From IMG/VR virus record IMGVR_UViG_2778261035_000005: a stretch of DNA of 64,000 bases. One strand, 5' to 3'. The DNA is from a virus (Duplodnaviria > Heunggongvirae > Uroviricota > Caudoviricetes). Below the pieces are notes generated by a model. The model was not told where the DNA came from. It made no database searches and was given only the letters and a program-made list of their open reading frames with translations. Numbering within the stretch: the stretch's first letter is position 1; each line of letters starts with the position of its first letter. Shown here one piece after another: positions 1 through 64,000 of this stretch. The position numbers were made by a program, and so were the translations under genes.

Positions 1-723
1 CCTAATGAAGCGTGTGGCTTTCTGGTTAGAACTAATGGCGACAAATATCGCTTTATGGAAGCGCGGAATGTTTCGGAGAACCCGCAGAACACTTTTGTAA
101 TGCACGTTGACGACATTATGGCGGCAGAGGATGCGGGTGATGTTATCGCAATCTGGCATTCACATACTGATGAATCAGCAGAAGCATCTTATGCCGATCG
201 TGCAGGCTGCGAAGCGACGGAAGTTCCGTGGATGATTCTGGCTATTCGCAAGAATGTTGAGGGAGATGCCCCTTTCCATTTTAGCGAGATGAATGTGATC
301 ACACCTGATGGTTTCGAAATGCCATACCTGGGCAGACCGTATGTATTTGGCGTATTTGATTGCTGGATGTTGTGTCGGGACTATTTGAAGCGTGAGTTTA
401 ACGTCGAACTAAACCCGAACGCACACCTGCATATTCCATCGTGGTACACCGGCGATAACGACATTCTCGATCAGAACTACCGAAACGAAGGATTGGTACG
501 GCTTGCGCCCGGAACAGAACCTCAACGTGGGGACGTCTTCTTTATCCAATACGGAAAAATGCCTGACCACTGTGCGGTTTATATCGGCGATGGAATGATT
601 CTTCATCACCAGATCGACCGCCTTAGTTGTCGTGCTTATTACGGCGGGATGTATCAGAAACATACGACGCATCACTTGCGTCACAGAGACTTGCTCAAGG
701 GAGATGAGACGTGTCTGAGTTAG
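1..723 (+). CDS. Tail assembly protein K-like (MPN/JAMM plus NlpC/P60 domains), 5-prime partial
   Basis: Frame is open from the window edge. HSHTDESAEASYAD fits the JAMM pattern H-x-H-x7-S-x2-D; a DCWML cysteine-peptidase-like motif follows. Sits immediately before I-like and J-like genes. Confidence 0.8.
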   Translation, partial: PNEACGFLVRTNGDKYRFMEARNVSENPQNTFVMHVDDIMAAEDAGDVIAIWHSHTDESAEASYADRAGCEATEVPWMILAIRKNVEGDAPFHFSEMNVITPDGFEMPYLGRPYVFGVFDCWMLCRDYLKREFNVELNPNAHLHIPSWYTGDNDILDQNYRNEGLVRLAPGTEPQRGDVFFIQYGKMPDHCAVYIGDGMILHHQIDRLSCRAYYGGMYQKHTTHHLRHRDLLKGDETCLS

Positions 724-1304
724 TTCATGTGCAGCTTGGCGGCCCTATGGCCAAACATTTTGGCCGCCACTGGCATCTAAAGGTGCGCAATACAAAACAG
801 GCTCTGGATTTAATTGAGGCCAACAAGCCAGGGTTTAAAGCATGGATGAAGCGCAACATCAAAACCTATGACAGATACCACATCCAGATCACCAATAAAC
901 AGGGCCACAAGTGGTCTGTGGACGAGAGTGAATATCAGATGATGGGGCAGTCTGACAACATTGCAAAAATCCGCATTACCCCTGTTCCGCGAGGGAGCGG
1001 CGGATCTGCTTTTGGGTGGTTTCAGACGGTAGTAGGGGCCGCTTTGTTGGTTGTATCGGCGGTAATGATGCCTGCTTTAGCACCTCTCGGTTTGTCACTG
1101 ATGATGGGCGGTATATCACAAATCATATCGCCGCAAGCCACTAACGAAAGTGTGAGGCAAGCGGATAATTCGAACTCATATTATTTCGACGGCCCTCAAA
1201 ATACAGAAAACCAGGGAAACCCAGTACAACTTATCTACGGCGAGGAAATTCTGGTTGGCTCACAGGTTGTGAGTTCTTCAATCACGATTGACCAGCTAAT
1301 GTAA
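711..1304 (+). CDS. Tail assembly protein I-like
   Basis: Position between K-like and J-like genes; 197 aa with hydrophobic C-terminal segment; GTG start at 711 after AAGGGAG; 13-bp overlap with the K gene. Confidence 0.6.
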   Translation: MSELVHVQLGGPMAKHFGRHWHLKVRNTKQALDLIEANKPGFKAWMKRNIKTYDRYHIQITNKQGHKWSVDESEYQMMGQSDNIAKIRITPVPRGSGGSAFGWFQTVVGAALLVVSAVMMPALAPLGLSLMMGGISQIISPQATNESVRQADNSNSYYFDGPQNTENQGNPVQLIYGEEILVGSQVVSSSITIDQLM

Positions 1305-1321
1305 ACAAGGATTTTTTGAAC

Positions 1322-4300
1322 ATGGAACAGTTCAAGAAGAAAAAGCTACCGCTGTTTATTGCCGGTGCGGGTGGTAAAAAAAGCAGCAAAAGCTCCAGCC
1401 GTACACCGGTTGAAGCCGACGATACCGTAAATTCTCGTGCAATGGCCGCTATCCTCGATCTTCTTGGGGAAGGGGTAATTGGCGGCTTAGTAAATGGCGC
1501 AAGATCTATTTTTATCGACGATCTGCCGATTGTAAATGAAGACGGTTCCTCCAACTTCAGCGGAATCACATGGGATTTTCGCGACGGTTCACAAGACCAG
1601 ACTCCAATGTCTGGCTTTGATTTCGTTGAAACGCCTAAATCCGTCAATATCCAGTTAAAAAAAACACATTATGTAACGGTTTCAATCGATAACGATGAAG
1701 CTGATCGGGTTCGTGTCATCATGAAGTTTCCTTCTTTGCGAAGCATAGATAAAAAAACTGGTGACACGAACGGTACGACTGTTGAGTACAAGTTCCAGAT
1801 AGCAAATGGCGACTCAACATTTGTAGATGTGGTCGCGGAAGGTGAAAAAAGCGTTGGCATTAAGCTAACAGCAAAGAAGACCAGCGTTTATTACCGTAGC
1901 TACGAGCTGAAGCTGCCTAAGCCTGGACGCGCATACAAGGTTCGTGTAGTCCGTATTACCGATGATAACAGTAGCCAGTATCTCTATAACGATACATGGG
2001 TGGATTCAATCGGGGAAATTGTCGATACACCGATGAACTATCCAAACTCTGTTTTAGTTGGATTGAAGGTAAACTCTGAGCAATTCGGCAGCACCATGCC
2101 ATCTCGCTCTTATCTGGTGCGTGGCCTAAAAATTCGAGTACCTTCAAACTATAACGAGTCCAGTAACACTTACGCTGGGGTATGGGATGGCACTTTTAAG
2201 CTGTTGTCTTCTTCGAACCCCGCGTGGATTCTCTTTGATTTGCTGACCAATGCTCGATATGGCCTTGGTCAGTATGTGTCGGAATCTATGATTGACCTTG
2301 GCCAGTTGTACCAGATTGGTCGATATTGTGACGAAGAGGTCGATGATGGCTTTGGTGGCAAAGAGAAACGCTTTGCAATCAATACGCAGATCACCAGTCG
2401 ACAGGACGCATACCGACTAATTCAGGATATTGCTGGAGCATTCCGCGGCATGGTGTTTTGGGCTGGTGGGATGGTTAACATCATGCAGGATAGCCCATCA
2501 GATCCGGTAATGATGTTTACCAACTCTAACGTCAAAGATGGATTGTTTACCTATAAAGGTTCTGCGCGTAAAGATCGCCCATCCGTTGCGCTCGTAACCT
2601 ACAACAACAAGGAGGACGGTTATAAGCAAAACATCGAGTACGTTGAAGATCAGGACGCAATGCGCCGTTATGGTGAGCGTAAGACAGAAGTCGTAGCATT
2701 TGGCTGTACAAGCCGAGGGCAGGCTCACCGAGTTGGTTTGTGGCTTTTATATACCGCCAGAATGGAGTCGGATGTAATTACATTTACTGCCGGCTTAGAC
2801 GCGTCATTTCTGATGCCTGGTGAAACCGTTCTGATTCAGAACAAATATCGCGCAGGCAAACGTAACTCAGGTCGAATTGTGGCGTTTACCAAAAACAGCG
2901 TCACACTCGATGCGCCGGTGTCGTTAGCCAAAGGCGGCTGCTTTATTCGAATACTGAATCAGGAAGGCAAAATCGTTGAACGCGATGTTCTTGAAACTGG
3001 CGAAAATATAACAAAAGTTACGTTTTCAAAATCCCTGTCTTCGGCTGAAACGCCTGTTTTGAACGGCGTCTGGACTATTACAGAACCAGACCTCGAACCT
3101 ATGCGCGTTCGCATCGTTAACATCGCGCAGGGGGAAACGCCGGGTAGCTTTGACATCACCGCTGTTGAGAACAATCCGTCTAAATATGAGGCGATCGACA
3201 ATGGTGCAACGCTTATCCCGCAAAATACGACGGTATTGGACCCGACTTACTCCAAGCCGTCTAATTTGCAAATCACCGAAGGGACTTATCTCTCAAGCCC
3301 TGGCAACCTGTCAGTAAAACTGACTGCAACATGGGAAGGGAAATCTCCAGAGTATTGGATCAGTTGGCGACGTTCTGATGAAAACAATGTATCGAACTGG
3401 CAATCGGCGCGTGTAACCGAAGAGCAATACGAAATCGTTAATGTTGCGGAGAATGGACGCTACGACTTCCAGCTGTATGCGGTTTCATTCAACGGTAAAA
3501 AAACAGAGATTATCAGTACCGTTTATCAGGTGCTGGGCACAATGACACCGCCAGATGCCCCAACGTCATTAACGGTCGTTGGAGACTATCGTAATGTGAT
3601 ACTGAATTGGGTTAATCCAGATTCGGTAGACCTTGATCACATTAATGTTTACGCATCCCAGACCAACAATCTGGATACGGCGAAACTGATCGCAGAGTCT
3701 GCAAGCACCACCTTTACACATGCTGGTCTTGGGGATAGCGAAACGTGGTATTACTGGGTTCGAGCATCGAACAAGCGAGGTATGTTAAGTCCTCCGAACT
3801 CAAACTTGGGTACAGAGGCGACAACTCGCGATGTACTGTCGTTCCTGACTGGCAAAATTACATCTTCCGAGCTTGGTCAGGCTCTGCTTGAGGACATCAA
3901 CAGCAAAGTCTCTCAAGAAGCAGTTGACGAGTTAAATGAGCATATCAACCAGAGCGTCGAATCTTTGGAGGGGTCGGTAAACGACGTTAAGGAAGATATA
4001 GCTGAATTAGATAAGCAGTTCAGCGATAACCTCGCGGATTTTGAAATAAAATTCAACGAGCGTAGCGATGCTTTGGAGAACGCACAAACCGAGCTTAAAG
4101 GTGAGGTTTCGGCAACGATCGACAAGGTCAATGAAGCGTTTGAAAAAATTGATGCTACTGATGCTGCAATTGTTGAAATCGAAAACACCGTATCTGAACA
4201 CGATAAAGCTCTCGCTAATACAGTCGAGGCAATAAAGGCTGCAAGAGATGAAGCGGCGGCTCTTATTGCTAAGGAAAGCGAGGCTCGTGTTGAAGGCGAT

Positions 4301-6049
4301 GCTGCAAACGCTAAACAATTGGAAGTGTTGCAGTCAACGGTAGAGGAAAGCTCCGCTGCCGTTGAAGAAATGAAAAAGACGGTTGCAGAGGTCGATCGTG
4401 CAAGTGCAGAACTGACTACGAACATTGAGGCTTTGGCCAAAACAAATATTGACCTGGCTCTTCGTCAAGATGAAGACCAGCACAAGCAGATGGTCAATAA
4501 CGCGAAGATCGCAACAACACAGAAAACCTTTGCTGATGATATGTCTGCAATGGCCACGAAGGTTGAGGAAATTCGCGTAGAAATTGGCGAAGACATTAAG
4601 GCCAGTATTCTGGAAGAGTCCACCGCTCGTGCCGATGGCGATGAAGCGTTGGCAAAGCGTGTCACTCAGCTGCAATCTAAGTTTGAAGGAGATATCAGCG
4701 CGGCGATTAGTACAGAGCAGGAGGCTCGTACATCTGCCGATGAAGCTCTGACGACACAGATCACTCAGCTTGAGTCGAAAGTAAGCAACGATATCGTCGC
4801 AGCTATTAAGGAAGAGCAAGAAGCCCGAGCAACGGAAGATTCGGCTCTGGCAAGCCAGATCACCCAACTTCAGGCAAAGGTTGATGATGATATTTCTGCT
4901 GCAATACGTAGTGAGCAGGAGGCCCGAGCAAGCGGGGACTCTGCGTTAGCCAAACAAATAAACCAGCTTCAGTCAAAGGTTGACGGTGATATATCCGCGG
5001 CCATCACTCAGGAGCAGGAGGCCAGAGCAAGTGCTGACCAGGCGCTCTCACGAGAAATTAACAGCCTGCGAGCACAAACCGGAACTGATATTGCCGCAGC
5101 GGTTGCTGTAGAGACAAAAGCAAGGACTGATGCCGATAGTGCATTGTCTACCCAGATTACGTCTCTTACAGCAAAAGCTAATGATCTCGAGGCGTCTCTT
5201 GCCAGAGAAACAACGGCTCGTGCAGATGGTGATACCGCTTTAACAAAAGAGGTTTCAAGTTTAAAAGCACAGACAGCGAAAGATATTAGTGCGGCCGTTG
5301 CAGTTGAAACGCAGGCTCGAACTGATGCTGACTCGGCGTTGTCGTCTCAGATCACCAAGCTGACCTCTCAATACAAAGAGGATATTAAAGCGGCTGTAGC
5401 AACCGAAACGAAAACGCGTACAGAGCAAGATGCTGCATTGGCGACTCAAATCACAAACTTAGAGTCTCAAACAGCAGCCAACATTTCTGCGGCGGTCACA
5501 ACTGAAACGACAGCGAGAACGCAGGCAGATAATGCTCTAAGTGGGCGAATCGATACTCTGAAAGCAGAGGTGGATGGAAATACCGCGACAATTCAACAGC
5601 AGGCAACAGCCATTGCTGATACCAACAAAAAAGTCTCAACCGCGTGGACGTTGAAAATGGAGACTTCAACGAGCGGAGGGCAGAAGTATGTTGCCGGTAT
5701 TGCGCTTGGTATCGACACCACCGGTCTTTCTCAGTTTTTGGTGCAGGCGGACAGATTTGGTTTGGTCAACTCTGTTAACGGGAAGATCACCACGCCATTT
5801 GTTATCGAAAACAGTATCGCCTATATGAATGGTGCGTATATCAAGGATGGCACAATCACCAATGCAAAAGTAGGCGATCTGCAATCTACCAATTTTGTTA
5901 GCGGTAGATCTGGATGGCGGTTCGGCAAAAATGGAACGCTTGAGATTAACGGTAATAGCGGCGGCAATGGGCGATTGGTCATAAATGGTCAGCGGATTGA
6001 CGTTTATGACGATAACAACGTCCTCCGAGTGAGAATTGGCCTTCTGTGA
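1322..6049 (+). CDS. Tip attachment / host specificity protein J-like (central tail fibre)
   Basis: About 1575 aa. N-terminus (FIAGAGGKKSSKSS...) resembles lambda J; long coiled-coil region with about ten tandem 33-aa repeats; distinct C-terminal domain. ATG at 1322 preferred over the TTG at 1316 in the ORF track. Confidence 0.85.
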   Translation: MEQFKKKKLPLFIAGAGGKKSSKSSSRTPVEADDTVNSRAMAAILDLLGEGVIGGLVNGARSIFIDDLPIVNEDGSSNFSGITWDFRDGSQDQTPMSGFDFVETPKSVNIQLKKTHYVTVSIDNDEADRVRVIMKFPSLRSIDKKTGDTNGTTVEYKFQIANGDSTFVDVVAEGEKSVGIKLTAKKTSVYYRSYELKLPKPGRAYKVRVVRITDDNSSQYLYNDTWVDSIGEIVDTPMNYPNSVLVGLKVNSEQFGSTMPSRSYLVRGLKIRVPSNYNESSNTYAGVWDGTFKLLSSSNPAWILFDLLTNARYGLGQYVSESMIDLGQLYQIGRYCDEEVDDGFGGKEKRFAINTQITSRQDAYRLIQDIAGAFRGMVFWAGGMVNIMQDSPSDPVMMFTNSNVKDGLFTYKGSARKDRPSVALVTYNNKEDGYKQNIEYVEDQDAMRRYGERKTEVVAFGCTSRGQAHRVGLWLLYTARMESDVITFTAGLDASFLMPGETVLIQNKYRAGKRNSGRIVAFTKNSVTLDAPVSLAKGGCFIRILNQEGKIVERDVLETGENITKVTFSKSLSSAETPVLNGVWTITEPDLEPMRVRIVNIAQGETPGSFDITAVENNPSKYEAIDNGATLIPQNTTVLDPTYSKPSNLQITEGTYLSSPGNLSVKLTATWEGKSPEYWISWRRSDENNVSNWQSARVTEEQYEIVNVAENGRYDFQLYAVSFNGKKTEIISTVYQVLGTMTPPDAPTSLTVVGDYRNVILNWVNPDSVDLDHINVYASQTNNLDTAKLIAESASTTFTHAGLGDSETWYYWVRASNKRGMLSPPNSNLGTEATTRDVLSFLTGKITSSELGQALLEDINSKVSQEAVDELNEHINQSVESLEGSVNDVKEDIAELDKQFSDNLADFEIKFNERSDALENAQTELKGEVSATIDKVNEAFEKIDATDAAIVEIENTVSEHDKALANTVEAIKAARDEAAALIAKESEARVEGDAANAKQLEVLQSTVEESSAAVEEMKKTVAEVDRASAELTTNIEALAKTNIDLALRQDEDQHKQMVNNAKIATTQKTFADDMSAMATKVEEIRVEIGEDIKASILEESTARADGDEALAKRVTQLQSKFEGDISAAISTEQEARTSADEALTTQITQLESKVSNDIVAAIKEEQEARATEDSALASQITQLQAKVDDDISAAIRSEQEARASGDSALAKQINQLQSKVDGDISAAITQEQEARASADQALSREINSLRAQTGTDIAAAVAVETKARTDADSALSTQITSLTAKANDLEASLARETTARADGDTALTKEVSSLKAQTAKDISAAVAVETQARTDADSALSSQITKLTSQYKEDIKAAVATETKTRTEQDAALATQITNLESQTAANISAAVTTETTARTQADNALSGRIDTLKAEVDGNTATIQQQATAIADTNKKVSTAWTLKMETSTSGGQKYVAGIALGIDTTGLSQFLVQADRFGLVNSVNGKITTPFVIENSIAYMNGAYIKDGTITNAKVGDLQSTNFVSGRSGWRFGKNGTLEINGNSGGNGRLVINGQRIDVYDDNNVLRVRIGLL
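4655..5635 (+). repeat. Tandem 99-bp (33-aa) coiled-coil repeats inside the J-like gene
   Basis: About ten successive units of the form DISAAI..EQEAR..AD.AL..QITQL.SKV read directly from the translation. Confidence 0.8.
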
Positions 6050-6142
6050 TAGTAGAAAAAAATATTTACATCGGTAAAAATAAGTAGGTACTTACTTTAT
6101 GGTGGGCAAGGATAGCCCACCAAATCAAGGAGCATATTCAAC

Positions 6143-9100
6143 ATGTGGTACAGGGAAGGTACTATCACATTTACACAGGGTAGCAATACCCTCGTTGGTG
6201 TTGGAACAGCCTGGAACGTAACAGCTAATGGTGTGTTGCCGGGCATGATCGTCATTGGCCCCGACAATAAGCTGTATGAGATCAAGCGCGTAACCAGTGA
6301 TACAAACATTGTTCTCTCAGAACCTTATACCGGCGAAACTCAGTCTGAAGTTCCGTGCCGAATCATTACGACCTATGAAGGTGACTTAACGCAGTTTAGC
6401 GCGCGCTTTACTGCACTAATGTCGCGTATGTCGGCTGATTCCAAGTCTATGCGCAGTTGGTTGACTGCTCTTGATGAGGTGACAATCGAGCGTGAAGACG
6501 GTACAGAAGTGACCGTTAAGCCGCTAATGCAGATCGTCAACGAGCACAACGAAAACGTTGAGTGGTATAAAAATAACACTGACGCGATTGATGCTGCTGG
6601 CGACAAAGCTCGTGAGGCGGCGGCCAGTGCTGCCGCAGCGGCAGAAAGCGCCAATACCGCTGGAGAAAAAGCATCTCAAGCGTCTCAAAGTGCATCCGCT
6701 GCGGCATCCTCACAAAGTGCTGCAAGTGCGAGTGCAACTGCTGCGAAAAGATCTGAAACGAACGCAGAGGCCGCCAAAGAAGCGGCAGCAGAATCAGCGT
6801 CTGTAGCATCGACCAAAGCATCGGAGGCTGCAATATCTGCGTCCAGTGCCTCTGCATCTAAGGATGCAGCCAAAGCATCAGAGACTAACGCTTCATCGAG
6901 TGCAAACGCGGCTGCATCATCGGCAACAGAAGCTGCAAATTCCTCTAAGGCAGCAAAAACGTCAGAGGCAAACGCAAAAGCATCTGAAACGGCAGCCGAA
7001 CAGAGTGCATCGTCTGCAAACAGTTCGAAATCTGCGGCAGAAGCGTCAGCAAGTGCAGCCTCAGCAAGTGCGGATAGTGCTTCATCAAGTGCAACAGCGG
7101 CAGGAAAATCTGCGGATAGCGCATTGTCATCCGCGACAACAGCTACCACAAAAGCGACAGAGGCGACGAGTCAGGCTACAGCTGCTAAAAATTCAGCATC
7201 GGCAGCAAAAACCTCTGAAACAAATGCAAAGACCTCAGAAGACAATGCTGCTTCCTCTAAGGCGGCAGCTGCTGAATCTGCAAGTTCTGCGTCTGCATCA
7301 GCCACCTCAGCATCCGCTTCAAAAGATGAGGCGACCAAGCAGGCATCAGCAGCGAAGAGCAGTGCTTCAACGGCATCCACGAAGGCAACAGAGGCGGCAG
7401 GCAGTGCGACAGCTGCATCTCAGAGCAAAACTGCTGCTGAATCCGCTGCGACCCGTGCGGAAGCTGCCGCTGATCGTGCTGAAGAGATTGCCGGTGCAGT
7501 TGCGATGGAAGACGCAAGCCTTACCACCAAAGGTGTTGTGAAACTTAGCAGTGCTGTCGACAGCACCAGTGAATCGCTGGCCGCAACGCCAAAAGCAGTT
7601 AAAGCAGCCAATGACAATGCGAATAGCAGGGTGCCATCTAACCGAAAAGTTAACGGTAAAGCACTGACTGCGGATATCACATTAACGCCGAAAGATATTG
7701 GTACTTTAAATTCAGTAACGATGTCTTTCTCTGGCGGGGCTGGGTGGTTCAAACTGGCTACGGTTACCATGCCACAAGCGAGTTCCATCGTTTACATCGC
7801 ATTGATTGGTGGCGCTGGTTACAACGTCGGCTCCCCACATCAGGCAGGCATTTCAGAACTGGTTCTACGAGCAGGCAATGGAAACCCCAAAGGGATTACA
7901 GGTGCTTTGTGGAAGCGTACAGCTGTCGGATTAACGAATTTCGCCTGGATCAACACATCCGGCGATACATATGATATTTACGTTGAGATTGGCAATTATG
8001 CGACGAGTGTAAATATCCATTGGGATTGTACTGCAAATGCGACAGTTTCTATTTATACATCGCCAACATATTCAGCGAGTAAGCCTTCCAGCGTTACCGA
8101 TGGTGTTGTTTATACGATGTATAGCACACATCAGAAACCGACGCCGTTAGATATTGGTGCACTGCCAACAACCGGAGGAACAGTTTCAGGTCCGTTGTCT
8201 GTTACTGGTGGGATCACCGGAACATTAAATGGTAATGCAAGTACAGCAACGAAATTACAGACGGCAAGATCTATCGGTGGAGTTGGTTTCGACGGTTCTG
8301 CCAATATTAATCTTCCAGGTGTAAACACTACGGGTAATCAGAACACCACTGGTAATGCCGCAACTGCTACAAAACTACAGACGGCAAGAACTATCGGCGG
8401 CGTGAGCTTTGATGGTACTGCAAATATTAATTTGCCAGGTGTTAATACGACTGGTAATCAGAATACAACAGGTAATGCGGCTACTGCTACGAAGTTGCAG
8501 ACTGCGCGTACTATTAATGGGGTGTCGTTTGACGGTTCGGCAAATATTTCCTTGTCACCAGCAAATATAGGTTGCCCAGCATCTCCTACTGGTTGGTTAA
8601 CTACAGGAAGTAATGGCGGAGCAATAACAACAGCCCAGTTAGTGACGTTATTGCAAAATAATGGAGCCTTTAACACAAAGTCATGGATTGCTCGATGTGC
8701 GTGGGCCTATGCCAATAGTGCAACCATACCAAATAGTGAAACTGGTTGTGGCGTTATTCCATTGGCAGGAGCTGTTATAGAGGTATTTAATAACGGTAGT
8801 AGCTCAAACAATTATACGATCCGTATAACAACGGCCACAACGACGAGTGTCTCTGGTGCTCTCACTAATGCGGAGTTTATCTATGTATTTAATGGCACAG
8901 ATTATTCTCCAGGATGGCGAAGAGTATATAACACGAAAAACAAACCAACAGCCTCTGATGTCGGTGCATTACCTCTTACCGGTGGTACATTATCTGGAGG
9001 TTTGACATCTTCTGGCGAGATCATTTCAAAATATGCAAATGGTTTCCGCATTGCTTACGGTAGCTTTGGGTTCTTTATCCGTAATGATGGGTCGAACACA

Positions 9101-10171
9101 TATTTCATGCTAACAGCATCAGGAGACACATTAGGTTCATGGAACGGTTTGCGACCGATTACAATTAACAATACCAGCGGTGCTGTATCAATTGGTAATG
9201 GACTAAATGTGACTGGTGGCGTAAATGGTAGTTTGAACGGTAATGCTTCAACAGCTACGAAGTTGCAAACAGCGAGAAACATCAATGGTGTTAAGTTTGA
9301 TGGCTCAGGCGATATCAACATTAATACATTGGTATCTCGTGGCCGAGTTACGGCGTTAAGCGGTTCTGCTCAAGGTACTGCTGGCATTCAAATGTACGAG
9401 GCGTACAGCAATAGCTACCCGACCACGTATGGCAACGTATTGCACATGAAAGGTGCGAGTGCTGCTGGTGAGGGCGAGTTGCTTATTGGCTGGAGTGGTA
9501 CGAGCGGTGCACATGCGCCGGTTTTCATTCGCTCCCGAAGAGATACCACTGATGCGGCATGGTCAGCGTGGGCGCAGGTATATACCGCTAAGGATTCAAT
9601 ACCTGGTGTGAATACAACCGGTAATCAGAACACTACTGGTAATGCTGCCACCGCCACAAAATTGCAGACAGCAAGGAAAATTGCTGGTGTGGCGTTTGAT
9701 GGCTCTGCCGATATTACTTTGACTGCGGCTAACCTTAATGCCTATACGAAAACAGAGGTAACAAACCTTCTAAGTTCCTATGTGAAGAGCAGTGCTCTTC
9801 CAAGTATGACTGTGCGAACTTCCTCTGTTTCAGGTGGGGATATGGGCATGAGTTTGTCCACATTCATTAGCCACCTAAAATCAAATGGGGCGTTTAGCAA
9901 AAGTTATTGGATTGGCTTTGGCGATGCTATGGGATTCAATGCTGGCAGTATCAACAATATAACGGGATTTGGTGCTGTAGAATTAGCAGAATCTATAATC
10001 GAAGTTTTTAATCTACCTAACGGTGATTATACAATTCGTTTAACAACGTCACATAAAGCTGACTACGGTGGAGTTACAAACGCAATCCTCGTTTATCACT
10101 ACCGTAGTAATAGAAGTCCGTCAGGTCAATGGCTGAAATTTGCAGGTACTGTTGGGGCAACAAGTAACTGA
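6143..10171 (+). CDS. Side tail fibre protein
   Basis: 1342 aa; Ala/Ser-rich low-complexity region (about nt 6590-7500); five copies of the tail-fibre repeat NGNASTATKLQTAR-I-GV-FDGS; ATG at 6143 preceded by AAGGA. Confidence 0.8.
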   Translation: MWYREGTITFTQGSNTLVGVGTAWNVTANGVLPGMIVIGPDNKLYEIKRVTSDTNIVLSEPYTGETQSEVPCRIITTYEGDLTQFSARFTALMSRMSADSKSMRSWLTALDEVTIEREDGTEVTVKPLMQIVNEHNENVEWYKNNTDAIDAAGDKAREAAASAAAAAESANTAGEKASQASQSASAAASSQSAASASATAAKRSETNAEAAKEAAAESASVASTKASEAAISASSASASKDAAKASETNASSSANAAASSATEAANSSKAAKTSEANAKASETAAEQSASSANSSKSAAEASASAASASADSASSSATAAGKSADSALSSATTATTKATEATSQATAAKNSASAAKTSETNAKTSEDNAASSKAAAAESASSASASATSASASKDEATKQASAAKSSASTASTKATEAAGSATAASQSKTAAESAATRAEAAADRAEEIAGAVAMEDASLTTKGVVKLSSAVDSTSESLAATPKAVKAANDNANSRVPSNRKVNGKALTADITLTPKDIGTLNSVTMSFSGGAGWFKLATVTMPQASSIVYIALIGGAGYNVGSPHQAGISELVLRAGNGNPKGITGALWKRTAVGLTNFAWINTSGDTYDIYVEIGNYATSVNIHWDCTANATVSIYTSPTYSASKPSSVTDGVVYTMYSTHQKPTPLDIGALPTTGGTVSGPLSVTGGITGTLNGNASTATKLQTARSIGGVGFDGSANINLPGVNTTGNQNTTGNAATATKLQTARTIGGVSFDGTANINLPGVNTTGNQNTTGNAATATKLQTARTINGVSFDGSANISLSPANIGCPASPTGWLTTGSNGGAITTAQLVTLLQNNGAFNTKSWIARCAWAYANSATIPNSETGCGVIPLAGAVIEVFNNGSSSNNYTIRITTATTTSVSGALTNAEFIYVFNGTDYSPGWRRVYNTKNKPTASDVGALPLTGGTLSGGLTSSGEIISKYANGFRIAYGSFGFFIRNDGSNTYFMLTASGDTLGSWNGLRPITINNTSGAVSIGNGLNVTGGVNGSLNGNASTATKLQTARNINGVKFDGSGDININTLVSRGRVTALSGSAQGTAGIQMYEAYSNSYPTTYGNVLHMKGASAAGEGELLIGWSGTSGAHAPVFIRSRRDTTDAAWSAWAQVYTAKDSIPGVNTTGNQNTTGNAATATKLQTARKIAGVAFDGSADITLTAANLNAYTKTEVTNLLSSYVKSSALPSMTVRTSSVSGGDMGMSLSTFISHLKSNGAFSKSYWIGFGDAMGFNAGSINNITGFGAVELAESIIEVFNLPNGDYTIRLTTSHKADYGGVTNAILVYHYRSNRSPSGQWLKFAGTVGATSN
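8229..8566 (+). repeat. Three tandem ~120-bp units inside the side tail fibre gene
   Basis: Near-identical units encoding GNAATATKLQTAR-IGGV-FDG-ANINLPGVNTTGNQNTT; further single copies near 9237 and 9639. Confidence 0.75.
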
Positions 10172-10373
10172 TTTAGACATTATTTATATGGCTGTGAGGT
10201 TTAAAATGCGATCTCACAGCCGCAATCATAGGGATATATTAGTGAGTTACTAGATACGAATTTGAACAGCCGTTAAACGGTATATACATAGATAGGTAAG
10301 TATATACCTATAATTGAAAGGAGAAGTGTGATATAAATCCGCCATCCCGATTTGACTTTTCATGGAGGAAAAC

Positions 10374-10697
10374 ATGTCGAACGAGATGGCGGGCGTTACA
10401 ACAGAGCAAGTTGAGCGTATAGCCGCGATCGTTGCTCGGGAGGTTGTTGGCAAATTAGGTAAAGAGCTACGTGAAGAAATTGGCCAGGAGGTCAATGATC
10501 AGCTGAAAACCTACTTTGGTGATATGACCCCGGCGCAACATAGTATTCAACACTCCAATCTGGACAAACTCCTTAACCGGTTAGATTCCATCTCAAGTGG
10601 GTTCTTTGGCGGCATTGTTTCTAAAATAACGTCGTTCATTATTACCGCACTGCTTTTGGGGTTAGCCGCGTATGGCGTAAAAAGTGGACTGCAATAA
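10374..10697 (+). CDS. Putative holin-like lysis protein
   Basis: Small protein with a single C-terminal transmembrane segment directly upstream of the lysis genes; GGAGG RBS before the ATG at 10374. Function is positional inference only. Confidence 0.3.
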   Translation: MSNEMAGVTTEQVERIAAIVAREVVGKLGKELREEIGQEVNDQLKTYFGDMTPAQHSIQHSNLDKLLNRLDSISSGFFGGIVSKITSFIITALLLGLAAYGVKSGLQ

Positions 10698-10710
10698 CAG
10701 GAGATCAAGG

Positions 10711-11403
10711 ATGAAGACTCCGAGAGGCATTCGTAATAATAACCCCGGTAATCTTGATAAAGGATCACCGTGGCAAGGTCTGGTTGCGAATCCAGACGAA
10801 CCGCGCTTTTGCACGTTTAAAGACCCTGTTTGGGGGATTCGTGCGCTGGCGGTGACTCTAATTACCTACCACGATAAACGTCGCGCAAAAGACGGCACAA
10901 GTATCGATACCATTCGTGAAGTTATTGAACGCTGGGCACCGCCGAATGAAAACAATACTGACGCCTACATTAATGAGGTTTCTAAAGCCGTTGGTGTAAC
11001 CGCAGACATGATCATCGATCTGCATGATTACGACATCCTTCGACCTTTGGTTGAGGCAATCATTCGCCACGAGAATGGCCGAGGCCCGCTAAAAACGCTG
11101 AACACCTGGTATGCGGCAGAAGTTATTGAGGAAGGTCTGCGTCGAGCTGGCGTTGTTAAGCCGGTGAAAACCGTGAAGGCTGTTCCTGTAACTAAAGAAA
11201 CCGCAGGCGCAACTGTTACAGCAGGTATTGGTCTGGCGCAGCTGGCCGATGTTATGCCGCAGGTTTCCGCTGCTATGGATAAAGCACAAGGTCATATCTC
11301 TAGCGGGGATACAGTACGCATCATCTTCGGTATTGCCACTATTGTTGTGGCAGGATTCATTGCCTGGTCGCAGGTAAGAAAACATCAGAAAGGGATGGTC
11401 TAA
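10711..11403 (+). CDS. Putative endolysin-like peptidoglycan hydrolase with C-terminal TM segment
   Basis: Lies between the holin-like gene and Rz/Rz1; N-terminal GIRNNNPGNL motif; ATG at 10711 after AGGAG. Catalytic family not resolved. Confidence 0.4.
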   Translation: MKTPRGIRNNNPGNLDKGSPWQGLVANPDEPRFCTFKDPVWGIRALAVTLITYHDKRRAKDGTSIDTIREVIERWAPPNENNTDAYINEVSKAVGVTADMIIDLHDYDILRPLVEAIIRHENGRGPLKTLNTWYAAEVIEEGLRRAGVVKPVKTVKAVPVTKETAGATVTAGIGLAQLADVMPQVSAAMDKAQGHISSGDTVRIIFGIATIVVAGFIAWSQVRKHQKGMV

Positions 11404-11404
11404 T

Positions 11405-11656
11405 ATGCTAGGCAGCCTGATGACAAAGCTAAAAGTTGCTTTGATTACGCTGGCTGCCGTTCTTTTCGTTCTTGTCGGCGCTTACACGATGGGCGGGAAT
11501 GCGGCGCGACGAGCAATGGAAGAGAAGGCAAAACAGGAAGACAGAAAACGACTTCAAAGCACAGTGGAAGTGGTGAATGAGACGAGCAATAAAATACGTC
11601 AGAAAGATGCTTCTGCCGTTCATCGTGAGTTGTATGATAAGTGGGTGCGTCATTAA
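11405..11656 (+). CDS. Rz-like i-spanin
   Basis: 83 aa, N-terminal TM helix followed by a charged coiled-coil-like region; contains an embedded out-of-frame lipoprotein gene. Confidence 0.55.
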   Translation: MLGSLMTKLKVALITLAAVLFVLVGAYTMGGNAARRAMEEKAKQEDRKRLQSTVEVVNETSNKIRQKDASAVHRELYDKWVRH

Positions 11657-11792
11657 ACCACAAACCGCCAGCGTATTGTTCTGCGATGGAGCTGGGCCTA
11701 TCTATATCAGCAATAATGATGTGATGACCGAAGAAACCGAACGCCAAATCCTTTTTCACAATACGATGGGAGAGAGAGTTTGCGGTTGGTGA
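11577..11792 (+). CDS. Rz1-like o-spanin lipoprotein
   Basis: Starts inside the Rz gene in another frame and extends past it; signal peptide with lipobox ISGC. Confidence 0.5.
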   Translation: MRRAIKYVRKMLLPFIVSCMISGCVIKPQTASVLFCDGAGPIYISNNDVMTEETERQILFHNTMGERVCGW

Positions 11793-11823
11793 TGCGAAGT
11801 TCCCCTCACTTGAGGGGAGTACA

Positions 11824-12345
11824 TTATTCTTCGAACAATTTTTCGATAGATTTTGTAGGATAGAACAAAGAACGCTCGTTGTTACCAACCAGCTGGATAA
11901 AGCCTAAACTTTTATAAAACGCCTTGGCTTTGTCATTTAACGCCTCAACGAAAAGTCCATGAATGCCTACAGCAAGAGATGCATTGTACACAACGCGCAT
12001 TGCATGTGTTACAAGCATTGAGCCAAATCCTTGACCTTGAAGGGACTTGTCCAAAGCCAGCCTACCCAAAGTAACACTTGGAACATTCCGATAAGGTACC
12101 TTCTTTTGCTGGCTTCTTGAAGGTAAGGACTCCTTTTCAAAGCAGCTACCTGACAAAGTGTAATACCCTAACACTTTTGGTCTGCCTTCTTTCGTGCAAA
12201 GCACATAAGCGCGAAGAATTTTTCCCTCATGCTGCCTTTTTAAGTGGTTGGTTAAAAAGGCATTTAGTGATTCTTCACCGCAATCAAAACCATTCAAATC
12301 ATAATCTTTCTCTCCAGAGAAAATTTCTATCTTTATATTATCCAC
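11824..12345 (-). CDS. GNAT-family acetyltransferase toxin (TacT/AtaT/KacT-like)
   Basis: 173 aa with GNAT-toxin layout (FDCG...YYTLS...VTLGRLALD...QGFG...FY...GF); GTG start 7 nt after the stop of the upstream antitoxin gene. Confidence 0.8.
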   Translation of the reverse strand: MDNIKIEIFSGEKDYDLNGFDCGEESLNAFLTNHLKRQHEGKILRAYVLCTKEGRPKVLGYYTLSGSCFEKESLPSRSQQKKVPYRNVPSVTLGRLALDKSLQGQGFGSMLVTHAMRVVYNASLAVGIHGLFVEALNDKAKAFYKSLGFIQLVGNNERSLFYPTKSIEKLFEE

Positions 12346-12352
12346 GAGTAAA

Positions 12353-12622
12353 CTACTCCATGCTTTTCAGACGATCAGCAGCTCGTTTCAGCTTGTCGTT
12401 CGGTGCCGGAGGATTGCTTATAGCGTCCATAACCAGATTCCAGGATTCTTCATTCAGAACTAGTCTACGGTGTTGCTCTATAACTTTCACGGCACGTTCA
12501 GATGCACTGCTAACCATAAACTGAGTAATGCTCTGGTTAGACATTGCGGCAGCTTCCTCGATGATGCTTTTATCGTCATCGGTTAATCTCAAATCGATGC
12601 GCTGCTTTTTTAGTGCTGACAT
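12353..12622 (-). CDS. DUF1778-type ribbon-helix-helix antitoxin (TacA/AtaR-like)
   Basis: 89 aa immediately upstream of the GNAT toxin on the same strand; ATG at 12622 preceded by AGGAGG. Confidence 0.75.
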   Translation of the reverse strand: MSALKKQRIDLRLTDDDKSIIEEAAAMSNQSITQFMVSSASERAVKVIEQHRRLVLNEESWNLVMDAISNPPAPNDKLKRAADRLKSME

Positions 12623-12632
12623 GTATTCCTCC

Positions 12633-12660
12633 TGATGGCCGTGATGTAGGAAGGCCATCA
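12633..12660. promoter_or_regulatory. Palindrome TGATGGCC-N12-GGCCATCA, candidate toxin-antitoxin operator
   Basis: Perfect 8-bp inverted arms overlapping the RBS/promoter region of the antitoxin gene. Confidence 0.4.
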
Positions 12661-12890
12661 ATCTCCTCTGTTCAAACTGAGTTTTCGACTCAAAAATTAC
12701 TTTAAAAGGCTATAGCCCATTACGTGTGCATTATCAAATTGTGTACGGCATATCACCGTACTTGTAATATAGAGGTCATTGTTACTTTTTTCAACAGACA
12801 AATACAAGCTATGATTGCCAATTGTTAATCACAACCTACCATTTAACCTTTACACCGCAGCCGTAGGCATTTAGGCTATATCACATATAA

Positions 12891-12908
12891 GAAAACAAGT
12901 TGTTTCAG
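12891..12908 (+). promoter_or_regulatory. Conserved motif GAAAACAAnTTGTTT, copy upstream of parA
   Basis: One of four near-identical copies, each 12-33 bp upstream of a start codon. Confidence 0.45.
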
Positions 12909-12940
12909 ACAATAATAATAGACGCAAAGGGAACTCTCCA

Positions 12941-13609
12941 ATGACCAAGATCTTTGTGGTTGGCGGCACAAAGGGCGGGCCTGGCAAATCCACCGTTGCC
13001 CAGCAAATTGCCGTTTGCCTGAAAGTCAAAAAGAAGAAGAAGGTTTATATCACTGATATAGATATTCAGCGCACGACAACAAGCTGGTGTGAAGACCGTC
13101 GACAGAACGAAGACCTTGAGCTGATTCCTTTTGCATACGTTCAGGATGACATCATTAAGCACCTAAAATCGCTTCAGGGTAGAGCTGAGTTTGTAGTGGT
13201 AGATGCTGGTGGCTTTGACTCCGAAATTCAGCGACAAGCGATGCTGATGGCCGACGTTATCATTATCCCGCTTCGTCCTAAGCGTCGTGATTTGAAATCT
13301 CTGCGTGACATCGATCCTATTATCGACAATGTTCGTAATGTAAACGATAAAGTGAAGGTCCGCGCGGTCATGAACCAGTGCCCGGCTTTGCCATCACAAG
13401 TGTCTCGCATTCTGGCGGCTAAAGAGATTGTCGAGACGTTTGGCATCGAGTCTGCGCCAGTCAATCTATATAACCGCAACGTCTACGATGATGCGGAAGA
13501 GTCTGGTCGTTCTATCTTTGAAATGACCGGTAGCGAGCGCGACAAAAAGGCGGAAGCCGAGTTTGAAGAATTTGTAGATTATCTGTTGAGTCTGGAGGAA
13601 GAAGAATAA
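12941..13609 (+). CDS. parA: ParA-type partition ATPase
   Basis: Deviant Walker A GGTKGGPGKST at the N-terminus; about 220 aa; followed by a small centromere-binding-type gene. Confidence 0.85.
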   Translation: MTKIFVVGGTKGGPGKSTVAQQIAVCLKVKKKKKVYITDIDIQRTTTSWCEDRRQNEDLELIPFAYVQDDIIKHLKSLQGRAEFVVVDAGGFDSEIQRQAMLMADVIIIPLRPKRRDLKSLRDIDPIIDNVRNVNDKVKVRAVMNQCPALPSQVSRILAAKEIVETFGIESAPVNLYNRNVYDDAEESGRSIFEMTGSERDKKAEAEFEEFVDYLLSLEEEE

Positions 13610-13968
13610 TGTCCATGAAAATGGGTGACCTAGCAAAGCGCAAAGAGCCTGATGCACCGGCCAAGAACACAACTCCTTTGCGCCAACCAGTCAGACCACA
13701 GGGACGCCCGACTCGTGGCAAAGAGAAAATTAAAAGCCGCACAATGTCACTGGAAGACGAATACTTCGAACTGCTGGAGATGATGAAGTTCATCCCTCGC
13801 TTCGAGAAATTCACCCGCTCTGATGTGATTCGTGCTGCTATTTTCCATCTTGCGGAGAAGACACCGCAGGAAATCGAGGACATCGTAAAGCTGAACGAGG
13901 CGATCACAGCTGCCGATGTCACGATGCGTACCGATGAAATTAAACGCGAGTTGATGAAGAAAGGTTAA
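13609..13968 (+). CDS. ParG-like small centromere-binding protein
   Basis: 119 aa with basic disordered N-terminus and ribbon-helix-helix-like C-terminus; start overlaps the parA stop. Confidence 0.5.
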   Translation: MSMKMGDLAKRKEPDAPAKNTTPLRQPVRPQGRPTRGKEKIKSRTMSLEDEYFELLEMMKFIPRFEKFTRSDVIRAAIFHLAEKTPQEIEDIVKLNEAITAADVTMRTDEIKRELMKKG

Positions 13969-13969
13969 T

Positions 13970-13998
13970 AATGTGGGCTGTCTAGCCCACATTATTTT
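13970..13998 (+). terminator. Rho-independent terminator after the partition operon
   Basis: Perfect 10-bp stem AATGTGGGCT/AGCCCACATT with 4-nt loop, followed by ATTTTAATT. Confidence 0.7.
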
Positions 13999-14019
13999 AA
14001 TTAAAGTGGAGTGATAATT

Positions 14020-14772
14020 ATGCATTCGTTAGTATTTGCATTTAAAAACATACTCAAGAATGTTATAAACATACTAGGGATGTTAAATATTTTTTTGTCT
14101 GTGAGGGTGAGGAGAAAAGATATAAAAGATAAATTAAAGGAACTTAACAAAGAAAAAGAACAATTAAAAAGCGAAGAAATTATTATTGATTTATACAAGA
14201 AAAAACTCGCATCTAGCAAGGGGAAAGCTAATGATAAAATCAAAGGAAAAATAATTCACTATATTATTGCTAGAGAGTTGGGGAATGATCCTGATAATGA
14301 AGATTTGCGACATAATCTTTTTACAAAGATAAAAGAATCAGAAGAACAGGTTGAAGTTCTGGTTCATCAAAGAGAAGTAAGTGAGCAGGCGAACAAAAAA
14401 GAAACGGTTGTCAATTTATTTTTATTGTATGAAAAAAATAAATTGTTTAAAGCTAAGGGGTTGGCTGTGTTTCTTATAGTTATAAACTTAATTATAGTTG
14501 CGACTCTCGATCTTCCAGCTTGGTCATTGATTATAAGTTTTTTTATTCTCTCTTTGATTATGTTGAAAGATCAGATACTTACTATTCGTGTCTCTAAAGG
14601 ATATTTTGGCACAAGTGCGTATGAAGCGGTTCAATTGCTTAAATTCATCAGAGAAAATTCAGACAAATTTGACTCAGATGATAATGACGGTAGCCCACGA
14701 CGGATATTGAATCCGAAGGGAACAACAAAAAAATCAGACAACCTATTCGATAAAGGGTGGCAAAATGTTTGA
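14020..14772 (+). CDS. Hypothetical membrane protein, AT-rich gene
   Basis: 250 aa; N-terminal TM helix, Lys/Glu-rich coiled-coil-like region, two central TM helices; GGAG RBS before the ATG at 14020; no recognisable family. Confidence 0.55.
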   Translation: MHSLVFAFKNILKNVINILGMLNIFLSVRVRRKDIKDKLKELNKEKEQLKSEEIIIDLYKKKLASSKGKANDKIKGKIIHYIIARELGNDPDNEDLRHNLFTKIKESEEQVEVLVHQREVSEQANKKETVVNLFLLYEKNKLFKAKGLAVFLIVINLIIVATLDLPAWSLIISFFILSLIMLKDQILTIRVSKGYFGTSAYEAVQLLKFIRENSDKFDSDDNDGSPRRILNPKGTTKKSDNLFDKGWQNV

Positions 14773-15187
14773 CCTTGACGCCATCACTAAGTTCTTAAAT
14801 CAGTGTTTTGATCTACTTTTGCTCAAGCAGCCTTTAAGAACTGTTTTCGGAATACTGATTGGTTTCATTATTTTTGTTTTTGTTTACACGTTTAGGTTTG
14901 CGATAGCTCAAGATTTTTATGAAATAGATGGCGTGCATTACGCTGCATGTTTCGTCATCGGTGTTTTAGTTGTTCACACAAGAACATTTTTTGACGTTAT
15001 CAAGGGCACCGCAGTTGATGAAGAAATAGATAGTATGATCAGAGTTATTACGAAGCAGCCACACCTATCTAACCATCAAAAAAACATAATGATTGCTGAA
15101 ATACTTCAAAAAGAAATTGCAGCCATAAGTCAAAAGAGATTGGATAAAGTTGCACAAGAAATAACGGAGAAAAAGACAACTGATTAA
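14765..15187 (+). CDS. Hypothetical membrane protein, AT-rich gene
   Basis: 140 aa with two TM helices; start overlaps the stop of the preceding gene (ATGTTTGA), indicating an operon. Confidence 0.55.
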   Translation: MFDLDAITKFLNQCFDLLLLKQPLRTVFGILIGFIIFVFVYTFRFAIAQDFYEIDGVHYAACFVIGVLVVHTRTFFDVIKGTAVDEEIDSMIRVITKQPHLSNHQKNIMIAEILQKEIAAISQKRLDKVAQEITEKKTTD

Positions 15188-15195
15188 TTTAATTA

Positions 15196-15256
15196 CCTGT
15201 TTCTGTATATAAATAATAAGTAACTTATTAAATATATATACGGAAGCAGGTCTTTT
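15196..15256 (+). terminator. Long-stem rho-independent terminator (GCCTGCTT family)
   Basis: About 16-bp stem CCTGTTTCTGTATATA / TATATACGGAAGCAGG (two G-U wobbles) around an AT-rich loop, then TCTTTT; related copies at 61365 and 63129. Confidence 0.6.
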
Positions 15257-15367
15257 AAAAGACACCCACCAGAACAACTCCCTTCCGTTTCCACTTCCAA
15301 AAACTGCCACCAGTCGCTATCATCCGCTCATTGTGATAAGTAAGTAACTACCTACCAGGTGAGCCAC

Positions 15368-16108
15368 ATGAGCCAAATCTTTTTCGATACCATCGACAAC
15401 AACCAGTACGACTTCATGACAGAGTGGAATACCGCTGTTATGGACAAGTGGGTTGCTGAAAACATTGGTTTGTCGCGCTGCAAAGACGAGGCTGAACTCT
15501 TCGAGACGAAGTGGTTTGATTACCGCGACATGCATCCTCTCATGGCCACCTGCCTTTTTACGGAGGCATACAAACGTCAGTACTCAAATATCATGCTGAC
15601 GCACGGTCGCGAACACTTTGAAACAGCTCCGTTCACCACCGGGTTAAAACGCCTGCCTTATCAGGAGTTGTCGACTGCCAATAAAACGTCTCTATGGAAA
15701 GCACGCCAGTTTGCTGACCGCTATTGCTGCTCATACGACTACTTTATCTCCACCGTTCTTTCCGCAGCTGCACGACGGCTGTGGGACAAGCTGCCGCGCC
15801 CACAGCATTTATGGCAGCCAGAACTGATTGAGATATTTGAAGAGAAATTAGCCAGACGCGCAACAACCCGTCTGGATGACTCTCTGGTTAGCTTTAAGCA
15901 TATGGGAGACATGCAGTTCAACCCGATTCAGGAAAGCTATTTTGAATGGATTCTGGAGCGTTTGCGCACCATCCCTCGCAGTAAGCGCATACGCGCAATT
16001 TTCTCCGCTATCTGGCTAATGGAAATCGTTCCAGAGCGCCTTATTTCCGCCCACTTTCCAGAAGAACTGGAAGAAGCACGGCGGTTTATTGATCCCCTAT
16101 CTAATTAA
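15368..16108 (+). CDS. Hypothetical protein upstream of the helicase
   Basis: ORF of about 246 aa; ATG at 15368 preferred over the GTG at 15359; no recognisable motif. Confidence 0.5.
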   Translation: MSQIFFDTIDNNQYDFMTEWNTAVMDKWVAENIGLSRCKDEAELFETKWFDYRDMHPLMATCLFTEAYKRQYSNIMLTHGREHFETAPFTTGLKRLPYQELSTANKTSLWKARQFADRYCCSYDYFISTVLSAAARRLWDKLPRPQHLWQPELIEIFEEKLARRATTRLDDSLVSFKHMGDMQFNPIQESYFEWILERLRTIPRSKRIRAIFSAIWLMEIVPERLISAHFPEELEEARRFIDPLSN

Positions 16109-16117
16109 CTAATACTA

Positions 16118-16136
16118 GAAAACAATTTGTTTAAAA
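16118..16136 (+). promoter_or_regulatory. Conserved motif GAAAACAATTTGTTTAAAA, copy upstream of the helicase
   Basis: Identical to the copy at 43931-43949; ends 16 bp before the helicase ATG. Confidence 0.45.
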
Positions 16137-16151
16137 AACAAAGGAAAGCAC

Positions 16152-17492
16152 ATGACCGAACTTTGCCATACAGGACGCGGGCTGTCCGAAGAGTTTGATG
16201 AAGATTTCCAGAACAGACTGACGGCATATTTTTGTCGTGATCACGAGTTTCTTACTCGTGCGGGAGATCTGGTTGTGCCTAGCCAATTTGCCAATGCGGC
16301 CAATGCCATATTGGTTAATATGGTTTCGGGCTATTACCGTATGTACAAGAGCGCGCCTTCTTCATCTGCGATTCTGGATATGCTTAAGCGTGCGAAACGC
16401 GATAAGACCATCCGTGAGGAACTCTTCCCGGATGTTGTTGCTGCGTTTAAGCGCATCCTTGCAGAAAAATTGTCTGATACCTCGTACATGGTTGACCAGG
16501 TATCCACATTCGCAAAAAGTGTAGCGTTTGATGATGCTCTGATTAAAGCTGCTGAACTGAAAGAGAAGGGCGACTTTCAGGGGGCGATGGCAATCATGGC
16601 CAAGGTTCAGCAGATAGGCTCGAACGAAGCGACCGGAATCTATGACTACTACACCTCCGCAAGTGAGCGATTGAAAGCGCGTGAATATGAGGCTTCAGAG
16701 GAGTATGTGCCAAACAGCATTACAACTGGACTCCCTCTGCTTGATAGATTGCTGTACCAAAAAGGCTGGGCAAAGCGCGAAATGGTGCTCTTCATGGGTT
16801 TTGCTAAATCCGGTAAATCGACCGCAATGGGTGAGTTTTCCATAAACGCAACGCTTGCTGGCTACAATGTTCTGTATCTCTCGCTGGAGGTTCACACCAC
16901 CATTTTATCCGACCGTTTTGATGCAAGATTGTCGGAGACAGAAATGTCCAAGCTGGTGGAACGGCGCGATGAGGTTCATCGTAAGTTGGCAGAGTTGGGA
17001 GCCACGAAGGGGATTGGTAGTTTGTGGGTGGTTGAGCGTCCGTCAGGAAGTATGTCACCGGCAGATCTGGACCGTATGCTTAACAGCATGAAAGCCAACG
17101 GCATGGTGCCTGACATGGTTGTTGTCGACTACGCAGATTTGATGCGTGCCAGTTATGACCTTCGTGATGATCGCGCCAACATTCGTAGTATCTACACCGA
17201 TTTACGTGCTCTTTATGACAAGCATAACGTTGCTGGAATAACGGCATCGCAGACAAACCGTGAAGGTGGCGCGTCAGAAGTTGCCACAATGATGCACGCC
17301 GCCGACAACATCGAAAAAGTACGTATTGCTGACCTGGTAATAACGATCAACAAAACCGAAGAAGAAGAAGCGAAAGGAGAGGCTCGTCTCTACTTTGCTG
17401 GTTCGCGTAACCAGCAGGGAGGGATCAGCATTCGCGTTAAACAAAACCTCGAACAAATGCGCTTCATTGAGCGAATCTTAGACGTTACCTAA
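16152..17492 (+). CDS. DnaB-like replicative DNA helicase
   Basis: Walker A GFAKSGKST, Walker B-like VVVDYADLM, C-terminal RecA-like layout. Confidence 0.75.
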   Translation: MTELCHTGRGLSEEFDEDFQNRLTAYFCRDHEFLTRAGDLVVPSQFANAANAILVNMVSGYYRMYKSAPSSSAILDMLKRAKRDKTIREELFPDVVAAFKRILAEKLSDTSYMVDQVSTFAKSVAFDDALIKAAELKEKGDFQGAMAIMAKVQQIGSNEATGIYDYYTSASERLKAREYEASEEYVPNSITTGLPLLDRLLYQKGWAKREMVLFMGFAKSGKSTAMGEFSINATLAGYNVLYLSLEVHTTILSDRFDARLSETEMSKLVERRDEVHRKLAELGATKGIGSLWVVERPSGSMSPADLDRMLNSMKANGMVPDMVVVDYADLMRASYDLRDDRANIRSIYTDLRALYDKHNVAGITASQTNREGGASEVATMMHAADNIEKVRIADLVITINKTEEEEAKGEARLYFAGSRNQQGGISIRVKQNLEQMRFIERILDVT

Positions 17493-17573
17493 AAAATAAG
17501 CGTGGAGAACACCTCCACGCTTGATTCATTGGTGAAACAACTTTTCTTTTGCCAAACCACAAAAGAAAAACAC

Positions 17574-18755
17574 ATGAGCCTTTATGTTATATCAACATTT
17601 AGGTTGGTAACAATATTGCCTGTTAAAAGTGGAATTATCGTGAGCGAGCTGAAAGAGTTAATTACCGAATTAGATTTTGAACAATGGTTGGACACTGAAG
17701 GTATCGTTTATCGACGTGGAGGCGTGAGTACTCGCGGTCGTGAAGTGAATATCAAGGAGTGTCCGGTATGCGGCAGCTCCAACTGGAAGGTATATTTCAA
17801 TCTGACCAGTGGCGTCGGTAAATGCTTCGCTGGTGATCATCCCGAAGAGATTCAGTTCAATAAGCTGGTCTTCCTCAAGCACTACAGCGGCAAATCACGA
17901 CGACAGTTCGAGGAATATGTGCAGAACGCCCTTCTTTCCCAGGGGTGGGCACCAAAGAAAGAAGAGCTAGTGCTTGCAAGCACAGTCGAGTTAGAGGGGC
18001 CAGTTGCACTCCCTCGTCATTACGAACTTCCTATAGATGGCCGTCTTCCAGACTATCTGGTTGAACGAAATATATCGCCTGAAATGGCAAAGTATTTTGA
18101 CCTACGATACTGCGTCGAAGGTAAGCACGCCTATGTAGATCCGTATACAGATCAGGTTAAAGGACAGATATTCGATATGCGAATACTGATACCGGTTTAC
18201 GATCTGGATGGGGTAATGAAGACATTTCAGGGACGAGACATTACCGGTACAGCAGAACGCCGCTACCTCTTTCCTATGCAGCTTCCAGCTTCAGGTAAGT
18301 TTCTCTACAACGGCTATAATGCAGTCGGCAAACAGACTGTAGTTGTCTGTGAGGGGGCGTTCGATGTTATGGGGGTTAAACGAGCTATTTTTGACGAAGA
18401 AACATTACGTGATTACGTGGAACCAATAGGAACGTTCGGGATGCATCTATCTGGTAACACCACTCAGGATGCAGAAGATCAGTTAGGCGCGTTCCTGACG
18501 CTCAAGGCGCGTGGGTTACGTAATGTGATCATGATGTGGGATAGTGAAAAGCAAGCTATACGAAACACTATGGCCGCAGCCAGGCGACTGACCAGTATCG
18601 GTCTTAATGTGAAAATTGCATGTTTGGGCGAGGAAGGACTCGACCCCGGCGATGCGACCCCGGGGCAGATTATCAAAGCCTACTATTGCGCAAAACCTTA
18701 CTCACGACAGCTTGAACTTTTAAGCAAGGTAAAAGGCATAGCAGCATTAGTTTGA
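17574..18755 (+). CDS. DNA primase (zinc ribbon plus TOPRIM)
   Basis: CPVCGSS...C zinc-binding motif and TOPRIM-like VVVCEGAFD / MMWDSE; ATG at 17574 follows the conserved RBS context, upstream hairpin at 17508-17532. Confidence 0.7.
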   Translation: MSLYVISTFRLVTILPVKSGIIVSELKELITELDFEQWLDTEGIVYRRGGVSTRGREVNIKECPVCGSSNWKVYFNLTSGVGKCFAGDHPEEIQFNKLVFLKHYSGKSRRQFEEYVQNALLSQGWAPKKEELVLASTVELEGPVALPRHYELPIDGRLPDYLVERNISPEMAKYFDLRYCVEGKHAYVDPYTDQVKGQIFDMRILIPVYDLDGVMKTFQGRDITGTAERRYLFPMQLPASGKFLYNGYNAVGKQTVVVCEGAFDVMGVKRAIFDEETLRDYVEPIGTFGMHLSGNTTQDAEDQLGAFLTLKARGLRNVIMMWDSEKQAIRNTMAAARRLTSIGLNVKIACLGEEGLDPGDATPGQIIKAYYCAKPYSRQLELLSKVKGIAALV

Positions 18756-19892
18756 ACCAGTATTAGTCACGTACACATTGACCGAAAATGATTTAACTTC
18801 TGTGTTGAAGTTGTCAGTCATTACCGCGAGGTAGGCATTCTTGGTATCTCTGAATTGCTTCAGTATGATTTGAACGTTATCGGTGCAAACAAACGAGGTA
18901 GCCAGATTGCCTCCTTTCTCTGAAAAATCCTTCAGGAAGGTGCAGTCAACTTTGCCATCATTAGCGGTGAAGGTAGCATCATCACCCTGCCAGGTAAATG
19001 TAGCGTTAACGCCCTTATCAATGGATTTAGCAATAAGTCGCTGGGTGGCGGATTTTGTTTTGGCTTTGGAAGCCGGCGCTCGATATTTGCCGCTTTCTTT
19101 CAGTTCTGCAATGTAATCACAGCCATTTTTATCTTCTTTATCACAAGCAGCCTGATAAAGCTCAGCTGCTTTTTTATAGTCTTTTTTAACCCCTTCACCA
19201 TACTCATACATAATGCCAAGATTTGTCATGGCATCGGCGTTTCCGAGTTCAGCAGCTTTTTTATACCACTTAATTGCTTCGGCATCGTTGCGTTTAACAC
19301 CTAAACCGTCATCGTATAAGGTGCCTAATGCGAACATGCCATCTGAACTACCTTGATCCGCCGCTTTTTTGTAATAAGTAAAAGCTTTTTTATAACTCTT
19401 TTGTACACCTTTACCATATTGGTAATACGCACCAAGAAGGTAGCTAGCTTTAACATACCCGGCATCAGAGGCTAGATTGAAGTATTTAATGGCGAGCGCA
19501 TGATCTACTTTACCAAGCATCCCCTTTTGATAAATAGCACCAAGATTGTTATAGGCTCTACCTTCACGAGCATCTCCCGCAAGTTTGTAGTACTCAACTG
19601 CTTTATTTAAGTCTTTATCTACACCCTCGCCAAATGTGTACATAACCCCAAGTGCATAATATGCTACTTTGTCTCCCTTTTCTGCAGCGAGATCAATCCA
19701 CTTCTTGGCCTCAACTACATCCTTATCAAAACCATTGATACCATCAAAATAATTTGTCCCTAACTCACTTTGTGCTGCGGTATCCCCTGCGGTAGCGGCT
19801 TCTATCAGCGTTTGTTTATTGTCTGCGTTAACGAATCCAGAGCTAAAAAGCAAAGTTAATGCCAGCAACGATGAAGATTTTATGTATTTCAT
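18747..19892 (-). CDS. Secreted Sel1-like repeat protein
   Basis: Signal peptide MKYIKSSSLLALTLLFSSGFVNA; at least six Sel1-type repeats (A..WY.KAA..G...A...LG.MY..G.GV); C-terminal ~110 aa of unknown fold. Confidence 0.75.
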   Translation of the reverse strand: MKYIKSSSLLALTLLFSSGFVNADNKQTLIEAATAGDTAAQSELGTNYFDGINGFDKDVVEAKKWIDLAAEKGDKVAYYALGVMYTFGEGVDKDLNKAVEYYKLAGDAREGRAYNNLGAIYQKGMLGKVDHALAIKYFNLASDAGYVKASYLLGAYYQYGKGVQKSYKKAFTYYKKAADQGSSDGMFALGTLYDDGLGVKRNDAEAIKWYKKAAELGNADAMTNLGIMYEYGEGVKKDYKKAAELYQAACDKEDKNGCDYIAELKESGKYRAPASKAKTKSATQRLIAKSIDKGVNATFTWQGDDATFTANDGKVDCTFLKDFSEKGGNLATSFVCTDNVQIILKQFRDTKNAYLAVMTDNFNTEVKSFSVNVYVTNTGSN

Positions 19893-20125
19893 ATTTTTTG
19901 TTCTGTTGATATAGGATGAACAGTTTAGACGCGGCAAGTGTCAAGTGTGCGAAAAATGGTACTTAAATTTAGTTAATATGTCAGCTTTGTTGATTTAGTT
20001 TATGGTCGGTAAAGTTACTAGGAAACTAATAACCATAAGAAATAGTACGTCATTTAATTATTGTGGCACTGCTCGTGTTTTGATTAACTAATACCTGCGA
20101 TAAATATAAATAAAGGGAAGCCAAC

Positions 20126-20539
20126 ATGAGCAAAAATAAGCTGATTTTAACAGGAGCTTTATTGTCTTTGTTTGCTTTAGTGGGGTGTAAGCCTACAGAC
20201 GAGAAGGCTATTGCTCTGGGCCAACAAGCAATTGCGGATGATATGAAAGATCCCACGTCGGTGATGTTTAGGAAAGATAAGTTTGTCAGGACTGATCATG
20301 ACGATGGGAGTGTGACAGGCTTTGTGTGCGGAGAATTGAACGCCAAAAATGGCTTTGGTGCATACGTGGGCTATCACTCATATGTTGTTGAACTCGAAAT
20401 GAAGCCAAAGGGCATGTTTTCGAAAGGGGTGGTATACAAAATCCTATCGAAGTCGTTGGCACCTAATGATCCTCATGACTTACAGCGTTATAAGCAGGTC
20501 TACAGAAAGATGTGCAACAGTGAGGCTGTAGCTCATTAA
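20126..20539 (+). CDS. Lipoprotein of unknown function
   Basis: Signal peptide with lipobox LVGC; AAGGGAAG RBS; hairpin follows at 20546-20572. Confidence 0.65.
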   Translation: MSKNKLILTGALLSLFALVGCKPTDEKAIALGQQAIADDMKDPTSVMFRKDKFVRTDHDDGSVTGFVCGELNAKNGFGAYVGYHSYVVELEMKPKGMFSKGVVYKILSKSLAPNDPHDLQRYKQVYRKMCNSEAVAH

Positions 20540-20664
20540 TGGTGAATGCCGGGCAGACTATAAGCCCGGCATCTTCGTATAGGGAACTATTGCGCCTAAA
20601 ATGATAAGTAGATACATACTTAGTTTTTTGTAAGAATACTTTCATCTGTTAGCTAGGAGTTGGT

Positions 20665-21441
20665 ATGAAAGACGAAATTCAGAAATTGGCCTGTGACATC
20701 ATTGATAAAACAGGTTTAGAAATCAGCGAGGGCAGTCGACTAGACATCATTGGAAAGGCCGTCAATACAGCAATGAATCATATCGCTGCTCGTATGGACG
20801 AGATCCCGCTACCAGGGTTGCCTTATCTGAAAGTTGAGTTACACGTATGGGGCGAACCTTCTTGTGCACGGCGTTCTGCATTAGTTGTTTTTATTAGCAA
20901 AGAAAACCCGCTCAGTCTTAAAGTGCAGGTTGGAGCATGGCTTGATGGCAGAGTGATCTACACAAATACCGTTTTTTGTCTTTCAAACGACGAAACTATT
21001 GAAGCGGCCATTCAAGAAGCAGTTCTAGCAATGCGCAGCAGCGGTTTGATGAAGAATAACTACGAAGAGTACTTGCGTTCGATAAGTGGTGAAAAGACAT
21101 TATCTCTGAAAGCAGATTTCGTTACCCCGAAAAATCTGTTGGAAGTTTTGATTAATAAAGGGGCTAATAGTGCCGTAAATGTAATCAGAGAGAGTGAATA
21201 CGCGTCTCTTTGGGATATGTGCAAAAGCCAGTTGGATCTTGTGCATATCGTTGTTGATGCGGGGAAGGCTTGTGATGGCGTAATGGCGGAATTTGCTGGG
21301 AAGATGGTCAGGATTGCTAACGAATTACCGATGATTAAGCAAGAGGCTAAATCATACGCCACCAATCATGTCACAGAGCTTCTTGCCCCTTATCGCTTAG
21401 AAAGCGATCAGCGCAAGATGATTAGCTGGGGAAGTTGGTAA
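20665..21441 (+). CDS. Hypothetical protein
   Basis: 258-aa ORF with AGGAG RBS; no recognisable motif. Confidence 0.5.
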   Translation: MKDEIQKLACDIIDKTGLEISEGSRLDIIGKAVNTAMNHIAARMDEIPLPGLPYLKVELHVWGEPSCARRSALVVFISKENPLSLKVQVGAWLDGRVIYTNTVFCLSNDETIEAAIQEAVLAMRSSGLMKNNYEEYLRSISGEKTLSLKADFVTPKNLLEVLINKGANSAVNVIRESEYASLWDMCKSQLDLVHIVVDAGKACDGVMAEFAGKMVRIANELPMIKQEAKSYATNHVTELLAPYRLESDQRKMISWGSW

Positions 21442-21508
21442 GCTCTCTGTGTGTCGTTTTTTACGCAAACAATGATAGGTAAGCACAAGATTATTTCTGG
21501 CGGTAATT

Positions 21509-21979
21509 GTGAAAGCTGATTTATCAAAAATCCCTTCTATTTCAGGAAATAACGGTTATTCACTTCGTTGTGAGGAAGTAAAGATAAACGGTGAGTCGGC
21601 ATATTGCAGCTATTCCGTTTGCCAGCACACCATTCTTGCCTTCAAAGAAAACCGTCTTCCTCGAACTTCTTTCCAGTCGTGCGCAACCGCTATTAAAGCA
21701 GGCAAATGCAAGGCGTTAAAAATGATGGTTGAAGAGATTCGTAAAGGAGAATCTCTGTATTTCGAAGATATGACCGCACTCATTAAGGAGGTTGAAGAAC
21801 GGAATAAACAAGCCAGAACTATAAAACGAAAACGTGACAGTGTAACGATTAATAGCATGGTTAAGAAGAGCGCCACATCACAAACAGCGATCACTGACGT
21901 GTATGCGGCGTTGCTTGAAGAAACAACAAAAGAAACACATGAGCAAATCGATCAACATATGGAGGCAAAACAACAATGA
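21509..21979 (+). CDS. Hypothetical protein
   Basis: ORF ending in ATGA overlap with the ligase gene; GTG start uncertain. Confidence 0.4.
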   Translation: MKADLSKIPSISGNNGYSLRCEEVKINGESAYCSYSVCQHTILAFKENRLPRTSFQSCATAIKAGKCKALKMMVEEIRKGESLYFEDMTALIKEVEERNKQARTIKRKRDSVTINSMVKKSATSQTAITDVYAALLEETTKETHEQIDQHMEAKQQ

Positions 21980-23298
21980 AAAAGTTGATCGCACTTAAGC
22001 ATAAGCTGGACGAAATGAAAGCTATGGGAACCAATGCAAAAAAAGAGGCATTGGCCAACATGGATGACTTCGAGCAAAGCATGGTTTCATTGATGCTCAA
22101 CCCTTTCATCCGTTTTGGGGTAAAGAAATACAAAGTGGTAGAGCCGCTTAGTGAGTCCGTCCCAAGTGACGAAAAAGCCATTGATATACTGAATAAGCTG
22201 GCCTCTCGCGAGCTGACGGGGAACGCAGCAATAGCTGCTGTTGAGTCTATCGTGGCGTCAATGTGCGCCGATGGGCAGGACGTCTTCCGTCGTTTCCTCT
22301 TAAAAGATCCGAAAGCTGGCGTTGGGATTAGCCTATGCAACAAGGTTTTTGAAAATCCCATTCCGAAATTCGAGGTGCAGCTGGCGTCACCGTATAAAGA
22401 AAAAGGCGACAAATACCCCTTCAAGCCAAACCCTAAAGCAAAATGGCCGATGATTGGCAGCCTTAAGCTCGATGGTTTGCGAGTAATTTGCGAGGTTATT
22501 GTTGACGAGGAAGAGGTTAACTTCCTTTCTCGTACTGGTAATCCAATCACGTCTCTCGATCACTTAAAGCCAGCCATGCTCGAATTAGGCAAACTTTCAG
22601 GCCACAAACACATCTTCTTCGATGGTGAAGGAACAGCCGGTTCATTTAACCAGTCCGTATCTGCATTGCGCAAAAAGAACGTGCAGGCAATTGGCGCTAT
22701 TTATCATGTTTTCGACTTCTTCCTACCGGAATGGCGAGCACAGGCTAAATCCAAAGAGTATGCAAAGACAGGTATGAAGCTGAAAGAGCGCCTGGCTATG
22801 CTGGTGGCGTTGTTCAAAAACGATCGCAGTGAAGGCTACACACAAGACATTCACCTGCATCCGTTCTACATCATCCATAGCCACGAAGACTTCATCGAAC
22901 GCTTCATGAAACGCCTGGACGATAACGAAGAAGGGGAGATGGGCAAAGATCCGAACTCTGTTTACGAGTTTAAACGTACCCGCAGCTGGTGGAAGTTAAA
23001 AGACGAAGACTCAGAAGATGGTGAAATTATCGACTTTGAGCCGGGCGACCCGGACTCTGGTTTTGCCAACACGCTTGGAAAAATTGTTATTCGCCTTGAA
23101 AACGGTGTGATTGTTCGTGCGAGCGGCATTAAGCATAAATATCTGGACGAGATCTGGAACAACAAAGAGAAGTACCGTGGTCGTATTGTCGAGGTTCATT
23201 GTCACGAGAAAACGCCGGATGGCAGCTTACGCCACCCACGACTGAAATGGCCGCGTTGCTTACGCGATACAGAAGATCGAATCGGAGATAAAGAATGA
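21976..23298 (+). CDS. ATP-dependent DNA ligase
   Basis: Adenylation motif I KxDG present as SLKLDGLR; 440 aa with C-terminal OB-like region. Confidence 0.7.
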   Translation: MKKLIALKHKLDEMKAMGTNAKKEALANMDDFEQSMVSLMLNPFIRFGVKKYKVVEPLSESVPSDEKAIDILNKLASRELTGNAAIAAVESIVASMCADGQDVFRRFLLKDPKAGVGISLCNKVFENPIPKFEVQLASPYKEKGDKYPFKPNPKAKWPMIGSLKLDGLRVICEVIVDEEEVNFLSRTGNPITSLDHLKPAMLELGKLSGHKHIFFDGEGTAGSFNQSVSALRKKNVQAIGAIYHVFDFFLPEWRAQAKSKEYAKTGMKLKERLAMLVALFKNDRSEGYTQDIHLHPFYIIHSHEDFIERFMKRLDDNEEGEMGKDPNSVYEFKRTRSWWKLKDEDSEDGEIIDFEPGDPDSGFANTLGKIVIRLENGVIVRASGIKHKYLDEIWNNKEKYRGRIVEVHCHEKTPDGSLRHPRLKWPRCLRDTEDRIGDKE

Positions 23299-23474
23299 TG
23301 CTCGGCTGGATGATTGCATTTTTAGCAGTTGGTTTTTTCATCGGTATTGTGGTGATGTCCAGTTGCATTAATGACTACATTAAAAACGGTGTTATAGAAA
23401 GACGCGGTCGCATTTATCGCATTGTAGAAATAACCAACACCGTGAAGGAGATTAAGGATGATCGTATTAAGTAA
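23295..23474 (+). CDS. Small membrane protein (59 aa)
   Basis: Not in the ORF track (below 60 aa); single TM helix then basic tail; start overlaps the ligase stop. Confidence 0.4.
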   Translation: MMLGWMIAFLAVGFFIGIVVMSSCINDYIKNGVIERRGRIYRIVEITNTVKEIKDDRIK

Positions 23475-23673
23475 ACGGGAGAAGGAAACACTTTATGAAA
23501 TCAGTAAGTGGCCGGAGTTCCCTGAGTACTGGAAGCCTAAAACGCGGGCTAAGTTAGAGCGGTTAGGGTTGGTTGCAAACGTTTCTGAAACGAGGGGGTC
23601 GGCCAACTACCAGTTAACTGATAAAGGGAAAGTATTGCTACAGCAATTAGTAGAATCAGGAGCGTTAAAATGA
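23458..23673 (+). CDS. Hypothetical small protein (71 aa)
   Basis: ORF chained by overlapping start/stop codons to its neighbours. Confidence 0.4.
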   Translation: MIVLSKREKETLYEISKWPEFPEYWKPKTRAKLERLGLVANVSETRGSANYQLTDKGKVLLQQLVESGALK

Positions 23674-23822
23674 TTCCATACATCTCATTAGCTTTTATGG
23701 GTGGCTTTCTTATCGGCTTCGGCATCTGTCGTGATTTAATTAAGCAGGAACTTAAAACCAAAACACTGTGCATCGGAAAGCGTGTGTATCGGGTAGTTCA
23801 TGAAACAAAGGTTAGAAAATGA
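23670..23822 (+). CDS. Small membrane protein (50 aa), paralogue of 23295-23474
   Basis: Same architecture and similar sequence (GFLIGFGIC...RVYRVV versus GFFIGIVVM...RIYRIV). Confidence 0.4.
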   Translation: MIPYISLAFMGGFLIGFGICRDLIKQELKTKTLCIGKRVYRVVHETKVRK

Positions 23823-24109
23823 GCAATTTAACTTCTTGGGACTGGTGGTTGGCCACCTATTTCTTAGCGGCCGGAGTCGCATTCGCCTTTTACGTAGGTC
23901 AGTTAGTCGTAAAACTGTTGCTGATTAAATTTGCTAGTCATAAACGTATCGATGATGGTCTGTGGCGTCTTGGCACCCTGGTGGAAACTCGCTACGGGCA
24001 ACTTAAGGAGAACGAAACCATTACTATCCAAGCGAAACGATTCACTGCCACCATCACAAGAACACCTAGTCGTAGAGTGGCCTTGATCAAAAAAGTCGCA
24101 ACCGAATAA
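23819..24109 (+). CDS. Small membrane protein (96 aa)
   Basis: N-terminal TM helix plus soluble tail; third member of the chain of overlapping small genes. Confidence 0.45.
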   Translation: MSNLTSWDWWLATYFLAAGVAFAFYVGQLVVKLLLIKFASHKRIDDGLWRLGTLVETRYGQLKENETITIQAKRFTATITRTPSRRVALIKKVATE

Positions 24110-24888
24110 AAACACAATGATAAGTATTTACTTACTTATCTTTTATGTATAAGATGACTTTGTTTTCGTTGAGACGCGACTGTTTGAACTTAAATACAAG
24201 TGCAAACGAAGAAGTCTATCTGGCAGTAGCCTAATAAGCCAAACACCAGCGAGGTCAGTTTCCAGCCTCGTTACCGAAATGGGACACACTGAGCGAGTGT
24301 GATTGCAGAACGCAGGAGGGAACATGAATGTTCCCTCCGATGAAGTAACAGAATGGGCGGTCAGTATATTTTCAACTCATATACGACTCCCGGATTCTTA
24401 TCCAATGACCGCCCATCCTGTTACGTCATTTTGTTCAATTATGTCGTTTATACTGGGTTAAAAAGCGGCGACGTAGCCCGGCTGGTATGGTTAGCCAGCA
24501 CACAACGTTGAGGCCATTACATTTTTATCAATTCTAAGGTTCTATTCACAGAGATACCGGCGAGCGTTGATATGTAACATGTTGGGCAAACATTCAATCG
24601 GAGTAGTGGCCTCAACGTTGTGAAGACAGGATAGTTGTGTAGGTTTAACCACTGTTGCCATTGGTGCCTGTTTTCACAACAAATGATTCCATACATCACA
24701 TTGTATAAATTACAAAGTAAGTGCAGTCCTCAGAAACATCATCTACTTAAAGATTTTGCCTTCTACTATTGAGCGAAGTCGAAAGCGTCTGGCACTAACG
24801 AAAAGTGCAAGTAGCGGTGCGTTTCCTGGCAGAAACTAAACCGTCGCGATTGGCACTGTTGAGTAATAAATACTGGCAGTGCCGAATT

Positions 24889-24963
24889 GATGGTGTAGCT
24901 CAGCGGTAGAGCAGTTGGCTGTTAACCAACTGGTCGGTGGTTCGAATCCACCCACCATCGCCA
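24889..24963 (+). tRNA. tRNA-Asn (anticodon GUU)
   Basis: Hand-folded cloverleaf: acceptor GATGGTG/CACCATC, D-arm GCTCAGCGGTAGAGC, anticodon loop CTGTTAA, T-loop TTCGAAT, 3-prime CCA. Confidence 0.8.
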
Positions 24964-24965
24964 AT

Positions 24966-25041
24966 GCCGGTTTAGCTCAGTTGGTAGAGCACCTGCCTTG
25001 TAAGCAGGATGTCAGCGGTTCGAATCCGTTAACCGGCACCA
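24966..25041 (+). tRNA. tRNA-Thr (anticodon UGU)
   Basis: Acceptor GCCGGTT/AACCGGC, D-arm GCTCAGTTGGTAGAGC, anticodon loop CTTGTAA, T-loop TTCGAAT, 3-prime CCA. Confidence 0.8.
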
Positions 25042-25254
25042 ACACAACAGGAAAGAGCATTGAGAACCGCCGAGACTGCCCTGTTTGAAGCGTAAGTCCG
25101 TGCAAACGTCATACAGTGCTCTTTTCGTTGTGGTGAATGCGGCTAAGCGCACGCGGGGAAATGGTTATATTGATCCTTTGTGATGACTATTGGCTCCGTC
25201 CACGGTGGATAACCAGCCAAAGGACACCGGGAAGCACCCGGCACCACAACAATT

Positions 25255-25341
25255 GGAGAGTAGGGAGCATGGTGCTCAAGCGGTCTTGAAAACCGTCCCA
25301 TTGCGCAAGCGATGATGGTTCGATTCCATTACTCTCCGCCA
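25255..25341 (+). tRNA. tRNA-Ser (anticodon UGA), type II with long variable arm
   Basis: Acceptor GGAGAGT/ACTCTCC, anticodon loop CTTGAAA, variable-arm hairpin GCGCAAGCG, T-loop TTCGATT, 3-prime CCA. Confidence 0.65.
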
Positions 25342-25496
25342 GACACAGCGTTGAGCGGTTTGGCCTTTTAATCACCCAGATTAAGACTCCGCTAACATAA
25401 ACCAGACCGCTCAACGCTGTGATAGACAATTACGGCAGACGTTCTTAACCATAGCTTGCTAACATCCTAGCAACACTTTTTTTCAGCGCAAAATTC

Positions 25497-25518
25497 AAAG
25501 GGGCTTCGGCCCCTTTTT
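25497..25518. terminator. Bidirectional rho-independent terminator
   Basis: AAAGGGGC-TTCG-GCCCCTTTTT, between the tRNA cluster and the 3-prime end of the minus-strand gene. Confidence 0.75.
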
Positions 25519-25525
25519 GGCTGGG

Positions 25526-26806
25526 TTAATTAAAACCGAATGAATCAAGTTCTGCTTTTAATTTATCGACCATTTTTTCAACTTCAACCACAATTTCGCC
25601 AATCACCTTTTCTTTGTGTTGATTAGAGCTAAGTTCAAAATAGGCGTTATATAACGCATAACGAGACAGAAAATTTCTAATCTCATTAGCGGGTCTAATG
25701 GTGTAGCCATCGGTTAACACGATATCGGTCTGTCTAGAGTGCTTCTCGTTGAGTTTTATTAGCCGCTTTATCTGTTTTTCATCCTTGAGCACTATCACTT
25801 TGTTAGCTGCAATTTCAAGCTCCCAGCCGACAAAATAACGCAGCGTAGAATTTAATTTAGCCACTTCCTCGGCTGCAATTTCCATTTTCAGCTCAATGTA
25901 GTTTCGCATATGCATAGGTAGGTCATTAAATCTTTGCAGCAAATGTTGTCGGCAGGGGTTGTTGTAAGACCAAAGAACTGCAAACGTAAGCCTATGATAA
26001 CAGCTTATCGCATTGGTATTACAGGCCGAATCACCAACAATCATGCGATCAACATAAAACTCTACGTCTTTTTGGTATTCTTTATTGAATATATCAGCGG
26101 CATAGGTGTCCAGGTAATGAACTTTAGATATTGCATCTTCAAAGAAAAGTTCATTTTCGAAGAAGTTGTATTTGTTCAGGAGACGATAAAGTTTCTTTGC
26201 GTCGTAGGTTTTGCTATTGTCGACATTAAGACCAAAAATAGCAATCAGCAGACTTACTTTTGGACTAATGCTGTTGCGCAGTTGTTCTATGTAAGATCTC
26301 TTTTCACTATCCGCAGATGACGGCAGATAGAAGTCTTTATCTACATAATTTAGAATTAAAATAATGTGGTTAACATACTTAATATAAACAGGGTTTTTTG
26401 TTGCATAGTAATAAACGCCCTTGACGACTTTTATATTCAATTTCAAATTGTACTGACTATCATCCAGTAAGGTTTTGTTAACATCCTCAAGTAATTTATT
26501 ATGCTGTTCAAGTAATATGCCGTACCATTCCTTAAAAGAAGATTTTTTCATTTCAAGAAGCGAAGCCGCCGTCAGCCTGGTCGCTCTCATTGCCGCCTTT
26601 GCACTATGCCTTGCCTCATAAGCGGCCCATGCTGTGGCTAAAAAGGCAAGTGAAGTAGCAAGCGTACCTATAACCTCTACGTTTTCCTTGACGGTATCCC
26701 AGAAAATAATCATCACTGTCCCAAGTATGAGGATTAACAAAACAGGCATTTTATCAGTGTCTTTGGTTAATTTTGAAACTGAATGATACCTAATCGACCA
26801 TACCAT
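25526..26806 (-). CDS. Hypothetical membrane-anchored protein
   Basis: Up to 426 aa; two N-terminal TM helices and a ~350-aa cytoplasmic domain with no motif I can place; AT-rich codon usage; start may be 26749 instead. Confidence 0.55.
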   Translation of the reverse strand: MVWSIRYHSVSKLTKDTDKMPVLLILILGTVMIIFWDTVKENVEVIGTLATSLAFLATAWAAYEARHSAKAAMRATRLTAASLLEMKKSSFKEWYGILLEQHNKLLEDVNKTLLDDSQYNLKLNIKVVKGVYYYATKNPVYIKYVNHIILILNYVDKDFYLPSSADSEKRSYIEQLRNSISPKVSLLIAIFGLNVDNSKTYDAKKLYRLLNKYNFFENELFFEDAISKVHYLDTYAADIFNKEYQKDVEFYVDRMIVGDSACNTNAISCYHRLTFAVLWSYNNPCRQHLLQRFNDLPMHMRNYIELKMEIAAEEVAKLNSTLRYFVGWELEIAANKVIVLKDEKQIKRLIKLNEKHSRQTDIVLTDGYTIRPANEIRNFLSRYALYNAYFELSSNQHKEKVIGEIVVEVEKMVDKLKAELDSFGFN

Positions 26807-27080
26807 TTCAGCTAGTTTAAAGCTGTCTTGCCGGTTCTAGTGTGTCAACCTCACAAAGCCATTTCTGCTTAGTAACCAAACACATTAAATAGGTAATGAC
26901 TCACCTATTCATTTTAGCTATAGTCACGACACTTACTCACTTGAAAGGACTCTATATGGGAAACAAACGTAAACAGGCGCGTCGCGCAGCTCGTCAGGCA
27001 GTGAAGTCAAAGCCACGCATCCACGGCTACGAAATTGACACAATCATCGTTAATGAACAGCAGTTGCACGAGGTGAAGTG

Positions 27081-27326
27081 ATGAAAGTCGTTATCTACGG
27101 ACGAGATAACTGCTCATACTGCAAACGTGCGGTCGAGCTGGCGAAGCAACTAAAGGGACATGGCTACGGTGATTATGAGTACATAAACATCACCACTGCC
27201 GGTATCGATAAGGAAAAACTTAGCGAAATTGTTGGTAAACCGGTAGAGACTATCCCCCAGGTGCTGATCGATGGCCAGCCGATTGGCGGATACACAGAGA
27301 TGGCATCTTTCGTAAGTTTCTTATAA
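27081..27326 (+). CDS. Glutaredoxin-like protein (phage NrdC/NrdH-like)
   Basis: Active-site CSYC near the N-terminus and conserved TIPQVLIDGQPIGG; 82 aa. Confidence 0.7.
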   Translation: MKVVIYGRDNCSYCKRAVELAKQLKGHGYGDYEYINITTAGIDKEKLSEIVGKPVETIPQVLIDGQPIGGYTEMASFVSFL

Positions 27327-27363
27327 GTAAAAGCCACATCTTTGTACATATAGTACATATAAC

Positions 27364-27388
27364 AAAAAAGGCCCATATGGGCCTTTTT
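27364..27388. terminator. Bidirectional rho-independent terminator
   Basis: A-tract, palindrome GGCCCATATGGGCC, T-tract. Confidence 0.7.
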
Positions 27389-27510
27389 CATAACTTCTAG
27401 CTAACCACTACAGTGGCTTAAAGACCACTTCACCCTTGCGTTCAGCTTCAGCTTTAGCAGTCATGAATCGTTTGATCATTTCGACTTTGCTAGCATGGAT
27501 AGTTTTAAAA

Positions 27511-28065
27511 TCAATCTTCCCTTTGTTTTGGGTAGTGTTGTGTTCGTATCGCATAGGAAGCTCCGTCATTTAAATAAGTTAGGCCACGCTCTTGTGTAAA
27601 TCTCTTCACATATCTCTTGTATGTGGCCATCAGTTCTTCGCGTTCTGCCGCAAAGAATAAAATCTGTATGCCTTCATTGTCGGCAACTTTGAGCATTAAG
27701 TCAACTAAAGTACCGTAAAGGTATTGAAGTTCACCTAAAGTAAGATTAAAAGACCCTTCGGGTTTGGCAAATACGTTAATTGGCTCTTCCGCTCCAAGAG
27801 CGACATTCTGGAGCTGTTCTTGCTGCCTGTCAAGTTGAATCATGTCCACAAAACTAACGACAGATACACACAACCCATAAACATCAGCACCTAACATATT
27901 ATGCATAGTTTCTGCGGCAACAGGATCTAAAGAAGGAGGGCAAAAGACTAAACGGTATCTAGCCTTACGAGCTTCATTGCCAGAGAAAACAAAGTCTATA
28001 TCTAAATATGACAGATCACCCGGCAATGAAGCCAAACCAGGTGTAACCAACTTATGCAAGTGCAT
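27511..28065 (-). CDS. Hypothetical protein
   Basis: 184-aa ORF on the opposite strand; no recognisable motif; a 47-aa ORF (27413-27553, minus) overlaps its 3-prime end. Confidence 0.45.
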   Translation of the reverse strand: MHLHKLVTPGLASLPGDLSYLDIDFVFSGNEARKARYRLVFCPPSLDPVAAETMHNMLGADVYGLCVSVVSFVDMIQLDRQQEQLQNVALGAEEPINVFAKPEGSFNLTLGELQYLYGTLVDLMLKVADNEGIQILFFAAEREELMATYKRYVKRFTQERGLTYLNDGASYAIRTQHYPKQRED

Positions 28066-28332
28066 CTGTCTCGAATCCCTCTTTATTAGTATAAGTTGTC
28101 TTATTGTACCCTACCAAACGTTTATATGCATTGTTATGTATTATTTTGATTTTCAATATTACCTCCTAGAACGAAGGGTAGATTTCAAAAAACGCACCCT
28201 CAATGATTCCATACCTACTATGTATGGAATCATTACTGAAAATGAGTTACTTTTACTCTTGATCCTATAAGAATCTATGCCTAATATACTGTTTACTTAT
28301 ACAGTGCATCGGCGTAACTCGGTGATTGTCAT

Positions 28333-29436
28333 ATGAAAAATAGCTTTGACAGAGCACGCGCTGCGGAGAACACCTCAAAAGAGGCGATTGAGTATCTCGA
28401 AAGAGCATCTCAAATGCAGGCCGTTATGATCTCCCAGGTCAGCAATGACATGAGATTCTCGGACGCATTCATGTTATTCACTCGCTTATCTCTGCTGATA
28501 ACAAGACGTCGGCCAGAGATCGCTGTTCATTGTATTTTGATACATGTTTTGCCGCACATTGCCGATGTAAAAGTAAGTGATATTAATAGGTTCATGGTGA
28601 ACCAACTGGTCAACCCACTAATACTGGATGGCAAAATTGTTATGGGTCGCCGCGTTTTCTCTCTGATGAAGCAGTTCCTCAGCTGGTGCGCCTTCCAGGG
28701 GATGATCGACGTGTCACCGTTAAACGATATGTCACTTAACAAAGTTGCCGGTGGCGCAAAGCCCACACCTCGCGAGCGGAAGCTAACCGACGCAGAGGTA
28801 TGGGTGTTCTGGAATATATGGGACTACTTCAATGTGTGTGCTGGTACAAAATGGGCGGCCAGGCTATGTCTTGTATCCGCAAGACGACCTGACGAAGTAC
28901 TGCGGGCTAAAAAAAGTGAGTTCAACCTCCAGCGTGGGGTTTGGAATCAAGGCAAGAGAAACAAATCAGCCCGTGAGCATTCTCTGCCTTTAAGCACATT
29001 AATGCGCACATGCATTGAAGAGTTATTCGAATATGGTAAAGGCAGCCAGTGGCTTGTGCCTTCGAATAAAAAAATCGGGAAAGATCTTCCGATGTCTAAA
29101 GTGGCAATAGCCCAGGCATTACGCCGTATCCTGGAACGACCAGAACTGATGGAGCTTGAGCCATTTACACCACGAGATTTGCGTCGTACTGCGCGTAGTT
29201 ACTTCCCAGCATTAGGCATAAGCCAGGAGGTATCACGTAAAATCATGAACCACAGTCTTGAGGGGATAGATCGGGTCTACGACCGGCACGATTATATGGA
29301 CGAGATGCGAGACGCCTTAGAAAGTTTCTCGACGTACATCGCATCAATCGTAGAGCAACCGGATTTAGACGAAATTGACCACAAATTCAAGGGAGATCGT
29401 CTATCGACAGAGCTTATTCGTGTAAATTTTTCATAG
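28333..29436 (+). CDS. Tyrosine-type site-specific recombinase / integrase
   Basis: C-terminal catalytic region with R...H..R...Y arrangement (RRPDE, TPRDLRRTARS, HSLEGIDRVYDRHDY). Confidence 0.7.
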   Translation: MKNSFDRARAAENTSKEAIEYLERASQMQAVMISQVSNDMRFSDAFMLFTRLSLLITRRRPEIAVHCILIHVLPHIADVKVSDINRFMVNQLVNPLILDGKIVMGRRVFSLMKQFLSWCAFQGMIDVSPLNDMSLNKVAGGAKPTPRERKLTDAEVWVFWNIWDYFNVCAGTKWAARLCLVSARRPDEVLRAKKSEFNLQRGVWNQGKRNKSAREHSLPLSTLMRTCIEELFEYGKGSQWLVPSNKKIGKDLPMSKVAIAQALRRILERPELMELEPFTPRDLRRTARSYFPALGISQEVSRKIMNHSLEGIDRVYDRHDYMDEMRDALESFSTYIASIVEQPDLDEIDHKFKGDRLSTELIRVNFS

Positions 29437-29817
29437 AGACTTTATGGCCTCAACAACCTTTTGTGATGCGCCTTTCTCTTTACCGAATCGCTCGTTATAT
29501 GCAGCAAGAACCTGTTTTTCGTCCTCGTTAAGAGGAGCAGTGCCTTCTTTGTATAAAAATGCTGCGAGTTCGGGTTGGCGTTCTTCCAGCACCATCATCA
29601 TAAGACGACTTGGCTCAATACCCAGTGCCAGCGCCAGCGGACGAACCTTATCGATAGGCAAAGGAATTTTGCCGCTTTTAATTAAAGAAAGGTTGTTGGC
29701 GTTTTTATACCCAATTGTTTTGGCTATCTGGGCCTGGCTCATAGGTGAGGATTCAATCAACCCTGCGATAAAAGCAGCGTAGCGACTTTCTATAAATTCA
29801 ATCTTGTTGTCAGACAT
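29431..29817 (-). CDS. XRE-family helix-turn-helix regulator
   Basis: HTH segment MSQAQIAKTIGYKNANNLSLIKSGK; convergent with and overlapping the recombinase 3-prime end. Confidence 0.65.
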   Translation of the reverse strand: MSDNKIEFIESRYAAFIAGLIESSPMSQAQIAKTIGYKNANNLSLIKSGKIPLPIDKVRPLALALGIEPSRLMMMVLEERQPELAAFLYKEGTAPLNEDEKQVLAAYNERFGKEKGASQKVVEAIKSL

Positions 29818-30379
29818 TGTTACAACCTTTGCGCGTTCAATTCTCTCTGGTAAGTGCTTACCGATATTACATCAAAGGTTAGGGTTGTAAAGCTATTATC
29901 ATTTTTTTCGGCAGGCACTTTAAAGACCGGACAAAGACCAATGCATGGTGAAAAACTAGCCCCAAATAGGTAAGAAAATTAACTTGCATCTAATATGGAT
30001 GTATTCAGTATTGATATAAATTTTAGTAGTATTCCTTACAATAGTATAAGTAAGAATGGATTGATTGAATGAACACCACTATTTCCAGCCTAATAGCTCT
30101 TGAGATCGGACACGTACAAAAATTAGCTGATGAGTGTGTAGCTGACATCCTCACCGAGCTACCGAATGAGCAGATTGAGGTTGGTGTGAATGACACAACT
30201 GGCTTTATATTCGAACTTAACAACAAACGCTTCACGCTTATCAATACCGGCTCCGGGTCTTTAGCCGTCAGAACCTGTTAATCCCTCTTCTACCTGCGCG
30301 AATGGCTTAGTTCCCTGTTCGCGCAGTGCTACATTAAACACACTAGTAAATAATTTGTTTTCATAACAAAGGATTAGCC

Positions 30380-32488
30380 ATGTCCAAAAAACGTTCCATC
30401 AAAGAGGTTCAGGACTTCCGTGACAGTGTAAAACGAGTAGTCGCTCTCCTTTCAGGTAAAAACATCCCTGTTGCAGAACGAGGGGACGACGCTTATGTAC
30501 GCTATAACGATGATGGAGAGCCAATTCTCGTAAACATCCCATCAATCCCAGATAACGCAACACCGGCATTGATGAATGCAGTACGCGGATTTCTAGATCA
30601 TGAAGTTGCTCACATTTTGTTTACCGATATTCATGTGTCCAACAAAATGAGAGAAAAAGGACACGTCCCTTCCTGGTCACTATGGAATGCCTTAGAAGAC
30701 GTGTTCATCGAGCGAAAAATGGGGCAGGTCTTTAACGGAACAAGACGTAATCTGATGGCAACTCAGCGCCTGATAATCGAAAAAGTCTTTAAACCAAAGG
30801 CTTCAGAGGCTATTACTTATTGTGGCAAAGATCAGCGCGCGCTTTTTCTAAACTTCTTTCTCTGTCCGGTTGTAAGAGCCTGGGATGGCCAAGCACCGTT
30901 CGTAGATTTCATGGATGAATACTGGCCTGTCATTGAGAAACCAATTTCATTATTAAAAGAACATGGTATCGATGTGGCCGTGCGTAACATGTCTTGCACC
31001 GAGGATTGTTTAAAGGTGGCTGCGACCATAGCTAAGATCCTCAAAGACACAGAAAGTGAAAGCAAAGGTAAGGAGTCAGCTCCGGGAAAAACTCCCGATC
31101 CTTCAGACGCTGACCAAGCGGATTCCTCTGGAGAAAGTAATGAAGACAATGAAGATCACAAGACACATGAGATGCTAGATAACCACATATCTATAGATGA
31201 TGAGTCACACGGTAAGTACATACATGATGATAACGATAGTGATGATTCAGATAATTCTGAATCATCAGAAACAATATTCGATGATACAAAAAATGATAAA
31301 GAGGTATTAGATTCTGATACTTCCAATAGCGCGACGACAGAAGCAACTACCTCGGATCACGAAAAAAGAAAAACGGCAGAAGACGGCTCTTCAGACATTC
31401 CCACTCCGTCCAAAATGAGTCTGGAAGAGGCTTTAGAGGAGCTTGATAGCATGGAAGATGAAGTCGGAGGCATGACAGAAGATGCACTATCCGAAACGAT
31501 TAAAAGCGAGTTAACAGAAAGCTCGAAAAGCGAATACAGGCCATACAATCGCTCATACGACTTCATCGGTTCGATTGATCAGGCAGAAGCCCATATCAAA
31601 CGGCTTATTAAAACATTCTCCGATATTGATTTAGGTGGATATCCAATCAGCCGTTATCGCATCGTTCCTGAAGGCAACCAACTCTTCGACAAATATATTG
31701 AAAAGCATCTTTCGTCAGGTGTTTCGTCGACGCTGGCAAAAGACCTGGAGCGTGCAATTGCAAGCAGAAACAGAGTTCAGTTTATACCGGGCCAGCGTCG
31801 GGGGCGCATTCATGGTTCTAGTATCTACAGATTAGCAATGAATGATGATCGCGTGTTTCGTAAAAAAGAAGAATCTAAGGCCGTTAACGCCTGTGTTCAA
31901 CAAGTGATTGATTTATCAGGTTCAATGAGCGGCGAAACGATTAAACTGGCTCTTGCAAGTGCATATACCATCGCCGATGCGCTTGATCGAATAAATGTTC
32001 CCAACATTATCACCGGCTTCACAACATTTGGTAGTCATATGGCAGCAGGAGAGCTTAAGGCAATCAAGTATGAGTTCTCTCGCTTTGAATCTTTAATGCT
32101 ACCTATCATCAAAAATTGGAATGAAAAGGCAAATTCTCGCGAAGTTCGCTCACGTATGGGGTGCGTAGGCTACACATTCCCACTTCTTAATAACGTGGAT
32201 GGTGAAAGCATAGCCAGCCTTGCATCGTTATTTTCTGGTCGCATGGAGGACAAGAAGATCATGCTTGTTCTAAGCGATGGCGCGCCGTGGGCTGTTGGGA
32301 GAGGTTTTGACGCTCATTTGCGTTCGGTTGCGAAGCAAATTGAAACGCAGACTGACATTGATTTGATGGCAATTGGCATCATGACTGACGCACCGGAGAG
32401 ATTTTACGCAAACCATGCCCTAGTAACGAGCGTTGATAGTCTTGGTTCATCTGTAGTTACTGAACTATCTCGTATCATTTTGAAGTGA
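30380..32488 (+). CDS. CobT-like protein with acidic linker and C-terminal von Willebrand factor A domain
   Basis: 702 aa; long Asp/Glu/Ser-rich low-complexity stretch; MIDAS motif DLSGSMSG in the C-terminal domain. Confidence 0.65.
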   Translation: MSKKRSIKEVQDFRDSVKRVVALLSGKNIPVAERGDDAYVRYNDDGEPILVNIPSIPDNATPALMNAVRGFLDHEVAHILFTDIHVSNKMREKGHVPSWSLWNALEDVFIERKMGQVFNGTRRNLMATQRLIIEKVFKPKASEAITYCGKDQRALFLNFFLCPVVRAWDGQAPFVDFMDEYWPVIEKPISLLKEHGIDVAVRNMSCTEDCLKVAATIAKILKDTESESKGKESAPGKTPDPSDADQADSSGESNEDNEDHKTHEMLDNHISIDDESHGKYIHDDNDSDDSDNSESSETIFDDTKNDKEVLDSDTSNSATTEATTSDHEKRKTAEDGSSDIPTPSKMSLEEALEELDSMEDEVGGMTEDALSETIKSELTESSKSEYRPYNRSYDFIGSIDQAEAHIKRLIKTFSDIDLGGYPISRYRIVPEGNQLFDKYIEKHLSSGVSSTLAKDLERAIASRNRVQFIPGQRRGRIHGSSIYRLAMNDDRVFRKKEESKAVNACVQQVIDLSGSMSGETIKLALASAYTIADALDRINVPNIITGFTTFGSHMAAGELKAIKYEFSRFESLMLPIIKNWNEKANSREVRSRMGCVGYTFPLLNNVDGESIASLASLFSGRMEDKKIMLVLSDGAPWAVGRGFDAHLRSVAKQIETQTDIDLMAIGIMTDAPERFYANHALVTSVDSLGSSVVTELSRIILK

Positions 32489-32583
32489 TTAGAATAGCCT
32501 TAATGATAAGTAATCACTTACGATATTTGATGGTATATTTATATAAGAAGTTGAAAGCTCATTAGAAAACAAAGGAAAAACGC

Positions 32584-33819
32584 ATGACTACTACTGCACT
32601 GCAAAATGAAAAAAATCCTTCTGATTACCTTGTTTGCAAGTGGTGCGGAAAATCATTTCACTATTTTAAGTCCCATGTAGCCAATGGTAATTGCGAGGGC
32701 ATTCCTGAGTCAGTAAAAGATGCCGATCCTGACACCGTACTGAAAATGTACACAACGCAGTTTCCAGATGAGCCAACGCTATCGAAAAAGGCACTTGATG
32801 CAATTCAAGCTAAACGTGCCGAGCAAACAAGCGAAATGGCCAAATCATCTGGCGTGACCAATAGCCCAGGCTATACAGGCACAGTTGAGTACAAGACAGA
32901 TCTGGTCGCAGCTCACGAACTGCTAAATGTAACGGTGAAAGAACTCGGAACAAAACGTGGGACGCCGCTCATGGTTAGCGTCAACGTCAATACGCCGTTT
33001 CCAGAGTTCGTTCCAGAAGTGAAGAAGGGATACGTATATGGCGACTTCGAACTGATCAAAGACATTTTCATGATGCTTGAACTTGGCATACCAGGCTATT
33101 TGTGGGGTCATGCAGGAACAGGCAAATCTTCATTGCCTACACAACTATGTGCTTTGCTCAATCGTCCGTTAATCCGTGCCCAACATACAGCATCAATGGA
33201 AGAGGCTCATGTTACGGGACAAATTCTGGCGCGTGATGGCTCTACGTATTTCGAGCCTGGCTTGCTTGCGCTCGCAATGAAGCATGGCTGGGTTTACCTC
33301 GCGGATGAATACGACTTTGCGTTTCCACAGATTCTTGGCGTGTATCAGCCAGTGCTGGAAGGTGAAGCGTTGGTCATCAAAGAGGCGACTCCAGAATGGC
33401 GTCGCATTACTCCGCATGAACGGTTTGCTTTCATTGGCACTGGCAACACGAACGGATCTGGTGATGAAACCGGCTTGTACCAGGGTACAAACATCCAGAA
33501 CGCCGCTAACTTTTCGCGTTTTGGCATCGTTTCGAATGTGAAATACATGAGCAAAGAGGCAGAGATCAGCATGTTGATAAATGCTGGCATCGTGGATGAA
33601 TACGCTGAAAAGATGGTTAAGTTTGCCGGTATCGTTCGCGATGGATACGAAGAACACCTGATCAGTCAGCCGATTGGCCCTCGTGAACTTTTGTTGTCGG
33701 CCAAGATTGGAATGATGCGAGGCGACTTTGTGACAGGTATTGAGCGTTCTTTCATTAACAAACTCCCTTCAGCTTCTGCGCAAGCGGCACGTGAAGTTGT
33801 TCAAAAAATATTTGGTTAA
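32584..33819 (+). CDS. CobS/MoxR-like AAA+ ATPase
   Basis: Walker A GHAGTGKS, Walker B LADEYD; Cys-rich N-terminal extension; follows the conserved RBS context. Confidence 0.7.
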   Translation: MTTTALQNEKNPSDYLVCKWCGKSFHYFKSHVANGNCEGIPESVKDADPDTVLKMYTTQFPDEPTLSKKALDAIQAKRAEQTSEMAKSSGVTNSPGYTGTVEYKTDLVAAHELLNVTVKELGTKRGTPLMVSVNVNTPFPEFVPEVKKGYVYGDFELIKDIFMMLELGIPGYLWGHAGTGKSSLPTQLCALLNRPLIRAQHTASMEEAHVTGQILARDGSTYFEPGLLALAMKHGWVYLADEYDFAFPQILGVYQPVLEGEALVIKEATPEWRRITPHERFAFIGTGNTNGSGDETGLYQGTNIQNAANFSRFGIVSNVKYMSKEAEISMLINAGIVDEYAEKMVKFAGIVRDGYEEHLISQPIGPRELLLSAKIGMMRGDFVTGIERSFINKLPSASAQAAREVVQKIFG

Positions 33820-33999
33820 TCGTGCGTAAAGGATGTTTCGGCTCTCTTATCGCTGCTTCTGAAACTGGCAAGGCTTGTCTGGTGTGTCCAGACAAGCCCG
33901 ATTGTCACCAATCAGCAAAAGAAGTTGCGATTTCGATGTATGGGAAGTTCGTAGGCTTCCCCAATGACAAAATCAAAAAAACCAGAAAGGTAAAAACAC

Positions 34000-36900
34000 A
34001 TGAAGGCTCTGATGGTTCGAACTGACTTCTCTCTTGGGGAGTCGGCTCTAAAAGCAGAAAACGCGGTGAAGATTGCCAGAGAAGCTGGCTACACCGCTGT
34101 AATTTCGGCAGATAGCATGAATATTGCGAGTGTTATTCCACTACAACGTGCCGCTGGTGACGACATGGCGGTTATTTGTGGTGTGAAACTAAACATTGTT
34201 GATGATCCCACATACGAGCACCGGGCTAAACTTGCTAAAGAGTCTATGGGATGTATGGAATCATTAGAGCGTGGGCGGAACTACTCCTTTACCGCTCTAA
34301 TTAAAAATGAGCAGGGATATCGAGACATCTGCGAACTAATGACGGCGGCCAACACACGAGAACAGTTCTACTTTGTACCGCGTCTCTCGCTCGAACAGTT
34401 GGTTTCTACATATGCCAAAGGCAACATCATCCTGCTCACTGCCGACATCGGTAGCGTGTTCCAACGCAACGATTTTGCAAAAATCATAAGCTCACTGATT
34501 ACAGCGGGTGGAAAAGACAACTTCTATAGTGTGGTTTATCCGCACCCTACCCCATTCTACGACCAGATTAACGTCCGGGCGATGAAAGTCGCCAGCGCAC
34601 TGAAAATAGAGCCAGTAGCGTTCTATCCCGCTTATTACGAATCGATCGACGATGCAGACATTAAAGACATTGCGCACATGGTTACGAACAACATCAAAAT
34701 CGACCAGCCGCATCGTCTGCGTATCCCCCACCAGCGAGATAACGCCGTCAATGGTCGCCGCCATCTCCTTGAGGCGCTGAAAGCCTTCTCCGTTCGCATG
34801 GATGTGCCGGTAACAGCTGCAATGGCCTCAACAACGCAGGATACCATTATCGATGCCTGCACATGGCGCTGGCATGAATTGCCACCAGCACTGCCAAAGA
34901 TGGCAGACGACGAGCCTGCAACGCTGATGAAACTGGCCGTTGCTGGGCTGCGTAAACGTCTTACCACAAAAGAGTTTGGCTACACACCACCGGCTTCTGA
35001 GAACAGGGTTTATGTTGAGCGACTTAAGTACGAAATGGACACGCTTACTCGCCTGGGATTTTGTGGTTACTTCCTGATGGTACGCGATCTGATGAATCAC
35101 AGCCGTGAAACTGGCATTCCTGTCGGGCCTGGTCGTGGTTCCTCCGCTGGCTCTTTGGTGGCATGGTGCATAGGCATAACCAACGTCGACCCTATCCGTC
35201 ACGGTCTTCTGTTTGAACGTTTCATCAACCCTGAGCGTCTCGACTTGCCAGATGCGGACTTGGACTTCAGCCAGGCACGTCGCCATGAGGTGATCGAGTA
35301 TCTGAATGAACGCTACGGCGAAGATTACGTTGCAGGCATTCCGAACTTCACCTACCTGGGCGCGGCCTCTGCACTACGTGACACCGCTCGTATTTATGGT
35401 GTGGAGTCCGCAGATATGGCGGTATCAAAAGAACTGAAGAACGTCGAGGATGATAGCCTTCCATTGGAAGAGCTGCGCGAACAACTGGCAAGCCTCGACA
35501 AATACGCGACAAAATATCCTGATGCATTCAATGCAGCCTGCAAGTTACAAAGCCTTATGCGTGGCTATGGTAGACATGCGGCAGGGATGATCGTAGCAGG
35601 TGTTCCTCTGACAGAACGAACACCGGTTGAACGACGTGGTGACGCGCGTTGTATCGCATTTGACAAGCGTTACTGCGAGGCTATGGGCCTAATTAAGCTG
35701 GACGTACTTGGCCTGGCGACTCTCGATTTGCTCGATAGTGCAAAACGCTACATTAAAGAGAACACAGGTGAGGATATCAATCTTGATGCCATTTCTCTTG
35801 AAGATCGCAAGGTGCTGGATGGTTTTGCTGCTGGGTACACTCAAGGTGTTTTCCAGCTTGAATCAGGCCCAATGCGCAAGCTGCTTAAAGATTTAGGTGG
35901 TGGAATTGAGCCAATGAGCTTTAAAACGGTCGTTGCTACGACTGCGCTCTTCCGGCCGGGGCCAATTCAGTCAGGCATGTTGGATGATTATGTTTCTGTC
36001 GCCAAAGGCTTTATGACGCCGGAATCATTACACCCCGTTCTTGATGAACTTACCGCAGAAACAAATGGCGTGATTCTTTATCAGGAACAGACGATGAACG
36101 CGACTCGATTGCTTGCGGGCTTCACAATGGCTGAAGCTGACGGCGTTCGTAAAGCGATCGGCAAAAAAGACATGGAGAAAATGAAGAGCATGGGTGAGAA
36201 GTTCATCGTTCAGGCTCAAGCTGGCTGGATAGACGTTGAGCTGGAAGATGGCACTACACAGCGCATTCACCGTGCGGAACATTTTAAATGCGAAGACGGA
36301 ACACTGAAAACTGTCGAAGAGGCGCTTGAACACGGCGCAAAACTACCTATAAACGCAGTACGCGTGACAGCGTCACACCCAGGGCTATCAGAGATGAAAG
36401 CGAAGGAGATCTGGACCGCATTCGAAAAAAATGGTGCCTACCAGTTCAACAAATCACACTCTGTTGCTTACTCCTTGATCAGTTATCAATCTATGTGGTT
36501 GAAAACTCATTATCCCGCAGAGTTTTTCGCTGCTGCTCTCACTATTCTTGGCGAAGATAAACACCAGGGGCTGGTTAAAGATGCGCTGACCTATGGTATT
36601 CGCGTATTGCCACCAGACGTTAACGTGTCATCCAACCGAATCGAGATCCGCACGCTTGAAGATGGCAGCCAGGTGCTGTATGCGCCCTTCTCTGCTGTGA
36701 AGGGGTGTTCTGAGAATGGCTGCCAAGCCATCATGAGAGCGCGAGAAAAAGTTGGCGGCAAATTCGAGTCACTGGCGCAATTCGAAGAAGCTGTCGAGAA
36801 ACGTGCCTGTAATAGTCGAGTGCGCGAATCGCTGCAAAAAGTAGGGGCGTTTGCATCCATCGAGCCAGGTAGTCTGCCAGCAACTGATCCAGAGCGCCTA

Positions 36901-37518
36901 CGCGACCAGGCTGAATTGATGGGAAACCTTGTCATAGACGCAGTTAAAGCCTCACGTCCGTTTGAGATGAACCCCAAACGTTCGGCTGAGATTAACGTGC
37001 TCATGACACGGATGGCGGCTGAAATGGGCTTAGGTGATGAACTAATCCGCCCCAGCATTGGTATTAAGCCGAAAATCATGATCATTCTGGACAATGCGAA
37101 CGGCAATGATGCTCGAACCGGTTACTTTATGGAGAACGGATACGACGATTTTAAGGCCAAGCTATTGACGGCTGGAGATTTACGCATGGGCGATCTCTAT
37201 GTCACAGGCGTTTGCAAGAAGGTTAAAGACAAAGAAAAAGACTACACCAAAGACGAGATCGGCCAGTTCACCGACTTTATGCGTGAAGAGATCAATCTGG
37301 TGCGTCCAACCTATGTGCTGACGTGTGGCAGCCGGGCGACATCGCTCTTCAACAACAAGAGCAAACCATCCGACCTGGTTGGACGCAAAGAGTATCTGCC
37401 GGAGCTGGATGTGACTGTTTTCTACGGATTTAACCCGAATATTTTGTACTTTCGCCCAGAGGAAGGCGAAAAGCTGGAAGCAATTCTTGCAGAGGTAGCG
37501 GAGACTATTAGCAAATGA
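34000..37518 (+). CDS. dnaE: DNA polymerase III alpha-type (DnaE-like) replicative polymerase with extra C-terminal domain
   Basis: 1172 aa; PHP-like N-terminus lacking the usual histidines; central region typical of DnaE-type polymerases; last ~300 aa show a UDG family-4-like pattern. Confidence 0.75.
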   Translation: MKALMVRTDFSLGESALKAENAVKIAREAGYTAVISADSMNIASVIPLQRAAGDDMAVICGVKLNIVDDPTYEHRAKLAKESMGCMESLERGRNYSFTALIKNEQGYRDICELMTAANTREQFYFVPRLSLEQLVSTYAKGNIILLTADIGSVFQRNDFAKIISSLITAGGKDNFYSVVYPHPTPFYDQINVRAMKVASALKIEPVAFYPAYYESIDDADIKDIAHMVTNNIKIDQPHRLRIPHQRDNAVNGRRHLLEALKAFSVRMDVPVTAAMASTTQDTIIDACTWRWHELPPALPKMADDEPATLMKLAVAGLRKRLTTKEFGYTPPASENRVYVERLKYEMDTLTRLGFCGYFLMVRDLMNHSRETGIPVGPGRGSSAGSLVAWCIGITNVDPIRHGLLFERFINPERLDLPDADLDFSQARRHEVIEYLNERYGEDYVAGIPNFTYLGAASALRDTARIYGVESADMAVSKELKNVEDDSLPLEELREQLASLDKYATKYPDAFNAACKLQSLMRGYGRHAAGMIVAGVPLTERTPVERRGDARCIAFDKRYCEAMGLIKLDVLGLATLDLLDSAKRYIKENTGEDINLDAISLEDRKVLDGFAAGYTQGVFQLESGPMRKLLKDLGGGIEPMSFKTVVATTALFRPGPIQSGMLDDYVSVAKGFMTPESLHPVLDELTAETNGVILYQEQTMNATRLLAGFTMAEADGVRKAIGKKDMEKMKSMGEKFIVQAQAGWIDVELEDGTTQRIHRAEHFKCEDGTLKTVEEALEHGAKLPINAVRVTASHPGLSEMKAKEIWTAFEKNGAYQFNKSHSVAYSLISYQSMWLKTHYPAEFFAAALTILGEDKHQGLVKDALTYGIRVLPPDVNVSSNRIEIRTLEDGSQVLYAPFSAVKGCSENGCQAIMRAREKVGGKFESLAQFEEAVEKRACNSRVRESLQKVGAFASIEPGSLPATDPERLRDQAELMGNLVIDAVKASRPFEMNPKRSAEINVLMTRMAAEMGLGDELIRPSIGIKPKIMIILDNANGNDARTGYFMENGYDDFKAKLLTAGDLRMGDLYVTGVCKKVKDKEKDYTKDEIGQFTDFMREEINLVRPTYVLTCGSRATSLFNNKSKPSDLVGRKEYLPELDVTVFYGFNPNILYFRPEEGEKLEAILAEVAETISK

Positions 37519-37647
37519 ACAAAGCGAACACCATGAAGGTGGCCAAAGAGCAAAGAGTTTATGGAAGTAAACAAGATTGGCGATGTGAGACAGTACAGGC
37601 TGAAGCGCCAGACCAGAGTCACGCTATCCAATATTTTTGGTAAGAAA

Positions 37648-37679
37648 GTCGCCTAATGAAAAGCTCGTCAATTGACGAG
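37648..37679. terminator. Bidirectional rho-independent terminator
   Basis: GAAA-AGCTCGTC-AATT-GACGAGCT-TTTCATTT between convergent dnaE and the minus-strand gene. Confidence 0.75.
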
Positions 37680-37691
37680 CTTTTCATTTGA

Positions 37692-38675
37692 CTATCTTGA
37701 ATTAGGGGCTTTCTCTATAATTATTCGATTCAGAATATGATTACGATCACTGTATGGTTCGAAATGTTCTGCAATCGAGTATGAACCGACACTACGTGCG
37801 ACCACATCTTCAAAATATTCAAGGATTTTAGGTAGATACTTTTCATAATTTTGTGAACAAATCGACACTACAGGATCGAATTCTACTAATCGACGCTTTA
37901 CACGTATATGGTTATTTATTTTTTCATATTCATTCATCATAGAGTTCAAGTCTGGTACTACCCGCTCAGGGCTACACAGGTAGGTGCTGCGGTCATACTC
38001 GTCTCCGAATTTATCAAGAGGAACACCTATCTCTAGCAACGTCTTGTTTACTCGCTTTGCAAGCTCAATTATCTCTTTATCTTCTTCTGTAAGCCACATG
38101 TCGACCCACTTTTGTTTGTCTGCCCATTCAGACAGATAATCATCCTTATTGAAAGTTACAGGAGCACATCCAGAGTCACTTCTTAATGCTTTATCCTTTA
38201 TTTTAGAAATTGTTTTTTTATCTAAATGCTTCCAATAAATAGCAGGTTCGTCTAATTCATTATCATCGTGTAGGCATATCAAAACAATTACCACAGGAAA
38301 ATCACAACTTCCCCAATAGGTTATATTTTTATAAGGTATTTGTACGCTTAACCTTCTCTTCATTTTGCGTGAGGTGGTTTTTATCTGAACGCCGATAAAA
38401 AAACCTGTCGAAAGATTATTTTCATATATTTCAACCTGAGCATCCAATCCCATATCAATATCTAGCAATCGACAAGGCCATCTGAAATAACGAGAAATCC
38501 AATAGGCAAACAAGTACTCTCCAGCGTGTCCATCCGCACTGGTTTTCGGATATGTCATACCTTCAGTTTTATTCTTTTCTGCCGCTGGCTTTACAGACTT
38601 AGCTTTTGGGGGGAGGGCTGTTTTTTTAGTCGGCACTGACTTTGTTGCTTTGACTTGTTTGTTAGCCTTATCCAT
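37692..38675 (-). CDS. DUF4365-like protein (predicted PD-(D/E)xK-type fold), candidate defence gene
   Basis: GEYLFAYWISRYFRWPCRLLDIDMGLDAQVEIYENNLSTGFFIGVQIKTTS fits the DUF4365 pattern; Lys-rich N-terminus; ATG at 38675 preferred over the TTG at 38690. Confidence 0.55.
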   Translation of the reverse strand: MDKANKQVKATKSVPTKKTALPPKAKSVKPAAEKNKTEGMTYPKTSADGHAGEYLFAYWISRYFRWPCRLLDIDMGLDAQVEIYENNLSTGFFIGVQIKTTSRKMKRRLSVQIPYKNITYWGSCDFPVVIVLICLHDDNELDEPAIYWKHLDKKTISKIKDKALRSDSGCAPVTFNKDDYLSEWADKQKWVDMWLTEEDKEIIELAKRVNKTLLEIGVPLDKFGDEYDRSTYLCSPERVVPDLNSMMNEYEKINNHIRVKRRLVEFDPVVSICSQNYEKYLPKILEYFEDVVARSVGSYSIAEHFEPYSDRNHILNRIIIEKAPNSR

Positions 38676-38818
38676 TGGTTTTATTCTCAATTTGCTTTGC
38701 TCGGTGTGCCTCCTGATTCTGCACCTTAGCGCCGATACTGTCTACCGCCAATCATGACAGTAAAGCTCTATTTGTTTGATATAATCAGATACACGAAAGT
38801 AAGTTTGAGCATATCAAT

Positions 38819-39271
38819 ATGAACACCGATATTTACGAGAAAATAATGTCTGATCTCGAGTTTGACAGAGACAATCTGGAAGACGTCTGGCGTAAACAAC
38901 CTCGCCTGTTGATGGAGTATGGTTCAAAGCTCGCCCATGCAGAAAGAAGTGTCGCAGAGGCAAAACTTAACCTTGAAGCTGTTGAAGCAAAGCTATACGA
39001 CACAGAGCGTAAAAACTTGAGTATGAATGGCATTAAGTTTAACGAATCTGTACTAGACGCTAAGGTTAAAACAAACCCACAGTATCTGTCTAAACGGCAG
39101 AAGTTGGATGAAGCACGGCACATCGCAGACATATACAAACATGCTGTCGCCGCCTTTTCGCATCGCCGAGACATGATCGTTCAGGCGTCGAAGATGGCTA
39201 TCGTTGAATTAGAGCGATTAGGCTCTGAACGCTTTATTACTCCCCGTTTATTTTTGATAGATAATAAGTAA
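38819..39271 (+). CDS. Hypothetical coiled-coil protein
   Basis: 150-aa ORF; TGATATAAT extended -10-like element about 40 bp upstream. Confidence 0.5.
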   Translation: MNTDIYEKIMSDLEFDRDNLEDVWRKQPRLLMEYGSKLAHAERSVAEAKLNLEAVEAKLYDTERKNLSMNGIKFNESVLDAKVKTNPQYLSKRQKLDEARHIADIYKHAVAAFSHRRDMIVQASKMAIVELERLGSERFITPRLFLIDNK

Positions 39272-39367
39272 GTACTGATCTATCATTTAACAGCTCGAAA
39301 GAGCCACGAATGAACGAAAGCCCAACGCGCATAGCGCCATCGGCCAAATCACAACAAGGAGAAACAC

Positions 39368-40396
39368 ATGTCTAAGACATTACTTGATTTGCTTAACAAA
39401 ACTCGTGAAGACATTGCCGCCAAACGTGGCAACAACGTTGATCTGACTCGTTTAAAAGACGGCGTCAACTATATCCGCATCTTCCCGAATAAAGACGACG
39501 CAAACGGTAAGTTCTTCCAGACTTTCGGTATGCACTACGTTAAGTATCAGAACGAGGAAGGTAAAGAAGCAACCAACGCTTATATTTGTGAGCAACATAC
39601 TCACGGTCGCGCTTGTCAGCTATGCGAAATGGTGATGGAAGGTCGCGCTCGTCACAAGGGTAACAAAGCAATGGAAGAACGCATCGGTCAAATGCGTGCC
39701 ACTCCTCGCTACCTGGTCAACGGCATTCTTTCTGCTCGTGAGGATTTCGCAGATGCTGAGAAATGCCAGTTAATCGAGCTGCCGTCTACTGTATTCGATG
39801 ATATCTGCAAAGCAATCACCGAAGACATCGCTGATGATATCGGCAATCCACTGAGCAAAGAGGAAGGCTACGCATTCCTGATTAAACGTACTGGCTCTGG
39901 TCGCGATACCAAATATGACGTCTCGCCTAAGCGTAAAGTCTACAAAGGCGATATCGAAGATAAATTCTGGAACACCCAGCATGATCTGATCGCATACGCA
40001 AATCAGGCTGATGAAACTCGTCTTCTGTCGACAGTTCGCACTATGGGTCGTCTGATTGGCATCGCTGCACCAACTGCCGCAGCATCTGCACCAGCAATTT
40101 CCTCAACCGCGAAAACATCGGCTGCGGCACTACCTGGATTTGGCTCTGTCACTGGTCATACAGAAGGAGCGACGGCTGTAGCAACCGCGCACACACCGGC
40201 TTCTGAACCAACCAGTCTGGTTGATGAAGAAATCCTCCGTGCCGTTGAAACTGAATTTAAACCAGAGGCAAGTTCCGCTGCCGTTGCCGTATCAGTCAAA
40301 GAGTCTGAAGCAGTCGCAGCGACATCTGTAGCAACCGCATCTGCGACGGAAGATGAAGGTCTGGATGACCTACTGAGAGAGCTGGACTCTCTGTAA
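39368..40396 (+). CDS. Single-stranded DNA-binding protein (gp32-like)
   Basis: Zn-binding-type motif CEQHTHGRACQLC; Ala/Ser-rich linker; acidic C-terminal tail EDEGLDDLLRELDSL. Confidence 0.55.
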   Translation: MSKTLLDLLNKTREDIAAKRGNNVDLTRLKDGVNYIRIFPNKDDANGKFFQTFGMHYVKYQNEEGKEATNAYICEQHTHGRACQLCEMVMEGRARHKGNKAMEERIGQMRATPRYLVNGILSAREDFADAEKCQLIELPSTVFDDICKAITEDIADDIGNPLSKEEGYAFLIKRTGSGRDTKYDVSPKRKVYKGDIEDKFWNTQHDLIAYANQADETRLLSTVRTMGRLIGIAAPTAAASAPAISSTAKTSAAALPGFGSVTGHTEGATAVATAHTPASEPTSLVDEEILRAVETEFKPEASSAAVAVSVKESEAVAATSVATASATEDEGLDDLLRELDSL

Positions 40397-40412
40397 TCCC
40401 ATTACGTGACCA

Positions 40413-40441
40413 GTAAGGCGTCTACGGACGCCTTACTTTTT
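40413..40441 (+). terminator. Rho-independent terminator (AGGCGTCC family)
   Basis: GTAAGGCGTC-TACG-GACGCCTTAC then TTTTT; lies inside the ORF-track start of the next gene. Confidence 0.7.
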
Positions 40442-40456
40442 GGAAGGAATGTACCG

Positions 40457-41401
40457 GTGAATTATCTCTTCGTAGATGGCAATAGCCTGGGTTATTACCA
40501 CCAACAATCTGACAAATTGCACAACGGCGAAATGGAAGTACAGGCTGCTTTCGGCTTTGTTAAGAACGTCCGTCGTTATGCCTCCATCCTCCATGCCCGA
40601 CCTATGATTCTTTGGGATGGATTTAGTGACAAGCGTCGCGACTTTTACCCGGACTACAAAGCAAATCGCGACGACGATCCTGATATGAAAAAGATGAAGG
40701 AAGGCTTTGCTATCCAGAAGCCATACATCCTCAAAATGATGACCGCGCTTGGTATTAACCAAATCATTGCAAAAGATGCAGAAGCGGATGATCTGGCCGG
40801 GCTGCTGGTATCCCGCATGGCACCGCAGCCAACCGTTGAACACATCTATCTGTTAACAGGCGATAGCGACTGGCTTCAGTTAGTTCGCGAAAACGTAAGC
40901 TGGGTAAGCCTGCGTGAAGACGCCAAAAACAAGCAGGTTAATTTTGAGCAATTTGCGGAGCTGACAGGATTCGCCACGCCTCGCGCATTTTTGGAAGCAA
41001 AAGCATTACAAGGCGATAACTCGGACAACATTAGCGGTGTTGGTGGCATTGGTGCTGGCGGTGCGAAAGAGCTGCTGCATGAATGGGGAAGTGTCGCAAC
41101 GATGGTACGCGGCATCAACGACGGCTCAATCGTGGTTAATAAAGGGCGTCATAAGACCGCCTTCAACAAACTAGCGAAGAATGCCTTCAACGAGAAAACA
41201 GGCTGTCGAATGCTCGAAGCGTTCAAGAGAAACATCACGCTAATGAACCTGATTGAGACGAAGTTTCCGCCTACCGAAATCGAAACAATCAAAGGCAATC
41301 GTGACGTGAAAGCATTCGAGCAACTGTGCTACGAGCTGAATTTCCGTTCGTTCCTTGAAGACCTTGAAGTGTTTGTTCTTCCATTCGAAAGGTATTGCTA
41401 A
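40457..41401 (+). CDS. 5-prime to 3-prime exonuclease / flap endonuclease
   Basis: N-terminal YLFVDGNSLGYY and H3TH-like GDNSDNISGVGGIG; GTG start at 40457 after GGAAGG chosen because the track start would include the terminator. Confidence 0.7.
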   Translation: MNYLFVDGNSLGYYHQQSDKLHNGEMEVQAAFGFVKNVRRYASILHARPMILWDGFSDKRRDFYPDYKANRDDDPDMKKMKEGFAIQKPYILKMMTALGINQIIAKDAEADDLAGLLVSRMAPQPTVEHIYLLTGDSDWLQLVRENVSWVSLREDAKNKQVNFEQFAELTGFATPRAFLEAKALQGDNSDNISGVGGIGAGGAKELLHEWGSVATMVRGINDGSIVVNKGRHKTAFNKLAKNAFNEKTGCRMLEAFKRNITLMNLIETKFPPTEIETIKGNRDVKAFEQLCYELNFRSFLEDLEVFVLPFERYC

Positions 41402-41667
41402 TGCTTAAATCGATTATCAATGGCGCTACAACCACCCCTGCCCAACTGGCAAAAGAGATTGTCTTTTATCACGGTGAGTACGCTGTCATCGCACTGCCGT
41501 CAATTCTAGGCGCTGCCGGAATGAAAGCGACAGATCGCGAGTTTGGATTAGTCAGCGAGCAGGTCGTAAAAATCCTCGCTCGTGTATCCAGACTCCTTAA
41601 CCACGATGCGATTGTATTCGATGAATCCGCCGCTTTAAAACGAATCAACGAAACAAAAGGAGCCTGA
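41401..41667 (+). CDS. Hypothetical protein
   Basis: 89-aa ORF overlapping the preceding stop (TAATG). Confidence 0.4.
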   Translation: MLKSIINGATTTPAQLAKEIVFYHGEYAVIALPSILGAAGMKATDREFGLVSEQVVKILARVSRLLNHDAIVFDESAALKRINETKGA

Positions 41668-41669
41668 TC

Positions 41670-42743
41670 ATGGCAAAAGGAAAATCCGCACTGGCACTTG
41701 CTCTGAAAAAGAAAATCGGTAGCAACGACGAAATTCAGAAAGTAACTCATTGGATTGATACAGGCTTTCCACCGTTAAACAAAGCTATTTCTGGTCGTTA
41801 CGATGGCGGCTTCCCATGTGGTCGTATCGTCGAAGTATTCGGTCCTCCAAGTGCAGGGAAAACGTTCCTTGCAACAGCAGCGATGATCTCCGCTCAAAAA
41901 CAAGATGGTCTGGCGGTATTCCTCGATCATGAAAACAGTTTTGACGTTGGCCTGGCTGTAGCCAATGGCCTGAACGCAGATGAGGATGACGGTCAGTGGG
42001 TATACAAGCAGCCTGACACCTTCGAAGACTCTGTAGAGTTGATCGGCACAATACTTAAATTGGTACGTGATGAAGAGCTTATCCCTGAATCAGCACCTAT
42101 CTGTATCGTGGCTGACTCACTTGCGTCTATGGTTCCGAACTCCAAAGCCGAGAAGTTCGAAAAGATGGCTGAAGGCACTGCCAAAGACAAAGATCAGCTA
42201 AACATGAACGACAATACGGCACTGGCTCGTGCGACAAGTGCGAACTTCCCTACTCTGGCTTTGTGGGCACGCAAATACAACGCCTGCATCATCTTCTTGA
42301 ATCAGGTTCGCACAAAAATCGGTGTAATGTTTGGCGACCCTACTACGTCGCCAGGTGGAGATTCACCGAAGTTCTACGCTTCTGTACGTATCCGTCTTGG
42401 TGCATCGGTGATGAAGGATGGTAAAGAGAAGATCGGCCAGGACGTAGGCGCAGAATGCATCAAAAACAAAGTTGCACCACCGTATGGCAAATGCACCTGG
42501 AAATTCTACTTCGATCCTACTCGTGGCCTCGACGTTATCGAATCGCTCGTCGAGTACATGCTGGAAGAAGGATACCTGCCAAAGAACGCCAGCGGGCGAG
42601 TTGAAATTGGTGACAAGAAATACACCAAATCGCAGATCGTCGAGATGTATCGGGAGAAGCCACTGGCTGAAATCATTGCGGCTTTGCAGGCAATCGACGA
42701 CCGAAGAGCAAAAGACAACCCCACCGAGTCAGTAGAAGAGTAA
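41670..42743 (+). CDS. RecA-like recombinase (UvsX/RecA family)
   Basis: Walker A GPPSAGKT within a RecA-like core; AAAGGAG RBS. Confidence 0.8.
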   Translation: MAKGKSALALALKKKIGSNDEIQKVTHWIDTGFPPLNKAISGRYDGGFPCGRIVEVFGPPSAGKTFLATAAMISAQKQDGLAVFLDHENSFDVGLAVANGLNADEDDGQWVYKQPDTFEDSVELIGTILKLVRDEELIPESAPICIVADSLASMVPNSKAEKFEKMAEGTAKDKDQLNMNDNTALARATSANFPTLALWARKYNACIIFLNQVRTKIGVMFGDPTTSPGGDSPKFYASVRIRLGASVMKDGKEKIGQDVGAECIKNKVAPPYGKCTWKFYFDPTRGLDVIESLVEYMLEEGYLPKNASGRVEIGDKKYTKSQIVEMYREKPLAEIIAALQAIDDRRAKDNPTESVEE

Positions 42744-42748
42744 ACACA

Positions 42749-42772
42749 AGGCGTCCACAGGACGCCTTTTTT
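42749..42772 (+). terminator. Rho-independent terminator (AGGCGTCC family)
   Basis: AGGCGTCC-ACA-GGACGCCT followed by TTTTTT. Confidence 0.75.
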
Positions 42773-42835
42773 ATCTCTTGAAAATATATAAGTACTTACT
42801 TATTATTTTCGCATAACAACCACATAGGAAAACAC

Positions 42836-43036
42836 ATGATCAAAATCTATCTATTGGCAGTAGCCACAGGCCTTTCAGTGGCTCTCATCTACGGTTTACT
42901 GGTTCCGTCGCTGATTTCTACCAAGAGTGATTTAGCCGTCATGTTTGGAGTTATCGTTGGTTTTGGTGCTCCTGTAATCGGTCTTATTGCTGGTCGTAAG
43001 TTTATCAACTCATTAATCAAAGCAAAGGGGAAATAA
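42836..43036 (+). CDS. Small two-TM membrane protein
   Basis: 66 aa, two hydrophobic helices; 4 bp upstream of the SPFH gene. Confidence 0.5.
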   Translation: MIKIYLLAVATGLSVALIYGLLVPSLISTKSDLAVMFGVIVGFGAPVIGLIAGRKFINSLIKAKGK

Positions 43037-43039
43037 GTA

Positions 43040-43870
43040 ATGAAGAAAGGTTTACTTGCAGTTGCTCTGGCGGCTATTTGCACAATGGGTCTTACTGGCT
43101 GTGATCGCGTGGAGCCTGGATACGTTGGCATCAAAGTAAACAAATTAGGTGAAGACAAAGGGATCGGTGAAGTGGTTGGCGTTGGTCGCCAATGGACAGG
43201 TCTTAACACCGAACTTTACGTATTCCCGACCTTCAAACAAATGAAGACCTACGACGAGCCGTTCACATTCCAGATGAGTGACGGTACTGCTATTGGTCAC
43301 AAAATTGGCGTTGCGTATCTGGTTAATCGTGACAAGGTAACGACGGTGTTCCAGACCTATCGCAAAGGCGTAGACGATATCACCGAATCAGATCTGCGTC
43401 AGAAAATTGCCGACTCTCTAAACCGTTTGGCCAGCCGTATGACCACTGACTCATTTATCGACGGTGGTAAGGCGCAATTGCTGGACAACGCACTGAAAGA
43501 TATTCAGAAAGAGATGTCTCCGGTTGGTATTGAGGTACTGAGCCTGTCATGGGTTGGAAAGCCTGATTACCCAAAAACCGTCATTGAATCTATCAACGCC
43601 AAAGTAACGGCTAACCAGCGTACTCTGCAACGTCAGCAGGAAGTTGAACAGCGTAAAGCTGAGGCGAATATGCTACGTGAACAGGCTAATGGTGAAGCTG
43701 ATGCTATCCGTGCTCGTGCGCAAGCAGAAGCCGACGCCATTCGTCTGCGCGGTGAAGCTCTGCGTCAAAACCCGAACGTTATGGAGCTGGAAGCCATCAA
43801 TAAATGGAATGGCCAGTTACCGCAGTACATGACTCAAGGGGCTAACACTCCTTTCATTACAGTGAAATAA
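43040..43870 (+). CDS. SPFH/band-7 (stomatin/prohibitin-like) lipoprotein
   Basis: Signal peptide with lipobox LTGC; band-7-like core; Ala/Glu/Arg-rich coiled-coil tail (EADAIRARAQAEADAIRLRGEAL). Confidence 0.65.
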   Translation: MKKGLLAVALAAICTMGLTGCDRVEPGYVGIKVNKLGEDKGIGEVVGVGRQWTGLNTELYVFPTFKQMKTYDEPFTFQMSDGTAIGHKIGVAYLVNRDKVTTVFQTYRKGVDDITESDLRQKIADSLNRLASRMTTDSFIDGGKAQLLDNALKDIQKEMSPVGIEVLSLSWVGKPDYPKTVIESINAKVTANQRTLQRQQEVEQRKAEANMLREQANGEADAIRARAQAEADAIRLRGEALRQNPNVMELEAINKWNGQLPQYMTQGANTPFITVK

Positions 43871-43886
43871 CTCCCCTAAAAAGTTC

Positions 43887-43911
43887 AGGCGTCCAGTTGG
43901 ACGCCTTTTTT
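43887..43911 (+). terminator. Rho-independent terminator (AGGCGTCC family)
   Basis: AGGCGTCCA-GT-TGGACGCCT followed by TTTTTT. Confidence 0.75.
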
Positions 43912-43930
43912 ATCGCAATTATCTTATTAA

Positions 43931-43949
43931 GAAAACAATTTGTTTAAAA
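43931..43949 (+). promoter_or_regulatory. Conserved motif GAAAACAATTTGTTTAAAA
   Basis: Identical to the copy at 16118-16136; ends 12 bp before the ATG at 43962. Confidence 0.45.
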
Positions 43950-43961
43950 GGATAAGAAAAC

Positions 43962-44387
43962 ATGACAGTTATTAAGAAACTCTACGATGCCGCAAACGCG
44001 GCTCTGGATGTTATTGATGATGAAGTATCAAAAGGCTTTCCTGAACCTGATTGGGCGCATCAGCTACGAAACGCTATCGCAGAAATGACCCCATCAGATC
44101 CAACCCCCGACGAGACAGACTGGCAGCGATTCATCCGTATGTACGCTCAGGAAATAGGTCCAACGCCAACGGCAGAGCAGGCAATGCTGCTGAAATACTT
44201 CAAAGAGGCGGGAGAGGATTTACCAATTGATGACTCAGCATATTGGTTCCACTGCGCATGGCGTAAGTATGACGTGATATTCACACAAGGCATGGGAAGC
44301 AAAGATATGGTTGTGTGGCATCTACTCCATATAGACACAGCCGTTGACAGAGTTATTGAACAGTTTTTCCCTAACCAAGAAGATTGA
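43962..44387 (+). CDS. Hypothetical protein
   Basis: 141-aa ORF; no recognisable motif. Confidence 0.45.
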   Translation: MTVIKKLYDAANAALDVIDDEVSKGFPEPDWAHQLRNAIAEMTPSDPTPDETDWQRFIRMYAQEIGPTPTAEQAMLLKYFKEAGEDLPIDDSAYWFHCAWRKYDVIFTQGMGSKDMVVWHLLHIDTAVDRVIEQFFPNQED

Positions 44388-44442
44388 TCGCCTATTCATA
44401 ACTAACAAAATAAGTAAACACTAACCACAAAAGGAAAAACAC

Positions 44443-44718
44443 ATGAGAGTTTTAGTTCGAATCGTTACCAGCACTGTCTATGACGTGTTTCCGCTTTTTA
44501 TGGTCAAAGTCGATGGCCTTAACGATGAAGAAACTGACGCGCTGATCCAGCGTACTCTTGTTGAATATACAGGTCATGACGCTGATTCAGTGATGGTTGA
44601 TGATGATGGTGTTTGTTGGCATAACGGCAACTGTTGGTACGTAGAAGAGACTCAACAAATCAGTAATGAAGATGCTGAACATCTTGAGCGTATTTTAAGC
44701 ATCAGCACTTTTGAGTGA
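44443..44718 (+). CDS. Hypothetical protein
   Basis: 91-aa ORF following the conserved RBS context. Confidence 0.45.
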   Translation: MRVLVRIVTSTVYDVFPLFMVKVDGLNDEETDALIQRTLVEYTGHDADSVMVDDDGVCWHNGNCWYVEETQQISNEDAEHLERILSISTFE

Positions 44719-44757
44719 GTTTACAGTAAAGTTTATATAAGTTAGTATTTACCTATC

Positions 44758-44937
44758 ATGAAGATTTTTATTGAATACTTGTTACTCATCGTTTCAATAG
44801 CTTTTGTCATCGACTGCATTTTCACTGGTGTCATTCGTAAAGTCTTTTCCCCGGTGCACGACGTAGTCATAAACGCTTTGGCTATCGTGCTCGTATTTAA
44901 TTCAGCATTTGATGTAATCAAAGAGGTGGCAGCATGA
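44758..44937 (+). CDS. Small membrane protein (59 aa)
   Basis: Not in the ORF track; hydrophobic throughout; stop overlaps the next start (ATGA). Confidence 0.35.
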   Translation: MKIFIEYLLLIVSIAFVIDCIFTGVIRKVFSPVHDVVINALAIVLVFNSAFDVIKEVAA

Positions 44938-45269
44938 AGACCATCCCATTCGCGCTGTTGTTTCTTTCTTCGATCGTTGTGGCCGACACCACTGTTTATC
45001 AGTGTGAAATGTCTGTAGCCGACGTTAAGAATGGCGCTCTTACCGACGTCATAAAAGCACCATATGGAGCGATGGTCGTAGACAGCGGCGACCAGTTCTA
45101 TGTTGTGCGTGACGATCGAGTGTTGTCATCCCCATATCTCACAAATCGTAATGGCAAATTAACCGGCGTCGGAGAAGACCACTTCGTATACAACAAATAC
45201 AAGGGCTTCTATGGCGTTCACGCTTCTCAGCAAAGCTACCTTTTCGATGACTGCAAGGAGGTTGGGTAA
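44934..45269 (+). CDS. Secreted hypothetical protein
   Basis: N-terminal signal peptide MKTIPFALLFLSSIVVA. Confidence 0.5.
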   Translation: MKTIPFALLFLSSIVVADTTVYQCEMSVADVKNGALTDVIKAPYGAMVVDSGDQFYVVRDDRVLSSPYLTNRNGKLTGVGEDHFVYNKYKGFYGVHASQQSYLFDDCKEVG

Positions 45270-45481
45270 TGGCATTAACACTGGCAGGTCTGGAAATCGA
45301 GAAAACAAGCGGCTACTGGCGTGCTAAGGGTTTCAAGCAGCCTGGCATTCTTGAGCGTCTGGAACGTGAAGATGGGTATATCGTCCACCAGCGGCGTGAA
45401 TGGCGTATGTACGATCCAGAAACAGGAAAACTGACTACAAAAGCCGGAACACTTTGGGGTCTGTTAAAGAAAATACACTAA
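45269..45481 (+). CDS. Hypothetical small protein
   Basis: 70-aa ORF with start overlapping the preceding stop. Confidence 0.4.
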   Translation: MALTLAGLEIEKTSGYWRAKGFKQPGILERLEREDGYIVHQRREWRMYDPETGKLTTKAGTLWGLLKKIH

Positions 45482-45527
45482 ATGCAAACTGACTGCGGCA
45501 CGTTCCGCAGTCATATTTCATAGTCGT

Positions 45528-46061
45528 CACCGCTGACAGCATACACAATCAACTACCGCTGATAGCATATCGAGAGTCTATCTCACCGCTCACAGCATAC
45601 TTTACTCGATTTTTTACCGCTGACAGCATACTTAAGACATTGCATGAATAATGTGTACCGGTATGGGTATAACCAGAACAAAATTACCGCTGGCAGCATA
45701 CGAATGTCTGACATATGCCATTAATTACCGCTGATAGCATATCCAAACAAAAATTCCTCAATAAAACACCGCTGACAGCATACGTTCTATCAGGGAGTAG
45801 CAGGCAATAAATGCCTTTCACTACAAGCAATCAGCGCAATAGCAATAGAATGTTAGTGAGCGCAAACCTATATGGAATGCACTCTTCGAGGTTAGTAACC
45901 ACTGGGGAGGTATGACAGAGCATTGAGTGGTGATAGATGATTTACCGCTCACAGCATACGTTCATCTCACTATACCGCTGGTAGCATATCTTTAACCGTT
46001 CACAGCATACTTTTCAGAAAAATAGCCGCTGATAGCATACATTTCACCGCTGACAGCATAT
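45528..46061. repeat. Iteron array (12 copies of about 18 bp, consensus TTACCGCTGACAGCATAC) downstream of rep
   Basis: Copies at 45528, 45553, 45583, 45614, 45684, 45725, 45767, 45942, 45972, 45993, 46023, 46044; spacings mostly near multiples of about 10.5 bp. Confidence 0.85.
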
Positions 46062-47155
46062 CAAAGCAGTTTGAGACTATTGGAAAGGATCTCAATCATC
46101 TTGATATTTTCAGGCGTCAAATTCTGCGAAAGTTCGGTTATCTTGTTGATAATGTTCTGTTTGGCATCAATTTCCCCAGCTTTCTCATCTGGTTTTTTGG
46201 GTTCGATGTCTTCAGGTTTTGGCGGTGCGACTTTGAGTTTTGGATTGCGGCTGTGAATCTGGATATAGATCGACCGCCCACGCTTAATCTCGCTGTATTC
46301 GAGATAGCCCAAATCTTGGAGAGCTTTTAAGCCGTTACGTATAGTCTGATTCTGCGAGCTGACATTCCTGCTACTCAAATTGAGTCGCGCACGCAATCGA
46401 GCAAGCGATACCGGCGCAGGCTTGGTTGGAAGACTTTCGATGAAGGTGTACAGAGCCTGTGCTGTTTCTTTGCGTGGTAGCTTATTGATAACCTTTAACT
46501 GCAAAAGAACCTTATGGTCAAAGCGATATAGTTCGGCCAGCTTCGGTTCTGCATAGAACACCACCGTATCTTTCTGCTCGTTGTAGTCCACGCTATTGAT
46601 GAGGTGCACCATCAGAAGCGAGATCTTGTTAGAGCCGTCGACGTTCTTTTCTTCATACGTTCTCTGGAAAGACAGAGTTGTACGCATGATCTTCAAAAGA
46701 CTGTTTGTAAGCCGGTCGCGGAGTGTTTTGCGGATCTGTGACGATGGATAGCCACAAAACTTAGCAAATTTCGTGATGCTTAACTCGACACGACCGTTAG
46801 GTTCGCCGTATTCTGCCAGCGAACGCACAACGCCCACCCACGTTTTGAAATCATGATCCATGTCGAGACGAGGACCGGTTATCTTGATATCGGAATAGCC
46901 TTCAGAACGGGCTACTTCGAGCTGGACAAGCTCCTTTGAAGCATCGATCTCATTTGGCTTGTTACGTTTACTGTATTTTGTTCCCTTAAGCGTGGGGACG
47001 AACAACCCCAGTCGCATCAACGCAATTGGTTGGACTGTATTGTTGCTATTAGGGACAAGTTCCCCTGTGTACAATTCAAGGGAACCTTCTTCAAAGTTGT
47101 CGATGTTATCTTCTACTTCTTTGTTATTTTTACCTTTTTTATTTTTTGTGGACAT
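46061..47155 (-). CDS. Iteron-binding plasmid replication initiator (RepA/RepE-like)
   Basis: 364-aa basic protein flanked on both sides by its iterons; ATG at 47155 after an AAAGG RBS preferred over the track start, which would include promoter iterons. Confidence 0.7.
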   Translation of the reverse strand: MSTKNKKGKNNKEVEDNIDNFEEGSLELYTGELVPNSNNTVQPIALMRLGLFVPTLKGTKYSKRNKPNEIDASKELVQLEVARSEGYSDIKITGPRLDMDHDFKTWVGVVRSLAEYGEPNGRVELSITKFAKFCGYPSSQIRKTLRDRLTNSLLKIMRTTLSFQRTYEEKNVDGSNKISLLMVHLINSVDYNEQKDTVVFYAEPKLAELYRFDHKVLLQLKVINKLPRKETAQALYTFIESLPTKPAPVSLARLRARLNLSSRNVSSQNQTIRNGLKALQDLGYLEYSEIKRGRSIYIQIHSRNPKLKVAPPKPEDIEPKKPDEKAGEIDAKQNIINKITELSQNLTPENIKMIEILSNSLKLL

Positions 47156-47173
47156 GTGGACACCTTTGTCATT

Positions 47174-47278
47174 CAACCGCTGACAGCATACTTGATTTGC
47201 CGCTGACAGAATACCAAAAACAGTTGGCAGCATACGGTGAACCGCTGACAGACTATCAATTACCGCTGACAGCATACA
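47174..47278. repeat. Iteron array (4 full copies plus one partial) in the rep promoter region
   Basis: Same consensus as the downstream array; copies at 47174, 47197, 47239, 47261 and a partial at 47223. Confidence 0.8.
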
Positions 47279-47324
47279 TGAACATGACTTCAGACCAGTC
47301 GTGGCGCGGCTTACAGCGATCGGG

Positions 47325-47390
47325 GATCTTATTTGATCTATATAAGGATCTATCTATGGATCTCTTTATTAGGATCTATCCTGTGGATAT
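47325..47390. promoter_or_regulatory. Origin-type region: five GATC sites plus a DnaA-box-like sequence
   Basis: GATC at 47325, 47335, 47347, 47359, 47373 (10-14 bp apart), then TGTGGATAT at 47382-47390 (8 of 9 to the DnaA box consensus). Confidence 0.6.
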
Positions 47391-47476
47391 GTGAATAATT
47401 AAAACAGGCATTTACTACCTTCGGCGCACCTGGTGGGTTATCGTTGCCTCGGCTAACAATCACAGAAAAATGACAT

Positions 47477-48121
47477 ATGGATCTAAAACGCACGCGCTGG
47501 GTTCGTCGTCTTGAAGACGGCTCCTACACTATCGAATCAAATTCCAACCTGAATAAGCAGAAGTTGCTTTGTGACATCTGCGGTATAGCGGCGAAGTGCC
47601 CGATCTACGAAACCAGAATTAAACTTGATAAGGCTGGTGTGAATTTTCATTTAAACAGTTGCATCAGGTACGTTCCATTACTCGCATTTCGTAAACCGAT
47701 CATCGGATTGGATGCTCCCTACTTCAACACACTCCGTTCAGGTGTGACGTGGCGAGATCGTTTATCACCAGACAAGCTGATTTGCCTCGTATCCGCAGAC
47801 ACAGGGAAAATCATCCGTTTTGGGAAAGTAGACAAGGTTTACTCAGGCCCAGTAGACGAAATGTTGCGGAAACACAGCCGGTTTAATCATCTCTGTATGG
47901 GTGGTGAGAAAATCGAGAAGGTAGAAGAAGTGATCCGCAAATCCTACGGACACTTTCTGACCAAAGATAGCCTGCTCACCGCAATCTACATCAGACATGT
48001 AAAACGTGAGTTCGACCTCGAATACCACAGCGAAGAAGAGCTTAACCTTGTTGACCCACGTCCAAAAGCTGGCGTCATAAGCATAAACGCAGCGCGTAAA
48101 AAGCCCACTGACGCGCTGTAA
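47477..48121 (+). CDS. Hypothetical protein
   Basis: 214-aa ORF adjacent to the origin region; no recognisable motif. Confidence 0.45.
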   Translation: MDLKRTRWVRRLEDGSYTIESNSNLNKQKLLCDICGIAAKCPIYETRIKLDKAGVNFHLNSCIRYVPLLAFRKPIIGLDAPYFNTLRSGVTWRDRLSPDKLICLVSADTGKIIRFGKVDKVYSGPVDEMLRKHSRFNHLCMGGEKIEKVEEVIRKSYGHFLTKDSLLTAIYIRHVKREFDLEYHSEEELNLVDPRPKAGVISINAARKKPTDAL

Positions 48122-48375
48122 CCCTCCAGATCGTATATTGGCGTAGATAGAATCTACGCCTCCTCAAAATAGCTCTCATAGCGTTCTACAGTGATCCTGT
48201 CTTATTTTTAGTCATACAGACAAGCAAAGTTGCGCCACAATAAATAGGTATATACTTACTTATAAATTTTGTATATTAAGGCGCTCGTTTCATTCCTAAC
48301 ATACCGTTATGCATAGTTGTTTACCTCCTCATTGCTCTTAAAATTTGTATCAAAATAACCACAAAGGAAAAACAC

Positions 48376-49461
48376 ATGACTTTGCCATACGGCGTCATTT
48401 CTGACTGCCACTACCACAAATGGGATGCGTTCTCCACGACGAACGCAGAGGGGCTTAACTCCAGACTTGAAATACAGTTGGAAGCAACGAAAGAAGCAGC
48501 CATCGCCATGAAGAAGGCCGGTTGTAAGTACATGTTGGTTGCCGGTGATACATTTCACGTCCGAGGAACTGTGTCCCCTTCTGTTTTGCATTACGTAACT
48601 GAAACGTACAAGTGGATTATCAACGAGCTTGATCTGACAGTAGTAATGCTGGCCGGTAATCACGATCTTGAAACCAACGATTCAGTATATAGCGCCAACG
48701 CAGCAGCATCGCTGAGTTCTATCGGCGTGGTAATCGTATGTGGCAAACGCCCACACTCAATAAAAATTGGTGATGTGACTGTCCACCTGATTAGCTGGCG
48801 TAACAATCATGCGGAGCTTATCAGCGATCTGAAAGCATTACGTAAGAGCGTAGAAGGTGATAATCATGACGTTGTTATCCATACATCCATTAACAAAGCC
48901 ATTCCAACAATGCCTGACGTCGGTATCGATGCGCAGGAGTTAAAGGATATCGGCTTTCGTCTCGTGCTTAGTGGGCATTACCACAACCACAAAGAGGTCA
49001 TTCCTGGAGTTATCAGTGTCGGTGCGCTGACCCATCAAAATTGGGGAGATGTTGGATCTCTGGCTGGTTACATGATCGTAAACCCGGACGGCAGTTTCAG
49101 TCACTACGAAACCAGTGCGCCTAAATTCATTAACCTGGAAGATTATGTTGCCGATGACCAAATTCGCGGCAACTACGTGCGTTTCCGCGCCGTAATTGAG
49201 AACGATGAAGAAGGCATTAAGTACCAGAACATCCTCAAAACAATGGGTGCAAAAGGTGTCGTGTGCAACTTCATCCGTAAGTCATCAATGATGGAAGGGA
49301 CAGCAAGCACAACGGAAACCAGCAAAATCGATAGCCTGGGAGAGTCGGTATCTGCTTATTGCAAGATTGTCCACGATACTGACGGCGGATTTGATCTGAG
49401 CAAGTTGGATATTTTGTGTCAGGAAATCCTCACCGAAGCGGAGAGTTCGGAGGCTGTGTGA
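48376..49461 (+). CDS. SbcD/Mre11-like nuclease (calcineurin-like phosphoesterase)
   Basis: Phosphoesterase motifs DCHYH, GDTFH, GNHD, GHYH in order; conserved RBS context. Confidence 0.75.
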   Translation: MTLPYGVISDCHYHKWDAFSTTNAEGLNSRLEIQLEATKEAAIAMKKAGCKYMLVAGDTFHVRGTVSPSVLHYVTETYKWIINELDLTVVMLAGNHDLETNDSVYSANAAASLSSIGVVIVCGKRPHSIKIGDVTVHLISWRNNHAELISDLKALRKSVEGDNHDVVIHTSINKAIPTMPDVGIDAQELKDIGFRLVLSGHYHNHKEVIPGVISVGALTHQNWGDVGSLAGYMIVNPDGSFSHYETSAPKFINLEDYVADDQIRGNYVRFRAVIENDEEGIKYQNILKTMGAKGVVCNFIRKSSMMEGTASTTETSKIDSLGESVSAYCKIVHDTDGGFDLSKLDILCQEILTEAESSEAV

Positions 49462-49690
49462 GGCAAAGTCGTTATGGGAGCTTTCGAGACTTTGCCATCA
49501 CGATGAAAAGACTTGAACGAGGCCAGACGGTGATGTTTCACAAGCCCTACCCGCCACAAGGAAATCCCGTAGCGTTTTATCTTGGAAGGTTAACCAGAAA
49601 AGGCGTATTGAGGCGCAGATCCTTCCCGGCGCATACGGAGTTCAGATTGAAAGAAGGTCAAAAGCTAACACACGGTATCAAAGGTGTTAT

Positions 49691-51607
49691 ATGAAGTTTT
49701 TAAAGCTCCAGGTTGAGAATTTTATGGCTATCGCCAGCGCGGAGGTCGAGTTAGATCAGCGTGGTTTAGTGCTCATTCAGGGTGTTAATAGTGATGATAG
49801 TTCCGCATCAAGTAATGGCTCTGGAAAGTCAACGCTAATGAATAGCCTGATGTGGTGTCTTTATGGCGAAACAGCTCATGGTGTGAAGGGTGACGATGTG
49901 TTGTCTACCGACCATGAAAAGAACTGTCGTGTTGCAGTAACCATCGAGGATGAAGGCAAGAGATATGCGATCATTCGTCACCGTAAACACAAAGAGTTCA
50001 AAAATCGGCTTATCGTTCGTGGTGAAGACGGCGATATGACGAAAGGCAAAGATGCGCTGACGCAAGAGTTCGTCGAGCGTCTGATCGGTGCATCTAAAGA
50101 GGTTTTCATGGCTTCCATCTATGCGAGCCAAGAAGCTATGCCAGATTTACCTGGAATGTCCGACAAAAACCTCAAAACCATCGTAGAAGAAGCCGCTGGC
50201 GTTGACAGACTGACACGCGCCTACGCTATTGCTCGTGAGCGAGCTAATGCAGCTGCCGCACGTATGGATGTGGTTAAAACCAAATTGGAGTCGACAATCT
50301 CGACCATTGAGGCAACACAGTCAGAAATTGAGTCAGCGAAAGCCTCCTCTGAATCATGGGAGCAAGAGCGTTCTAAACGTTATGACGATGCCCTGGCTGG
50401 GCTGGCCAGTGCCGAAGTTGAGTTAACGGAAGTTGAACTTGAGATCCGCACTCTTCCCGAACAGATCCGTGATACCGAGAAGGCAATCGAAAGTGAGCGC
50501 AAAAAGTTAGCCTCAAAAGAAGAACATGACGCCAAGTTGCTCAAAGTTCGTGGTGCGATAACTGATATTCGGGCAAGCATCAAAGCTACAGAAAATAGTC
50601 AGGCTGATGCAATGAACCGCGCGCGTAATTTTAAGACCAAAGCAGAAGAGGTTGGTACTAAAGTGGGATCACCATGCCCTACTTGTGGCAAAGCCTACTG
50701 CGAAGAAGATCTATCAACGGTGAAGGAGAATTTCATTGAACAAGCACGTCAGGAAATTGGTCAGGCGAAGACACTTGCAGAGGCAATGGCTAAACACAAA
50801 ACGAATCTTGAGAAAGCGTTAAGCATTGAGTCTGCCCTTGTTAAAACGACACCTGATGTAACGGCTATCATTGCCCGGATTGAAGAGCTTACGAAACAAC
50901 TCTCATCTTTGCGTCATCGTGAGAAGGAGGTTGTTGCTATTGAGTCTCTTGTGACTCGTGCTCGTACTGAGGTCGATCGTATATCAAAAGAGATTAATCC
51001 GTTTATTGCTCTTATCGCCAGACACGAAGATAACCTGGTATCCAGTAAGTCTACCTTCAAGTCCTTAAAAGATGAGTTGAAGGCTATTCAGGAACAAACG
51101 TTGCTATTGGAAAAAGCTCGTCAGGTCTACTCTCCTGCCGGGGTGCGTTCTCATATTTTGACGTCTGTTACGCCTTTCCTGAATACACGCACTGCCGAGT
51201 ATCTCAATACGTTGTCTGACGGGAATATTACTGCTGAGTGGTCGACGATGGATGTCACTAAAAAAGGTGAGTATCGCGACAAATTCAACATTAGTGTGCA
51301 GAAGAAAGGTTCAAGTAAGTCGTTCCAGACCCTCTCTGGTGGTGAGAAGCGGAAGGTTCGCATTGCGTGTTCTTTGGCATTGCAGGATCTGGTTAGTAAC
51401 CGGGCGAGTAAAAACATCGATTTGTTTATCGGCGACGAAATTGACGATGCACTCGATACAGCCGGTCTTGAACGCCTCATGGGTATTCTGGAGTCCAAAG
51501 CTCGCGAGCGAGGTACTGTGCTGATTATCTCCCATAAAGAGATGAAGTCATGGTTCCGGGAAACTATTACGCTGGAAGTTAAAGAGGGGCGCAGCTATGT
51601 CGTTTAA
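49691..51607 (+). CDS. SbcC/Rad50-like ATPase
   Basis: Walker A NGSGKST, central coiled coil with CPTCGK zinc-hook-like motif, signature LSGGEKRK, Walker B DEIDD. Confidence 0.8.
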   Translation: MKFLKLQVENFMAIASAEVELDQRGLVLIQGVNSDDSSASSNGSGKSTLMNSLMWCLYGETAHGVKGDDVLSTDHEKNCRVAVTIEDEGKRYAIIRHRKHKEFKNRLIVRGEDGDMTKGKDALTQEFVERLIGASKEVFMASIYASQEAMPDLPGMSDKNLKTIVEEAAGVDRLTRAYAIARERANAAAARMDVVKTKLESTISTIEATQSEIESAKASSESWEQERSKRYDDALAGLASAEVELTEVELEIRTLPEQIRDTEKAIESERKKLASKEEHDAKLLKVRGAITDIRASIKATENSQADAMNRARNFKTKAEEVGTKVGSPCPTCGKAYCEEDLSTVKENFIEQARQEIGQAKTLAEAMAKHKTNLEKALSIESALVKTTPDVTAIIARIEELTKQLSSLRHREKEVVAIESLVTRARTEVDRISKEINPFIALIARHEDNLVSSKSTFKSLKDELKAIQEQTLLLEKARQVYSPAGVRSHILTSVTPFLNTRTAEYLNTLSDGNITAEWSTMDVTKKGEYRDKFNISVQKKGSSKSFQTLSGGEKRKVRIACSLALQDLVSNRASKNIDLFIGDEIDDALDTAGLERLMGILESKARERGTVLIISHKEMKSWFRETITLEVKEGRSYVV

Positions 51608-52340
51608 ATTAAGCCGCTCGCAGTTTTTGCAGGTATTTGCAGTGATGCAGTCGATAAAACTGATCAATGGGCATACTTCCAATGGTGCGGCTCCACGTAT
51701 TCTGTGGGGCAGCAACAATATTGACGGAGTACAATTCGCCGCGTTGCTTGGTCTAATATCCGAGACGCCATTGATGCAAAGTTTGAAATCACTACCACCT
51801 GGATGTATTGCGCCGATCCTGATTAATCCTTTTGTTGAGGGGGGATATCTTCCCAACGTCGGGCCTGGGTTTATTGCATCCCATGAAACTGAAGATCTTA
51901 ACATTAATAGCGAAGGGTTCTTTGGGGGTATGGGTGCGCATCACTGTATGGCTTTCACGAACCTTATTCGACTTGCCAATAAGCGGGTGGATAGTTTGGC
52001 ATCGCCAGGTGATGCTTTTACTGGTTTCCTTATCCAAAGGAGGGATAAAAAGTACAGTGCGGACAAACTACAGTTTGTTGGTAAGTATGGAGAAATGGTA
52101 GAAATCGAACTTCAGCTCCCGCATGTTTTAGCAAACGATAGTGCAGACAGTCGGAGGCTGTTGGGCATCATGCGTCATTTCATAGCAAGTGGCGTTAAAC
52201 ATGCCGTAGATAAACGTGTCACGCAGGAAAATGAGTATTCAGACTTTGCAAACTCTCCCCAACCAACGTTGCAAACGGCAATAGTAACCAATTCGTTGGA
52301 GGCGAGATTATTGGAAAACCCTATATGGGGAACATGGTAA
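51597..52340 (+). CDS. Hypothetical protein
   Basis: 247-aa ORF overlapping the sbcC-like stop; no recognisable motif. Confidence 0.45.
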   Translation: MSFKLSRSQFLQVFAVMQSIKLINGHTSNGAAPRILWGSNNIDGVQFAALLGLISETPLMQSLKSLPPGCIAPILINPFVEGGYLPNVGPGFIASHETEDLNINSEGFFGGMGAHHCMAFTNLIRLANKRVDSLASPGDAFTGFLIQRRDKKYSADKLQFVGKYGEMVEIELQLPHVLANDSADSRRLLGIMRHFIASGVKHAVDKRVTQENEYSDFANSPQPTLQTAIVTNSLEARLLENPIWGTW

Positions 52341-52349
52341 GGAGACTAT

Positions 52350-52919
52350 ATGAGTAAAAAAATCAGCGTAGTTGGTGTTGATCCCTCAATGAGCAACTTT
52401 GGGCTTGCTGTGGGCACTTTAGACCTTGAGACGGACGAACTTGAGATTCACGGCCTTACTCTTGTTGAGACTAAAGCGGGGAGTAACAAAAAGACCGTTC
52501 GTGTGAACAGTGACGATCTGCGCCGAGCCAGTGAAATATGGCGTGTTGCGAAGCCAATCATTGATAAGGCAAATATGGTTTTTTGTGAGCTACCGGTTGG
52601 GAGCCAAAACTCTCGTTCGCAGACGTCTTACGGTATTTGTATCGGTGTACTTGCGTGTGTGGATAAGCCATTGATCCAGGTTACTCCAAACGAAATCAAG
52701 CATTTTGTCGGCAATAAACTTACTACATCGAAAGAAGAGATTATCCAGTGGGCTACGAAAAAACACCCTAAAGCACCGTGGCTGCGTCGTAAGCAATCTG
52801 GACAGGATGTTCTCGTGAACAAAAACGAACATTTGGCTGATGCGGTGGCTGCCATCCATACCGGTATGCAAACAGATCAGTTCCGCCAGGTGCGCGATGT
52901 TCTTAAGTCTCTCATTTGA
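52350..52919 (+). CDS. RuvC-like Holliday junction resolvase
   Basis: RNase H-fold signatures VVGVDPS (N-terminal acidic motif), CELP, and C-terminal ADAVAAIHTG. Confidence 0.6.
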   Translation: MSKKISVVGVDPSMSNFGLAVGTLDLETDELEIHGLTLVETKAGSNKKTVRVNSDDLRRASEIWRVAKPIIDKANMVFCELPVGSQNSRSQTSYGICIGVLACVDKPLIQVTPNEIKHFVGNKLTTSKEEIIQWATKKHPKAPWLRRKQSGQDVLVNKNEHLADAVAAIHTGMQTDQFRQVRDVLKSLI

Positions 52920-52992
52920 TTTCATTGATAGGTAAGTGCTTATCTATTAACATGGGCCACTATATTTAGTGGCCCTCTTTATTTGGTGATAC

Positions 52993-55308
52993 ATGATAAG
53001 CATCGTAAAACGTAACGGCCAAACAGAGCCGTTATCCGAAGAAAAATACAACCGCGTCGTAATGTATGGCGTAGAAGGCATTCGTGGTGTAAGCGCATCC
53101 GCTGTAGCAATGGGAGCTGCGGCCAGCATTTTTGATGGGATGACCACCAGCCAGTTGCATGAGGCTTTGGTTAAATCTGCCGCTGATTTGATCTCACCAG
53201 AAGCACCAAATTACTCACAGGTGGCTGCCCGCCTGAACATTTTTAAAATCCGCAAAGATGCCTTCGGTCGTTACGACTATCCGAACTTCTACCAACACAT
53301 TGTCAAGAACGTTAACAAGGGCGTTTATGACAAGGATTTGCTGACACATTATTCGTTTGAAGAGATCGAAGAACTCGGCAATTACATTAAGCCGAAACGT
53401 GACGATCTTTTTGGCTATGCAGCTACGGTGCAGTTGCAAAGCAAATACCTCGTTCAAAACCGTGTTACTGGTGAGATTCATGAGGGGCCGCAACATATCT
53501 ATATGCTGGTAGGCATGTGTCTGTTCCAGAATTGGGAAGACGACTGCGCTGGCAAAACACGTATGGAGATGGTCAAAGGTTTCTATGACGTTACAAGTAC
53601 GTTCAAACTGTCTCTGCCCACACCAATCATGGCCGGCGTCCGTACTCCAACCCGTCAGTTCTCCAGTTGTGTGCTGATTGAGTCTGGCGATAGTCTGAAA
53701 GGGATTAGTGCAGCTTCAGCCGCAATTATCGACTACGTTTCACGTCGTGCTGGAATTGGTATTGGTTTTGGCCGTATCCGTGCGCTGGGCAGCGAGATCC
53801 GCAATGGTGAAGCCACCCATACCGGAGTTATTCCATTCCTGAAGCATTTCCAGACGGCTGTTAAATCTTGTTCGCAAGGTGGTGTTCGTGGTGGCGCAGC
53901 AACAGCGTTTTACCCGATCTGGCATCTTGAAGTTGAAAGTCTGCTGGTGGTGAAAAATAACCGTGGTATTGATGAAAACCGCGTTCGCCATCTTGATTAC
54001 GGCGTCATGAGTAACCGTCTAATGTACCGTCGACTCGTCAGAAGCGAGAACATCACTCTGTTCAGCCCGCATGATGTGCCTGATATGTACGAAGCCTTCT
54101 TCACAGACCAGGAGCTGTTTGAAAAGCTGTACCATAAATACGAAGCCGATGATTCAATTCGCAAGAAGTCAGTACCTGCCATTGAGCTGTTCTCATCTCT
54201 GATGCAGGAACGAGCGTCCACGGGCCGAATTTATATTGCGAACGTCGATCATATTAATGAGCATGGCGCTTTCATTCCTGCTCTTGCACCTGTCCGCCAG
54301 TCAAACCTGTGTATGGAGATCACCCTACCCACCCGTCCACTGGCATTTACCGACGACCCGAACGGTGAGATCGCGCTATGCACTTTATCCGCTTTTAACC
54401 TCGGAGCCATCCGTTCACTGGAGTCTCTTAAAGAGGTGGCGTTCTATGCCGTTGCTGCACTGGATTCGTTACTGGATTATCAAGACTATCCGATGGAGGC
54501 AGCCGAAGTGCCTGCCAAAGCTCGTCGTAGCTTGGGAATTGGTGTAACCAACTTTGCTTATTACCTGGCAAAGAATGGCGTTCGTTATTCTGATACCGCT
54601 GGCAATAAACTGGTGCATGAAACGTTCGAAGCTATCCAGTATTACCTTCTTGATGCCAGCTGCCGACTTGCTGAAGCAAAAGGTGAGTGTGACTGGTTTG
54701 AGCAGACCAAATACGCAATTGGTCAGTTGCCGATCGACCATTACCGTTCTTCATTAGACGAAAGTGGCGAAACCAACTTTGAGTTAAAGATGCCGTGGGA
54801 AGAACTGCGTGAACGTATTGCAAAATACGGCCTTCGCAACTCCACACTGACGGCACAAATGCCATGCGAGACTTCCAGCCAGATCACTAATTCCACCAAC
54901 GGCATCGAACCGCCTCGTGGCCCGGTGTCGGTGAAATCTTCTAAGGACGGCATCGTTAAGATGGTCGTGCCTGAGTTTGAAAAACTGAAGGAACAGTATG
55001 AATACCTGTGGGATATGCCGGACAACCGCGGCTATCTGACAAAGGTGGCGATCATCCAGAAGTTCTTTGACCAGGCTATTTCAGCCAATACCAACTATGA
55101 CCCTTCTCGCTTTGAAGGCGATAAAGTCCCAATGATGACGCTACTGTCAGATTTGCTTCTCGCCTACAAGATGGGAGTTAAAACGCTTTACTACCACAAC
55201 ACCAGAGATGGTGCAGGAAAGCGTGATGACGACGAACCGCAGAATCCACTGGCGCAAGCTGTAGCCGTCGAGCCAGAAGATGAGTGCGACGGAGCCTGCA
55301 AAATCTGA
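52993..55308 (+). CDS. nrdA: Ribonucleoside-diphosphate reductase large subunit (class I)
   Basis: 771 aa; N-terminal ATP-cone-like segment; active-site NLCMEI and C-terminal cysteine pair. Confidence 0.9.
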   Translation: MISIVKRNGQTEPLSEEKYNRVVMYGVEGIRGVSASAVAMGAAASIFDGMTTSQLHEALVKSAADLISPEAPNYSQVAARLNIFKIRKDAFGRYDYPNFYQHIVKNVNKGVYDKDLLTHYSFEEIEELGNYIKPKRDDLFGYAATVQLQSKYLVQNRVTGEIHEGPQHIYMLVGMCLFQNWEDDCAGKTRMEMVKGFYDVTSTFKLSLPTPIMAGVRTPTRQFSSCVLIESGDSLKGISAASAAIIDYVSRRAGIGIGFGRIRALGSEIRNGEATHTGVIPFLKHFQTAVKSCSQGGVRGGAATAFYPIWHLEVESLLVVKNNRGIDENRVRHLDYGVMSNRLMYRRLVRSENITLFSPHDVPDMYEAFFTDQELFEKLYHKYEADDSIRKKSVPAIELFSSLMQERASTGRIYIANVDHINEHGAFIPALAPVRQSNLCMEITLPTRPLAFTDDPNGEIALCTLSAFNLGAIRSLESLKEVAFYAVAALDSLLDYQDYPMEAAEVPAKARRSLGIGVTNFAYYLAKNGVRYSDTAGNKLVHETFEAIQYYLLDASCRLAEAKGECDWFEQTKYAIGQLPIDHYRSSLDESGETNFELKMPWEELRERIAKYGLRNSTLTAQMPCETSSQITNSTNGIEPPRGPVSVKSSKDGIVKMVVPEFEKLKEQYEYLWDMPDNRGYLTKVAIIQKFFDQAISANTNYDPSRFEGDKVPMMTLLSDLLLAYKMGVKTLYYHNTRDGAGKRDDDEPQNPLAQAVAVEPEDECDGACKI

Positions 55309-55368
55309 CATATGGTGGGGGATATCCCCACCTTCTCTTTGATTTGTAAGCCTTGTTTAAACACATAA

Positions 55369-55387
55369 GATAACAACTTGTTTAAAC
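55369..55387 (+). promoter_or_regulatory. Conserved motif GATAACAACTTGTTTAAAC, copy upstream of nrdB
   Basis: Variant of the AACAAnTTGTTT palindrome; a half-site (CCTTGTTTAAACAC) lies at 55351-55364. Confidence 0.4.
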
Positions 55388-55415
55388 GCACCAAAAAAAG
55401 AAAAAGGAAAAACAC

Positions 55416-56558
55416 ATGTCATATTCAACGTTCCGTTTGGGTGCTAATGATGCAACCAAAGAGCCTATGTTCCTCGGACAATCTGTCAACGTGGCACGTT
55501 ACGATCAGCAAAAATACCGTGATTTTGAAAAGTTGATTGAACGTCAATTGTCTTTCTTCTGGCGGCCGGAAGAAGTTGATATTTCGAGCGATCGTATCGA
55601 CTTCAACACGAAGCTGCGGGACCACGAACGTCACATTTTTCTGAGCAATCTCCGTTATCAAACGTTACTCGATTCAGTTCAGGGACGTAGCCCAAATGCA
55701 ACGCTGCTGCCGCTTATCTCTATTCCTGAACTGGAAACGTGGGTTGAAACGTGGTCTTTCTCTGAGACTATCCATAGCCGTAGCTACACCCACATTATTC
55801 GTGGCATGGTGGACGATCCGAGTATTGTTTTTGACGGTATTGTTACGGATGAAGAAATCATCAACCGAGCGATCAGTATCTCTGCTGAATATGACAGGCT
55901 TTATGGGATGACATGCGAGCGCCAGTCGTTAGGTGAGAAGGAGTTTGAACGTCTGTACGTAAATGAATATGGCTGGGAGCCATACCCTTTGCATCGTCAG
56001 CTTTTCCGCACGTTGGTGTCCATTAATGCGCTTGAGGCGATCCGTTTCTATGTAAGTTTTGCATGTACGTTTGCCTTTGGCGAACGGAAGTTGCTTGAGG
56101 GTAACACCAAAATTATGCGCTTTATTGCCCGTGATGAAGCTCTGCATTGCGAAGGAACTGAACGCATGATCCGCTTCATGCGTACCGGTCGCGAAGGTTT
56201 ATTGTGGAAAGAGATTGCTGCTGATGAAGAAAACGTCATTTACGACACCATGAAATCAGTCGCCGAACAAGAAATGAACTGGGCAGACTATCTCTTCAAA
56301 GACGGTTCGATGATTGGTTTAAACGCGGATATTCTGAAGACCTATGTAAAATACCGCACCAATCTGGCTATGAATCGTCTTGGCCTGAAGGCTTTATTTC
56401 CAGAAGTTACCACAGATCCGCTGGTCTGGATGAACAAGTGGTTGTTAACCGACACACTGCAAATTGCACCACAAGAGGCAGAGCAAAGCACATATCTGGT
56501 AGGTCAGATCGATTCTACCGTGGATAAGGCTTCTCTAAGCCAGTTTGCAGACCTGTAA
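55416..56558 (+). CDS. nrdB: Ribonucleoside-diphosphate reductase small subunit (class I)
   Basis: 380 aa with di-iron ligand pattern (E...ETIHSRSY...E...H) typical of class Ia small subunits. Confidence 0.9.
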
Positions 56559-56635
56559 ACCGATACAAAGCATTATGTGGCCTGGCAACGCTGGGCCACA
56601 ATGGATCACAAGAATTAAGAAGGAACAAAACTAGC

Positions 56636-57505
56636 ATGAACTTTACCAAACTGACTGACCACCTGAAACTTGCCACCGATCGTCTCATTGGATTTAAGCC
56701 AGAACCATATGAGTTGCATGAAGGTCATGGTGTAGCTACTGAAAGTATTTACAAGATGGTCGATCAGTTTCATGAACTCTTCCAGCATCCGAGACGCGTT
56801 ATGCCGACACCAGAGCTGCTTCGTCTCCGTGCAAGCCTGATTCATGAAGAAGCTGTAGTGGAAGGTATTCCAGCCGCAATGAATGGGGATATTGAGCAAC
56901 TGCTGGATGCAATGGCCGACTTTTTATACGTTGGTGTTGGTACGATGGTCGCCATCAAAGGTGGTATTTCTACCGGCATGACCTATTACACGCAGGAACA
57001 GAGCATTGATCGCTTTATGCAGACAATTTTTGTGCCCGGTAACACTGTTTTCGATGATATGGCAATGCCATTTCAGGAAGCTCGTGAGGCGTCATATATG
57101 CTCGAAGAGCTGGCAGATAAACTTGAGAACAAGACTGTTAAGGATTCTGAGCTGATTCAGGAACTGCGCCGTGTCATGAACAAAATCTATGTGGCGTGCA
57201 TGATGACCTATCGACTGGCTGATTTCCTCGGTATCAATGTAGTCGAGCTGGTTGGCGAAATTCATCGGTCTAACATGACAAAATTATGGCCTGCTGATGT
57301 CGAGGAACGTCGCCAGGCTGTGGCCAACTGCAAATACGACTCTTCAGACCTGGGATTTCGCCATGCTGATGGTACCGATAAGATGATCGGTTTTCGAATT
57401 TCCGATGGAAAGATTCTGAAGTCTCCAACCTATAGTGATGTCGATTTATCCTCCTTTGTTGAGCAAGCTAAAGCCTCAGCAATGTACGGAATGATCAAAA
57501 AATAA
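56636..57505 (+). CDS. Tandem MazG-like nucleoside triphosphate pyrophosphohydrolase
   Basis: Two consecutive all-alpha MazG-like segments with E..E...E...D acidic patterns. Confidence 0.5.
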   Translation: MNFTKLTDHLKLATDRLIGFKPEPYELHEGHGVATESIYKMVDQFHELFQHPRRVMPTPELLRLRASLIHEEAVVEGIPAAMNGDIEQLLDAMADFLYVGVGTMVAIKGGISTGMTYYTQEQSIDRFMQTIFVPGNTVFDDMAMPFQEAREASYMLEELADKLENKTVKDSELIQELRRVMNKIYVACMMTYRLADFLGINVVELVGEIHRSNMTKLWPADVEERRQAVANCKYDSSDLGFRHADGTDKMIGFRISDGKILKSPTYSDVDLSSFVEQAKASAMYGMIKK

Positions 57506-57648
57506 TTGTAGGTAGTTATCTATCTATGTATATTGTGTTGGCGCGTTAAATTCCTGAAACAACTATTCGTTTTGGTGGCCTATGGCCACCATTTTTTTAT
57601 CTATCTGGCCTTGTACCCTCAATAAATGTAAACTCACGCAATGAATAA

Positions 57649-58779
57649 GTGATTACTTATCTTTGTGAGGTTTTTGTGTCACTCCTTTTGAATCGTGAGC
57701 ATACGAACGGTCAGGTAACAAACGCATCGTATGCAAAAGTTATTGAGACGGTGCTTAAAAGCGGCGTGCAGGCTGATGATCGCACAGGCACTGGTACTTT
57801 AAGCACCTGCTACGTTCCCTCTTACTACATGCTTACTGGTGGGACTGTGCCGCTTATTTCTGGAAAGGCGGTAAATCTTAAGCCACTGCTTGTCGAACTT
57901 GAGTGGTATCTGAAAGGCACGGGCAACATCCAATTTCTCAAGGATAACGGCGTTAAGATTTGGGATGCATGGGCCGATGAGAATGGCGATTTGGGGCCAG
58001 TTTACGGTAAGCAGTGGCGTCGATGGGAAGATACCCGCATCGTGAGCCATAGTGAATATCTGAGCAAGATCGCTACTTTCCGTGAACGCGGGTACAAAGT
58101 CGAGGGATACCTAGGTATCAGTGAAGATCGCGTAGTGCTGTCCCGTGAAATCGATCAGCTACAGCGTATTGTCGATACACTGCGCACGAACCCTACCGAT
58201 CGTCGCATCATGCTTAACGCATGGAACGTAGGCGAGCTTGAGGATATGAAACTGCCACCTTGCCACTTTGTCTTCTCTTTGTGGAGTCGTGAGCTTGATT
58301 TTGAAACCCGTTTAACGATGGCAACTGACATTGGTCTTCAACACAGTCGCCTCGGTTACGAGTCTATCTACACCAAGATGCTATACGATCTGGAGATGGA
58401 CGGCAGTGTTACTGAAGCTGAACTGGATGAACTTGGAATCCCCAAACGCATCCTCAACTCCTGCCTCGTACAGCGTAGCGTAGACACTTTTGTTGGTATG
58501 CCATTCAATATTGCTGGCTATGGCATTCTCACTCATTTTCTCGCGAAGATTACGGGTCACATGGCCGGTGCATTTGTGCATTTTGGCTTTGACGTGCATT
58601 TGTACAATAACCACATGGAAAGTGTGCGTGAGCTAATGCAACGACAGGCTCCAGAGCATTCAGATCCGGTCGTTATATTCCCTAATGAATGGTCTGAGCT
58701 GGATGATTTCAAATGGGACGAGATTCTTATTCTTGGCTATGCCCCTCTACCGTGGATCAAGGTTCCAGTGGCGGTGTGA
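57649..58779 (+). CDS. thyA: Thymidylate synthase
   Basis: DRTGTGT, YGKQWR, RRIMLNAWN and catalytic LPPCH motifs; no in-frame ATG near the 5-prime end, so the start (GTG 57649, GTG 57676 or TTG 57688) is uncertain. Confidence 0.85.
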   Translation: MITYLCEVFVSLLLNREHTNGQVTNASYAKVIETVLKSGVQADDRTGTGTLSTCYVPSYYMLTGGTVPLISGKAVNLKPLLVELEWYLKGTGNIQFLKDNGVKIWDAWADENGDLGPVYGKQWRRWEDTRIVSHSEYLSKIATFRERGYKVEGYLGISEDRVVLSREIDQLQRIVDTLRTNPTDRRIMLNAWNVGELEDMKLPPCHFVFSLWSRELDFETRLTMATDIGLQHSRLGYESIYTKMLYDLEMDGSVTEAELDELGIPKRILNSCLVQRSVDTFVGMPFNIAGYGILTHFLAKITGHMAGAFVHFGFDVHLYNNHMESVRELMQRQAPEHSDPVVIFPNEWSELDDFKWDEILILGYAPLPWIKVPVAV

Positions 58780-58780
58780 T

Positions 58781-59194
58781 ATGGCAAGAGGTATGTATGT
58801 CTTATGCGAAATTGAAGGTGTGCTGGCAAATACCAGCCATCGTAAATCTGTATCTGACTCGGATGCAGGCCAATTCATTGCCGGTGATGAACTCATTTTC
58901 CCCACCAGCCGTATGTTGCGTGGTTTTGCTCGCTCAGGGGCTGAAGTGGTGCTTATCAGTAGCCGCTCTGAAACTCTTGAAGCGCCCACTAAACGATGGC
59001 TGAAAGATTTTGGTGTTGATTACGACTGGCTTCATCTCGTACCGAATAGCACTAGTTATGAGAAGCATATTAAGCGCACATTAGCGGAGCATAAAGGCGA
59101 TCTGCTTATCGCTGCGCTGGTGCACGATCCTCGACTCCGTGCCGCTTTAGCTGACTCTCATCATAGACCGGTCATCTATGAGGTGAGCAAATGA
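58781..59194 (+). CDS. Hypothetical protein
   Basis: ATG at 58781 two bases after the thyA stop; 137 aa; no confident motif. Confidence 0.4.
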   Translation: MARGMYVLCEIEGVLANTSHRKSVSDSDAGQFIAGDELIFPTSRMLRGFARSGAEVVLISSRSETLEAPTKRWLKDFGVDYDWLHLVPNSTSYEKHIKRTLAEHKGDLLIAALVHDPRLRAALADSHHRPVIYEVSK

Positions 59195-59667
59195 AGATGA
59201 TAGCTGCTGTTGGCCGTAACTATGAGATCGGCATAGCGAACGAACTGCCCTGGCGTTGTTCTACCGATCTGAAGCTATTTAAGAGACTCACCAAAAACGC
59301 CACTGTCGTTATGGGGCGTAAAACGATGGAAAGTCTCAAACGCCCTCTTCCAGAGCGTCATAACCTCGTTTTGACGCGCTCTCATGGCTTTGTACCAAAT
59401 GGATTCTACCCTGCTGGTGTGGATGATGTGTTGCGATTACCAGAGCCTGTGTGGGTGATTGGCGGGGAACAAATTTACTCGCTATTCATGCCGCATGTTG
59501 AAGAGATTTGGCTCTCCCACATCGGCGTTGATGTGCCAAACGCCGATGCATTCTTCCCGGCAAGCATGATGCGTAATTTAGGCTTTGTGCCTGTTGAAAC
59601 AGCTTATACCCAACGAGCCAGCGAGGAAGAGCCTGGCTTTTCGCAGATCGTATACAGAAGGTCGTAA
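59191..59667 (+). CDS. folA: Dihydrofolate reductase
   Basis: MIAAVGRNYEIG...LPW...DLKLFK...VVMGRKT...GGEQIY pattern; 158 aa. Confidence 0.85.
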   Translation: MKMIAAVGRNYEIGIANELPWRCSTDLKLFKRLTKNATVVMGRKTMESLKRPLPERHNLVLTRSHGFVPNGFYPAGVDDVLRLPEPVWVIGGEQIYSLFMPHVEEIWLSHIGVDVPNADAFFPASMMRNLGFVPVETAYTQRASEEEPGFSQIVYRRS

Positions 59668-60311
59668 TGGATTACCGGATTGGGATCACTGGTGCTCAGG
59701 GCAGTGGGAAAACAACCCTGGCTAAATATATCGACAAACATTACGGAATCCCTTACGTGGATGCTGGTGTCGGAAGTTTGATGAGCCGCCTCGGTGTTCG
59801 AGTAGGTGAGTCTATGCCTCTATATGAGCGGCTTCAGATTCAAATGGAAATAGCAAAGCATATAGAGCTACTTACACGTGGTGTTGAAGGCTTTGTTATC
59901 GATCGCACACCTGCTGATGTTATGGCCTACACGTTGGATTTGGTCGGCCATACAAATGAAGATCGGTGTATTGAGTTAGCCCTCGATATCGAAAAGTTTT
60001 GCCACAAAACTGCTATTTCAAACTTTAACGCCATTGCTGGCCTACGCCCGGGGGTCGCTCTCTCAGAGCGAGATTACTTGCGGTCACAACGAGCATCATT
60101 AGACCGTCTGTATGTCGCTCGTATTGATGCGTTGATGTGCGGGGAACTGACAAAAATTCACCTGCATCCGCAAAGGGGAGATCTGCAAACCTTCGTCGTT
60201 TCCAACCGGTATCGCACAGTTGAAGCAAGAGCCAGATCAGTAATGAGAATGCTCGATAACGCGGTAGAAAAGATAGAAAACCGCTTCTGTGGCCGAGTTA
60301 CCGTTCATTAG
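59667..60311 (+). CDS. P-loop (deoxy)nucleotide kinase-like protein
   Basis: Walker A GITGAQGSGKTT and downstream DR motif; substrate not assignable. Confidence 0.5.
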   Translation: MDYRIGITGAQGSGKTTLAKYIDKHYGIPYVDAGVGSLMSRLGVRVGESMPLYERLQIQMEIAKHIELLTRGVEGFVIDRTPADVMAYTLDLVGHTNEDRCIELALDIEKFCHKTAISNFNAIAGLRPGVALSERDYLRSQRASLDRLYVARIDALMCGELTKIHLHPQRGDLQTFVVSNRYRTVEARARSVMRMLDNAVEKIENRFCGRVTVH

Positions 60312-60372
60312 AAATTGTTCGCCTCTTCGACATTGCGACAATAAAACTCTCAAAATGGGTTAAGGATAAAAA

Positions 60373-60792
60373 ATGTTTAGTGAACTGTTGCTTGAAGATG
60401 AACTGGATCGGAAAACAACAGAGGCTTTGATTCGTGTAGCGGACGAACATTCACGGTCGCTTATGAGCGATCGAGAGGCTCGTCTGGCTATTCGTGCCAT
60501 ATTCGAAACTGTGCAGGGGCTTGTTGGCGCACAAGTAGGTGAAGCCATTAACATCGCCATGTCTCAGTTCAGTGAAGGCAGTAAAAAGCCTCTGTTTCCT
60601 ATGCATTTGATGCTGGCTGGTGGCACGGTGCTTTATATCTCTGTTTGTCTGGATAGCAACCAAATCAATATTCTCAATACTGCGTCAGGTAAGTGGAAAG
60701 ATCCGATGGTCTGTGAAACCAGTGAAGAAACTTTGAAAAAAGCGGCTCAATTTGTACGTAGCGCACTACTTAAGGGCGCTAAGAAGTTGTAA
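60373..60792 (+). CDS. Hypothetical protein
   Basis: 139-aa ORF; no recognisable motif. Confidence 0.45.
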   Translation: MFSELLLEDELDRKTTEALIRVADEHSRSLMSDREARLAIRAIFETVQGLVGAQVGEAINIAMSQFSEGSKKPLFPMHLMLAGGTVLYISVCLDSNQINILNTASGKWKDPMVCETSEETLKKAAQFVRSALLKGAKKL

Positions 60793-60801
60793 GGAGTTCT
60801 G

Positions 60802-61359
60802 ATGACAACGATTGTTGCAGGCATCGATATCGAGTCTACGGGACTGGATTTCTTTGCTGGTCATAAAATTATTGAAATCGCAATTACCCGCTATGAACTG
60901 GAGACACAGAGACATATTGATAGTCTGGAGATGCGTTTTAACCCTCGCAGAAACATAGATCCGAAAGCTCAAGCCGTTCATGGCATTTCATTAGAACAGC
61001 TCGCAGCTGAACCTTTGTTGTCAAATCATGCCAGCGAAATTGGCGCTTATATGGGGGCATGTAGTGCGTGGATTGCTCATAACGGCGAAGCGTTTGATAT
61101 ACCATTTATTCGACACGAGTTTTCAGGGTATGGAGTAAGACTGCCAGACGTTCCCGTTATAGATACTATGTTATCGGGATTGTGGGCCACAGAAGACGGT
61201 AAACGTCCTCGCCTTGAAGAATTGGCCTTCTCTCTTGGCTTTATATACGATCATGCCAAAGCACATAGTGCCTTATATGACACAAACTTAATGATGCAAT
61301 GCTTCTTTAAGGCACGTAATAAATACGGATTTTTTAAATTACCCTCTGAAATTGTGTAA
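60802..61359 (+). CDS. DEDDh 3-prime to 5-prime exonuclease (DnaQ/epsilon-like proofreading subunit)
   Basis: Exo I DIESTGL, Exo II HNGEAFDIPF, Exo III HSALYD. Confidence 0.8.
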   Translation: MTTIVAGIDIESTGLDFFAGHKIIEIAITRYELETQRHIDSLEMRFNPRRNIDPKAQAVHGISLEQLAAEPLLSNHASEIGAYMGACSAWIAHNGEAFDIPFIRHEFSGYGVRLPDVPVIDTMLSGLWATEDGKRPRLEELAFSLGFIYDHAKAHSALYDTNLMMQCFFKARNKYGFFKLPSEIV

Positions 61360-61364
61360 AACAA

Positions 61365-61403
61365 AAGCCTGCTTTAAAGAGAGTTTGAAGCAGGCTTTCT
61401 TTT
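61365..61403 (+). terminator. Rho-independent terminator (GCCTGCTT family)
   Basis: AAGCCTGCTT - 13-nt loop - AAGCAGGCTT followed by TCTTTT. Confidence 0.7.
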
Positions 61404-61519
61404 AAAGAACAGTCGCCTTTCAATCATTTCCTGCCTGTATTTAATACTTTTCCGCCTGATAGGTTTAGTCAAAATGTAGCCATCGAAACGCAAATGCAAC
61501 TAAACAGAAGGAGACTTAC

Positions 61520-62329
61520 ATGAGTTCGGTTGAAAATGTAATGACAAATGATGATCTGGATGAGCTGACAGCCATGTTGCAATCACTTGATGAACCAGTA
61601 AAAAAAGCTGCACAGGTTGAAAATACTGATGATATTGACGATCTGCTTCTCGGCCTCGATGCTGGCGTAGCCATGAGTTCTGATGATGTTGCCGAAGAAC
61701 AGTTCAATGAAGAAAAAGCAGGTGATTTCAGCTCCGCTTTAAATGAGTTGGAGTTAGCTCATGAGCCTATAAACGTAATTAAGGCTGAAAGTGTTGAATC
61801 TGCCGAAAACGAGCCAGAACAATTGGGATTTATTGAGGTTGAAGAGTGTGTTGAGGTTAATGATGAATTAAAAGTTCAACAGTCAAATGATAGCAATACA
61901 AATAAAAAAGCTCGTACTGCAAGAGGTCCTCGTTTTACTTTAAGTGATAAAGATGATTTGTTTTTCAATAAAGCAGGCTTAGAAAAAGATATTTTCTTAG
62001 ACGCTTACGAAAACGCGCCTGTCAAAGCAAAGGATAAGATATTAAACCTTCTTAATTGGTTTAGCGGAGGTCCAGATATTAGTGTTTACACGGTAATTTC
62101 CATGAGACACCTTCTCACAGAAAAGAAGGCTACAAGTAATAGTATTAAGATTGCTTTAATGAGCAATCCAGAAAAACCGTATCCGCTTAACACTGCGTCA
62201 ACTCAGGCTGGGCAAATGATGGCTGTATTTCCAGCTACAGGAATTGCTGTTAGAGACGGTGGAAATCTAACATTGAACGAAGAATCACCGATCGTTAAGA
62301 AGTTTGTCGCGGAGTACACTATTGGATGA
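61520..62329 (+). CDS. Hypothetical acidic protein
   Basis: 269 aa, strongly Asp/Glu-rich N-terminal half; no recognisable motif. Confidence 0.45.
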   Translation: MSSVENVMTNDDLDELTAMLQSLDEPVKKAAQVENTDDIDDLLLGLDAGVAMSSDDVAEEQFNEEKAGDFSSALNELELAHEPINVIKAESVESAENEPEQLGFIEVEECVEVNDELKVQQSNDSNTNKKARTARGPRFTLSDKDDLFFNKAGLEKDIFLDAYENAPVKAKDKILNLLNWFSGGPDISVYTVISMRHLLTEKKATSNSIKIALMSNPEKPYPLNTASTQAGQMMAVFPATGIAVRDGGNLTLNEESPIVKKFVAEYTIG

Positions 62330-62512
62330 CGTTCCCCTACTGAAAATAAAGCCCATAGAGAGCTTTATAGTGCTGGGTAAGCCAATCACATACCCAGCAC
62401 CACAAAAACGCGCCAGAGAGCTTCTTGTTCGCATTTCTGGCGCGTTTTATTTGATTACCATACATAAAATCAAATGCAAAAATAGGTAATCACTTACCTA
62501 TCGAGAAAGAAG

Positions 62513-63106
62513 ATGATTGCAGCCGAAAAAATCAAACAGCGAAAGCGCGACAACTCTCTTCGTGACCTCTGGAGAACACCTGATTGGCTGTTTTCTGCCA
62601 TTCAACGTTATCTTGGAGTGACATTTGATGTTGACGTTGCCTGCAACAAGGACAACGCAAAGCTGCCTAATTTCATAGGCATTGAGCGTGATGCTTTGAA
62701 ATCTGAATGGGGACAGCCAGGTACAATTGCCTTCCTCAATCCACCCTACTCCAAAATCTCCCCCTGGATTGATGCTGCTATACGTGAGCAGGCTCGCGGA
62801 GTTACAACAGTGATGCTAATTCCTCAATCCCTCGATACAAAGTGGTATGAGCGTGCAACAGAGTATGCGAATGAGACGATTATTCTGTCTGGTGGCCGCG
62901 TAGCGTTTGTCGAGCCTGACGTAAATCTGGGTCAGGTAGAAGTAAACATCAACCCAGGTGGCAGTATGCTCGTTGTTTTTCGAGGATTCTGTCAGGACGC
63001 TGGGCACTCTATAAGCAAGATCCCTTTGGACGTCATGAAAAGTCTGGGAGGGTATGATCCTGCGAATGTGATCAGGAAAAAAAGACCATCAAAGAAGGCT
63101 GCTTAG
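62513..63106 (+). CDS. Phage-type DNA N6-adenine methyltransferase (Dam-like)
   Basis: WRTPDWLF, FDVDVACN and catalytic NPPY in the order typical of phage N6A methyltransferases; no adjacent restriction gene. Confidence 0.75.
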   Translation: MIAAEKIKQRKRDNSLRDLWRTPDWLFSAIQRYLGVTFDVDVACNKDNAKLPNFIGIERDALKSEWGQPGTIAFLNPPYSKISPWIDAAIREQARGVTTVMLIPQSLDTKWYERATEYANETIILSGGRVAFVEPDVNLGQVEVNINPGGSMLVVFRGFCQDAGHSISKIPLDVMKSLGGYDPANVIRKKRPSKKAA

Positions 63107-63128
63107 TTTGTTCTGGCGTCTGTAATTA

Positions 63129-63191
63129 GCCTGCTTCTGTATATATAAATAACTACATATTAATTATTAATATACGGAAGCAGGCTGTTTT
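63129..63191 (+). terminator. Long-stem rho-independent terminator (GCCTGCTT family)
   Basis: GCCTGCTTCTGTATATA - AT-rich loop - TATACGGAAGCAGGC then TGTTTT; near-copy of the element at 15196-15256. Confidence 0.65.
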
Positions 63192-63291
63192 GTATCAGAG
63201 ACTCCAGACCTGAACATCACTACAGAATCCACTAGAACCCCTTCCCAGACGCTTTAAAATCGATTTTATGAACCACTTTAAGGAAACCAAC

Positions 63292-63522
63292 ATGTCATAC
63301 CCGACTAATGTCGTTGCGCTCGTAGAGAGCGATTTTCTGGCCCAGGCTCGTGAAATGATGAAAGATCGTGAGCAGGCTTTCAACTTGTACGAATGGGCAA
63401 TTAAGTGCTTGCATCTTGGCGAGCATCGCGAACTTGTTGAACAGCTTTTAGGTGAGTTGATCAATGAGGTGTTTGCCTTGAATGTTCAACTACATGGTAG
63501 AGAAAATAATCAATCACAATGA
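63292..63522 (+). CDS. Hypothetical small protein
   Basis: ATG at 63292 after AAGGAAA; 76 aa. Confidence 0.4.
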   Translation: MSYPTNVVALVESDFLAQAREMMKDREQAFNLYEWAIKCLHLGEHRELVEQLLGELINEVFALNVQLHGRENNQSQ

Positions 63523-64000
63523 TAGATAAGTACAAACCATTCATAAAGTGAATTGTAAGTGCTAAGATCTGATAGTTTCCAGTCGTAGACTGGAGACTCG
63601 ACCTGATGGGTGGGGGTAAGCGTCACTGGCGTCAGGTTTAAAAAAGCTCACTACCAGCGTAGAACTGGTGCCGTTTAGGTGTCGGGGAAGGGGGAACCAA
63701 AGTGAGCAGAGACAAGGGTCACTTTATGATTGTCGAGTCTGGGGTGTTTCGAGAGGTTGAATCCAGTACTCCCCTTCATAAAGTGTGGGAAGATCTCGGT
63801 TCTGGGGTGCTGTCATCCATAACTTCCCAAGTCTAAGCTGGCAGTAGACTTAGACCATAACTTTTCAGGTTATGAAACGACCAGGTTGGTGAGAGATTTT
63901 TATACTCACCTCCCTGGGAGAGTATTACCTGAAAAGACAACCTCTCACTTCGTTCGAGGTGAACTTCACTCACTTCGTTCGTTCAGTTCAGGTTTATAAA

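Follow-up and report, generated by a model that had tools for sequence, protein, structure and literature searches.

A recurring 20-bp palindrome in an SSU5-type phage-plasmid of E. coli, a probable set of dispersed operators for a small Cro/CI-type repressor

Introduction

In phage P1 the C1 repressor is a 283-aa monomer, unrelated to the helix-turn-helix (HTH) proteins of the Cro/CI type, which recognises asymmetric 17-mer operators, and the structural, tail-fibre and lysis genes of P1 depend on the Lpa activator. The 'stoperators' of gp71 from phage L5 are 13-bp, asymmetric and orientation-dependent sites that are bound by a monomer. On plasmid RK2, dispersed palindromes are regulated by a ParB homologue. 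Mycobacteriophage repressors of the L5/L1 type are reported to bind multiple asymmetric operators (PMC1934351).

Clinical E. coli, Klebsiella, Salmonella Typhi, Yersinia pestis and Acinetobacter commonly harbour phage-plasmids of the SSU5/pHCM2/pMT1/pSLy3/pKpn type, which may bring resistance genes with them. No mechanism of lysis-lysogeny control is given for the SSU5-type group in a 2024 review and we found no paper describing one; the accessible literature on SSU5, pHCM2 and pSLy3 likewise contained no description of the motif studied here. The DNA analysed (the window) is a 64 kb stretch of an E. coli SSU5/pSLy3-type phage-plasmid of 110 kb, from which pWP4-S18-ESBL-07_2 differs by 8 SNPs. 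Orthologous sites were compared in Cyrano, SSU5 and two Klebsiella relatives, of which the second (KpVar) has a divergent HTH allele, and the more distant relatives were two Acinetobacter elements (Ab1 and Ab2), both hosted by A. baumannii, and one metagenomic element. Gene order is kept among SSU5, Cyrano, Klebsiella and the window.

The present element resembles P1 in being a plasmid prophage of ~ 100 kb, in which a single repressor would control many operators scattered ahead of the lytic operons instead of a single immunity region, and in having a candidate repressor without a RecA-cleavable domain. It differs from P1 by its 20-bp perfect-consensus palindromes, by a 128-aa candidate of the 434/P22 HTH type and by the presence of sites in front of structural, tail-fibre and lysis genes as well. 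With L5 it has in common a number of roughly 25-35 copies per genome, the location of sites in short intergenic gaps, those of long operons included, and what appears to be a genome-wide silencing of the prophage; however, the sites are symmetric here, about one third of them coincide with recognisable promoters and a roadblock function would be conjectural. The candidate, a Cro/CI-type HTH protein, is homologous neither to C1 nor to gp71, and its putative operator is not asymmetric. The lambdoid phages 434 and P22 show the same DNA-binding fold, a palindromic operator whose half-sites are separated by one helical turn (about 10 bp), a Cro/CI-fold protein encoded nearby, as well as a repressor gene that is divergent from the early lytic operon and has a site on its own promoter. 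Lambdoid operators are nevertheless confined to OL/OR whereas about 29 sites are spread here over 110 kb, each half-site is here a tandem of two tetramers, and the 128-aa protein has no S24 self-cleavage (peptidase) domain. As for KorA/KorB of RK2, short palindromic operators are likewise found plasmid-wide in promoter regions and would co-ordinate backbone expression, but KorB is a ParB homologue while the ParB-like genes are essentially silent in the lysogen here, and the genes under control would be phage lytic functions.

Results

The inverted repeat that a sequence-only reading of the window had described at gene starts is real and recurs far above chance. Its consensus, ATARGTAAGT-ACTTAYCTAT, is a two-fold symmetric, perfect palindrome of 20 bp, and the corresponding 20-mer ATARGTAAGTACTTAYCTAT is found with three mismatches or fewer at 12 loci of the window compared to 0.01 expected. 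The exact pattern TAAGTA-N(0-12)-TACTTA occurs four times and TAGGTA-N(0-12)-TACCTA twice, with 0.01 expected in each case, while a weight matrix trained on SSU5 and Klebsiella sites only and then applied to the window gives 20 positions at 12 bits or more compared to 0.07 expected. Dinucleotide-preserving and Markov shuffles give essentially no matches, which rejects the AT-richness that the same reading had named as a possible explanation. Full sites number ~ 17 in the window and ~ 29 over the entire plasmid, more than ten copies of one consensus in either case. All 12 full sites listed previously are found, with small corrections of their coordinates: the site given at 24131 lies at 24120-24139 and the one given at 42788 at 42784-42803, and those given at 15335, 20603, 32507, 48243 and 57644 were each off by 1. 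The half-sites given at 21475, 44409, 63524 and 30046 indeed match in one half only, which is the left one. Three strong sites (26889, 39264 and 44737) and two weaker ones (29846 and 57508) are additional (Table 1).

All copies align gap-free in a single 20-bp register with information at all 20 positions, and a spacer varying from 2 to 8 bp, as previously described, is therefore wrong. Two TnAG tetramers in tandem make up each half-site; TAAGTA fits at positions 2-7 or 6-11 of the palindrome and TACTTA at positions 10-15 or 14-19, and exact hexamer matches are seen at a spacer of 2 or 6 only. Hence the apparent variability is an artefact of the internal 4-bp periodicity, which lets hexamers match at either spacing, and the argument drawn from a variable spacer fails since the geometry is fixed at 20 bp.

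Table 1. Copies of the palindrome and candidate repressor gene in the window, with matches to the consensus and weight-matrix scores
Feature	Position	Context	Score
Palindrome ATAAGTAGGTACTTACTTTA	6080..6099	43 nt upstream of tail-fibre gene (6143)	16/20, 21.1 bits
Palindrome ATAGGTAAGTATATACCTAT	10292..10311	upstream of holin/lysis cassette (10374)	18/20, 27.1 bits
Weaker copy near the 15336 palindrome	15209-15235		
Palindrome ATAAGTAAGTAACTACCTAC	15336..15355	12 nt upstream of gene 15368	17/20, 23.5 bits
Palindrome ATAAGTAGATACATACTTAG	20604..20623	41 nt upstream of gene 20665	15/20, 16.3 bits
Left half-site only, ATAGGTAAGC...	21475..21494	just upstream of gene 21497/21509	14/20, full matrix <8 bits
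Palindrome ATAAGTATTTACTTACTTAT	24120..24139	after gene 23819-24109, ~770 nt before tRNA cluster	17/20, 25.7 bits
Palindrome ATAGGTAATGACTCACCTAT	26889..26908	divergent gap, 25526-26713(-) / 27081(+)	17/20, 16.7 bits
Candidate cognate repressor, 128-aa Cro/CI (XRE)-type helix-turn-helix protein	29431..29817 (-)		
Weaker copy TCTGGTAAGTGCTTACCGAT, perfect 14-bp core GGTAAGTGCTTACC	29846..29865	28 nt upstream of HTH regulator start codon	15/20, 11.6 bits
Two left half-sites, ATAGGTAAGA (29966) and ATAAGTAAGA (30046)	29966..30065	divergent region toward 30069/cobT-like genes	
Weak copy ATAAGTAATCACTTACGATA	32506..32525	58 nt upstream of CobS/MoxR-like ATPase gene (32584)	14/20, 8.9 bits
Palindrome ATAAGTAAGTACTGATCTAT	39264..39283	upstream of gp32-like SSB gene (39368)	19/20, 25.9 bits
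Palindrome ATATATAAGTACTTACTTAT	42784..42803	just past terminator 42748-42768	17/20, 26.5 bits
Left half-site ATAAGTAAAC	44410..44429	upstream of gene 44443	14/20
Palindrome ATAAGTTAGTATTTACCTAT	44737..44756	within predicted promoter	18/20, 24.9 bits
Palindrome ATAGGTATATACTTACTTAT	48244..48263	upstream of SbcD-like gene (48376)	17/20, 27.0 bits
Best copy ATAGGTAAGTGCTTATCTAT	52928..52947	upstream of nrdA (52993)	19/20, 27.6 bits
Degenerate copy GTAGGTAGTTATCTATCTAT	57508..57527	after gene 56636-57505	15.1 bits
Palindrome (ATGA)ATAAGTGATTACTTATCTTT	57641..57664	11-15 nt upstream of thymidylate synthase gene (57676)	17/20, 17.3 bits
Palindrome ATAGGTAATCACTTACCTAT	62482..62501	11 nt upstream of adenine methyltransferase gene (62513)	18/20, 26.5 bits
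Weak copy ATAGATAAGTACAAACCATT	63522..63541	end of gene 63292-63522	15/20, 12.9 bits

The sites are intergenic at 19 of the 22 scored loci, compared to 13% of non-coding DNA in the window, and are located at promoters or between the genes of operons. From the end of the palindrome to the next start the distances are 43, 62, 12, 41, 58, 84, 32, 177, 112, 45, 15 and 11 nt; the placement 20-60 bp upstream of a start codon that had been proposed thus holds for about half of the sites and not for the remainder. Genes of every functional and temporal class, early-type and late-type alike, are preceded by sites; the lytic units concerned include those for tail fibre, lysis, DNA replication, recombination and nucleotide metabolism, as well as the structural operon, which lies outside the window. 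The tRNA genes that follow the 24120-24139 palindrome form an Asn/Thr/Ser cluster. An example of a copy between the genes of a long operon is found at the TerL/portal junction (Cyrano 2020). A second dispersed palindrome, AAACAA-N-TTGTTT, was also observed, one copy of which precedes a ParA-like gene.

Cyrano, SSU5 and both Klebsiella relatives have retained the sites at the orthologous positions while the flanks diverge. The core of the 10292 site is conserved in all four with diverged flanks, the 48244 site forms a conserved island amid diverged flanks, the 39264 site is conserved in five genomes and the 52928 site in four, and the 6080 and 62482 sites are conserved in Cyrano and SSU5. In Cyrano a weaker site matching the one at 20604 precedes CYRAN_34. 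Distant relatives carry palindromes of the same architecture with a different spelling, which is TCAGTCAGT-ACTGACTGA in Ab1 (36 sites), TTAGTAAGC-GCTTACTAA in Ab2 and AGTCA-N4-TGACT in the metagenomic lineage. Given that Ab1 and Ab2 share their host species yet differ in motif, it is the element that encodes the specificity. These two Acinetobacter plasmids are 65-72% identical throughout and do not provide a natural 'immunity swap'.

With respect to promoters, the palindrome at 42784-42803 exactly fills the gap between a -35 TTGAAA (42778) and a -10 TATTAT (ending at 42806), and this TTGAAA-17-TATTAT promoter is the best promoter-like match (10/12) in the 40-60 kb stretch. The 39264 copy likewise exactly fills the spacer of a predicted sigma70-like promoter TAGATA-17-TATCAT (39258), those at 44737 and 52928 do so in the predicted promoters TTTATA-16-TATCAT (44732) and TTGATA-17-TAACAT (52925), and the spacer is also filled by the palindrome at Cyrano 3527/SSU5 3544 and at Cyrano 57446/SSU5 55695. 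Most sites have no good -35 hexamer, the 6 nt upstream being merely A/T-rich, and sigma70-like promoters are depleted in the window with 61 found compared to about 94 expected. About half of the sites terminate in TAnnnT, which resembles a -10. This hexamer shows no directionality at the palindrome end in the enteric elements, with 13 and 14 occurrences on the two strands; therefore the evidence for directional promoters in the window comes from the few sites with a recognisable -35, and a fixed-register -10 is not supported as a directional signal for the enteric elements. Sites of the Acinetobacter and metagenomic lineages have a gene-proximal arm relaxed to TATACT or TGCTATAAT, and there TAnnnT is found seven times in sense and never in antisense orientation. 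When positioned with a sigma70 weight matrix, predicted -10 elements are too scattered relative to the palindrome to be decisive. Measured from a conserved extended -10 at the holin gene (TGTGATATAAAT), the palindrome would be centred near -42, where activators classically bind. The proposal of a phage-specific promoter element is thus borne out in so far as the palindrome overlaps core promoter positions at several sites, but an operator fits better. Indeed, the two-fold symmetry, the sigma70 -35/-10 elements around some copies and the presence of sites before all temporal classes favour an operator for a dimeric DNA-binding protein over the promoter of a special polymerase or sigma factor.

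A candidate for such a protein is encoded by the HTH gene of Table 1, which is convergent with and overlaps a tyrosine-recombinase gene (28333-29436); a LexA box is located at 28287-28306. The protein gives weak Pfam matches to HTH_19/HTH_3, residues 12-80 of its AF2 model reach a pLDDT of about 87, and Foldseek matches the model to P22 c2 (rmsd 1.5 Å over 61 residues), 434 Cro, C.AhdI, SinR, HigA and Stl. Homologues adjoin an integrase in 995 plasmids and in every lineage examined. The minus-strand promoter predicted for the gene, TTTACA-16-TAATAT at 29891-29864, is overlapped together with its predicted start site by the 29846-29865 palindrome, and the Klebsiella gene has an orthologous copy, ATCGGTAAGTACTTACCATA, 30 nt upstream. 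E. coli and Klebsiella have HTH proteins that share just 56% identity, yet both are found with the same motif, and the motif co-varies with every lineage-specific protein. A single recognition-helix residue (Asn39 or Arg39) setting GTAAG or GTCAG was considered and abandoned, as this rule is broken by Photorhabdus (Lys39, GTAAG) and by the metagenomic lineage (Lys39, AGTCA). SSU5 is without the int-HTH module and has kept the sites, and in the literature retrieved it is treated only as a phage and not as a resident plasmid. The objection that the HTH protein cannot be the binder given its absence from SSU5 was withdrawn, because a lytic derivative would be expected to have lost the repressor module.

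Expression in lysogeny was taken from the published RNA-seq of the Cyrano lysogen (S1 table, authors' cut-off 49; PMC9928086). The HTH orthologue reads 96 compared to a floor of 5, and among the 13 genes above the cut-off it alone has an upstream site (PMC9928086). None of the genes directly behind sites matching at least 17/20 is above 22, CYRAN_34 is moderately expressed, and the two ParB-like genes read 4.99, which is the floor, and 9.5, barely above it (PMC9928086). Over all genes, the contrast between those with and those without a site is a trend only and is not significant (Mann-Whitney p = 0.09), and the silence of lytic genes in lysogeny fits an activator-dependent lytic promoter equally well.

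Discussion

Taken together, the palindromes are probably dispersed operators of the small plasmid-encoded Cro/CI-type protein, which would act as the repressor silencing the 110-kb prophage, and the sequence-only reading was right in seeing a recurring regulatory element that is placed before genes and tied to phage-specific control. The HTH protein is the most likely binder on circumstantial evidence, namely its fold, synteny and lysogenic expression; we infer that it binds the sites, that binding represses rather than activates, and by which route induction would occur. A dimer made in the plasmid-prophage state would bind the ~ 29 operators, which overlap or adjoin the core promoters of most lytic units, and would silence these promoters by covering their -35/-10 spacer, -10 hexamer or start of transcription. 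It would also limit its own synthesis through the weaker copy on its own promoter, and the copies wedged between genes of long operons may serve as extra roadblocks.

An alternative to which we give a minor but real share of the probability is that the palindrome is the site of a phage-encoded activator, or part of a phage-specific promoter, which turns on the lytic genes by replacing or assisting the -35 in the manner of P1 Lpa late promoters or T4 MotA boxes. The general want of a good -35, the TAnnnT at the end of half of the sites, the depletion of sigma70-like promoters, the centre at about -42 from the extended -10 of the holin gene and the silence in the lysogen of the genes behind sites are all compatible with it, as is a sigma70_r2 gene that non-enteric relatives carry between a CobS-like gene and dnaE. 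However, some sites are inside good sigma70 promoters such as TTGAAA-17-TATTAT, where a bound dimer should block the polymerase because the palindrome occupies the spacer and the -10, one copy lies on the promoter start of a gene with lysogenic expression, the sites are not uniformly placed with respect to predicted -10 elements and they are not restricted to one functional or temporal class. Perfect two-fold symmetry is moreover unexpected for a promoter recognised by a sigma factor, and no homologue of the sigma-like gene could be detected in the enteric elements although these do have the motif, so that a phage sigma factor was rejected as its reader. It is less probable again, and in our opinion improbable, that the sites are bound by another protein of the element with a role other than lysogenic repression, for instance a ParB-family protein acting in partition and as a global regulator like KorB of RK2. 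Two ParB_N proteins are encoded outside the window and a copy of the motif immediately precedes the parB-like operon in Cyrano, SSU5 and an Acinetobacter relative; on the other hand, the ParB-like genes hardly rise above the detection floor in the Cyrano lysogen and hence neither product is available in the plasmid state, the sites are almost exclusively before lytic genes, and AAACAA-N-TTGTTT, with its copy before the ParA-like gene, is an equally good candidate for partition.

An RNA-level hairpin had also been suggested for the repeat; as a short hairpin in the 5' untranslated region, acting on stability, processing or translation, it is now very improbable. Several sites precede a start codon by 11-15 nt and would be included in a transcript from any promoter further upstream, some copies reach a folding energy of -7 to -8 kcal/mol, and a Flag1_repress/FljA-family protein encoded outside the window might take part as an RNA-binding protein. 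Pairing and folding tests have nonetheless largely refuted this reading. In the whole plasmid G·U-type mismatches on the sense strand are as frequent as A·C-type ones (25 vs 23), complementary pairs are not above those obtained when left and right halves are shuffled among sites (p 0.26-0.90), and predicted RNA stability ranges from 0 to -8.3 kcal/mol across copies, with 4 of 10 folded copies (dG 0 to -2.4) no better than shuffles; such poor folding is seen for several of the best consensus matches (39264, 44737, 15336 and 6080). Since the halves match the consensus independently of each other, without compensatory covariation or a G·U excess, and several of the best consensus matches do not fold, the motif is not an RNA hairpin. 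Furthermore, both halves are conserved in sequence including the would-be loop positions, the palindrome is upstream of the predicted start point at several sites, and no Rfam family matches the motif. Even more remote is an origin by chance from AT-rich intergenic DNA, or a role as recombination sites for the tyrosine recombinase whose gene adjoins the HTH gene: the shuffles predict 0.01-0.07 occurrences against the 12 loci and 20 matrix positions found, and recombining sites are improbable because gene order would not be expected to be conserved in the presence of about 30 symmetric sites if these recombined.

If the palindromes are repressor operators, a wider proposal can be put forward tentatively, and we regard it as possible rather than likely. 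The SSU5-supercluster, from Enterobacteriaceae to Acinetobacter, may share an undescribed silencing system in which a 128-aa Cro/CI-type repressor lacking a cleavage domain acts on ~ 30 symmetric operators placed on promoters and also between operon genes, as a symmetric counterpart of the L5 'stoperators'. The spelling of repressor and operator would co-diversify into immunity groups, and induction would proceed not by cleavage but through the LexA box at 28287-28306, which would drive the recombinase gene convergently into the repressor gene. With a defined operator consensus and a named candidate repressor, the lysis-lysogeny control of the group becomes directly testable. The pair predicts a regulon, that is, which genes should be silenced and which should escape, suggests a typing of immunity groups by sequence, offers a compact repressor-operator couple with natural specificity variants, and would explain the behaviour of SSU5, without its repressor module, as a lytic phage. 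A scan for the exact pattern in one genome per species gave seven matches, of which two are in Kluyvera contigs of ~ 100 kb and the others are at chance level.

The palindrome and its geometry

The window shares 94% identity with Escherichia phage Cyrano, the SSU5-like phage-plasmid of E. coli LF82, and only 8 SNPs separate it from positions 28103-92102 of pWP4-S18-ESBL-07_2, a circular E. coli plasmid of 110,167 bp. Its genes for tail, tail fibres, lysis and plasmid maintenance are followed by a long replication, recombination and nucleotide-metabolism block, nearly all on the plus strand. The inverted repeats that a sequence-only reading had noted are real: TAAGTA-N(0-12)-TACTTA occurs four times and TAGGTA-N(0-12)-TACCTA twice, against 0.01 expected for each. 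When every ATARGTA was listed, all copies shared a single register with the perfectly palindromic consensus ATARGTAAGT-ACTTAYCTAT. This 20-mer is found with at most 3 mismatches at 12 loci, compared to 0.01 expected from dinucleotide-preserving shuffles, and positions with at least 15/20 and at least 16/20 matches number 23 (0.5 expected) and 12 (0 expected) respectively. A weight matrix was built from SSU5 and Klebsiella sites only, so that the window was not in the training set. At 12 bits or more it returned 20 window positions (0.07 expected) and at 8 bits or more 22 loci, 19 of which are intergenic while 13% of the window is non-coding. Chance or AT-richness was therefore rejected as the source of the repeat, the shuffle expectations (0.01-0.07) being far under the 12 loci and 20 matrix positions observed.

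The coordinates of the sequence-only reading were right to within a few bases but its list was incomplete: it left out 26889, 39264 and 44737, which are strong copies, and the weaker 29846 and 57508 (first position of each copy). It had also described a variable spacer, considered unusual for a fixed-geometry operator. A gap-free alignment fits instead, with information in all 20 columns, and exact matches have a spacer of 2 or 6. These apparent spacers arise because a TA step recurs each 4 bp in the consensus (ATAG GTAA GTAC TTAC CTAT), where TAAGTA fits both at 2-7 and at 6-11, and TACTTA both at 10-15 and at 14-19. Given the fixed 20-bp register, the argument against an operator of fixed geometry falls. 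Each half-site consists of two TnAG tetramers in tandem (TAGG/TAAG in the enteric elements, and TCAG/TCAG and TTAG/TAAG in the Acinetobacter baumannii relatives Ab1 and Ab2 respectively), a 4-bp periodicity with no obvious tie to the helical repeat.

DNA site or RNA hairpin

An RNA-level hairpin, as had been suggested for the repeat, was rejected on wobble bias, covariation and stability. Among sense-strand mismatches no preference for G·U over A·C was found (25 vs 23 in the plasmid, 19 vs 22 in SSU5 and 6 vs 20 in an Acinetobacter relative), nor was covariation found between half-sites, complementary pairs equalling the shuffled-halves count (p 0.26-0.90). Across copies, predicted RNA stability lies between 0 and -8.3 kcal/mol, and those at 39264, 44737, 15336 and 6080, among the best consensus matches, fold no better than shuffled sequence. 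The repeat has no Rfam match. Recombination sites were rejected as well, given the conserved synteny. Conservation lies in the sequence of two half-sites spaced by one helical turn, a signature from which a dimeric DNA-binding protein is predicted.

Conserved RNA-type hairpins do occur directly 3' of two operators. The one at 6100-6122, GGTGGGC...GCCCACC, precedes the tail-fibre gene and has compensatory changes in Cyrano and SSU5. The other, at 52954-52975, is a terminator-like hairpin GGGCCACTATATTTAGTGGCCC with a T-run that follows the operator/-10 and precedes the nrdA start; transcripts of the predicted nrdA promoter would start within its stem and so would escape termination.

Conservation and lineage-specific spelling

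Cyrano and Salmonella phage SSU5 carry 25-26 sites each at orthologous intergenic positions, among them, outside the window, short structural-operon gaps, for example one overlapping the TerL stop codon. In orthologous intergenic alignments of up to five genomes the palindrome is a conserved island between diverged flanks, and an unbiased count of all 6-mer inverted repeats puts the TAAGTA arm in second place in each enteric genome. In Ab1, a distant relative (DnaE 37% identical), this count gives another palindrome built in the same way, TCAGTCAGT-ACTGACTGA, with 36 sites before genes. The spelling is TTAGTAAGC-GCTTACTAA in Ab2, which represents a second A. baumannii lineage, and AGTCA-N4-TGACT in a metagenomic lineage with the same synteny; Photorhabdus and KpVar, a Klebsiella relative with a divergent allele of the candidate repressor, have close variants of the enteric motif. 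Two spellings are found inside one host species, which places the specificity in the element and not in a host factor.

Relation to promoters

With a simple sigma70 scan, positions 1-60000 of the window are depleted of consensus-like promoters (61 vs ~94 expected from shuffles). Several plus-strand matches share one register, with the -35 directly 5' of the palindrome and the palindrome as the 17-bp spacer, and in promoter-overlapping copies its final TAT opens the -10. This arrangement is seen again at Cyrano 3527/SSU5 3544 and Cyrano 57446/SSU5 55695. The gene-proximal arm has loosened into TATACT or TGCTATAAT in the Acinetobacter and metagenomic lineages, where the distal arm is intact and TAnnnT is found seven times in sense and never in antisense. 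Core-promoter overlap is well supported for a subset of sites. For the remaining sites it is inferred, because the -10-like hexamer is symmetric in the enteric elements (13 vs 14), promoter positions by weight matrix are scattered, four sites lie only 11-15 nt from the start codon and the holin site has another position. Upstream of the holin gene, TGTGATATAAAT at 10327-10338 is extended -10-like and kept in five genomes; it puts the centre of the 10292 palindrome near -42, an activator-like position unlike that of the other sites.

Coordinates of predicted promoters and other features in the window and in related elements
Feature	Coordinates	Strand	Remarks
Predicted promoter TTGAAA-17-TATTAT	42778	plus	sigma70 scan, 10/12
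Predicted promoter TAGATA-17-TATCAT	39258	plus	sigma70 scan
Predicted promoter TTTATA-16-TATCAT	44732	plus	sigma70 scan
Predicted promoter TTGATA-17-TAACAT	52925	plus	sigma70 scan; palindrome shifted by 3
tRNA genes Asn-GTT, Thr-TGT, Ser-TGA	24889-25341		downstream of the 24120 operator
AAACAA-N1-TTGTTT	12893-12905; 16120-16132; 43933-43945		six more elsewhere in the plasmid
sigma70_r2-type gene	L018:15101-15766
sigma70_r2-type gene	NZ_CP156934.1 79382-80065		Ab1
sigma70_r2-type gene	L031:5348-5971

Candidate binding protein

The HTH gene 29431-29817 (minus strand) encodes a 128-aa product with weak HTH_19/HTH_3 matches in Pfam. Residues 12-80 of its AlphaFold model are confident, and the model can be superposed on P22 c2, 434 Cro and repressor, C.AhdI, SinR, HigA and Stl. 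A homologue is present in every lineage examined, and homologues adjoin a tyrosine recombinase gene in 995 PLSDB plasmids, the hosts being Escherichia, Klebsiella, Enterobacter, Salmonella (pHCM2), Yersinia pestis (pMT1) and Acinetobacter. The weaker motif copy at 29846, which has a perfect 14-bp core, lies 28 nt 5' of the HTH start codon and overlaps the end of the predicted promoter TTTACA-16-TAATAT; the orthologous Klebsiella copy is 30 nt upstream of the gene. Such a copy on the predicted promoter is the layout usual for negative autoregulation.

In published RNA-seq of the Cyrano lysogen (PMC9928086, supplementary table; floor 5), the HTH gene CYRAN_45 reaches 96, compared to 18 for the FljA-like regulator CYRAN_114 and 6 for the small winged-helix protein CYRAN_37. 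Genes directly behind sites matching at least 17/20 have values of at most 22, and among the 13 genes exceeding the cut-off of the authors the HTH gene alone has an upstream site. Over all Cyrano genes, the comparison of expression with and without a site gives a trend only (p = 0.09). The top prophage gene by far is CYRAN_43 (~7000), orthologue of window gene 27511-28065 (minus strand), whose 184-aa product has no Pfam match and which has no motif upstream.

We propose that the HTH protein is made in the plasmid-prophage state and that, as a dimer, it would occupy ~29 symmetric operators, which lie over the spacer, -10 or start site of lytic promoters or between genes of long operons. Occupancy would keep prophage transcription silent, and binding would also cap the synthesis of the repressor itself. 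SSU5 has lost the recombinase-HTH module and retains the sites, which fits a derivative no longer able to repress itself; in the papers retrieved, SSU5 figures only as a phage and not as a resident plasmid. Cyrano is inducible by ciprofloxacin although the HTH protein has no self-cleavage domain. A LexA-box-like TACTGTTTACTTATACAGT at 28287-28306 lies ~27 nt upstream of the recombinase gene 28333-29436, which is convergent with the HTH gene (6-nt overlap), and one may speculate that SOS-driven convergent transcription into the HTH gene is an induction route. A second LexA box precedes an S24 peptidase gene outside the window.

The palindrome could also be an activator site or a phage-specific promoter, which we consider possible but less likely, since good sigma70 promoters surround some copies, the palindrome sits over spacer and -10, the sites are not limited to one temporal class and one copy is on the promoter of a gene expressed in lysogeny. 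A further argument against this reading is that the enteric elements have no detectable homologue of the sigma-like gene of the non-enteric relatives. This sigma70_r2-type gene lies between a CobS/MoxR-like ATPase gene and dnaE in non-enteric supercluster members, and in a metagenomic lineage a motif copy is found just upstream of it. Binding by a ParB/KorB-like protein is disfavoured, as the ParB-like genes CYRAN_119 and CYRAN_120 are silent in the lysogen (5 and 9.5, floor 5; PMC9928086).

Comparison with known systems

In function, the proposed HTH repressor system comes closest to P1 C1 with its dispersed operators and to mycobacteriophage L5 gp71 with its 'stoperators'. Both P1 C1 and L5 gp71 are monomeric repressors acting on asymmetric sites. 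Such repressors are described as binding multiple asymmetric operators (PMC1934351). In contrast, the sites here are symmetric and the candidate repressor is unrelated, sharing the lambdoid 434/P22 fold. Classical repressors of this fold act only at a compact immunity region. The proposed system would therefore resemble a P1/L5-type genome-wide silencer in its working, but it belongs to neither family and is not a typical lambdoid switch. Neither a description of the motif nor of regulation in SSU5-group phage-plasmids was found in a literature search that left some key papers uncovered, so an earlier description is possible. The main value of these results is that they open lysogeny control in a plasmid-phage family that is widespread in the clinic to direct testing.

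Other regulators and repeats

A second dispersed palindrome, (a/t)AGAAAACAAnTTGTTT, is present with exact AAACAA-N1-TTGTTT copies in the plasmid (9) and in Cyrano, SSU5 and Klebsiella (8-11), and heads the ranking of inverted repeats in each enteric genome. It occurs 19-48 nt 5' of the genes for a ParA-like ATPase and DnaB helicase and of gene 43962, and another regulator probably acts at it. Outside the window, L007:5581-6105 (minus strand), annotated as 'transcriptional regulator', is a FljA-family member (Pfam Flag1_repress, E 1.5e-84) and is conserved in Cyrano (CYRAN_114), SSU5 and Klebsiella. Members of this family are RNA-binding post-transcriptional repressors with an Hfq-like C-terminus. 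In the non-enteric relatives, Hfq-like genes adjoin dnaB.

Follow-up and report, generated by a model that had tools for sequence, protein, structure and literature searches.

Modules that pair a GNAT acetyltransferase toxin with a DUF1778 antitoxin form a structurally solved family of type II systems. The closest described relatives of the module analysed here are AtaR-AtaT of Escherichia coli O157:H7 (PDB 6gts, 6ajm) and KacA-KacT of Klebsiella pneumoniae (PDB 5zgn, 5xun). AtaT acetylates Gly-, Trp-, Tyr-, Phe- and initiator Met-tRNA, with G108 serving in acetyl-CoA binding and Y144 in catalysis (PMC7595197). In KacA, residues R8, D10 and R12 contact bases and are needed for DNA binding; the DNA co-crystallised with KacAT, AAATGTACGGTTATTAACCGTACATGA, has the form GTACGG-N7-CCGTAC, and the operator reportedly covers the transcription start of kacAT (PMC6698736). 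Both operons are chromosomal, ataRT lying between livJ and panM, and their leaders are short: 30 nt in kacAT, and 26 nt in ataRT, which is devoid of the hairpins H1-H3 described below and whose toxin gene starts with ATG. TacA-TacT of Salmonella (PDB 5fvj, 7ak7, 6g96) and the plasmid-borne KacAT4 share the GNAT plus DUF1778/RHH (ribbon-helix-helix) architecture, but are much more distant from our module (E=1e-12 to 1e-21 vs 1e-80 for AtaT).

The present module lies on the minus strand of a 64,000-nt stretch of Caudoviricetes DNA (IMG/VR record IMGVR_UViG_2778261035_000005), referred to as the window. It has the gene order and small intergenic gap of AtaR-AtaT and the same GTACGG-N7-CCGTAC operator beside the promoter. 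It differs from both chromosomal operons in being carried by a phage-plasmid and in having a structured leader of 120 nt. The module itself is thus a new allele of a known family, and its toxin is already labelled "KacT Acetyltransferase-type toxin" in the record of Escherichia phage Cyrano; the conserved structured leader is its sole non-routine element. With a probability of about 0.8, we read the locus as a type II operon of the AtaRT/KacAT kind in an accessory slot of an SSU5-like phage-plasmid, with an operator at the promoter and a three-hairpin leader, in which an inverted repeat close to the antitoxin gene acts in the RNA.

The toxin gene (11824-12345, minus strand) starts with GTG and encodes a 173-aa protein that homology places in the AtaT/KacT clade of GNAT aminoacyl-tRNA acetyltransferases. 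Pfam recognized GNAT domains. A phmmer search of PDB chains matched it to AtaT (6gts_A, E=7.8e-80; also 6ajm and 6ajn) and to KacT (5zgn_C, E=3.6e-75), whereas TacT-like chains gave only the far weaker values quoted above. The alignment with O157 AtaT is ungapped, at 69.4% identity. The acetyl-CoA loop reads Q103-G-Q-G-F-G108, and Y144, the equivalent of AtaT Y144 and KacT Y145, is present, as are Y85, R95, F30, L27 and L136. The acetyl-CoA-binding and catalytic residues that alignment to AtaT was meant to check are therefore conserved, and the assignment to a GNAT-toxin/DUF1778-antitoxin module proposed in the initial annotation is confirmed by both the PDB and the Pfam matches. In contrast, residues contacting the tRNA acceptor helix are changed relative to AtaT (R40E, N41G, R71K, K77R, K79Q and A26S). 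Because several of these contacts differ, the tRNA targets of the toxin may differ from those of AtaT; by analogy, its target spectrum can be deduced from AtaT in kind, not in detail. Within the toxin gene, an inverted repeat of 11 bp (12233-12262) was set aside, since it is not conserved even in alleles about 89-97% identical in DNA.

The antitoxin gene (12353-12622, minus strand) encodes 89 aa from an ATG start, and its product is an AtaR/KacA orthologue with an N-terminal RHH and a C-terminus that wraps the toxin. Pfam TacA1/DUF1778 (PF08681) matched it at E=5.7e-26, covering 79 of the 80 profile positions, and the best structural matches were KacA (5zgn_A, E=6.6e-42) and AtaR (6ajm_C, E=1.3e-40), again by phmmer against PDB chains. 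Identity is 80% to KacA and 76% to AtaR. The segment K5-L13, which includes the R8, D10 and R12 found in KacA, is invariant across five family members.

The two genes are co-oriented and separated by 7 nt, exactly as first delimited. At the junction (12346-12359, minus strand), the toxin Shine-Dalgarno sequence (SD) GGAG (12359-12356) overlaps the final antitoxin codons; it is followed by the antitoxin stop TAG (12355-12353) and the 7-nt gap (12346-12352), so that it sits 10 nt before the GTG. Unlike this arrangement, kacA4 and kacT4 overlap by 14 bp. A non-ATG toxin start is shared more widely: the codon is GTG or TTG in 104 of 119 family loci, and KacT4 also has a GUG start, which reduces toxin output (PMC9431474). 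The antitoxin ATG, for its part, is preceded at 4 nt by the SD GGAGGA (12627-12632, minus strand), as read directly from the DNA.

The phage-plasmid setting assumed at the outset is borne out: the module is part of an E. coli phage-plasmid of the SSU5-like type. Over the 1.2-kb module region, identity is 100% with the E. coli plasmid pWP4-S18-ESBL-07_2 (110 kb, non-mobilizable) and 97-99% with the Escherichia phages Cyrano and CMS-2020a. On one side the module is flanked by a holin-endolysin-Rz/Rz1 cassette on the plus strand, convergent with the toxin gene; on the other lies a divergent parA, which encodes a MipZ/ParA-type ATPase. A GC-rich hairpin between the lysis cassette and the toxin gene (11799-11820) resembles a terminator on the plus strand, and is devoid of a U-run on the minus strand. 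In SSU5, the slot between the same flanks holds two unrelated hypothetical genes instead of the module. Elsewhere, this parA-Rz slot is occupied by AtaRT-type modules in 48 viral or phage-plasmid loci, representing several alleles with antitoxin identities of 83-100%.

This neighbourhood bears on the biological role of the module. The gene pair adjoins and diverges from parA on a non-mobilizable phage-plasmid, and from that position post-segregational killing is plausible. The module might instead serve mainly in phage defence, by abortive infection or exclusion. Prophage toxin-antitoxin modules often defend, and the slot is a variable site for accessory genes, as the different content of SSU5 illustrates. 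Against a mainly defensive role, the pair stays beside the partition operon in all 48 of these loci, PADLOC-DB 2.0 contained no family matching toxin or antitoxin at E <= 0.01, and PMC6698736, PMC9431474 and PMC7595197 attribute no defence phenotype to AtaRT or KacAT. We therefore regard defence as an unlikely main function. Addiction and defence roles can coexist in one module.

A sigma-70 promoter is predicted at 12766-12794 (minus strand), with the -35 hexamer TTGAAA (12794-12789), a 17-nt spacer and the -10 hexamer TATATT (12771-12766). With 10 of 12 matches, it is the best promoter-like site in 11700-13000 and the sole good one upstream of the antitoxin gene; from 12766 to 12622, the minus strand has no second site with at least 9 of 12 matches. 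Across 83 distinct homologous loci, the spacing between the operator and a promoter of the consensus gTTGAAa-N17-TATAAT is constant. That operator, GTACGG-TGATATG-CCGTAC, was found by motif match at 12743-12761 (minus strand), outside the segment 11824-12660 to which the initial annotation had been confined. It begins 4 nt past the predicted -10 hexamer and therefore probably spans the transcription start.

The motif is unique in the window, where 0.05 occurrences would be expected by chance with one mismatch allowed. Its half-sites and 7-nt AT-rich spacer are those of the KacAT crystal operator, and the same motif precedes ataR in O157 and kacA in K. pneumoniae. To set these observations in the wider family, 97 distinct upstream regions were drawn from 122 loci across Enterobacterales; 95 of them contain the motif with at most one mismatch. 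The resulting consensus is gTTGAAa-N17-TATAAT-N4/5-GTACGG-(A/T)7-CCGTACA, with a spacer of 89% A+T. By homology, 12743-12761 would thus be the autoregulatory operator. Binding of the antitoxin at this site, repression by a toxin2-antitoxin4 complex and conditional cooperativity may be expected by analogy with KacAT.

Between the operator and the antitoxin ATG lie 120 nt in the window, compared with 26 nt in O157 ataRT and 30 nt in K. pneumoniae kacAT (locus L087); the distance is 45-222 nt in other long-leader relatives. A covariance model assigns to this predicted transcribed leader (12623-12742, minus strand) three stem-loops, H1-H3. Such a three-hairpin leader is absent from chromosomal ataRT and kacAT. 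The same three hairpins, with differing stem sequences, are common to the leaders of Enterobacter soli, Huaxiibacter, Lelliottia and Salmonella, and were also found in those of Mangrovibacter, Morganella, an E. coli plasmid and two viral contigs.

An unfitted analysis of 13 leaders by MAFFT and RNAalifold recovered six H3 pairs in a shifted register, together with the operator palindrome; recovery of H3 was only partial because the MAFFT alignment had placed the window-type H3 one column out of register. This result was replaced by a covariance model built from non-window sequences. The model, R1, comprises nine aligned leaders, none of the window type, with the three helices written in. R1 found the window leader over its full length (12620-12742, minus strand; 51.6 bits, E=4.7e-13). 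The E value of the next match in the window is about 0.1-0.7. This second match (32498-32586, E=0.13-0.66) was treated as chance.

In the 15-sequence model alignment, 87.4% of the cells of the leader helices are paired and both partners have changed in 14 of the 19 pairs, values that none of 500 shuffles reached. When the partner was slid by 1-3 columns, paired cells fell to 21-42%. Among the non-Watson-Crick cells of the leader helices, 29 are G·U and 8 are A·C. These covariation counts overstate independence, since the alignment was fitted to the model structure and the sequences are related. Single-sequence folds also recovered H1-H3, with the SD and AUG unpaired. H1 (GGGC-UAUA-GCCU, 12707-12718, minus strand) and H2 (UGAGU-CGAAA-ACUCA, 12678-12692, minus strand) each covary at 4 of 5 pairs, with 77% of the cells paired in H2.

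The position of a stem near the start codon is not limited to this leader type. In 42 of 45 distinct long leaders, unrelated leader types included, the end of a stem lies 7-15 nt upstream of the ATG, and the pre-SD segment of these 45 leaders folds better than shuffles (mean z = -1.6). One leader type is kept, with covariation, across at least seven genera. Scanning 12250-12950 with Rfam 15 gave best matches of E=0.19-9.7, far under the gathering scores; among these, a CRISPR-DR23 match on the hairpin (E=0.84) is at chance level. No structured leader in a GNAT-RHH system was described in the literature searched. Short open reading frames in the leader (MHT* and MGYSLLK*) are not conserved in other genera, and a leader peptide was discarded. 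Altogether, we lean towards a genuine, previously uncatalogued structured leader motif, although with noticeably less confidence than in the overall reading of the operon.

The third hairpin, H3 (12633-12660, minus strand), coincides with the inverted repeat to which the initial annotation drew attention. It is formed by UGAUGGCC, the 12-nt loop UUCCUACAUCAC and GGCCAUCA, and ends directly at the antitoxin SD. As DNA, it is a perfect 8-bp repeat with N12 between its arms, as originally described: TGATGGCC (12660-12653) and GGCCATCA (12640-12633), which occurs once in the window. Because the operator-to-ATG distance is 120 nt here, the repeat lies inside the transcribed leader. As the third leader hairpin, ending at the SD, it therefore acts in RNA and not as a protein-binding DNA site. 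In the model alignment, 92% of its cells are paired and 6 of its 9 pairs show compensatory change. The loop UUCCUACAUCAC is identical in the Enterobacter soli locus L065, where the stem is UGACCGCCC/GGGUGGUCG. H3 contains 15 G·U cells vs 3 A·C cells, an excess that would be expected of a sense-strand RNA and not of a DNA palindrome.

The repeat could instead be a neutral palindrome, the upstream operator alone being of importance. Its length is indeed no argument for function: the window contains 113 perfect 8-mer inverted repeats with spacers of 3-20 nt (about 19 in shuffles), the folding energy of the window leader is unremarkable (z = +0.56 vs shuffles), and the longer repeat inside the toxin gene likewise lacks conservation. 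What makes the 8-bp repeat credible is conservation and covariation. The hairpin abutting the SD is kept across genera at this exact place with compensatory substitutions, its loop is conserved while its stem changes, and a hairpin before the SD recurs in unrelated leader types. Given the covariation, a chance origin is unlikely, and a repeat devoid of function seems to us quite improbable.

The proposal that the repeat is a DNA operator, bound by the antitoxin for autoregulation, fares worse. It drew on the perfect palindrome directly upstream of the antitoxin RBS, and palindromes near their own start are common binding sites of type II antitoxins. The repeat does adjoin the antitoxin SD; it does not overlap the predicted promoter (12794-12766) as had been supposed, and no promoter is predicted at 12633-12660. 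The canonical operator stands about 100 bases upstream. Moreover, the DNA-reading strand of the antitoxin (K5-L13), invariant in the family, reads GTACGG half-sites 7 nt apart, whereas the arms of the repeat are unrelated to GTACGG and spaced by 12 nt. These arms differ among homologues in which antitoxin residues 5-13 are invariant, yet stay complementary, partly through G·U pairs, which would count as mismatches in a DNA duplex. An operator function of the repeat is thus very improbable, and the role proposed for it passes to the KacA-type site at 12743-12761.

Finally, that the antitoxin begins at the in-frame ATG 12658 (101 aa, N-terminus MAFLHHGHQEEY-), which would make the repeat coding, can be dismissed: ATG 12658 and TTG 12661 do yield an antitoxin frame of 101/102 aa and the Cyrano record annotates a 306-nt gene (101 aa), but a 1-nt loop insertion breaks this frame in the close alleles L006 and L034, the AtaR and KacA of solved structure begin at the downstream Met, which here is preceded by GGAGGA, and PGAP annotates a 270-nt gene.

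Two other possibilities were considered for H3 as an RNA element. An intrinsic terminator or attenuator was rejected, as no U-run follows H3. Nor was the idea retained that the loop acts as an anti-SD or forms a pseudoknot by pairing of its UUCCU with AGGAA of the SD: in a pseudoknot, 2 nt would need to span an 8-bp stem, and as an alternative pairing 5 bp are far weaker than a stem of 8-9 bp, the folds leaving the SD free.

The ompA 5' UTR is a known case of a structured leader that governs how stable an mRNA is and how readily ribosomes reach it. The window leader resembles it in length (about 120-130 nt), in its discrete hairpins, one of them beside the SD, and in its unpaired SD. The two have no sequence relationship, and a stabilising role here would be an analogy. 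A role of the leader in antitoxin mRNA stability or ribosome access is our guess. A more specific proposal is that the leader is an undescribed cis-regulatory RNA of AtaRT-family operons adding post-transcriptional feedback onto operator repression; antitoxin translation or mRNA decay might, for example, be tuned by the translational state that the toxin creates. This sensing and feedback version is speculative, and we consider it improbable. Scarce initiator or charged tRNA and low ribosome availability are examples of signals that such a feedback might use.

Returning to the preferred reading, an AtaRT/KacAT-type operon with its operator at the promoter and a three-hairpin leader, the locus may work as follows. 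Transcription would start from the sigma-70 promoter at 12794-12766, within or beside the operator palindrome (GTACGG-N7-CCGTAC, 12743-12761). If the operon behaves like its homologues KacAT and AtaRT, two RHH beta-sheets of a toxin2-antitoxin4 complex would insert into the two half-sites, and promoter repression would depend on the toxin:antitoxin ratio. From comparison of the leaders, the mRNA would carry a 120-nt leader folded into three hairpins, the third ending at the antitoxin SD. The most likely role of H3 is to determine how stable the antitoxin mRNA is or how accessible it is to ribosomes, possibly by keeping the strong SD unpaired, a suggestion we make with reserve. An excess of antitoxin is probably favoured by its ATG and GGAGGA, vs the GTG and the GGAG 10 nt upstream of it for the toxin, and the 7-nt gap may permit coupled re-initiation at the toxin gene. 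As in its homologues, free toxin would stop translation by acetylating charged tRNAs on their amino group. In the genomic context described above, loss of the phage-plasmid would then lead to post-segregational growth arrest.

The structured leader leaves the kind of system unchanged. The module probably helps a widespread family of E. coli/Klebsiella phage-plasmids to persist in their hosts. A chromosomal ataRT-like match is present in about 30% of the complete E. coli genomes searched (1626 chromosomal places, 5426 genomes). Since the operator and the DNA-reading residues are the same as in chromosomal ataRT, transcriptional cross-talk between phage-plasmid and chromosome is expected, and it could matter for addiction and anti-addiction. 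Leaders measure 26-30 nt in the characterised systems; many of their relatives, this module included, have long ones with a hairpin against the antitoxin RBS. The leader thus suggests a post-transcriptional layer, as yet unstudied, in a family whose regulation has previously been credited to conditional cooperativity alone.

Cargo varies in the slot that separates Rz1 from parA. In Salmonella phage SSU5, the counterpart of window positions 11800-12900 (L002:2797-3953) holds two hypothetical genes of 140 and 233 amino acids in place of the toxin-antitoxin module; neither protein had a Pfam match. Of the 597 plasmids with a match, only 143 spanned 80% or more of the 1.2-kb query, and in low-coverage phage records the match was limited to the parA-proximal end (~67 bp). 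Directly 3' of parA lies an ORF of 119 amino acids (13609-13968, + strand), labelled "RelE/ParE putative toxin" in the phage Cyrano record. Pfam gave no match for it, and its position makes it more likely to be the small centromere-binding protein that partners the ParA ATPase than the annotated toxin.

Two viral contigs (L044:1329-1379 and L045:1330-1380) displayed paired operator-like sites, a perfect GTACGG-N7-CCGTAC being followed 13 nt on by a degenerate GTACAnnnnnnnGCCGTAC, ahead of the same three-hairpin leader as in the window. In Klebsiella/Kluyvera-type phage-plasmid alleles, variable-number tandem repeats fill the leader from the operator to the hairpin preceding the Shine-Dalgarno sequence (L035:1352-1448 and L047:1299-1447; also L036-L042, L046 and L062). 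One type was made up of AAAACTG units of 7/14 nt in ~6-12 copies and another of AACCTGAAACCTAG repeated 10.6 times, and the operator-to-ATG distance ranged from 121 to >205 nt. These repeats could serve as iterons bound by a protein, or as spacers prone to slippage.

The leader covariance model gave a weak second match in the window (32498-32586, + strand; 13.8 bits, E=0.13-0.66), which ends at AGGA...ATG and is probably due to chance. The toxin coding sequence contains a longer inverted repeat than the 8-bp one singled out in the initial annotation (12633-12660): TGCCTTTTTAA-N8-TTAAAAAGGCA at 12233-12262, a perfect repeat of 11 bp. It was kept neither in alleles of ~89-97% DNA identity nor in other family members and is therefore probably incidental.

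Among 5426 complete genomes, copies occupied 1626 chromosomal and 299 plasmid places, with two copies in at most ~71 genomes. The operator half-sites at 12743-12761 are identical to those of E. coli chromosomal ataRT (e.g. L004:556-574), as are the DNA-reading residues of the antitoxin. Cross-repression between the phage-plasmid and chromosomal ataRT copies would be expected.

What the first reader, a model, noticed from the sequence alone, without database searches (positions are those of the whole stretch)
12891..12908. Conserved palindromic motif GAAAACAAnTTGTTTAAA upstream of four genes
Near-identical copies at 12891-12908 (parA), 16118-16136 (helicase), 43931-43949 (gene at 43962) and 55369-55387 (nrdB); two copies are identical over 19 bp. 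The core AACAA-N-TTGTT is an inverted repeat, and the motif ends only 12-33 bp before the start codons, overlapping the expected 5-prime UTR. That placement suits an operator for a dimeric regulator or a translational operator more than a basal promoter element.
Basis: seen in the sequence. Interest (0 to 1): 0.5.

Follow-up and report, generated by a model that had tools for sequence, protein, structure and literature searches.

The report
Repeated operator in phage-plasmid promoters
A 13-19 bp palindrome (AGAAAACAA-N-TTGTTT) sits at a fixed place in about 18 promoter/leader regions of an SSU5-type phage-plasmid and is unchanged in all its enterobacterial relatives, so it is most likely the DNA binding site of one conserved plasmid-encoded repressor whose identity is still open.

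Summary
The window is 64 kb of an E. coli SSU5-like phage-plasmid that matches NZ_AP022089.1. The core AACAANTTGTT occurs 4 times in the window against 0.16 expected. A fifth good copy lies at 30345-30363. The whole 110-kb element has about 18 strong copies, all intergenic although 85% of it is coding. The same sequence sits at orthologous sites in SSU5, Cyrano, Klebsiella pJN2-26, Y. pestis pMT1 and more distant lineages.

The core begins 12-14 nt after TGn extended -10 elements, centre about +14. In the other orientation it ends 16 nt before them, centre about -38. Some promoters have both.

The two arms tolerate mismatches roughly symmetrically, no compensatory changes occur, and the RNA folds no better than shuffles. 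I therefore read it as a DNA operator rather than an RNA hairpin. Downstream genes are silent in a Cyrano lysogen.

My best candidate binder is ParA's small partner protein, whose putative DNA-reading segment is invariant. A conserved FljA-like tandem Hfq-fold protein is the most novel alternative, acting on the 5'-UTR. Binding is untested.

The parts
12890..12908 (+). Motif copy 1, AGAAAACAAGTTGTTTCAG (core 12893-12905), 32 nt before the parA ATG at 12941.
   Evidence: In a four-lineage alignment of the parA upstream region, the only conserved block is TTTAGGCTATA..ATAAGAAAACAnnTTGTTT.
16117..16135 (+). Motif copy 2, AGAAAACAATTTGTTTAAA, 16 nt before the DnaB-like helicase ATG at 16152.
   Evidence: The orthologous site is kept in Cyrano, SSU5 (degenerate), pJN2-26 and L167, with the central base varying freely.
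30345..30363 (+). It lies 17 nt before the ATG of the CobT-like gene at 30380. An extended -10-like TGCTACATT (30327-30335) lies 12 nt upstream of the core.
   Evidence: The orthologous sites in SSU5, pJN2-26 and pMT1 also have a TGn -10-like element 11-12 nt upstream.
43930..43948 (+). Motif copy 4, AGAAAACAATTTGTTTAAA, 13 nt before the ATG at 43962 (DUF7238 protein).
   Evidence: It is directly preceded by a terminator-like hairpin at 43887-43906.
55368..55386 (+). Motif copy 5, AGATAACAACTTGTTTAAA, 29 nt before the nrdB ATG at 55416. The A-to-T change creates TAAGAT, a possible -10 hexamer, 16 nt after TTGTAA.
   Evidence: The TAAGATAA variant is kept in SSU5, Cyrano and pJN2-26. A terminator-like hairpin at 55314-55332 precedes it. 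The -35/-10 reading is my own inspection and falls below the scan tool's threshold.
14433..14451 (+). Weak match AAAAAATAAATTGTTTAAA inside an annotated ORF. Probably not functional.
   Evidence: score 16.9, coding.
12941..13609 (+). parA, a 222-aa Walker-type partition ATPase without an N-terminal DNA-binding domain. It is the first gene of the operon behind copy 1.
   Evidence: The homologue in L167 hits Pfam CbiA, MipZ and ParA.
13609..13968 (+). ParA partner protein, 119 aa: best candidate for the protein that binds the motif. It has a disordered basic N-terminus followed by helices. The pattern IKSRTMSLEDEYF...FTRSDVIRAAI looks like a ribbon-helix-helix (my inference).
   Evidence: The segments RPQGRPTRGK..IKSRTMS.EDE and FTRSDVIRAAI are invariant even in lineages only 48% identical overall, and those lineages keep the motif. 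The fold is not confirmed.
29431..29817 (-). XRE-like HTH protein, 128 aa (equals CYRAN_45, 'putative repressor').
43887..43906 (+). Terminator-like hairpin plus T-run immediately upstream of copy 4.
55314..55332 (+). Terminator-like hairpin between nrdA and copy 5.

Best explanation
The motif is a double-stranded DNA operator. Its full form is the 19-bp palindrome AGAAAACAA-N-TTGTTTTCT, with an invariant 13-bp core. It is shared by about 18 sigma-70-type promoters of the early, replication, nucleotide-metabolism, partition and terS (late) operons of SSU5-type phage-plasmids.

In the best promoters it covers about +5 to +20, just after a TGn extended -10. Some of these also carry a second, inverted copy over the -35 region, at about -44 to -29. 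A two-fold symmetric protein bound there would block RNA polymerase. This would keep these operons off in the plasmid-prophage state, or shut them off after early expression.

What is shown:
- the positions of the copies and their restriction to intergenic DNA
- the roughly symmetric tolerance of mismatches in the two arms
- the invariance of the motif across lineages
- the silence of downstream genes in a related lysogen

What is inferred:
- the transcription start sites
- repression rather than activation
- the identity of the binder

My best candidate for the binder, at about one chance in three, is the 119-aa protein encoded directly after parA. By analogy with ParG and omega of type Ib partition systems, it would autoregulate parA through copy 1 and act on the dispersed copies as a global repressor. 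The stated confidence is for the DNA-operator/repressor reading as a whole.
For: Enrichment and conservation:
- The core occurs 4 times in the window against 0.16 expected.
- The whole element has 12 exact cores and about 18 strong sites, all intergenic in a genome that is 85% coding.
- The same sequence sits at orthologous sites in SSU5, Cyrano, pJN2-26, pMT1, 46 IMG/VR loci and distant lineages.

Fixed geometry:
- In 22 cases over four genomes the core starts 11-14 nt after a TGn extended -10-like element, mostly 13.
- In 11 cases it ends 16 nt before one.
- Paired copies lie 51 bp apart around TGAGATAAT.

DNA rather than RNA:
- Among 223 unique site contexts the arms tolerate mismatches in a roughly mirror-image pattern. 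C-to-T in the left arm occurs 9 times and G-to-A in the right arm 9 times. Positions 2 and 5 of each arm hardly vary. Single uncompensated changes are common.
- RNA folds of the five window leaders are no better than shuffles in four cases, with z-scores from +0.2 to -1.2, and -2.4 in the fifth.
- No Rfam family matches.

Expression in the Cyrano lysogen (median 9.8; PMC9928086 S1 Table):
- terS 7.1, helicase 21, CobT-like 7.8, CYRAN_58 5.7, nrdB 12.9.
- parA and its partner are moderately on, at 50 and 89, as expected for an autoregulated operon.

For the ParA partner as binder:
- The motif is the only palindrome in the one conserved block upstream of parA across four lineages.
- Its putative DNA-reading segment is invariant down to 48% overall identity, matching an invariant site.
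Against: - No transcription start site or binding data exist for this family in what I could search.
- Four of the five window copies have no canonical -35/-10 pair by the scan tool, so the promoter assignment there is weak.
- The fixed spacings partly reflect common descent of duplicated promoter cassettes, because the spacer sequences are also similar. They are therefore not fully independent evidence.
- Only one full palindrome lies upstream of parA, whereas type Ib centromeres usually have repeat arrays.
- pMT1 has lost this ParA and partner but keeps intact motif copies in front of strong promoters.
- In the Acinetobacter relative the repeats upstream of parA are local, not dispersed.
- An operator that never varies among related temperate elements is unusual for an immunity system.
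Confidence: 0.62

Rival explanations
1. RNA operator. The transcribed motif, lying in the 5'-UTR right next to the Shine-Dalgarno sequence, is bound by the family's conserved FljA-like protein. That protein blocks translation and destabilises the mRNAs of lytic genes, as Salmonella FljA does to fliC mRNA.
For: The protein:
- A 174-aa protein (record 5581-6105, minus strand, outside the window) matches Pfam Flag1_repress with E = 1.5e-84.
- It is present, nearly full-length, in 822 of the plasmids searched. These include 341 from Klebsiella and 62 from Yersinia, where a fliC target is unlikely (that these hosts lack a usable fliC target is my knowledge).
- It lies on the strand expressed in lysogeny.

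The target:
- All class A copies are co-oriented with transcription and end 10-37 nt before the ATG.
- The Salmonella and Citrobacter fliC 5'-UTR carries CAAGTTGT 27 nt before the ATG. This is the same core in the same place relative to the Shine-Dalgarno sequence.
- The Acinetobacter relative lacks both the motif and an FljA homologue.
- pMT1 keeps both the protein and the motif.
- FljA blocking fliC mRNA translation is cited in PMC2652032.
Against: - About a quarter of the copies sit in inverted orientation at about -38 of promoters or between convergent genes, away from any Shine-Dalgarno sequence.
- The mirror-image tolerance of the two arms fits a two-fold symmetric DNA binder, not single-stranded RNA recognition.
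- There is no stable or covarying hairpin.
- The E. coli fliC UTR lacks the core.
- The shared 7 specified bases in one UTR have a chance probability of roughly 0.004 and were noticed after the fact.
Confidence: 0.15
2. DNA operator for another conserved protein of the element. Candidates are the small winged-helix-like proteins (the 88-aa protein just upstream of the terS motif pair; the 71-aa EarA-like protein at window 23458-23673; the 216-aa protein next to the FljA-like gene) and the two ParB_N-domain proteins. The ParB_N proteins would act like KorB of IncP plasmids on its 13-bp palindromes.
For: - These proteins are conserved at 66-94% identity in SSU5, Cyrano and pJN2-26, and most are also in pMT1.
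- From my knowledge, KorB operators are 6-1-6 palindromes present about 12 times per plasmid at or near promoters, the same architecture as here.
- Two ParB_N proteins are encoded in the operon that ends just before the terS motif pair.
Against: - No DNA-binding domain was detected beyond ParB_N, apart from a weak EarA hit.
- PHROGs gives 'unknown function' for all of them.
- They are on the lytic strand and at background level in the lysogen. They could therefore only act as lytic-phase shut-off factors and cannot explain silence in lysogeny.
Confidence: 0.17
3. The XRE-like prophage repressor (window 29431-29817) binds the motif.
For: - It is present in 865 plasmids with the same host distribution as the family.
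- It is expressed about 10-fold over background in the lysogen.
- It is absent from the lytic isolate SSU5.
- Its recognition-helix region IGYKNaNnLSLIKsG is nearly invariant.
Against: - Its own 250-bp upstream region has no copy of the motif.
- That region instead carries a conserved GGTAAGTGCTTACC, which is itself dispersed with 9 or more copies per genome.
- The Acinetobacter homologue (40% identity) sits beside two copies of AGTCAGTACTGACT. That sequence shares 5 of 7 half-site positions with GGTAAGT.ACTTACC and none of the character of the finding's motif.
- The second palindrome varies between lineages while this motif does not.
Confidence: 0.05
4. The roughly 30-bp block is a phage-specific promoter, or an activator site for a phage-encoded sigma factor or polymerase, or a sequence-specific translational enhancer.
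For: - Conservation extends about 15 bp upstream of the palindrome and is oriented.
- Several copies follow terminator-like hairpins with no canonical sigma-70 promoter in between.
Against: - No polymerase or sigma gene is annotated or was detected among the proteins checked.
- The best copies follow excellent extended -10 elements, which need no activator.
- The palindrome would lie downstream of the start site, an unusual place for an activator.
- A generic AU-rich enhancer would not be an invariant dyad.
Confidence: 0.04

Closest known systems
Omega (pSM19035) and ParG (TP228): type Ib partition centromere-binding proteins that are also transcriptional repressors
   Same: - A small ParA is followed by a small protein with a disordered N-terminus.
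- The binding site lies upstream of the par operon (PMC5016525).
- From my knowledge, omega also represses several other promoters through short adjacent repeats 7 bp apart. This is comparable to the 7-8 bp spacing between the half-sites here.
   Different: - Here there are about 18 dispersed single palindromes, not repeat arrays.
- Most sit in phage lytic promoters.
- The ribbon-helix-helix fold and DNA binding of the partner protein are not shown.
KorB operators of IncP plasmids
   Same: From my knowledge, these are 13-bp palindromes with a 6-1-6 layout, present in about a dozen copies. Many overlap the -35 region near -39 and together form one plasmid-wide regulon.
   Different: - KorB is a ParB-family HTH protein.
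- Its sequence is TTTAGCSGCTAAA.
- KorB also acts at a distance.
- No KorB-like HTH domain was detected here.
Phage P1 C1 operators and mycobacteriophage L5 'stoperators'
   Same: From my knowledge, these are many copies of one repressor site scattered over a (plasmid-)prophage genome, in front of separate lytic operons and in short intergenic gaps, oriented with transcription.
   Different: - Those sites are asymmetric and belong to the immunity repressor, which varies between related phages.
- This site is a palindrome and is invariant across the whole enterobacterial family.
N15 dispersed centromere sites (IR1-4)
   Same: A phage-plasmid whose partition-protein binding palindromes are separate sites in the genome rather than one array (PMC7205306).
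   Different: - N15 has four sites bound by a type Ia SopB.
- Here there are about 18 sites, tied to promoters, and the partner protein is of a different type.
FljA-fliC 5'-UTR control in Salmonella
   Same: - An FljA-family protein is encoded by the element.
- The target lies in the leader just upstream of the Shine-Dalgarno sequence.
- Both share the core CAAnTTGT.
   Different: - FljA has one known target, whereas here there are many.
- The symmetry and the copies at -38 point to DNA.
- No binding data exist.

Membership tests
Repressor operator overlapping a sigma-70 promoter | The site lies within the polymerase footprint at a fixed distance from the -10 element. | tested here: met
   The core starts 11-14 nt after TGn -10-like elements in 22 cases and ends 16 nt before them in 11 cases, over four genomes. 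In the window this holds clearly only for copy 3 (TGCTACATT). Copies 1, 2, 4 and 5 have only weak -10-like hexamers.
Repressor operator overlapping a sigma-70 promoter | Dyad symmetry with equivalent half-sites. | tested here: met
   The mismatch profile is roughly mirror-image over 223 unique contexts. L4 C-to-T occurs 9 times against R3 G-to-A 9 times. L2/R5 show 0/0 and L5/R2 show 1/0. One pair is unequal, L3/R4 at 1 against 10, and comes largely from one orthologous site.
Repressor operator overlapping a sigma-70 promoter | A protein binds the site and lowers transcription. | not testable with these tools
   Only indirect evidence: the downstream genes are at background level in the Cyrano lysogen RNA-seq.
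Type Ib partition operator/centromere (ParG/omega type) | A small Walker-type ParA without a DNA-binding domain, followed by a small partner gene. | tested here: met
   ParA is 222 aa and the partner 119 aa, with overlapping stop and start codons. The homologue hits Pfam CbiA and ParA.
Type Ib partition operator/centromere (ParG/omega type) | The partner has a flexible N-terminus followed by a beta-alpha-alpha ribbon-helix-helix. | tested here: inconclusive
   [not shown]
Type Ib partition operator/centromere (ParG/omega type) | An array of direct or inverted repeats upstream of the par operon. | tested here: not met
   There is one full palindrome in the conserved block upstream of parA. Only loose half-sites lie nearby, and only in one lineage.
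FljA-type RNA operator | An FljA-family (PF03614) protein is encoded by the same element. | tested here: met
   E = 1.5e-84 over the full length. The protein is present in 831 plasmids. It lies outside the window.
FljA-type RNA operator | The target lies in the 5'-UTR next to the ribosome-binding site. | tested here: inconclusive
   This holds for about three quarters of the copies if the predicted start sites are right. It does not hold for the copies at -38 or between convergent genes.
FljA-type RNA operator | Specific RNA binding and translational repression. | not testable with these tools
   [not shown]
Structured cis-regulatory RNA | A stable fold kept by compensatory changes, or a match to a known family. 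| tested here: not met
   Fold z-scores are +0.11, -0.57, -1.22, -2.37 and +0.20. Single uncompensated arm changes are common. Rfam finds only two tRNAs in the window.
Immunity operator of the XRE-like prophage repressor | Copies lie in the repressor gene's own control region. | tested here: not met
   There is no copy in 29818-30068. A different conserved palindrome lies there.

The most novel reading that the evidence does not exclude
The transcribed motif is the native target of the FljA-like tandem Hfq-fold protein. In this reading, SSU5-type phage-plasmids silence about a dozen lytic mRNAs after transcription through one shared leader element. The Salmonella flagellar phase-variation repressor FljA would then be a domesticated copy of this phage silencer that recognises the same CAAnUUGU element in the fliC leader.
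Probability: 0.15. Interest if true: 0.8.

Novelty: new member of a known kind. Interest (0 to 1): 0.5.

Why it matters
SSU5-type phage-plasmids are common: more than 800 records in PLSDB, from E. coli, Klebsiella, Salmonella, Enterobacter and Y. pestis pMT1. From my knowledge, some carry ESBL or carbapenemase genes. How they hold their lytic genes silent is essentially unknown, and I found no paper describing this motif.

The motif defines one regulon that ties together early, replication, nucleotide-metabolism, partition and packaging operons. Together with the second palindrome, it suggests two layers of control.

It also gives a precise, cheap handle for experiments. One 19-bp probe and four or five candidate proteins would find the switch. 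If the ParA partner is the binder, plasmid partition and lytic silencing would be coupled through one protein. If the FljA-like protein is the binder, the origin of a textbook flagellar regulator would be explained.

Tried and rejected
- Stable RNA hairpin or known RNA family: rejected.
- XRE-like repressor as binder: unlikely. I first doubted it because SSU5 lacks it and the Klebsiella copy is only 56% identical. I then revived it because it is near-universal in plasmids and its recognition helix is conserved. I finally set it aside because its own control region carries a different dispersed palindrome, and the Acinetobacter homologue goes with a related form of that other palindrome.
- Host transcription factor: I compared the site from memory with the consensus sites of LexA, CRP, FNR, Fur, PurR, Cra, KdgR, NrdR, IHF, PhoP, the 434 repressor and others. 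None fits in both sequence and spacing. This is a memory-based check only.
- Phage RNA polymerase promoter: no polymerase gene was seen, and strong extended -10 elements precede the best copies.
- Looking for a lineage where the motif has changed, so that it could be matched to a changed protein: every enterobacterial lineage examined keeps the same motif. The Acinetobacter relative lacks it altogether. No co-variation test was therefore possible.
- pMT1 as a natural deletion: it lacks ParA and its partner but keeps most other candidates and the sites, and it is too recent to be decisive.
- Primary FljA papers and a 2026 preprint on an SSU5-like plasmid could not be read.

Full report
**What the window is.** Megablast places the window in E. 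coli plasmid pWP4-S18-ESBL-07_2 (NZ_AP022089.1, 110,167 bp). The 8-kb query matched at 100%. Window base 1 is record base 28103, and the two differ at 8 positions in 64 kb. The element is an SSU5-like phage-plasmid. It is 97% identical to Escherichia phage Cyrano and 82% to Salmonella phage SSU5 in the queried region, and 725 plasmid records match. Nearly all lytic genes are on the + strand. Plasmid and lysogeny functions are mostly on the - strand.

**The observation.** The core AACAANTTGTT has 4 hits against 0.16 expected by shuffling. The 19-mer with up to 3 mismatches has 5 hits against 0.14 expected. A fifth good copy lies at 30345-30363, before the CobT-like gene.

I assembled the whole record and scanned it with a weight matrix.
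- There are 12 exact cores and about 18 strong sites.
- Every one is intergenic, although 85% of the element is coding.
- Conservation extends about 15 bp upstream.

**Conservation.** The same sequence sits at orthologous positions (parA, helicase, CobT-like, nrdB, terS, early genes) in every enterobacterial relative examined:
- SSU5
- Cyrano
- Klebsiella pJN2-26
- Y. pestis pMT1
- 46 IMG/VR loci
- two more distant lineages

The central base varies freely (G 64, A 63, T 53, C 43) while the arms hardly change. In the parA upstream region of four lineages the only conserved block is TTTAGGCTATA..ATAAGAAAACAnnTTGTTT.

**Anatomy.** There are two settings.
- Class A: the extended arm AGA faces upstream. 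The core begins 11-14 nt, mostly 13, after a TGn extended -10-like element such as TGCGATAAT or TGGTATTAT. A ribosome-binding site and ATG follow within 10-37 nt.
- Class B: the same site is in the opposite orientation (…TTGTTTTCT). It often comes right after a GC-rich terminator-like hairpin, and it ends 16 nt before a TGn -10-like element.
- Some promoters have both, 51 bp apart, reading AAAACAAnTTGTTTTCT-N31-AGAAAACAAnTTGTTTT around TGAGATAAT.

If transcription starts about 7 nt after the -10, the sites are centred near +14 and -38. Both lie inside the polymerase footprint. This start position is inferred, not measured.

In the window only copy 3 has a clear TGn -10. Copies 4 and 5 follow terminator-like hairpins, and the scan tool finds no canonical promoter at four of the five sites. 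At nrdB the conserved A-to-T variant creates TAAGAT, 16 nt after TTGTAA. I read this as a weak promoter overlapping the site.

**DNA or RNA?** Three results favour DNA.
1. Among 223 unique site contexts the two arms tolerate mismatches in a roughly mirror-image pattern, and single uncompensated changes are frequent. In particular G-to-A, which would give a C·A mismatch in RNA, is as common as C-to-T, which would give a G·U pair.
2. The leaders do not fold better than shuffled sequence in four of five cases, and the palindrome is not consistently the predicted hairpin. Rfam finds nothing.
3. Class B copies and copies between convergent genes are not next to any ribosome-binding site.

One caveat applies. 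Many promoter cassettes are evidently paralogous, so the fixed spacings are not fully independent observations.

**What it does.** Published RNA-seq of the Cyrano lysogen (PMC9928086, S1 Table) has a median of 9.8.
- Genes behind the motif are at background: terS 7.1, CobT-like 7.8, CYRAN_58 5.7, nrdB 12.9, helicase 21.
- The parA operon is moderately on, at 50-89.
- Most of the strongly expressed genes are minus-strand genes.

The early genes have near-consensus extended -10 promoters, which should fire without an activator. A site at +14 or -38 is therefore best read as a repressor site.

**Who binds it?**

*The XRE-like protein (29431-29817).* It is near-universal in the plasmid forms (865 records). 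It is absent from the lytic isolate SSU5, is expressed in the lysogen, and has a conserved recognition helix. Several results count against it as the binder.
- Its own control region has no copy of the motif.
- That region instead carries a conserved GGTAAGTGCTTACC, which turned out to be a second dispersed palindrome with 9 or more copies per genome.
- A distant Acinetobacter relative has an XRE homologue at 40% identity and 11 copies per 34 kb of AGTCAGTACTGACT. Two of those lie in the XRE gene's own upstream region.
- That sequence shares 5 of 7 half-site positions with GGTAAGT·ACTTACC.

So the XRE protein most likely owns the second palindrome.

*The FljA-like protein.* It matches Pfam Flag1_repress at E = 1.5e-84. 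It is kept in 831 plasmids, including 341 from Klebsiella, a host I regard, from my own knowledge, as non-flagellate. Its model is a tandem Hfq-like fold. The Salmonella fliC leader carries CAAGTTGT at -27. This makes an RNA-operator reading attractive, but it conflicts with the symmetry and with the class B copies.

*The 119-aa protein after parA.*
- It has a disordered basic N-terminus followed by helices.
- Its sequence pattern looks to me like a ribbon-helix-helix.
- It is 90-92% identical in SSU5 and Klebsiella.
- The segment that would read DNA stays invariant in lineages only 48% identical overall, and those lineages keep the motif.
[quoted passage not shown] The motif is the only palindrome in the conserved part of that region.

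Three weaknesses remain. The fold is not confirmed. There is no repeat array. pMT1 has lost this pair yet keeps the sites.

*Other conserved small proteins and the two ParB_N proteins* remain possible.

**Verdict.** The finding is real and part of a family-wide regulon. The operator idea is right in kind. The proposed XRE binder is probably wrong. The actual binder is unresolved, and the ParA partner is my first choice.

Dispersed operators in plasmid-prophages are a known kind of system: P1 C1 sites, L5 stoperators, and the KorB and omega regulons. This one appears undescribed in what I could search. It is unusual in being invariant across the whole enterobacterial family.

Noticed in passing
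window 10295-10308, 26892-26905, 29849-29862, 52931-52944, 62485-62498; also record NZ_AP022089.1 8490, 13781, 92801, 97779: A second dispersed palindrome, (A)TAGGTAAGTrCTTACCTA(T), core GGTAAG-NN-CTTACC. It lies before the holin, nrdA and methyltransferase genes, at the terL|portal junction, and about 30 nt upstream of the XRE-like repressor gene. pJN2-26 has 13 or more copies and SSU5 10 or more. A divergent lineage has a shortened form, TAGGTAACTACCTA. Several copies are followed by T-runs, so a role as a terminator or RNA-processing hairpin is not excluded.
   Followed up: partly
[not shown]
   Followed up: partly
L166 (Acinetobacter baumannii plasmid NZ_CP031445.1, 78308-112216): A distant SSU5-like phage-plasmid with the same gene order. 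It has 11 copies per 34 kb of AGTCAGTACTGACT (10 intergenic), placed in promoter regions much as the palindromes are here. It also carries its own hfq-like gene next to the helicase gene.
   Followed up: partly
record NZ_AP022089.1 11811-11893 (outside the window); SSU5 56-134: The terS (late operon) leader has two motif copies 25 bp apart. They are followed by a terminator-like hairpin, GAGCGC-N6-GCGCTC plus a T-run, just before the terS ribosome-binding site. This suggests late genes need read-through or antitermination.
   Followed up: no
window 27511-28065 (minus strand): This 184-aa protein has no Pfam hit and is identical to CYRAN_43. It is by far the most highly expressed plasmid gene in the Cyrano lysogen, at 7084 against a median of 9.8. 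It is absent from SSU5, pJN2-26 and pMT1.
   Followed up: no
window 28333-30281: The module of integrase, XRE-like repressor and a 70-aa protein is missing from the lytic isolate SSU5 but present in about 865 plasmids. SSU5 may therefore be a natural repressor-deletion (virulent) derivative.
   Followed up: partly
window 16126-16145 and 30354-30372: In the helicase and CobT-like leaders the right arm TTTGTTT is followed 3-5 nt later by AACAAAGGA. This is a third half-site abutting the ribosome-binding site, and it pairs with the right arm in the predicted RNA fold.
   Followed up: no
window 24889-25038: Two tRNA genes (Rfam scores 75.5 and 76.5 bits) lie between the ligase region and the glutaredoxin gene.
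   Followed up: no
window 11824-12661 (minus strand): A GNAT-toxin / DUF1778-antitoxin pair (KacAT-like) lies directly upstream of parA, transcribed divergently from it. It is strongly expressed in the Cyrano lysogen, at 344 and 592.
   Followed up: no
SSU5 (L005) about 43680-43700, record 93680-93700: The spacer of one early promoter in SSU5 contains TTATCCACA. I recognise this, from memory, as a perfect DnaA-box consensus.
   Followed up: no

Follow-up and report, generated by a model that had tools for sequence, protein, structure and literature searches.

What is a short, AT-rich pair of membrane-protein genes doing immediately downstream of the partition genes of a phage-plasmid? The window analysed here, the whole stretch of 64 kb, is an E. 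coli SSU5-like phage-plasmid, and a near-identical plasmid in RefSeq (99.9% identity) carries the same two ORFs, annotated as WP_021520118 (250 aa) and WP_021520119 (140 aa). We refer to these genes as A (14020..14772, plus strand, opening with ATG) and B (14765..15187, plus strand). The sequence-only reading had described the block as far more AT-rich than its neighbours, and a windowed GC analysis bears this out: GC content is 0.29–0.37 over 13.8–15.4 kb versus 0.45–0.51 on either side, the bin 14001–15000 is the lowest among 64 one-kb bins (0.322; second lowest 0.383), and the pair itself has a GC content of 0.327 against 0.461 for its flanks (~0.46 around). Elsewhere in the window a Sel1-repeat protein of secreted type is encoded, and parAB has a GNAT/TacA (TacT/TacA) toxin-antitoxin pair as a neighbour.

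The limits of the unit are sharp. In alignments with five relatives, backbone homology stops right after the stop codon of the parB-like gene (13968) and resumes at ~15196, placing the breakpoints between conserved flanking genes at 13968/13969 on the left and ~15195/15196 on the right, with the entire A/B cassette inside the variable segment (13969..15195). The left flank (12941..13968) consists of parA (12941–13609, plus strand; Pfam MipZ/AAA_31/CbiA) and the parB-like gene (13609–13968, plus strand), whose products share 82–100% identity across relatives; on the right, a conserved gene upstream of the DnaB-like helicase (15359..16108, plus strand) encodes a 249-aa hypothetical protein, 85–99.6% identical in relatives, which matched nothing in Pfam or PADLOC. 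A 13-bp perfect hairpin on the plus strand at 13967..13996, found as an inverted repeat and by folding (dG −18.5 kcal/mol, z −4.5), has a GC core of GTGGGCT/AGCCCAC followed by a U-rich tail and is likely to be a parAB terminator or attenuator; a terminator scan flagged it on the minus strand only. It belongs to the variable segment, and each alternative cargo has a different hairpin in its place. The right edge of the slot is a long AT-rich hairpin (CCTGTTTCTGTATATA...TATATACGGAAGCAGG) followed by TCTTTT (15195..15252, plus strand; dG −26.1, z −7.05), which is kept in all six aligned relatives, including SSU5, irrespective of cargo. The view of 14020–15256 as a self-contained cassette between terminators thus holds in part: there is a swapped unit and it brings its own left hairpin, but the long downstream hairpin is conserved backbone, so that the swapped segment runs from 13969 to ~15195. 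A search of 13400–15600 against Rfam returned a chance-level match only.

Relatives whose flanking proteins are 98–100% identical have different cargo in the interval bounded by the parB-like gene and the conserved hairpin, namely PD-T4-3 (1e-23), PDC-S31/DUF2971 (3e-41 and 2e-33) and the KAP-like P-loop NTPase PDC-S49 (2e-22), while other near-identical backbones hold A/B alleles of 41–42% identity. Among 5426 complete E. coli genomes, 263 carry the parAB backbone; PD-T4-3-type cargo was counted in 107 genomes, the PDC-S49 type in 28, the PDC-S31 type in 21, the A/B allele of the window in 7 and a second A/B allele in a single one. All copies lie on plasmids. Across SSU5-like plasmids more broadly, 73 of 715 (~10%) carry the pair. 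Every identifiable other occupant of the slot matches a known or candidate defence family, and the position downstream of parB is a mobile-element cargo hotspot with defence-family occupants. One relative has a mer transposon inserted in this slot. The synteny comparison shows a cassette that varies rather than one strictly conserved at its position, and the horizontal acquisition that the sequence-only reading had put forward is strongly supported by the swapped cargo, the sharp breakpoints, the 7/263 frequency of the allele and the occurrence of the pair in three other kinds of element. We thus conclude that A/B is a horizontally exchanged two-gene accessory (moron) cassette in a slot immediately downstream of parAB.

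The pair was found in four different mobile-element cargo sites. The first is the SSU5-like slot. In a P2/HP1-like prophage it takes up the chromosome-proximal end, and in an integrase–AlpA–D5 primase island it sits at the cargo end and directly adjoins a PD-T7-5 homologue (7e-131). P2-like phages carry it in their gpS–gpV (orf30) slot, which counts among the three classical AT-rich moron regions (PMC6823313). A scan of species-representative genomes yielded one locus, on an SSU5-like Buttiauxella contig. In all 11 contexts measured the pair is AT-rich, with a GC content of 0.31–0.38 against 0.45–0.52 in the flanks. In its position A/B resembles the P2 morons (the orf30 slot; old, tin, fun(Z)), although neither protein is related to Old or Tin, and to our knowledge there is no functional survey of what the S–V slot of P2-like phages carries. 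The slot described by Rousset et al. is gpA–gpQ (old/tin), whereas A/B sits between S and V. Hotspots of P2 and P4 are reservoirs of anti-phage systems, and transmembrane proteins in them have been viewed as abortive-infection effectors (PMC9122126); PD-T4-3 and PD-T7-5 are likewise among the defence systems carried by SSU5-group elements (bioRxiv 10.1101/2025.09.12.675607). The pair is also present on the plasmid pKp1 (CP086286), described as similar in sequence to the K. pneumoniae plasmid p2 (CP085480) (PMC8969562). When K. pneumoniae was cured of an SSU5-like plasmid, phages plated 10–100 fold better, an effect whose responsible gene is unmapped and which the authors credit to a restriction-modification system (PMC8969562).

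Both products are predicted inner-membrane proteins, as the transmembrane helices noted in the sequence-only reading had suggested. Gene A is preceded by a Shine-Dalgarno motif read from the sequence (GGAG, 14008–14011, 8 nt before the ATG at 14020); a GTG at 14011 was rejected as its start, since it sits within that motif. The protein begins with an amphipathic N-terminus and a Lys/Glu-rich, cytoplasmic helical region (13% K, 7% E), continues through a conserved juxtamembrane helix (KETVVNLFLLYEK) into a predicted transmembrane hairpin (~147–165 and 168–189), and ends in a cytoplasmic C-terminal domain in which R190, G194, G197 and E202 are invariant. The juxtamembrane and C-terminal parts are strongly conserved. 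The N-terminal module varies by lineage: where the window has its K/E-rich helix, SSU5-type alleles have two additional transmembrane helices. An acidic DxDxDG stretch in the tail of A was considered as an EF-hand-like calcium-binding loop and rejected by eye, its spacing being unlike that of the canonical loop. Gene B has its own Shine-Dalgarno motif, again read from the sequence (AGGG, 14754–14757, 7 nt before the ATG at 14765), and overlaps A by 8 nt such that its ATG overlaps the TGA of A (ATGTTTGA), an arrangement that fits translational coupling. Its predicted helices (~26–48 and 58–79) give an N-in/C-in topology with a 60-aa helical cytoplasmic tail. The K/R-rich flanks and the uncharged or acidic short loops indicate that the large soluble parts of both proteins are cytoplasmic, and the predicted periplasmic loops are tiny (~5 and ~10 residues). 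Paralogy of A and B was rejected (hhalign probability 1%).

The two genes behave as a unit. Where sequence was available downstream of A, B lies directly 3′ of it at all 36 of the close loci and at 8 of the 9 remote loci, so that the pairing is strict. Both partners, 136–290 aa in length, are predicted integral membrane proteins. Both genes are under purifying selection (dN/dS 0.08–0.21 for A and 0.06–0.26 for B), and the gene-wide values hold no arms-race signal. In SSU5-type relatives A begins 1–2 nt past the parB stop with no terminator between, implying that the pair is co-transcribed with parAB there and that insulation from the partition operon is not a constant feature of the cassette.

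Neither product could be assigned to a known family, in keeping with what had been concluded from the sequence alone. A matches phrog_22270 (3e-115, residues 12–250) and B matches phrog_17322 (8e-69, residues 1–136); both PHROGs are of unknown function, no functionally labelled family was hit, and SSU5_035 and SSU5_036 match the same two. Scans of Pfam, NCBIfam and PADLOC (PADLOC-DB v2.0.0) gave no significant match, the best PADLOC scores (PDC-M02B 0.0012, LeoBC 0.009, JetC 0.01) falling on K/E-rich helical stretches, and no PDB sequence scored below E = 0.5 in profile searches built on 9-sequence alignments of each protein. AF2 models were of low confidence for both A (pLDDT 55.9, pTM 0.29, all-helical, from a 23-sequence alignment) and B (pLDDT 59.4, 4 usable sequences). 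Run against the PDB on these models, Foldseek returned no match at E ≤ 0.001 and no structural relative among housekeeping or virion proteins; its top matches, HlyD, EmrA and EssB, were disregarded because the likeness reflects long helices only. No sensor or enzymatic domain is recognisable in either protein, and no paper was found on WP_021520118, WP_021520119, YP_006906667, YP_006906668 or SSU5_035/036. Clustered at 50% identity, proteins sharing the core of A nevertheless form an unnamed family of 585 clusters or more, its named members including enterobacteria and a cyanobacterium; a Pfam scan of 55 remote members found no family shared among them, and their source names are all "hypothetical protein".

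A defence or exclusion role fits all of the context, given the slot mates PD-T4-3, PDC-S31 and PDC-S49 and the PD-T7-5 homologue adjoining one copy, and the cassette is a good candidate for a new system of this sort. PD-T4-3, PDC-S31 and PDC-S49 share the position of A/B, and PD-T7-5 is not a slot mate but its neighbour in another element; all four are unrelated single soluble proteins of nuclease or NTPase type, in contrast to the membrane-bound A/B pair with its lack of an enzymatic domain. From this genomic association we lean, by a little, towards A/B being anti-phage in some way; that it does so by abortive infection acting on the membrane is a more tentative proposal from the same association, one we would entertain short of calling it probable. 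Under such circumstances, A and B, each with a transmembrane hairpin and both ends in the cytoplasm, would act together as an inner-membrane complex that shields the lysogen from other phages. Its trigger would be a cue linked to infection, sensed by the cytoplasmic parts of A, whereupon the transmembrane bundle would permeabilise or depolarise the inner membrane, following the abortive-infection logic of RexAB and of the transmembrane effectors of other defence systems. Transcription probably reaches A/B from parAB, an operon needed constitutively, whose read-through would provide for expression in the plasmid-prophage state. Such expression in the lysogen is an assumption, as no promoter-like site was seen upstream of A and a terminator-like hairpin separates parB from A in the window.

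A close parallel in logic is lambda RexA/RexB, likewise a two-gene module of a temperate element with a membrane component, in which a cytoplasmic trigger is proposed to lead to loss of membrane potential, as we suggest here. RexAB is expressed from the prophage, and we infer the same of A/B. Of the lambda pair, RexA is a soluble protein and RexB spans the membrane four times; A and B are both anchored in the membrane, each by two core helices. No sequence relationship links the two systems, and PHROGs, Pfam and NCBIfam gave no sign of RexA/RexB homology. Kiwa (KwaA/KwaB) and Zorya ZorA/ZorB are also two-component, with membrane proteins whose long helical cytoplasmic parts presumably link the sensing of infection to the defence response. 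The resemblance of A/B to these is useful as a lead only, since sizes, numbers of transmembrane helices and partner domains differ; the PADLOC models of Kiwa and Zorya did not match the pair.

In a broader form of the proposal, A/B would be the first known representative of a two-protein membrane immunity system that is widespread yet has gone unrecognised, lacks an enzymatic domain and has alleles of different phage specificity. In it, one small inner-membrane complex would carry out both sensing and killing or exclusion, and diverged alleles swapping at a single slot would encode different specificities. The size of the A-core family and the retention of B as partner even in the remote members examined point in this direction, and we regard the idea as a reasonable conjecture, held with somewhat less than even confidence.

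Alternatively, the complex could block an inner-membrane step of DNA injection, leaving the cell alive, by the logic of T4 Imm, P22 SieA or HK97 gp15, and possibly with related phage-plasmids or P2-like phages as its targets. T4 Imm/Sp, P22 SieA/SieB and HK97 gp15 are non-essential phage genes that shield the host from other phages and, like A and B, encode small inner-membrane proteins. Small membrane proteins in the moron slots of temperate elements are in line with such superinfection exclusion, alleles of ~40% identity in near-identical backbones would fit a polymorphism in specificity, and the link to parAB hints that the lysogen expresses the pair. However, the predicted periplasmic loops are tiny, and both the conserved C-terminal domain of A and the tail of B are cytoplasmic. 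These exclusion determinants are moreover single genes, whereas A/B is an obligate pair with its conserved parts mostly in the cytoplasm; homology to them was not detected, PHROGs and Pfam place neither protein in the Imm, SieA/B or gp15 families, and the only PHROGs matched are the two of unknown function. We consider exclusion without killing unlikely.

Moron slots also hold cargo unrelated to defence. Lysogenic conversion of a kind unrelated to phages, with A/B serving as an envelope-stress tolerance factor, a small-solute channel or a host-interaction factor, would draw on this diversity of slot cargo, of which the Sel1-repeat protein in the window itself and the mer transposon in the same slot of a relative are instances, and on the reach of the A family into free-living taxa such as the cyanobacterium. 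We find this quite improbable, in view of the defence-family matches of all other identifiable occupants, the PD-T7-5 homologue beside the pair in the integrative island and searches in which no transporter or enzyme signature was found.

It is more doubtful still that the pair is an addiction or stability module, in which the toxicity of one membrane protein (for example, a holin-like B) would be countered by its partner, stabilising the phage-plasmid by post-segregational killing beside parAB and the neighbouring TacT/TacA module. Plasmid-loss killing would be irrelevant in the integrated prophages and the integrative island that also carry the pair, ~90% of SSU5-like plasmids do without it, and two integral membrane partners of 136–290 aa are unlike known type II modules; Pfam and NCBIfam revealed no toxin or antitoxin domain. 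These points stand against a two-gene operon with overlapping stop and start that adjoins both partition genes and a toxin-antitoxin pair, its co-transcription with parAB in SSU5-type relatives, and the two-helix N-in/C-in form of B, which recalls small membrane toxins and class II holins. Least probable of all, by a small margin, is a phage life-cycle accessory acting in holin/antiholin-like lysis timing or inhibition or as a membrane factor for replication or partition, for although B fits class II holins in topology and the pair lies ~1 kb downstream of the lysis genes in P2-like phages and between partition and replication genes in SSU5-like elements, the 140-aa size of B, its distance from the endolysin and its presence in ~10% of elements do not fit a class II holin or antiholin, the endolysin/spanin genes of the window are 2.2 kb away with parAB and the toxin-antitoxin pair between, gpR and gpS separate the pair from the lysis cassette in P2-like phages, the slot interchanges with nuclease and NTPase defence genes, and absence from ~90% of SSU5-like elements and most P2-like phages argues against a core function.

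In clinical E. coli, Klebsiella, Shigella and Salmonella, phage-plasmids of the SSU5-like type are frequent, and the slot downstream of parB offers a positional handle for new anti-phage genes, having so far yielded PD-T4-3, a DUF2971 protein, a KAP-like NTPase and the A/B pair. If its anti-phage role is confirmed, this short cassette of 1.2 kb would represent a domain-less two-gene system built entirely on membrane proteins, with a broad unannotated family, and may help explain allele differences between otherwise identical plasmids. Confirmation would also bear on phage therapy, since lysogens carrying the pair might resist therapeutic phages.

The two overlapping plus-strand genes downstream of the parB-like gene, A (14020–14772, 250 aa, WP_021520118) and B (14765–15187, 140 aa, WP_021520119), form a real two-gene membrane module, selected and obligate, whose position can equally be taken by known or candidate defence genes. 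RefSeq makes identical calls for both genes on plasmid pWP4-S18-ESBL-07_2, which is 99.9% identical to the window, and the sequence reads GGAG 8 nt 5′ of the ATG of A (an alternative GTG start at 14011 falls within this Shine-Dalgarno) and AGGG 7 nt 5′ of the ATG of B. The ATG of B and the TGA of A share bases (ATGTTTGA), an arrangement that commonly marks translational coupling. Windowed GC content is 0.29–0.37 over 13.8–15.4 kb versus 0.45–0.51 on both flanks, and 14001–15000 (0.322) is the lowest of the window's 64 one-kb bins. By hydropathy, A has a transmembrane hairpin at ~147–189 with a Lys-rich helical region N-terminal to it, and B has two transmembrane helices within ~26–79. Neither protein had a significant match in Pfam, NCBIfam or PADLOC, no paralogy between the two was detectable, and the PHROGs families matched (phrog_22270 and phrog_17322) are both of unknown function. 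The sequence-only reading, an AT-rich two-gene membrane operon with no recognisable domains, was thus borne out.

Structure prediction gave low-confidence, all-helical AF2 models (pLDDT 55.9 for A, with only the transmembrane hairpin at 70–77, and 59.4 for B); because these models found no Foldseek match in the PDB at E≤0.001, and profile searches against PDB sequences were equally empty, we regard the structural check as uninformative rather than negative. Family members share one charge pattern: A proteins carry 4–5 K/R before the hairpin, 2–4 after it and zero in the short loop, while B proteins carry K/R N-terminal to the first transmembrane helix and have an acidic loop. Under the positive-inside rule this pattern predicts an N-in/C-in topology for both proteins, which would place nearly all of the conserved soluble sequence in the cytoplasm.

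The window belongs to an SSU5-like phage-plasmid of E. coli, 96–98% identical to Escherichia phages Cyrano, CMS-2020a and PhiR41_1 and ~84% to SSU5, with the local order endolysin, spanins, GNAT/TacA toxin-antitoxin (minus strand), parA, parB-like, A, B, a conserved 249-aa gene, DnaB-like helicase and primase. The site occupied by A and B is a cargo hotspot. Its flanks matched 715 plasmids, only 7 of which span the cassette, so the synteny comparison called for at the outset finds it variable between relatives. Other occupants include a 564-aa P-loop NTPase (PADLOC PDC-S49, E 2e-22), the 267-aa DUF2971 protein of phage Cyrano (PDC-S31, E 3e-41), a minus-strand 255-aa GIY-YIG protein (PD-T4-3, E 1e-23) and, in SSU5, a diverged A/B pair with a DUF2971 gene (PDC-S31, E 2e-33). 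Among 5426 complete E. coli genomes, the parAB backbone was found in 263, PD-T4-3 type cargo in 107, PDC-S49 type in 28, PDC-S31 type in 21, this A/B allele in 7 and a second A/B allele in 1, the cargo counts being whole-genome DNA matches whose position in the slot was confirmed for representative loci; all copies were plasmid-borne. A 2025 survey of phage-plasmids independently reports PD-T4-3, PD-T7-5 and PrrC, among other systems, from elements of the SSU5 group (bioRxiv 10.1101/2025.09.12.675607). In Citrobacter pRHBSTW-00444_2, a mer (mercury resistance) operon (5034–7408 of that locus) lies directly 3′ of A/B plus DUF2971 cargo, where the 249-aa gene and helicase usually come, so the slot or its edge also takes other insertions.

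In DNA alignments with relatives, the left breakpoint coincides with the stop codon of the parB-like gene (13968), and its counterpart on the right falls at ~15196. The pair had been described as a self-contained cassette between two hairpins, and both hairpins (13967–13996 and 15195–15252) do fold far better than shuffled sequence (z −4.5 and −7.05); the second, however, lies outside the cassette. This AT-rich hairpin (dG −26), with a T-run 3′ of it, forms the right edge of the slot. All relatives, SSU5 among them, retain it irrespective of their cargo, which assigns it to the backbone; it might shield the replication genes as a terminator, or aid cassette exchange as a recombination boundary. 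The perfect GC-stem hairpin directly 3′ of the parB-like stop differs with each cargo type (as seen at 13967–13996 and in three comparison loci, L003, L004 and L006), so a terminator-like element seems to travel with each cassette. It stands between parB and A in the window; in SSU5-type relatives A starts 1–2 nt past the parB stop, with no hairpin. No sigma-70-like site was found 5′ of A, and the arrangement suggests that A and B are transcribed from the parAB operon, i.e., in the plasmid-prophage state, a transcription that may be attenuated in the window allele.

Other possible cargo was noticed elsewhere in the window. At 11824–12661 (minus strand), a 173-aa GNAT acetyltransferase toxin and a 102-aa TacA1-type antitoxin (Pfam 8.6e-26) make up a TacT/KacT-like toxin-antitoxin. 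The interval they fill, from the spanin genes to parA, is another variable slot; several relatives have two unrelated hypothetical genes there, and a Cronobacter plasmid a HEPN-domain gene. A 332-aa gene at 37692–38690 (minus strand, AT-rich at GC 0.376) encodes a DUF4365 protein (9.6e-16) that PADLOC matches to an Argonaute-associated restriction-endonuclease-type component (1.7e-10) and is probably a further defence-type cargo gene. The 426-aa gene at 25526–26806 (minus strand, AT-rich at GC 0.376), whose product has only a sub-threshold putAbiC match (Pfam E 9e-4; 20.1 bits versus a cut-off of 22), is a possible further candidate for an accessory or abortive-infection role. Within a moderately AT-rich stretch, the minus-strand gene at 18747–19937, oriented against the replication genes, encodes a 396-aa protein that has six Sel1 repeats (2e-52) and begins with a hydrophobic, signal-like segment.

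A and B are obligate partners, and their alleles have diverged deeply. By tblastn, 74 plasmid records contain A and 73 contain B (31–100% identity), from Klebsiella, Escherichia, Enterobacter, Citrobacter, Cronobacter and Salmonella; the plasmids are all non-mobilizable and, with one exception among the matches listed, 105–132 kb. Profiles of the two proteins place B immediately 3′ of A, overlapping it, in 36 of 36 A-bearing loci, and every SSU5-like locus inspected has the pair directly 3′ of the parB-like gene. Between E. coli p009_B and the window, ParA, ParB, the 249-aa protein and DnaB are 98–99.6% identical whereas A is 41% and B 42% identical, which argues that old alleles have been swapped into the same slot. 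Values of dN/dS (0.06–0.26 for both genes) indicate that each is kept by purifying selection. In pKPHS1 (NC_016838; 2742–3508 of the locus) a frameshift splits A into ORFs of 61 and 144 aa, the latter retaining the entire conserved core; A is intact (~260 codons) in related Klebsiella contigs (L023–L025), and the split might reflect an error in sequencing, gene decay or a short form that still functions. In a P2-like contig (L050, 8698–9114), B is called as pieces of 100 and 29 aa rather than as ~136 aa, which may reflect a frameshift or assembly error.

The pair moves between element types, occupying moron and hotspot sites in at least four contexts. In P2-like phages it lies between gpS and gpV, the orf30 position and one of three classical moron regions (PMC6823313); in a K. 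oxytoca P2/HP1-like prophage it follows the tail genes at the chromosome-proximal end; and in Enterobacter and K. aerogenes it sits at the cargo end of an integrative island, with a PD-T7-5 homologue (7e-131) directly 3′ of it; with its integrase, AlpA, Bro-N and D5-type primase, the island looks like a satellite or PICI. In these islands (L013–L016, ~2100–2800) a gene that differs from locus to locus (221, 318, 198 aa and, with DUF6387, 267 aa) separates integrase from alpA, an interval that looks like a second variable slot. The GC content of the pair was 0.31–0.38, against 0.45–0.52 for its flanks, in 11 of 11 contexts measured. Horizontal acquisition, as proposed, is strongly supported by the sharp breakpoints of the slot, the rarity of this allele among E. 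coli genomes with the backbone and the variety of elements.

A profile of 23 A sequences, searched exhaustively, reached 585 cluster representatives at E≤1e-3, of which 127 score E≤1e-10; the remote ones align over the juxtamembrane helix, transmembrane hairpin and C-terminal domain. The consensus runs roughly T-V/I-x-x-L-F/M-L, two transmembrane helices, then E/S-Y/F-R-I/V-x-K-G-x-F-G-T/S-N-x-x-E-A, with R190, G194, G197 and E202 of A invariant or nearly so, while N-termini vary freely (coils, or one to several additional transmembrane helices). Pfam found no common family among 55 remote members, and those with names, including ones from Pantoea, Lelliottia and a cyanobacterium, are all "hypothetical protein". 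A B-profile match follows A in 8 of 9 remote viral or metagenomic loci, the ninth contig ending too early.

We infer that A/B protects the lysogen against other phages, and we favor an abortive-infection-like mechanism because the conserved parts are predicted to be cytoplasmic, because the N-terminal module of A is variable, and because hotspot-encoded transmembrane proteins are commonly regarded as abortive-infection effectors (PMC9122126). A would sense a cue through its cytoplasmic parts, after which the transmembrane bundle of A and B would compromise the membrane, a working most like that of RexAB or other membrane-effector abortive-infection modules. The main rival is superinfection exclusion at the DNA-entry step, for which Sie proteins would be the nearest likeness; every sequence-based test of membership in known systems, these included, was negative, and membership was positive in the two PHROG families. 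Lower probability attaches to an addiction module, to an accessory role in lysis or replication, and to lysogenic conversion unrelated to phages. Curing K. pneumoniae of an SSU5-like plasmid, p2, raised phage plating 10–100 fold, a whole-plasmid phenotype for which the authors suspected a restriction-modification system (PMC8969562); pKp1 (CP086286), which that paper describes as resembling p2 in sequence, carries an A/B allele.

We rate A/B as a candidate member of the hotspot-borne accessory anti-phage modules. Such candidates are numerous; this one is compact, purely membrane-based and directly testable, and behind it stands a sizeable unannotated family with conserved pairing.
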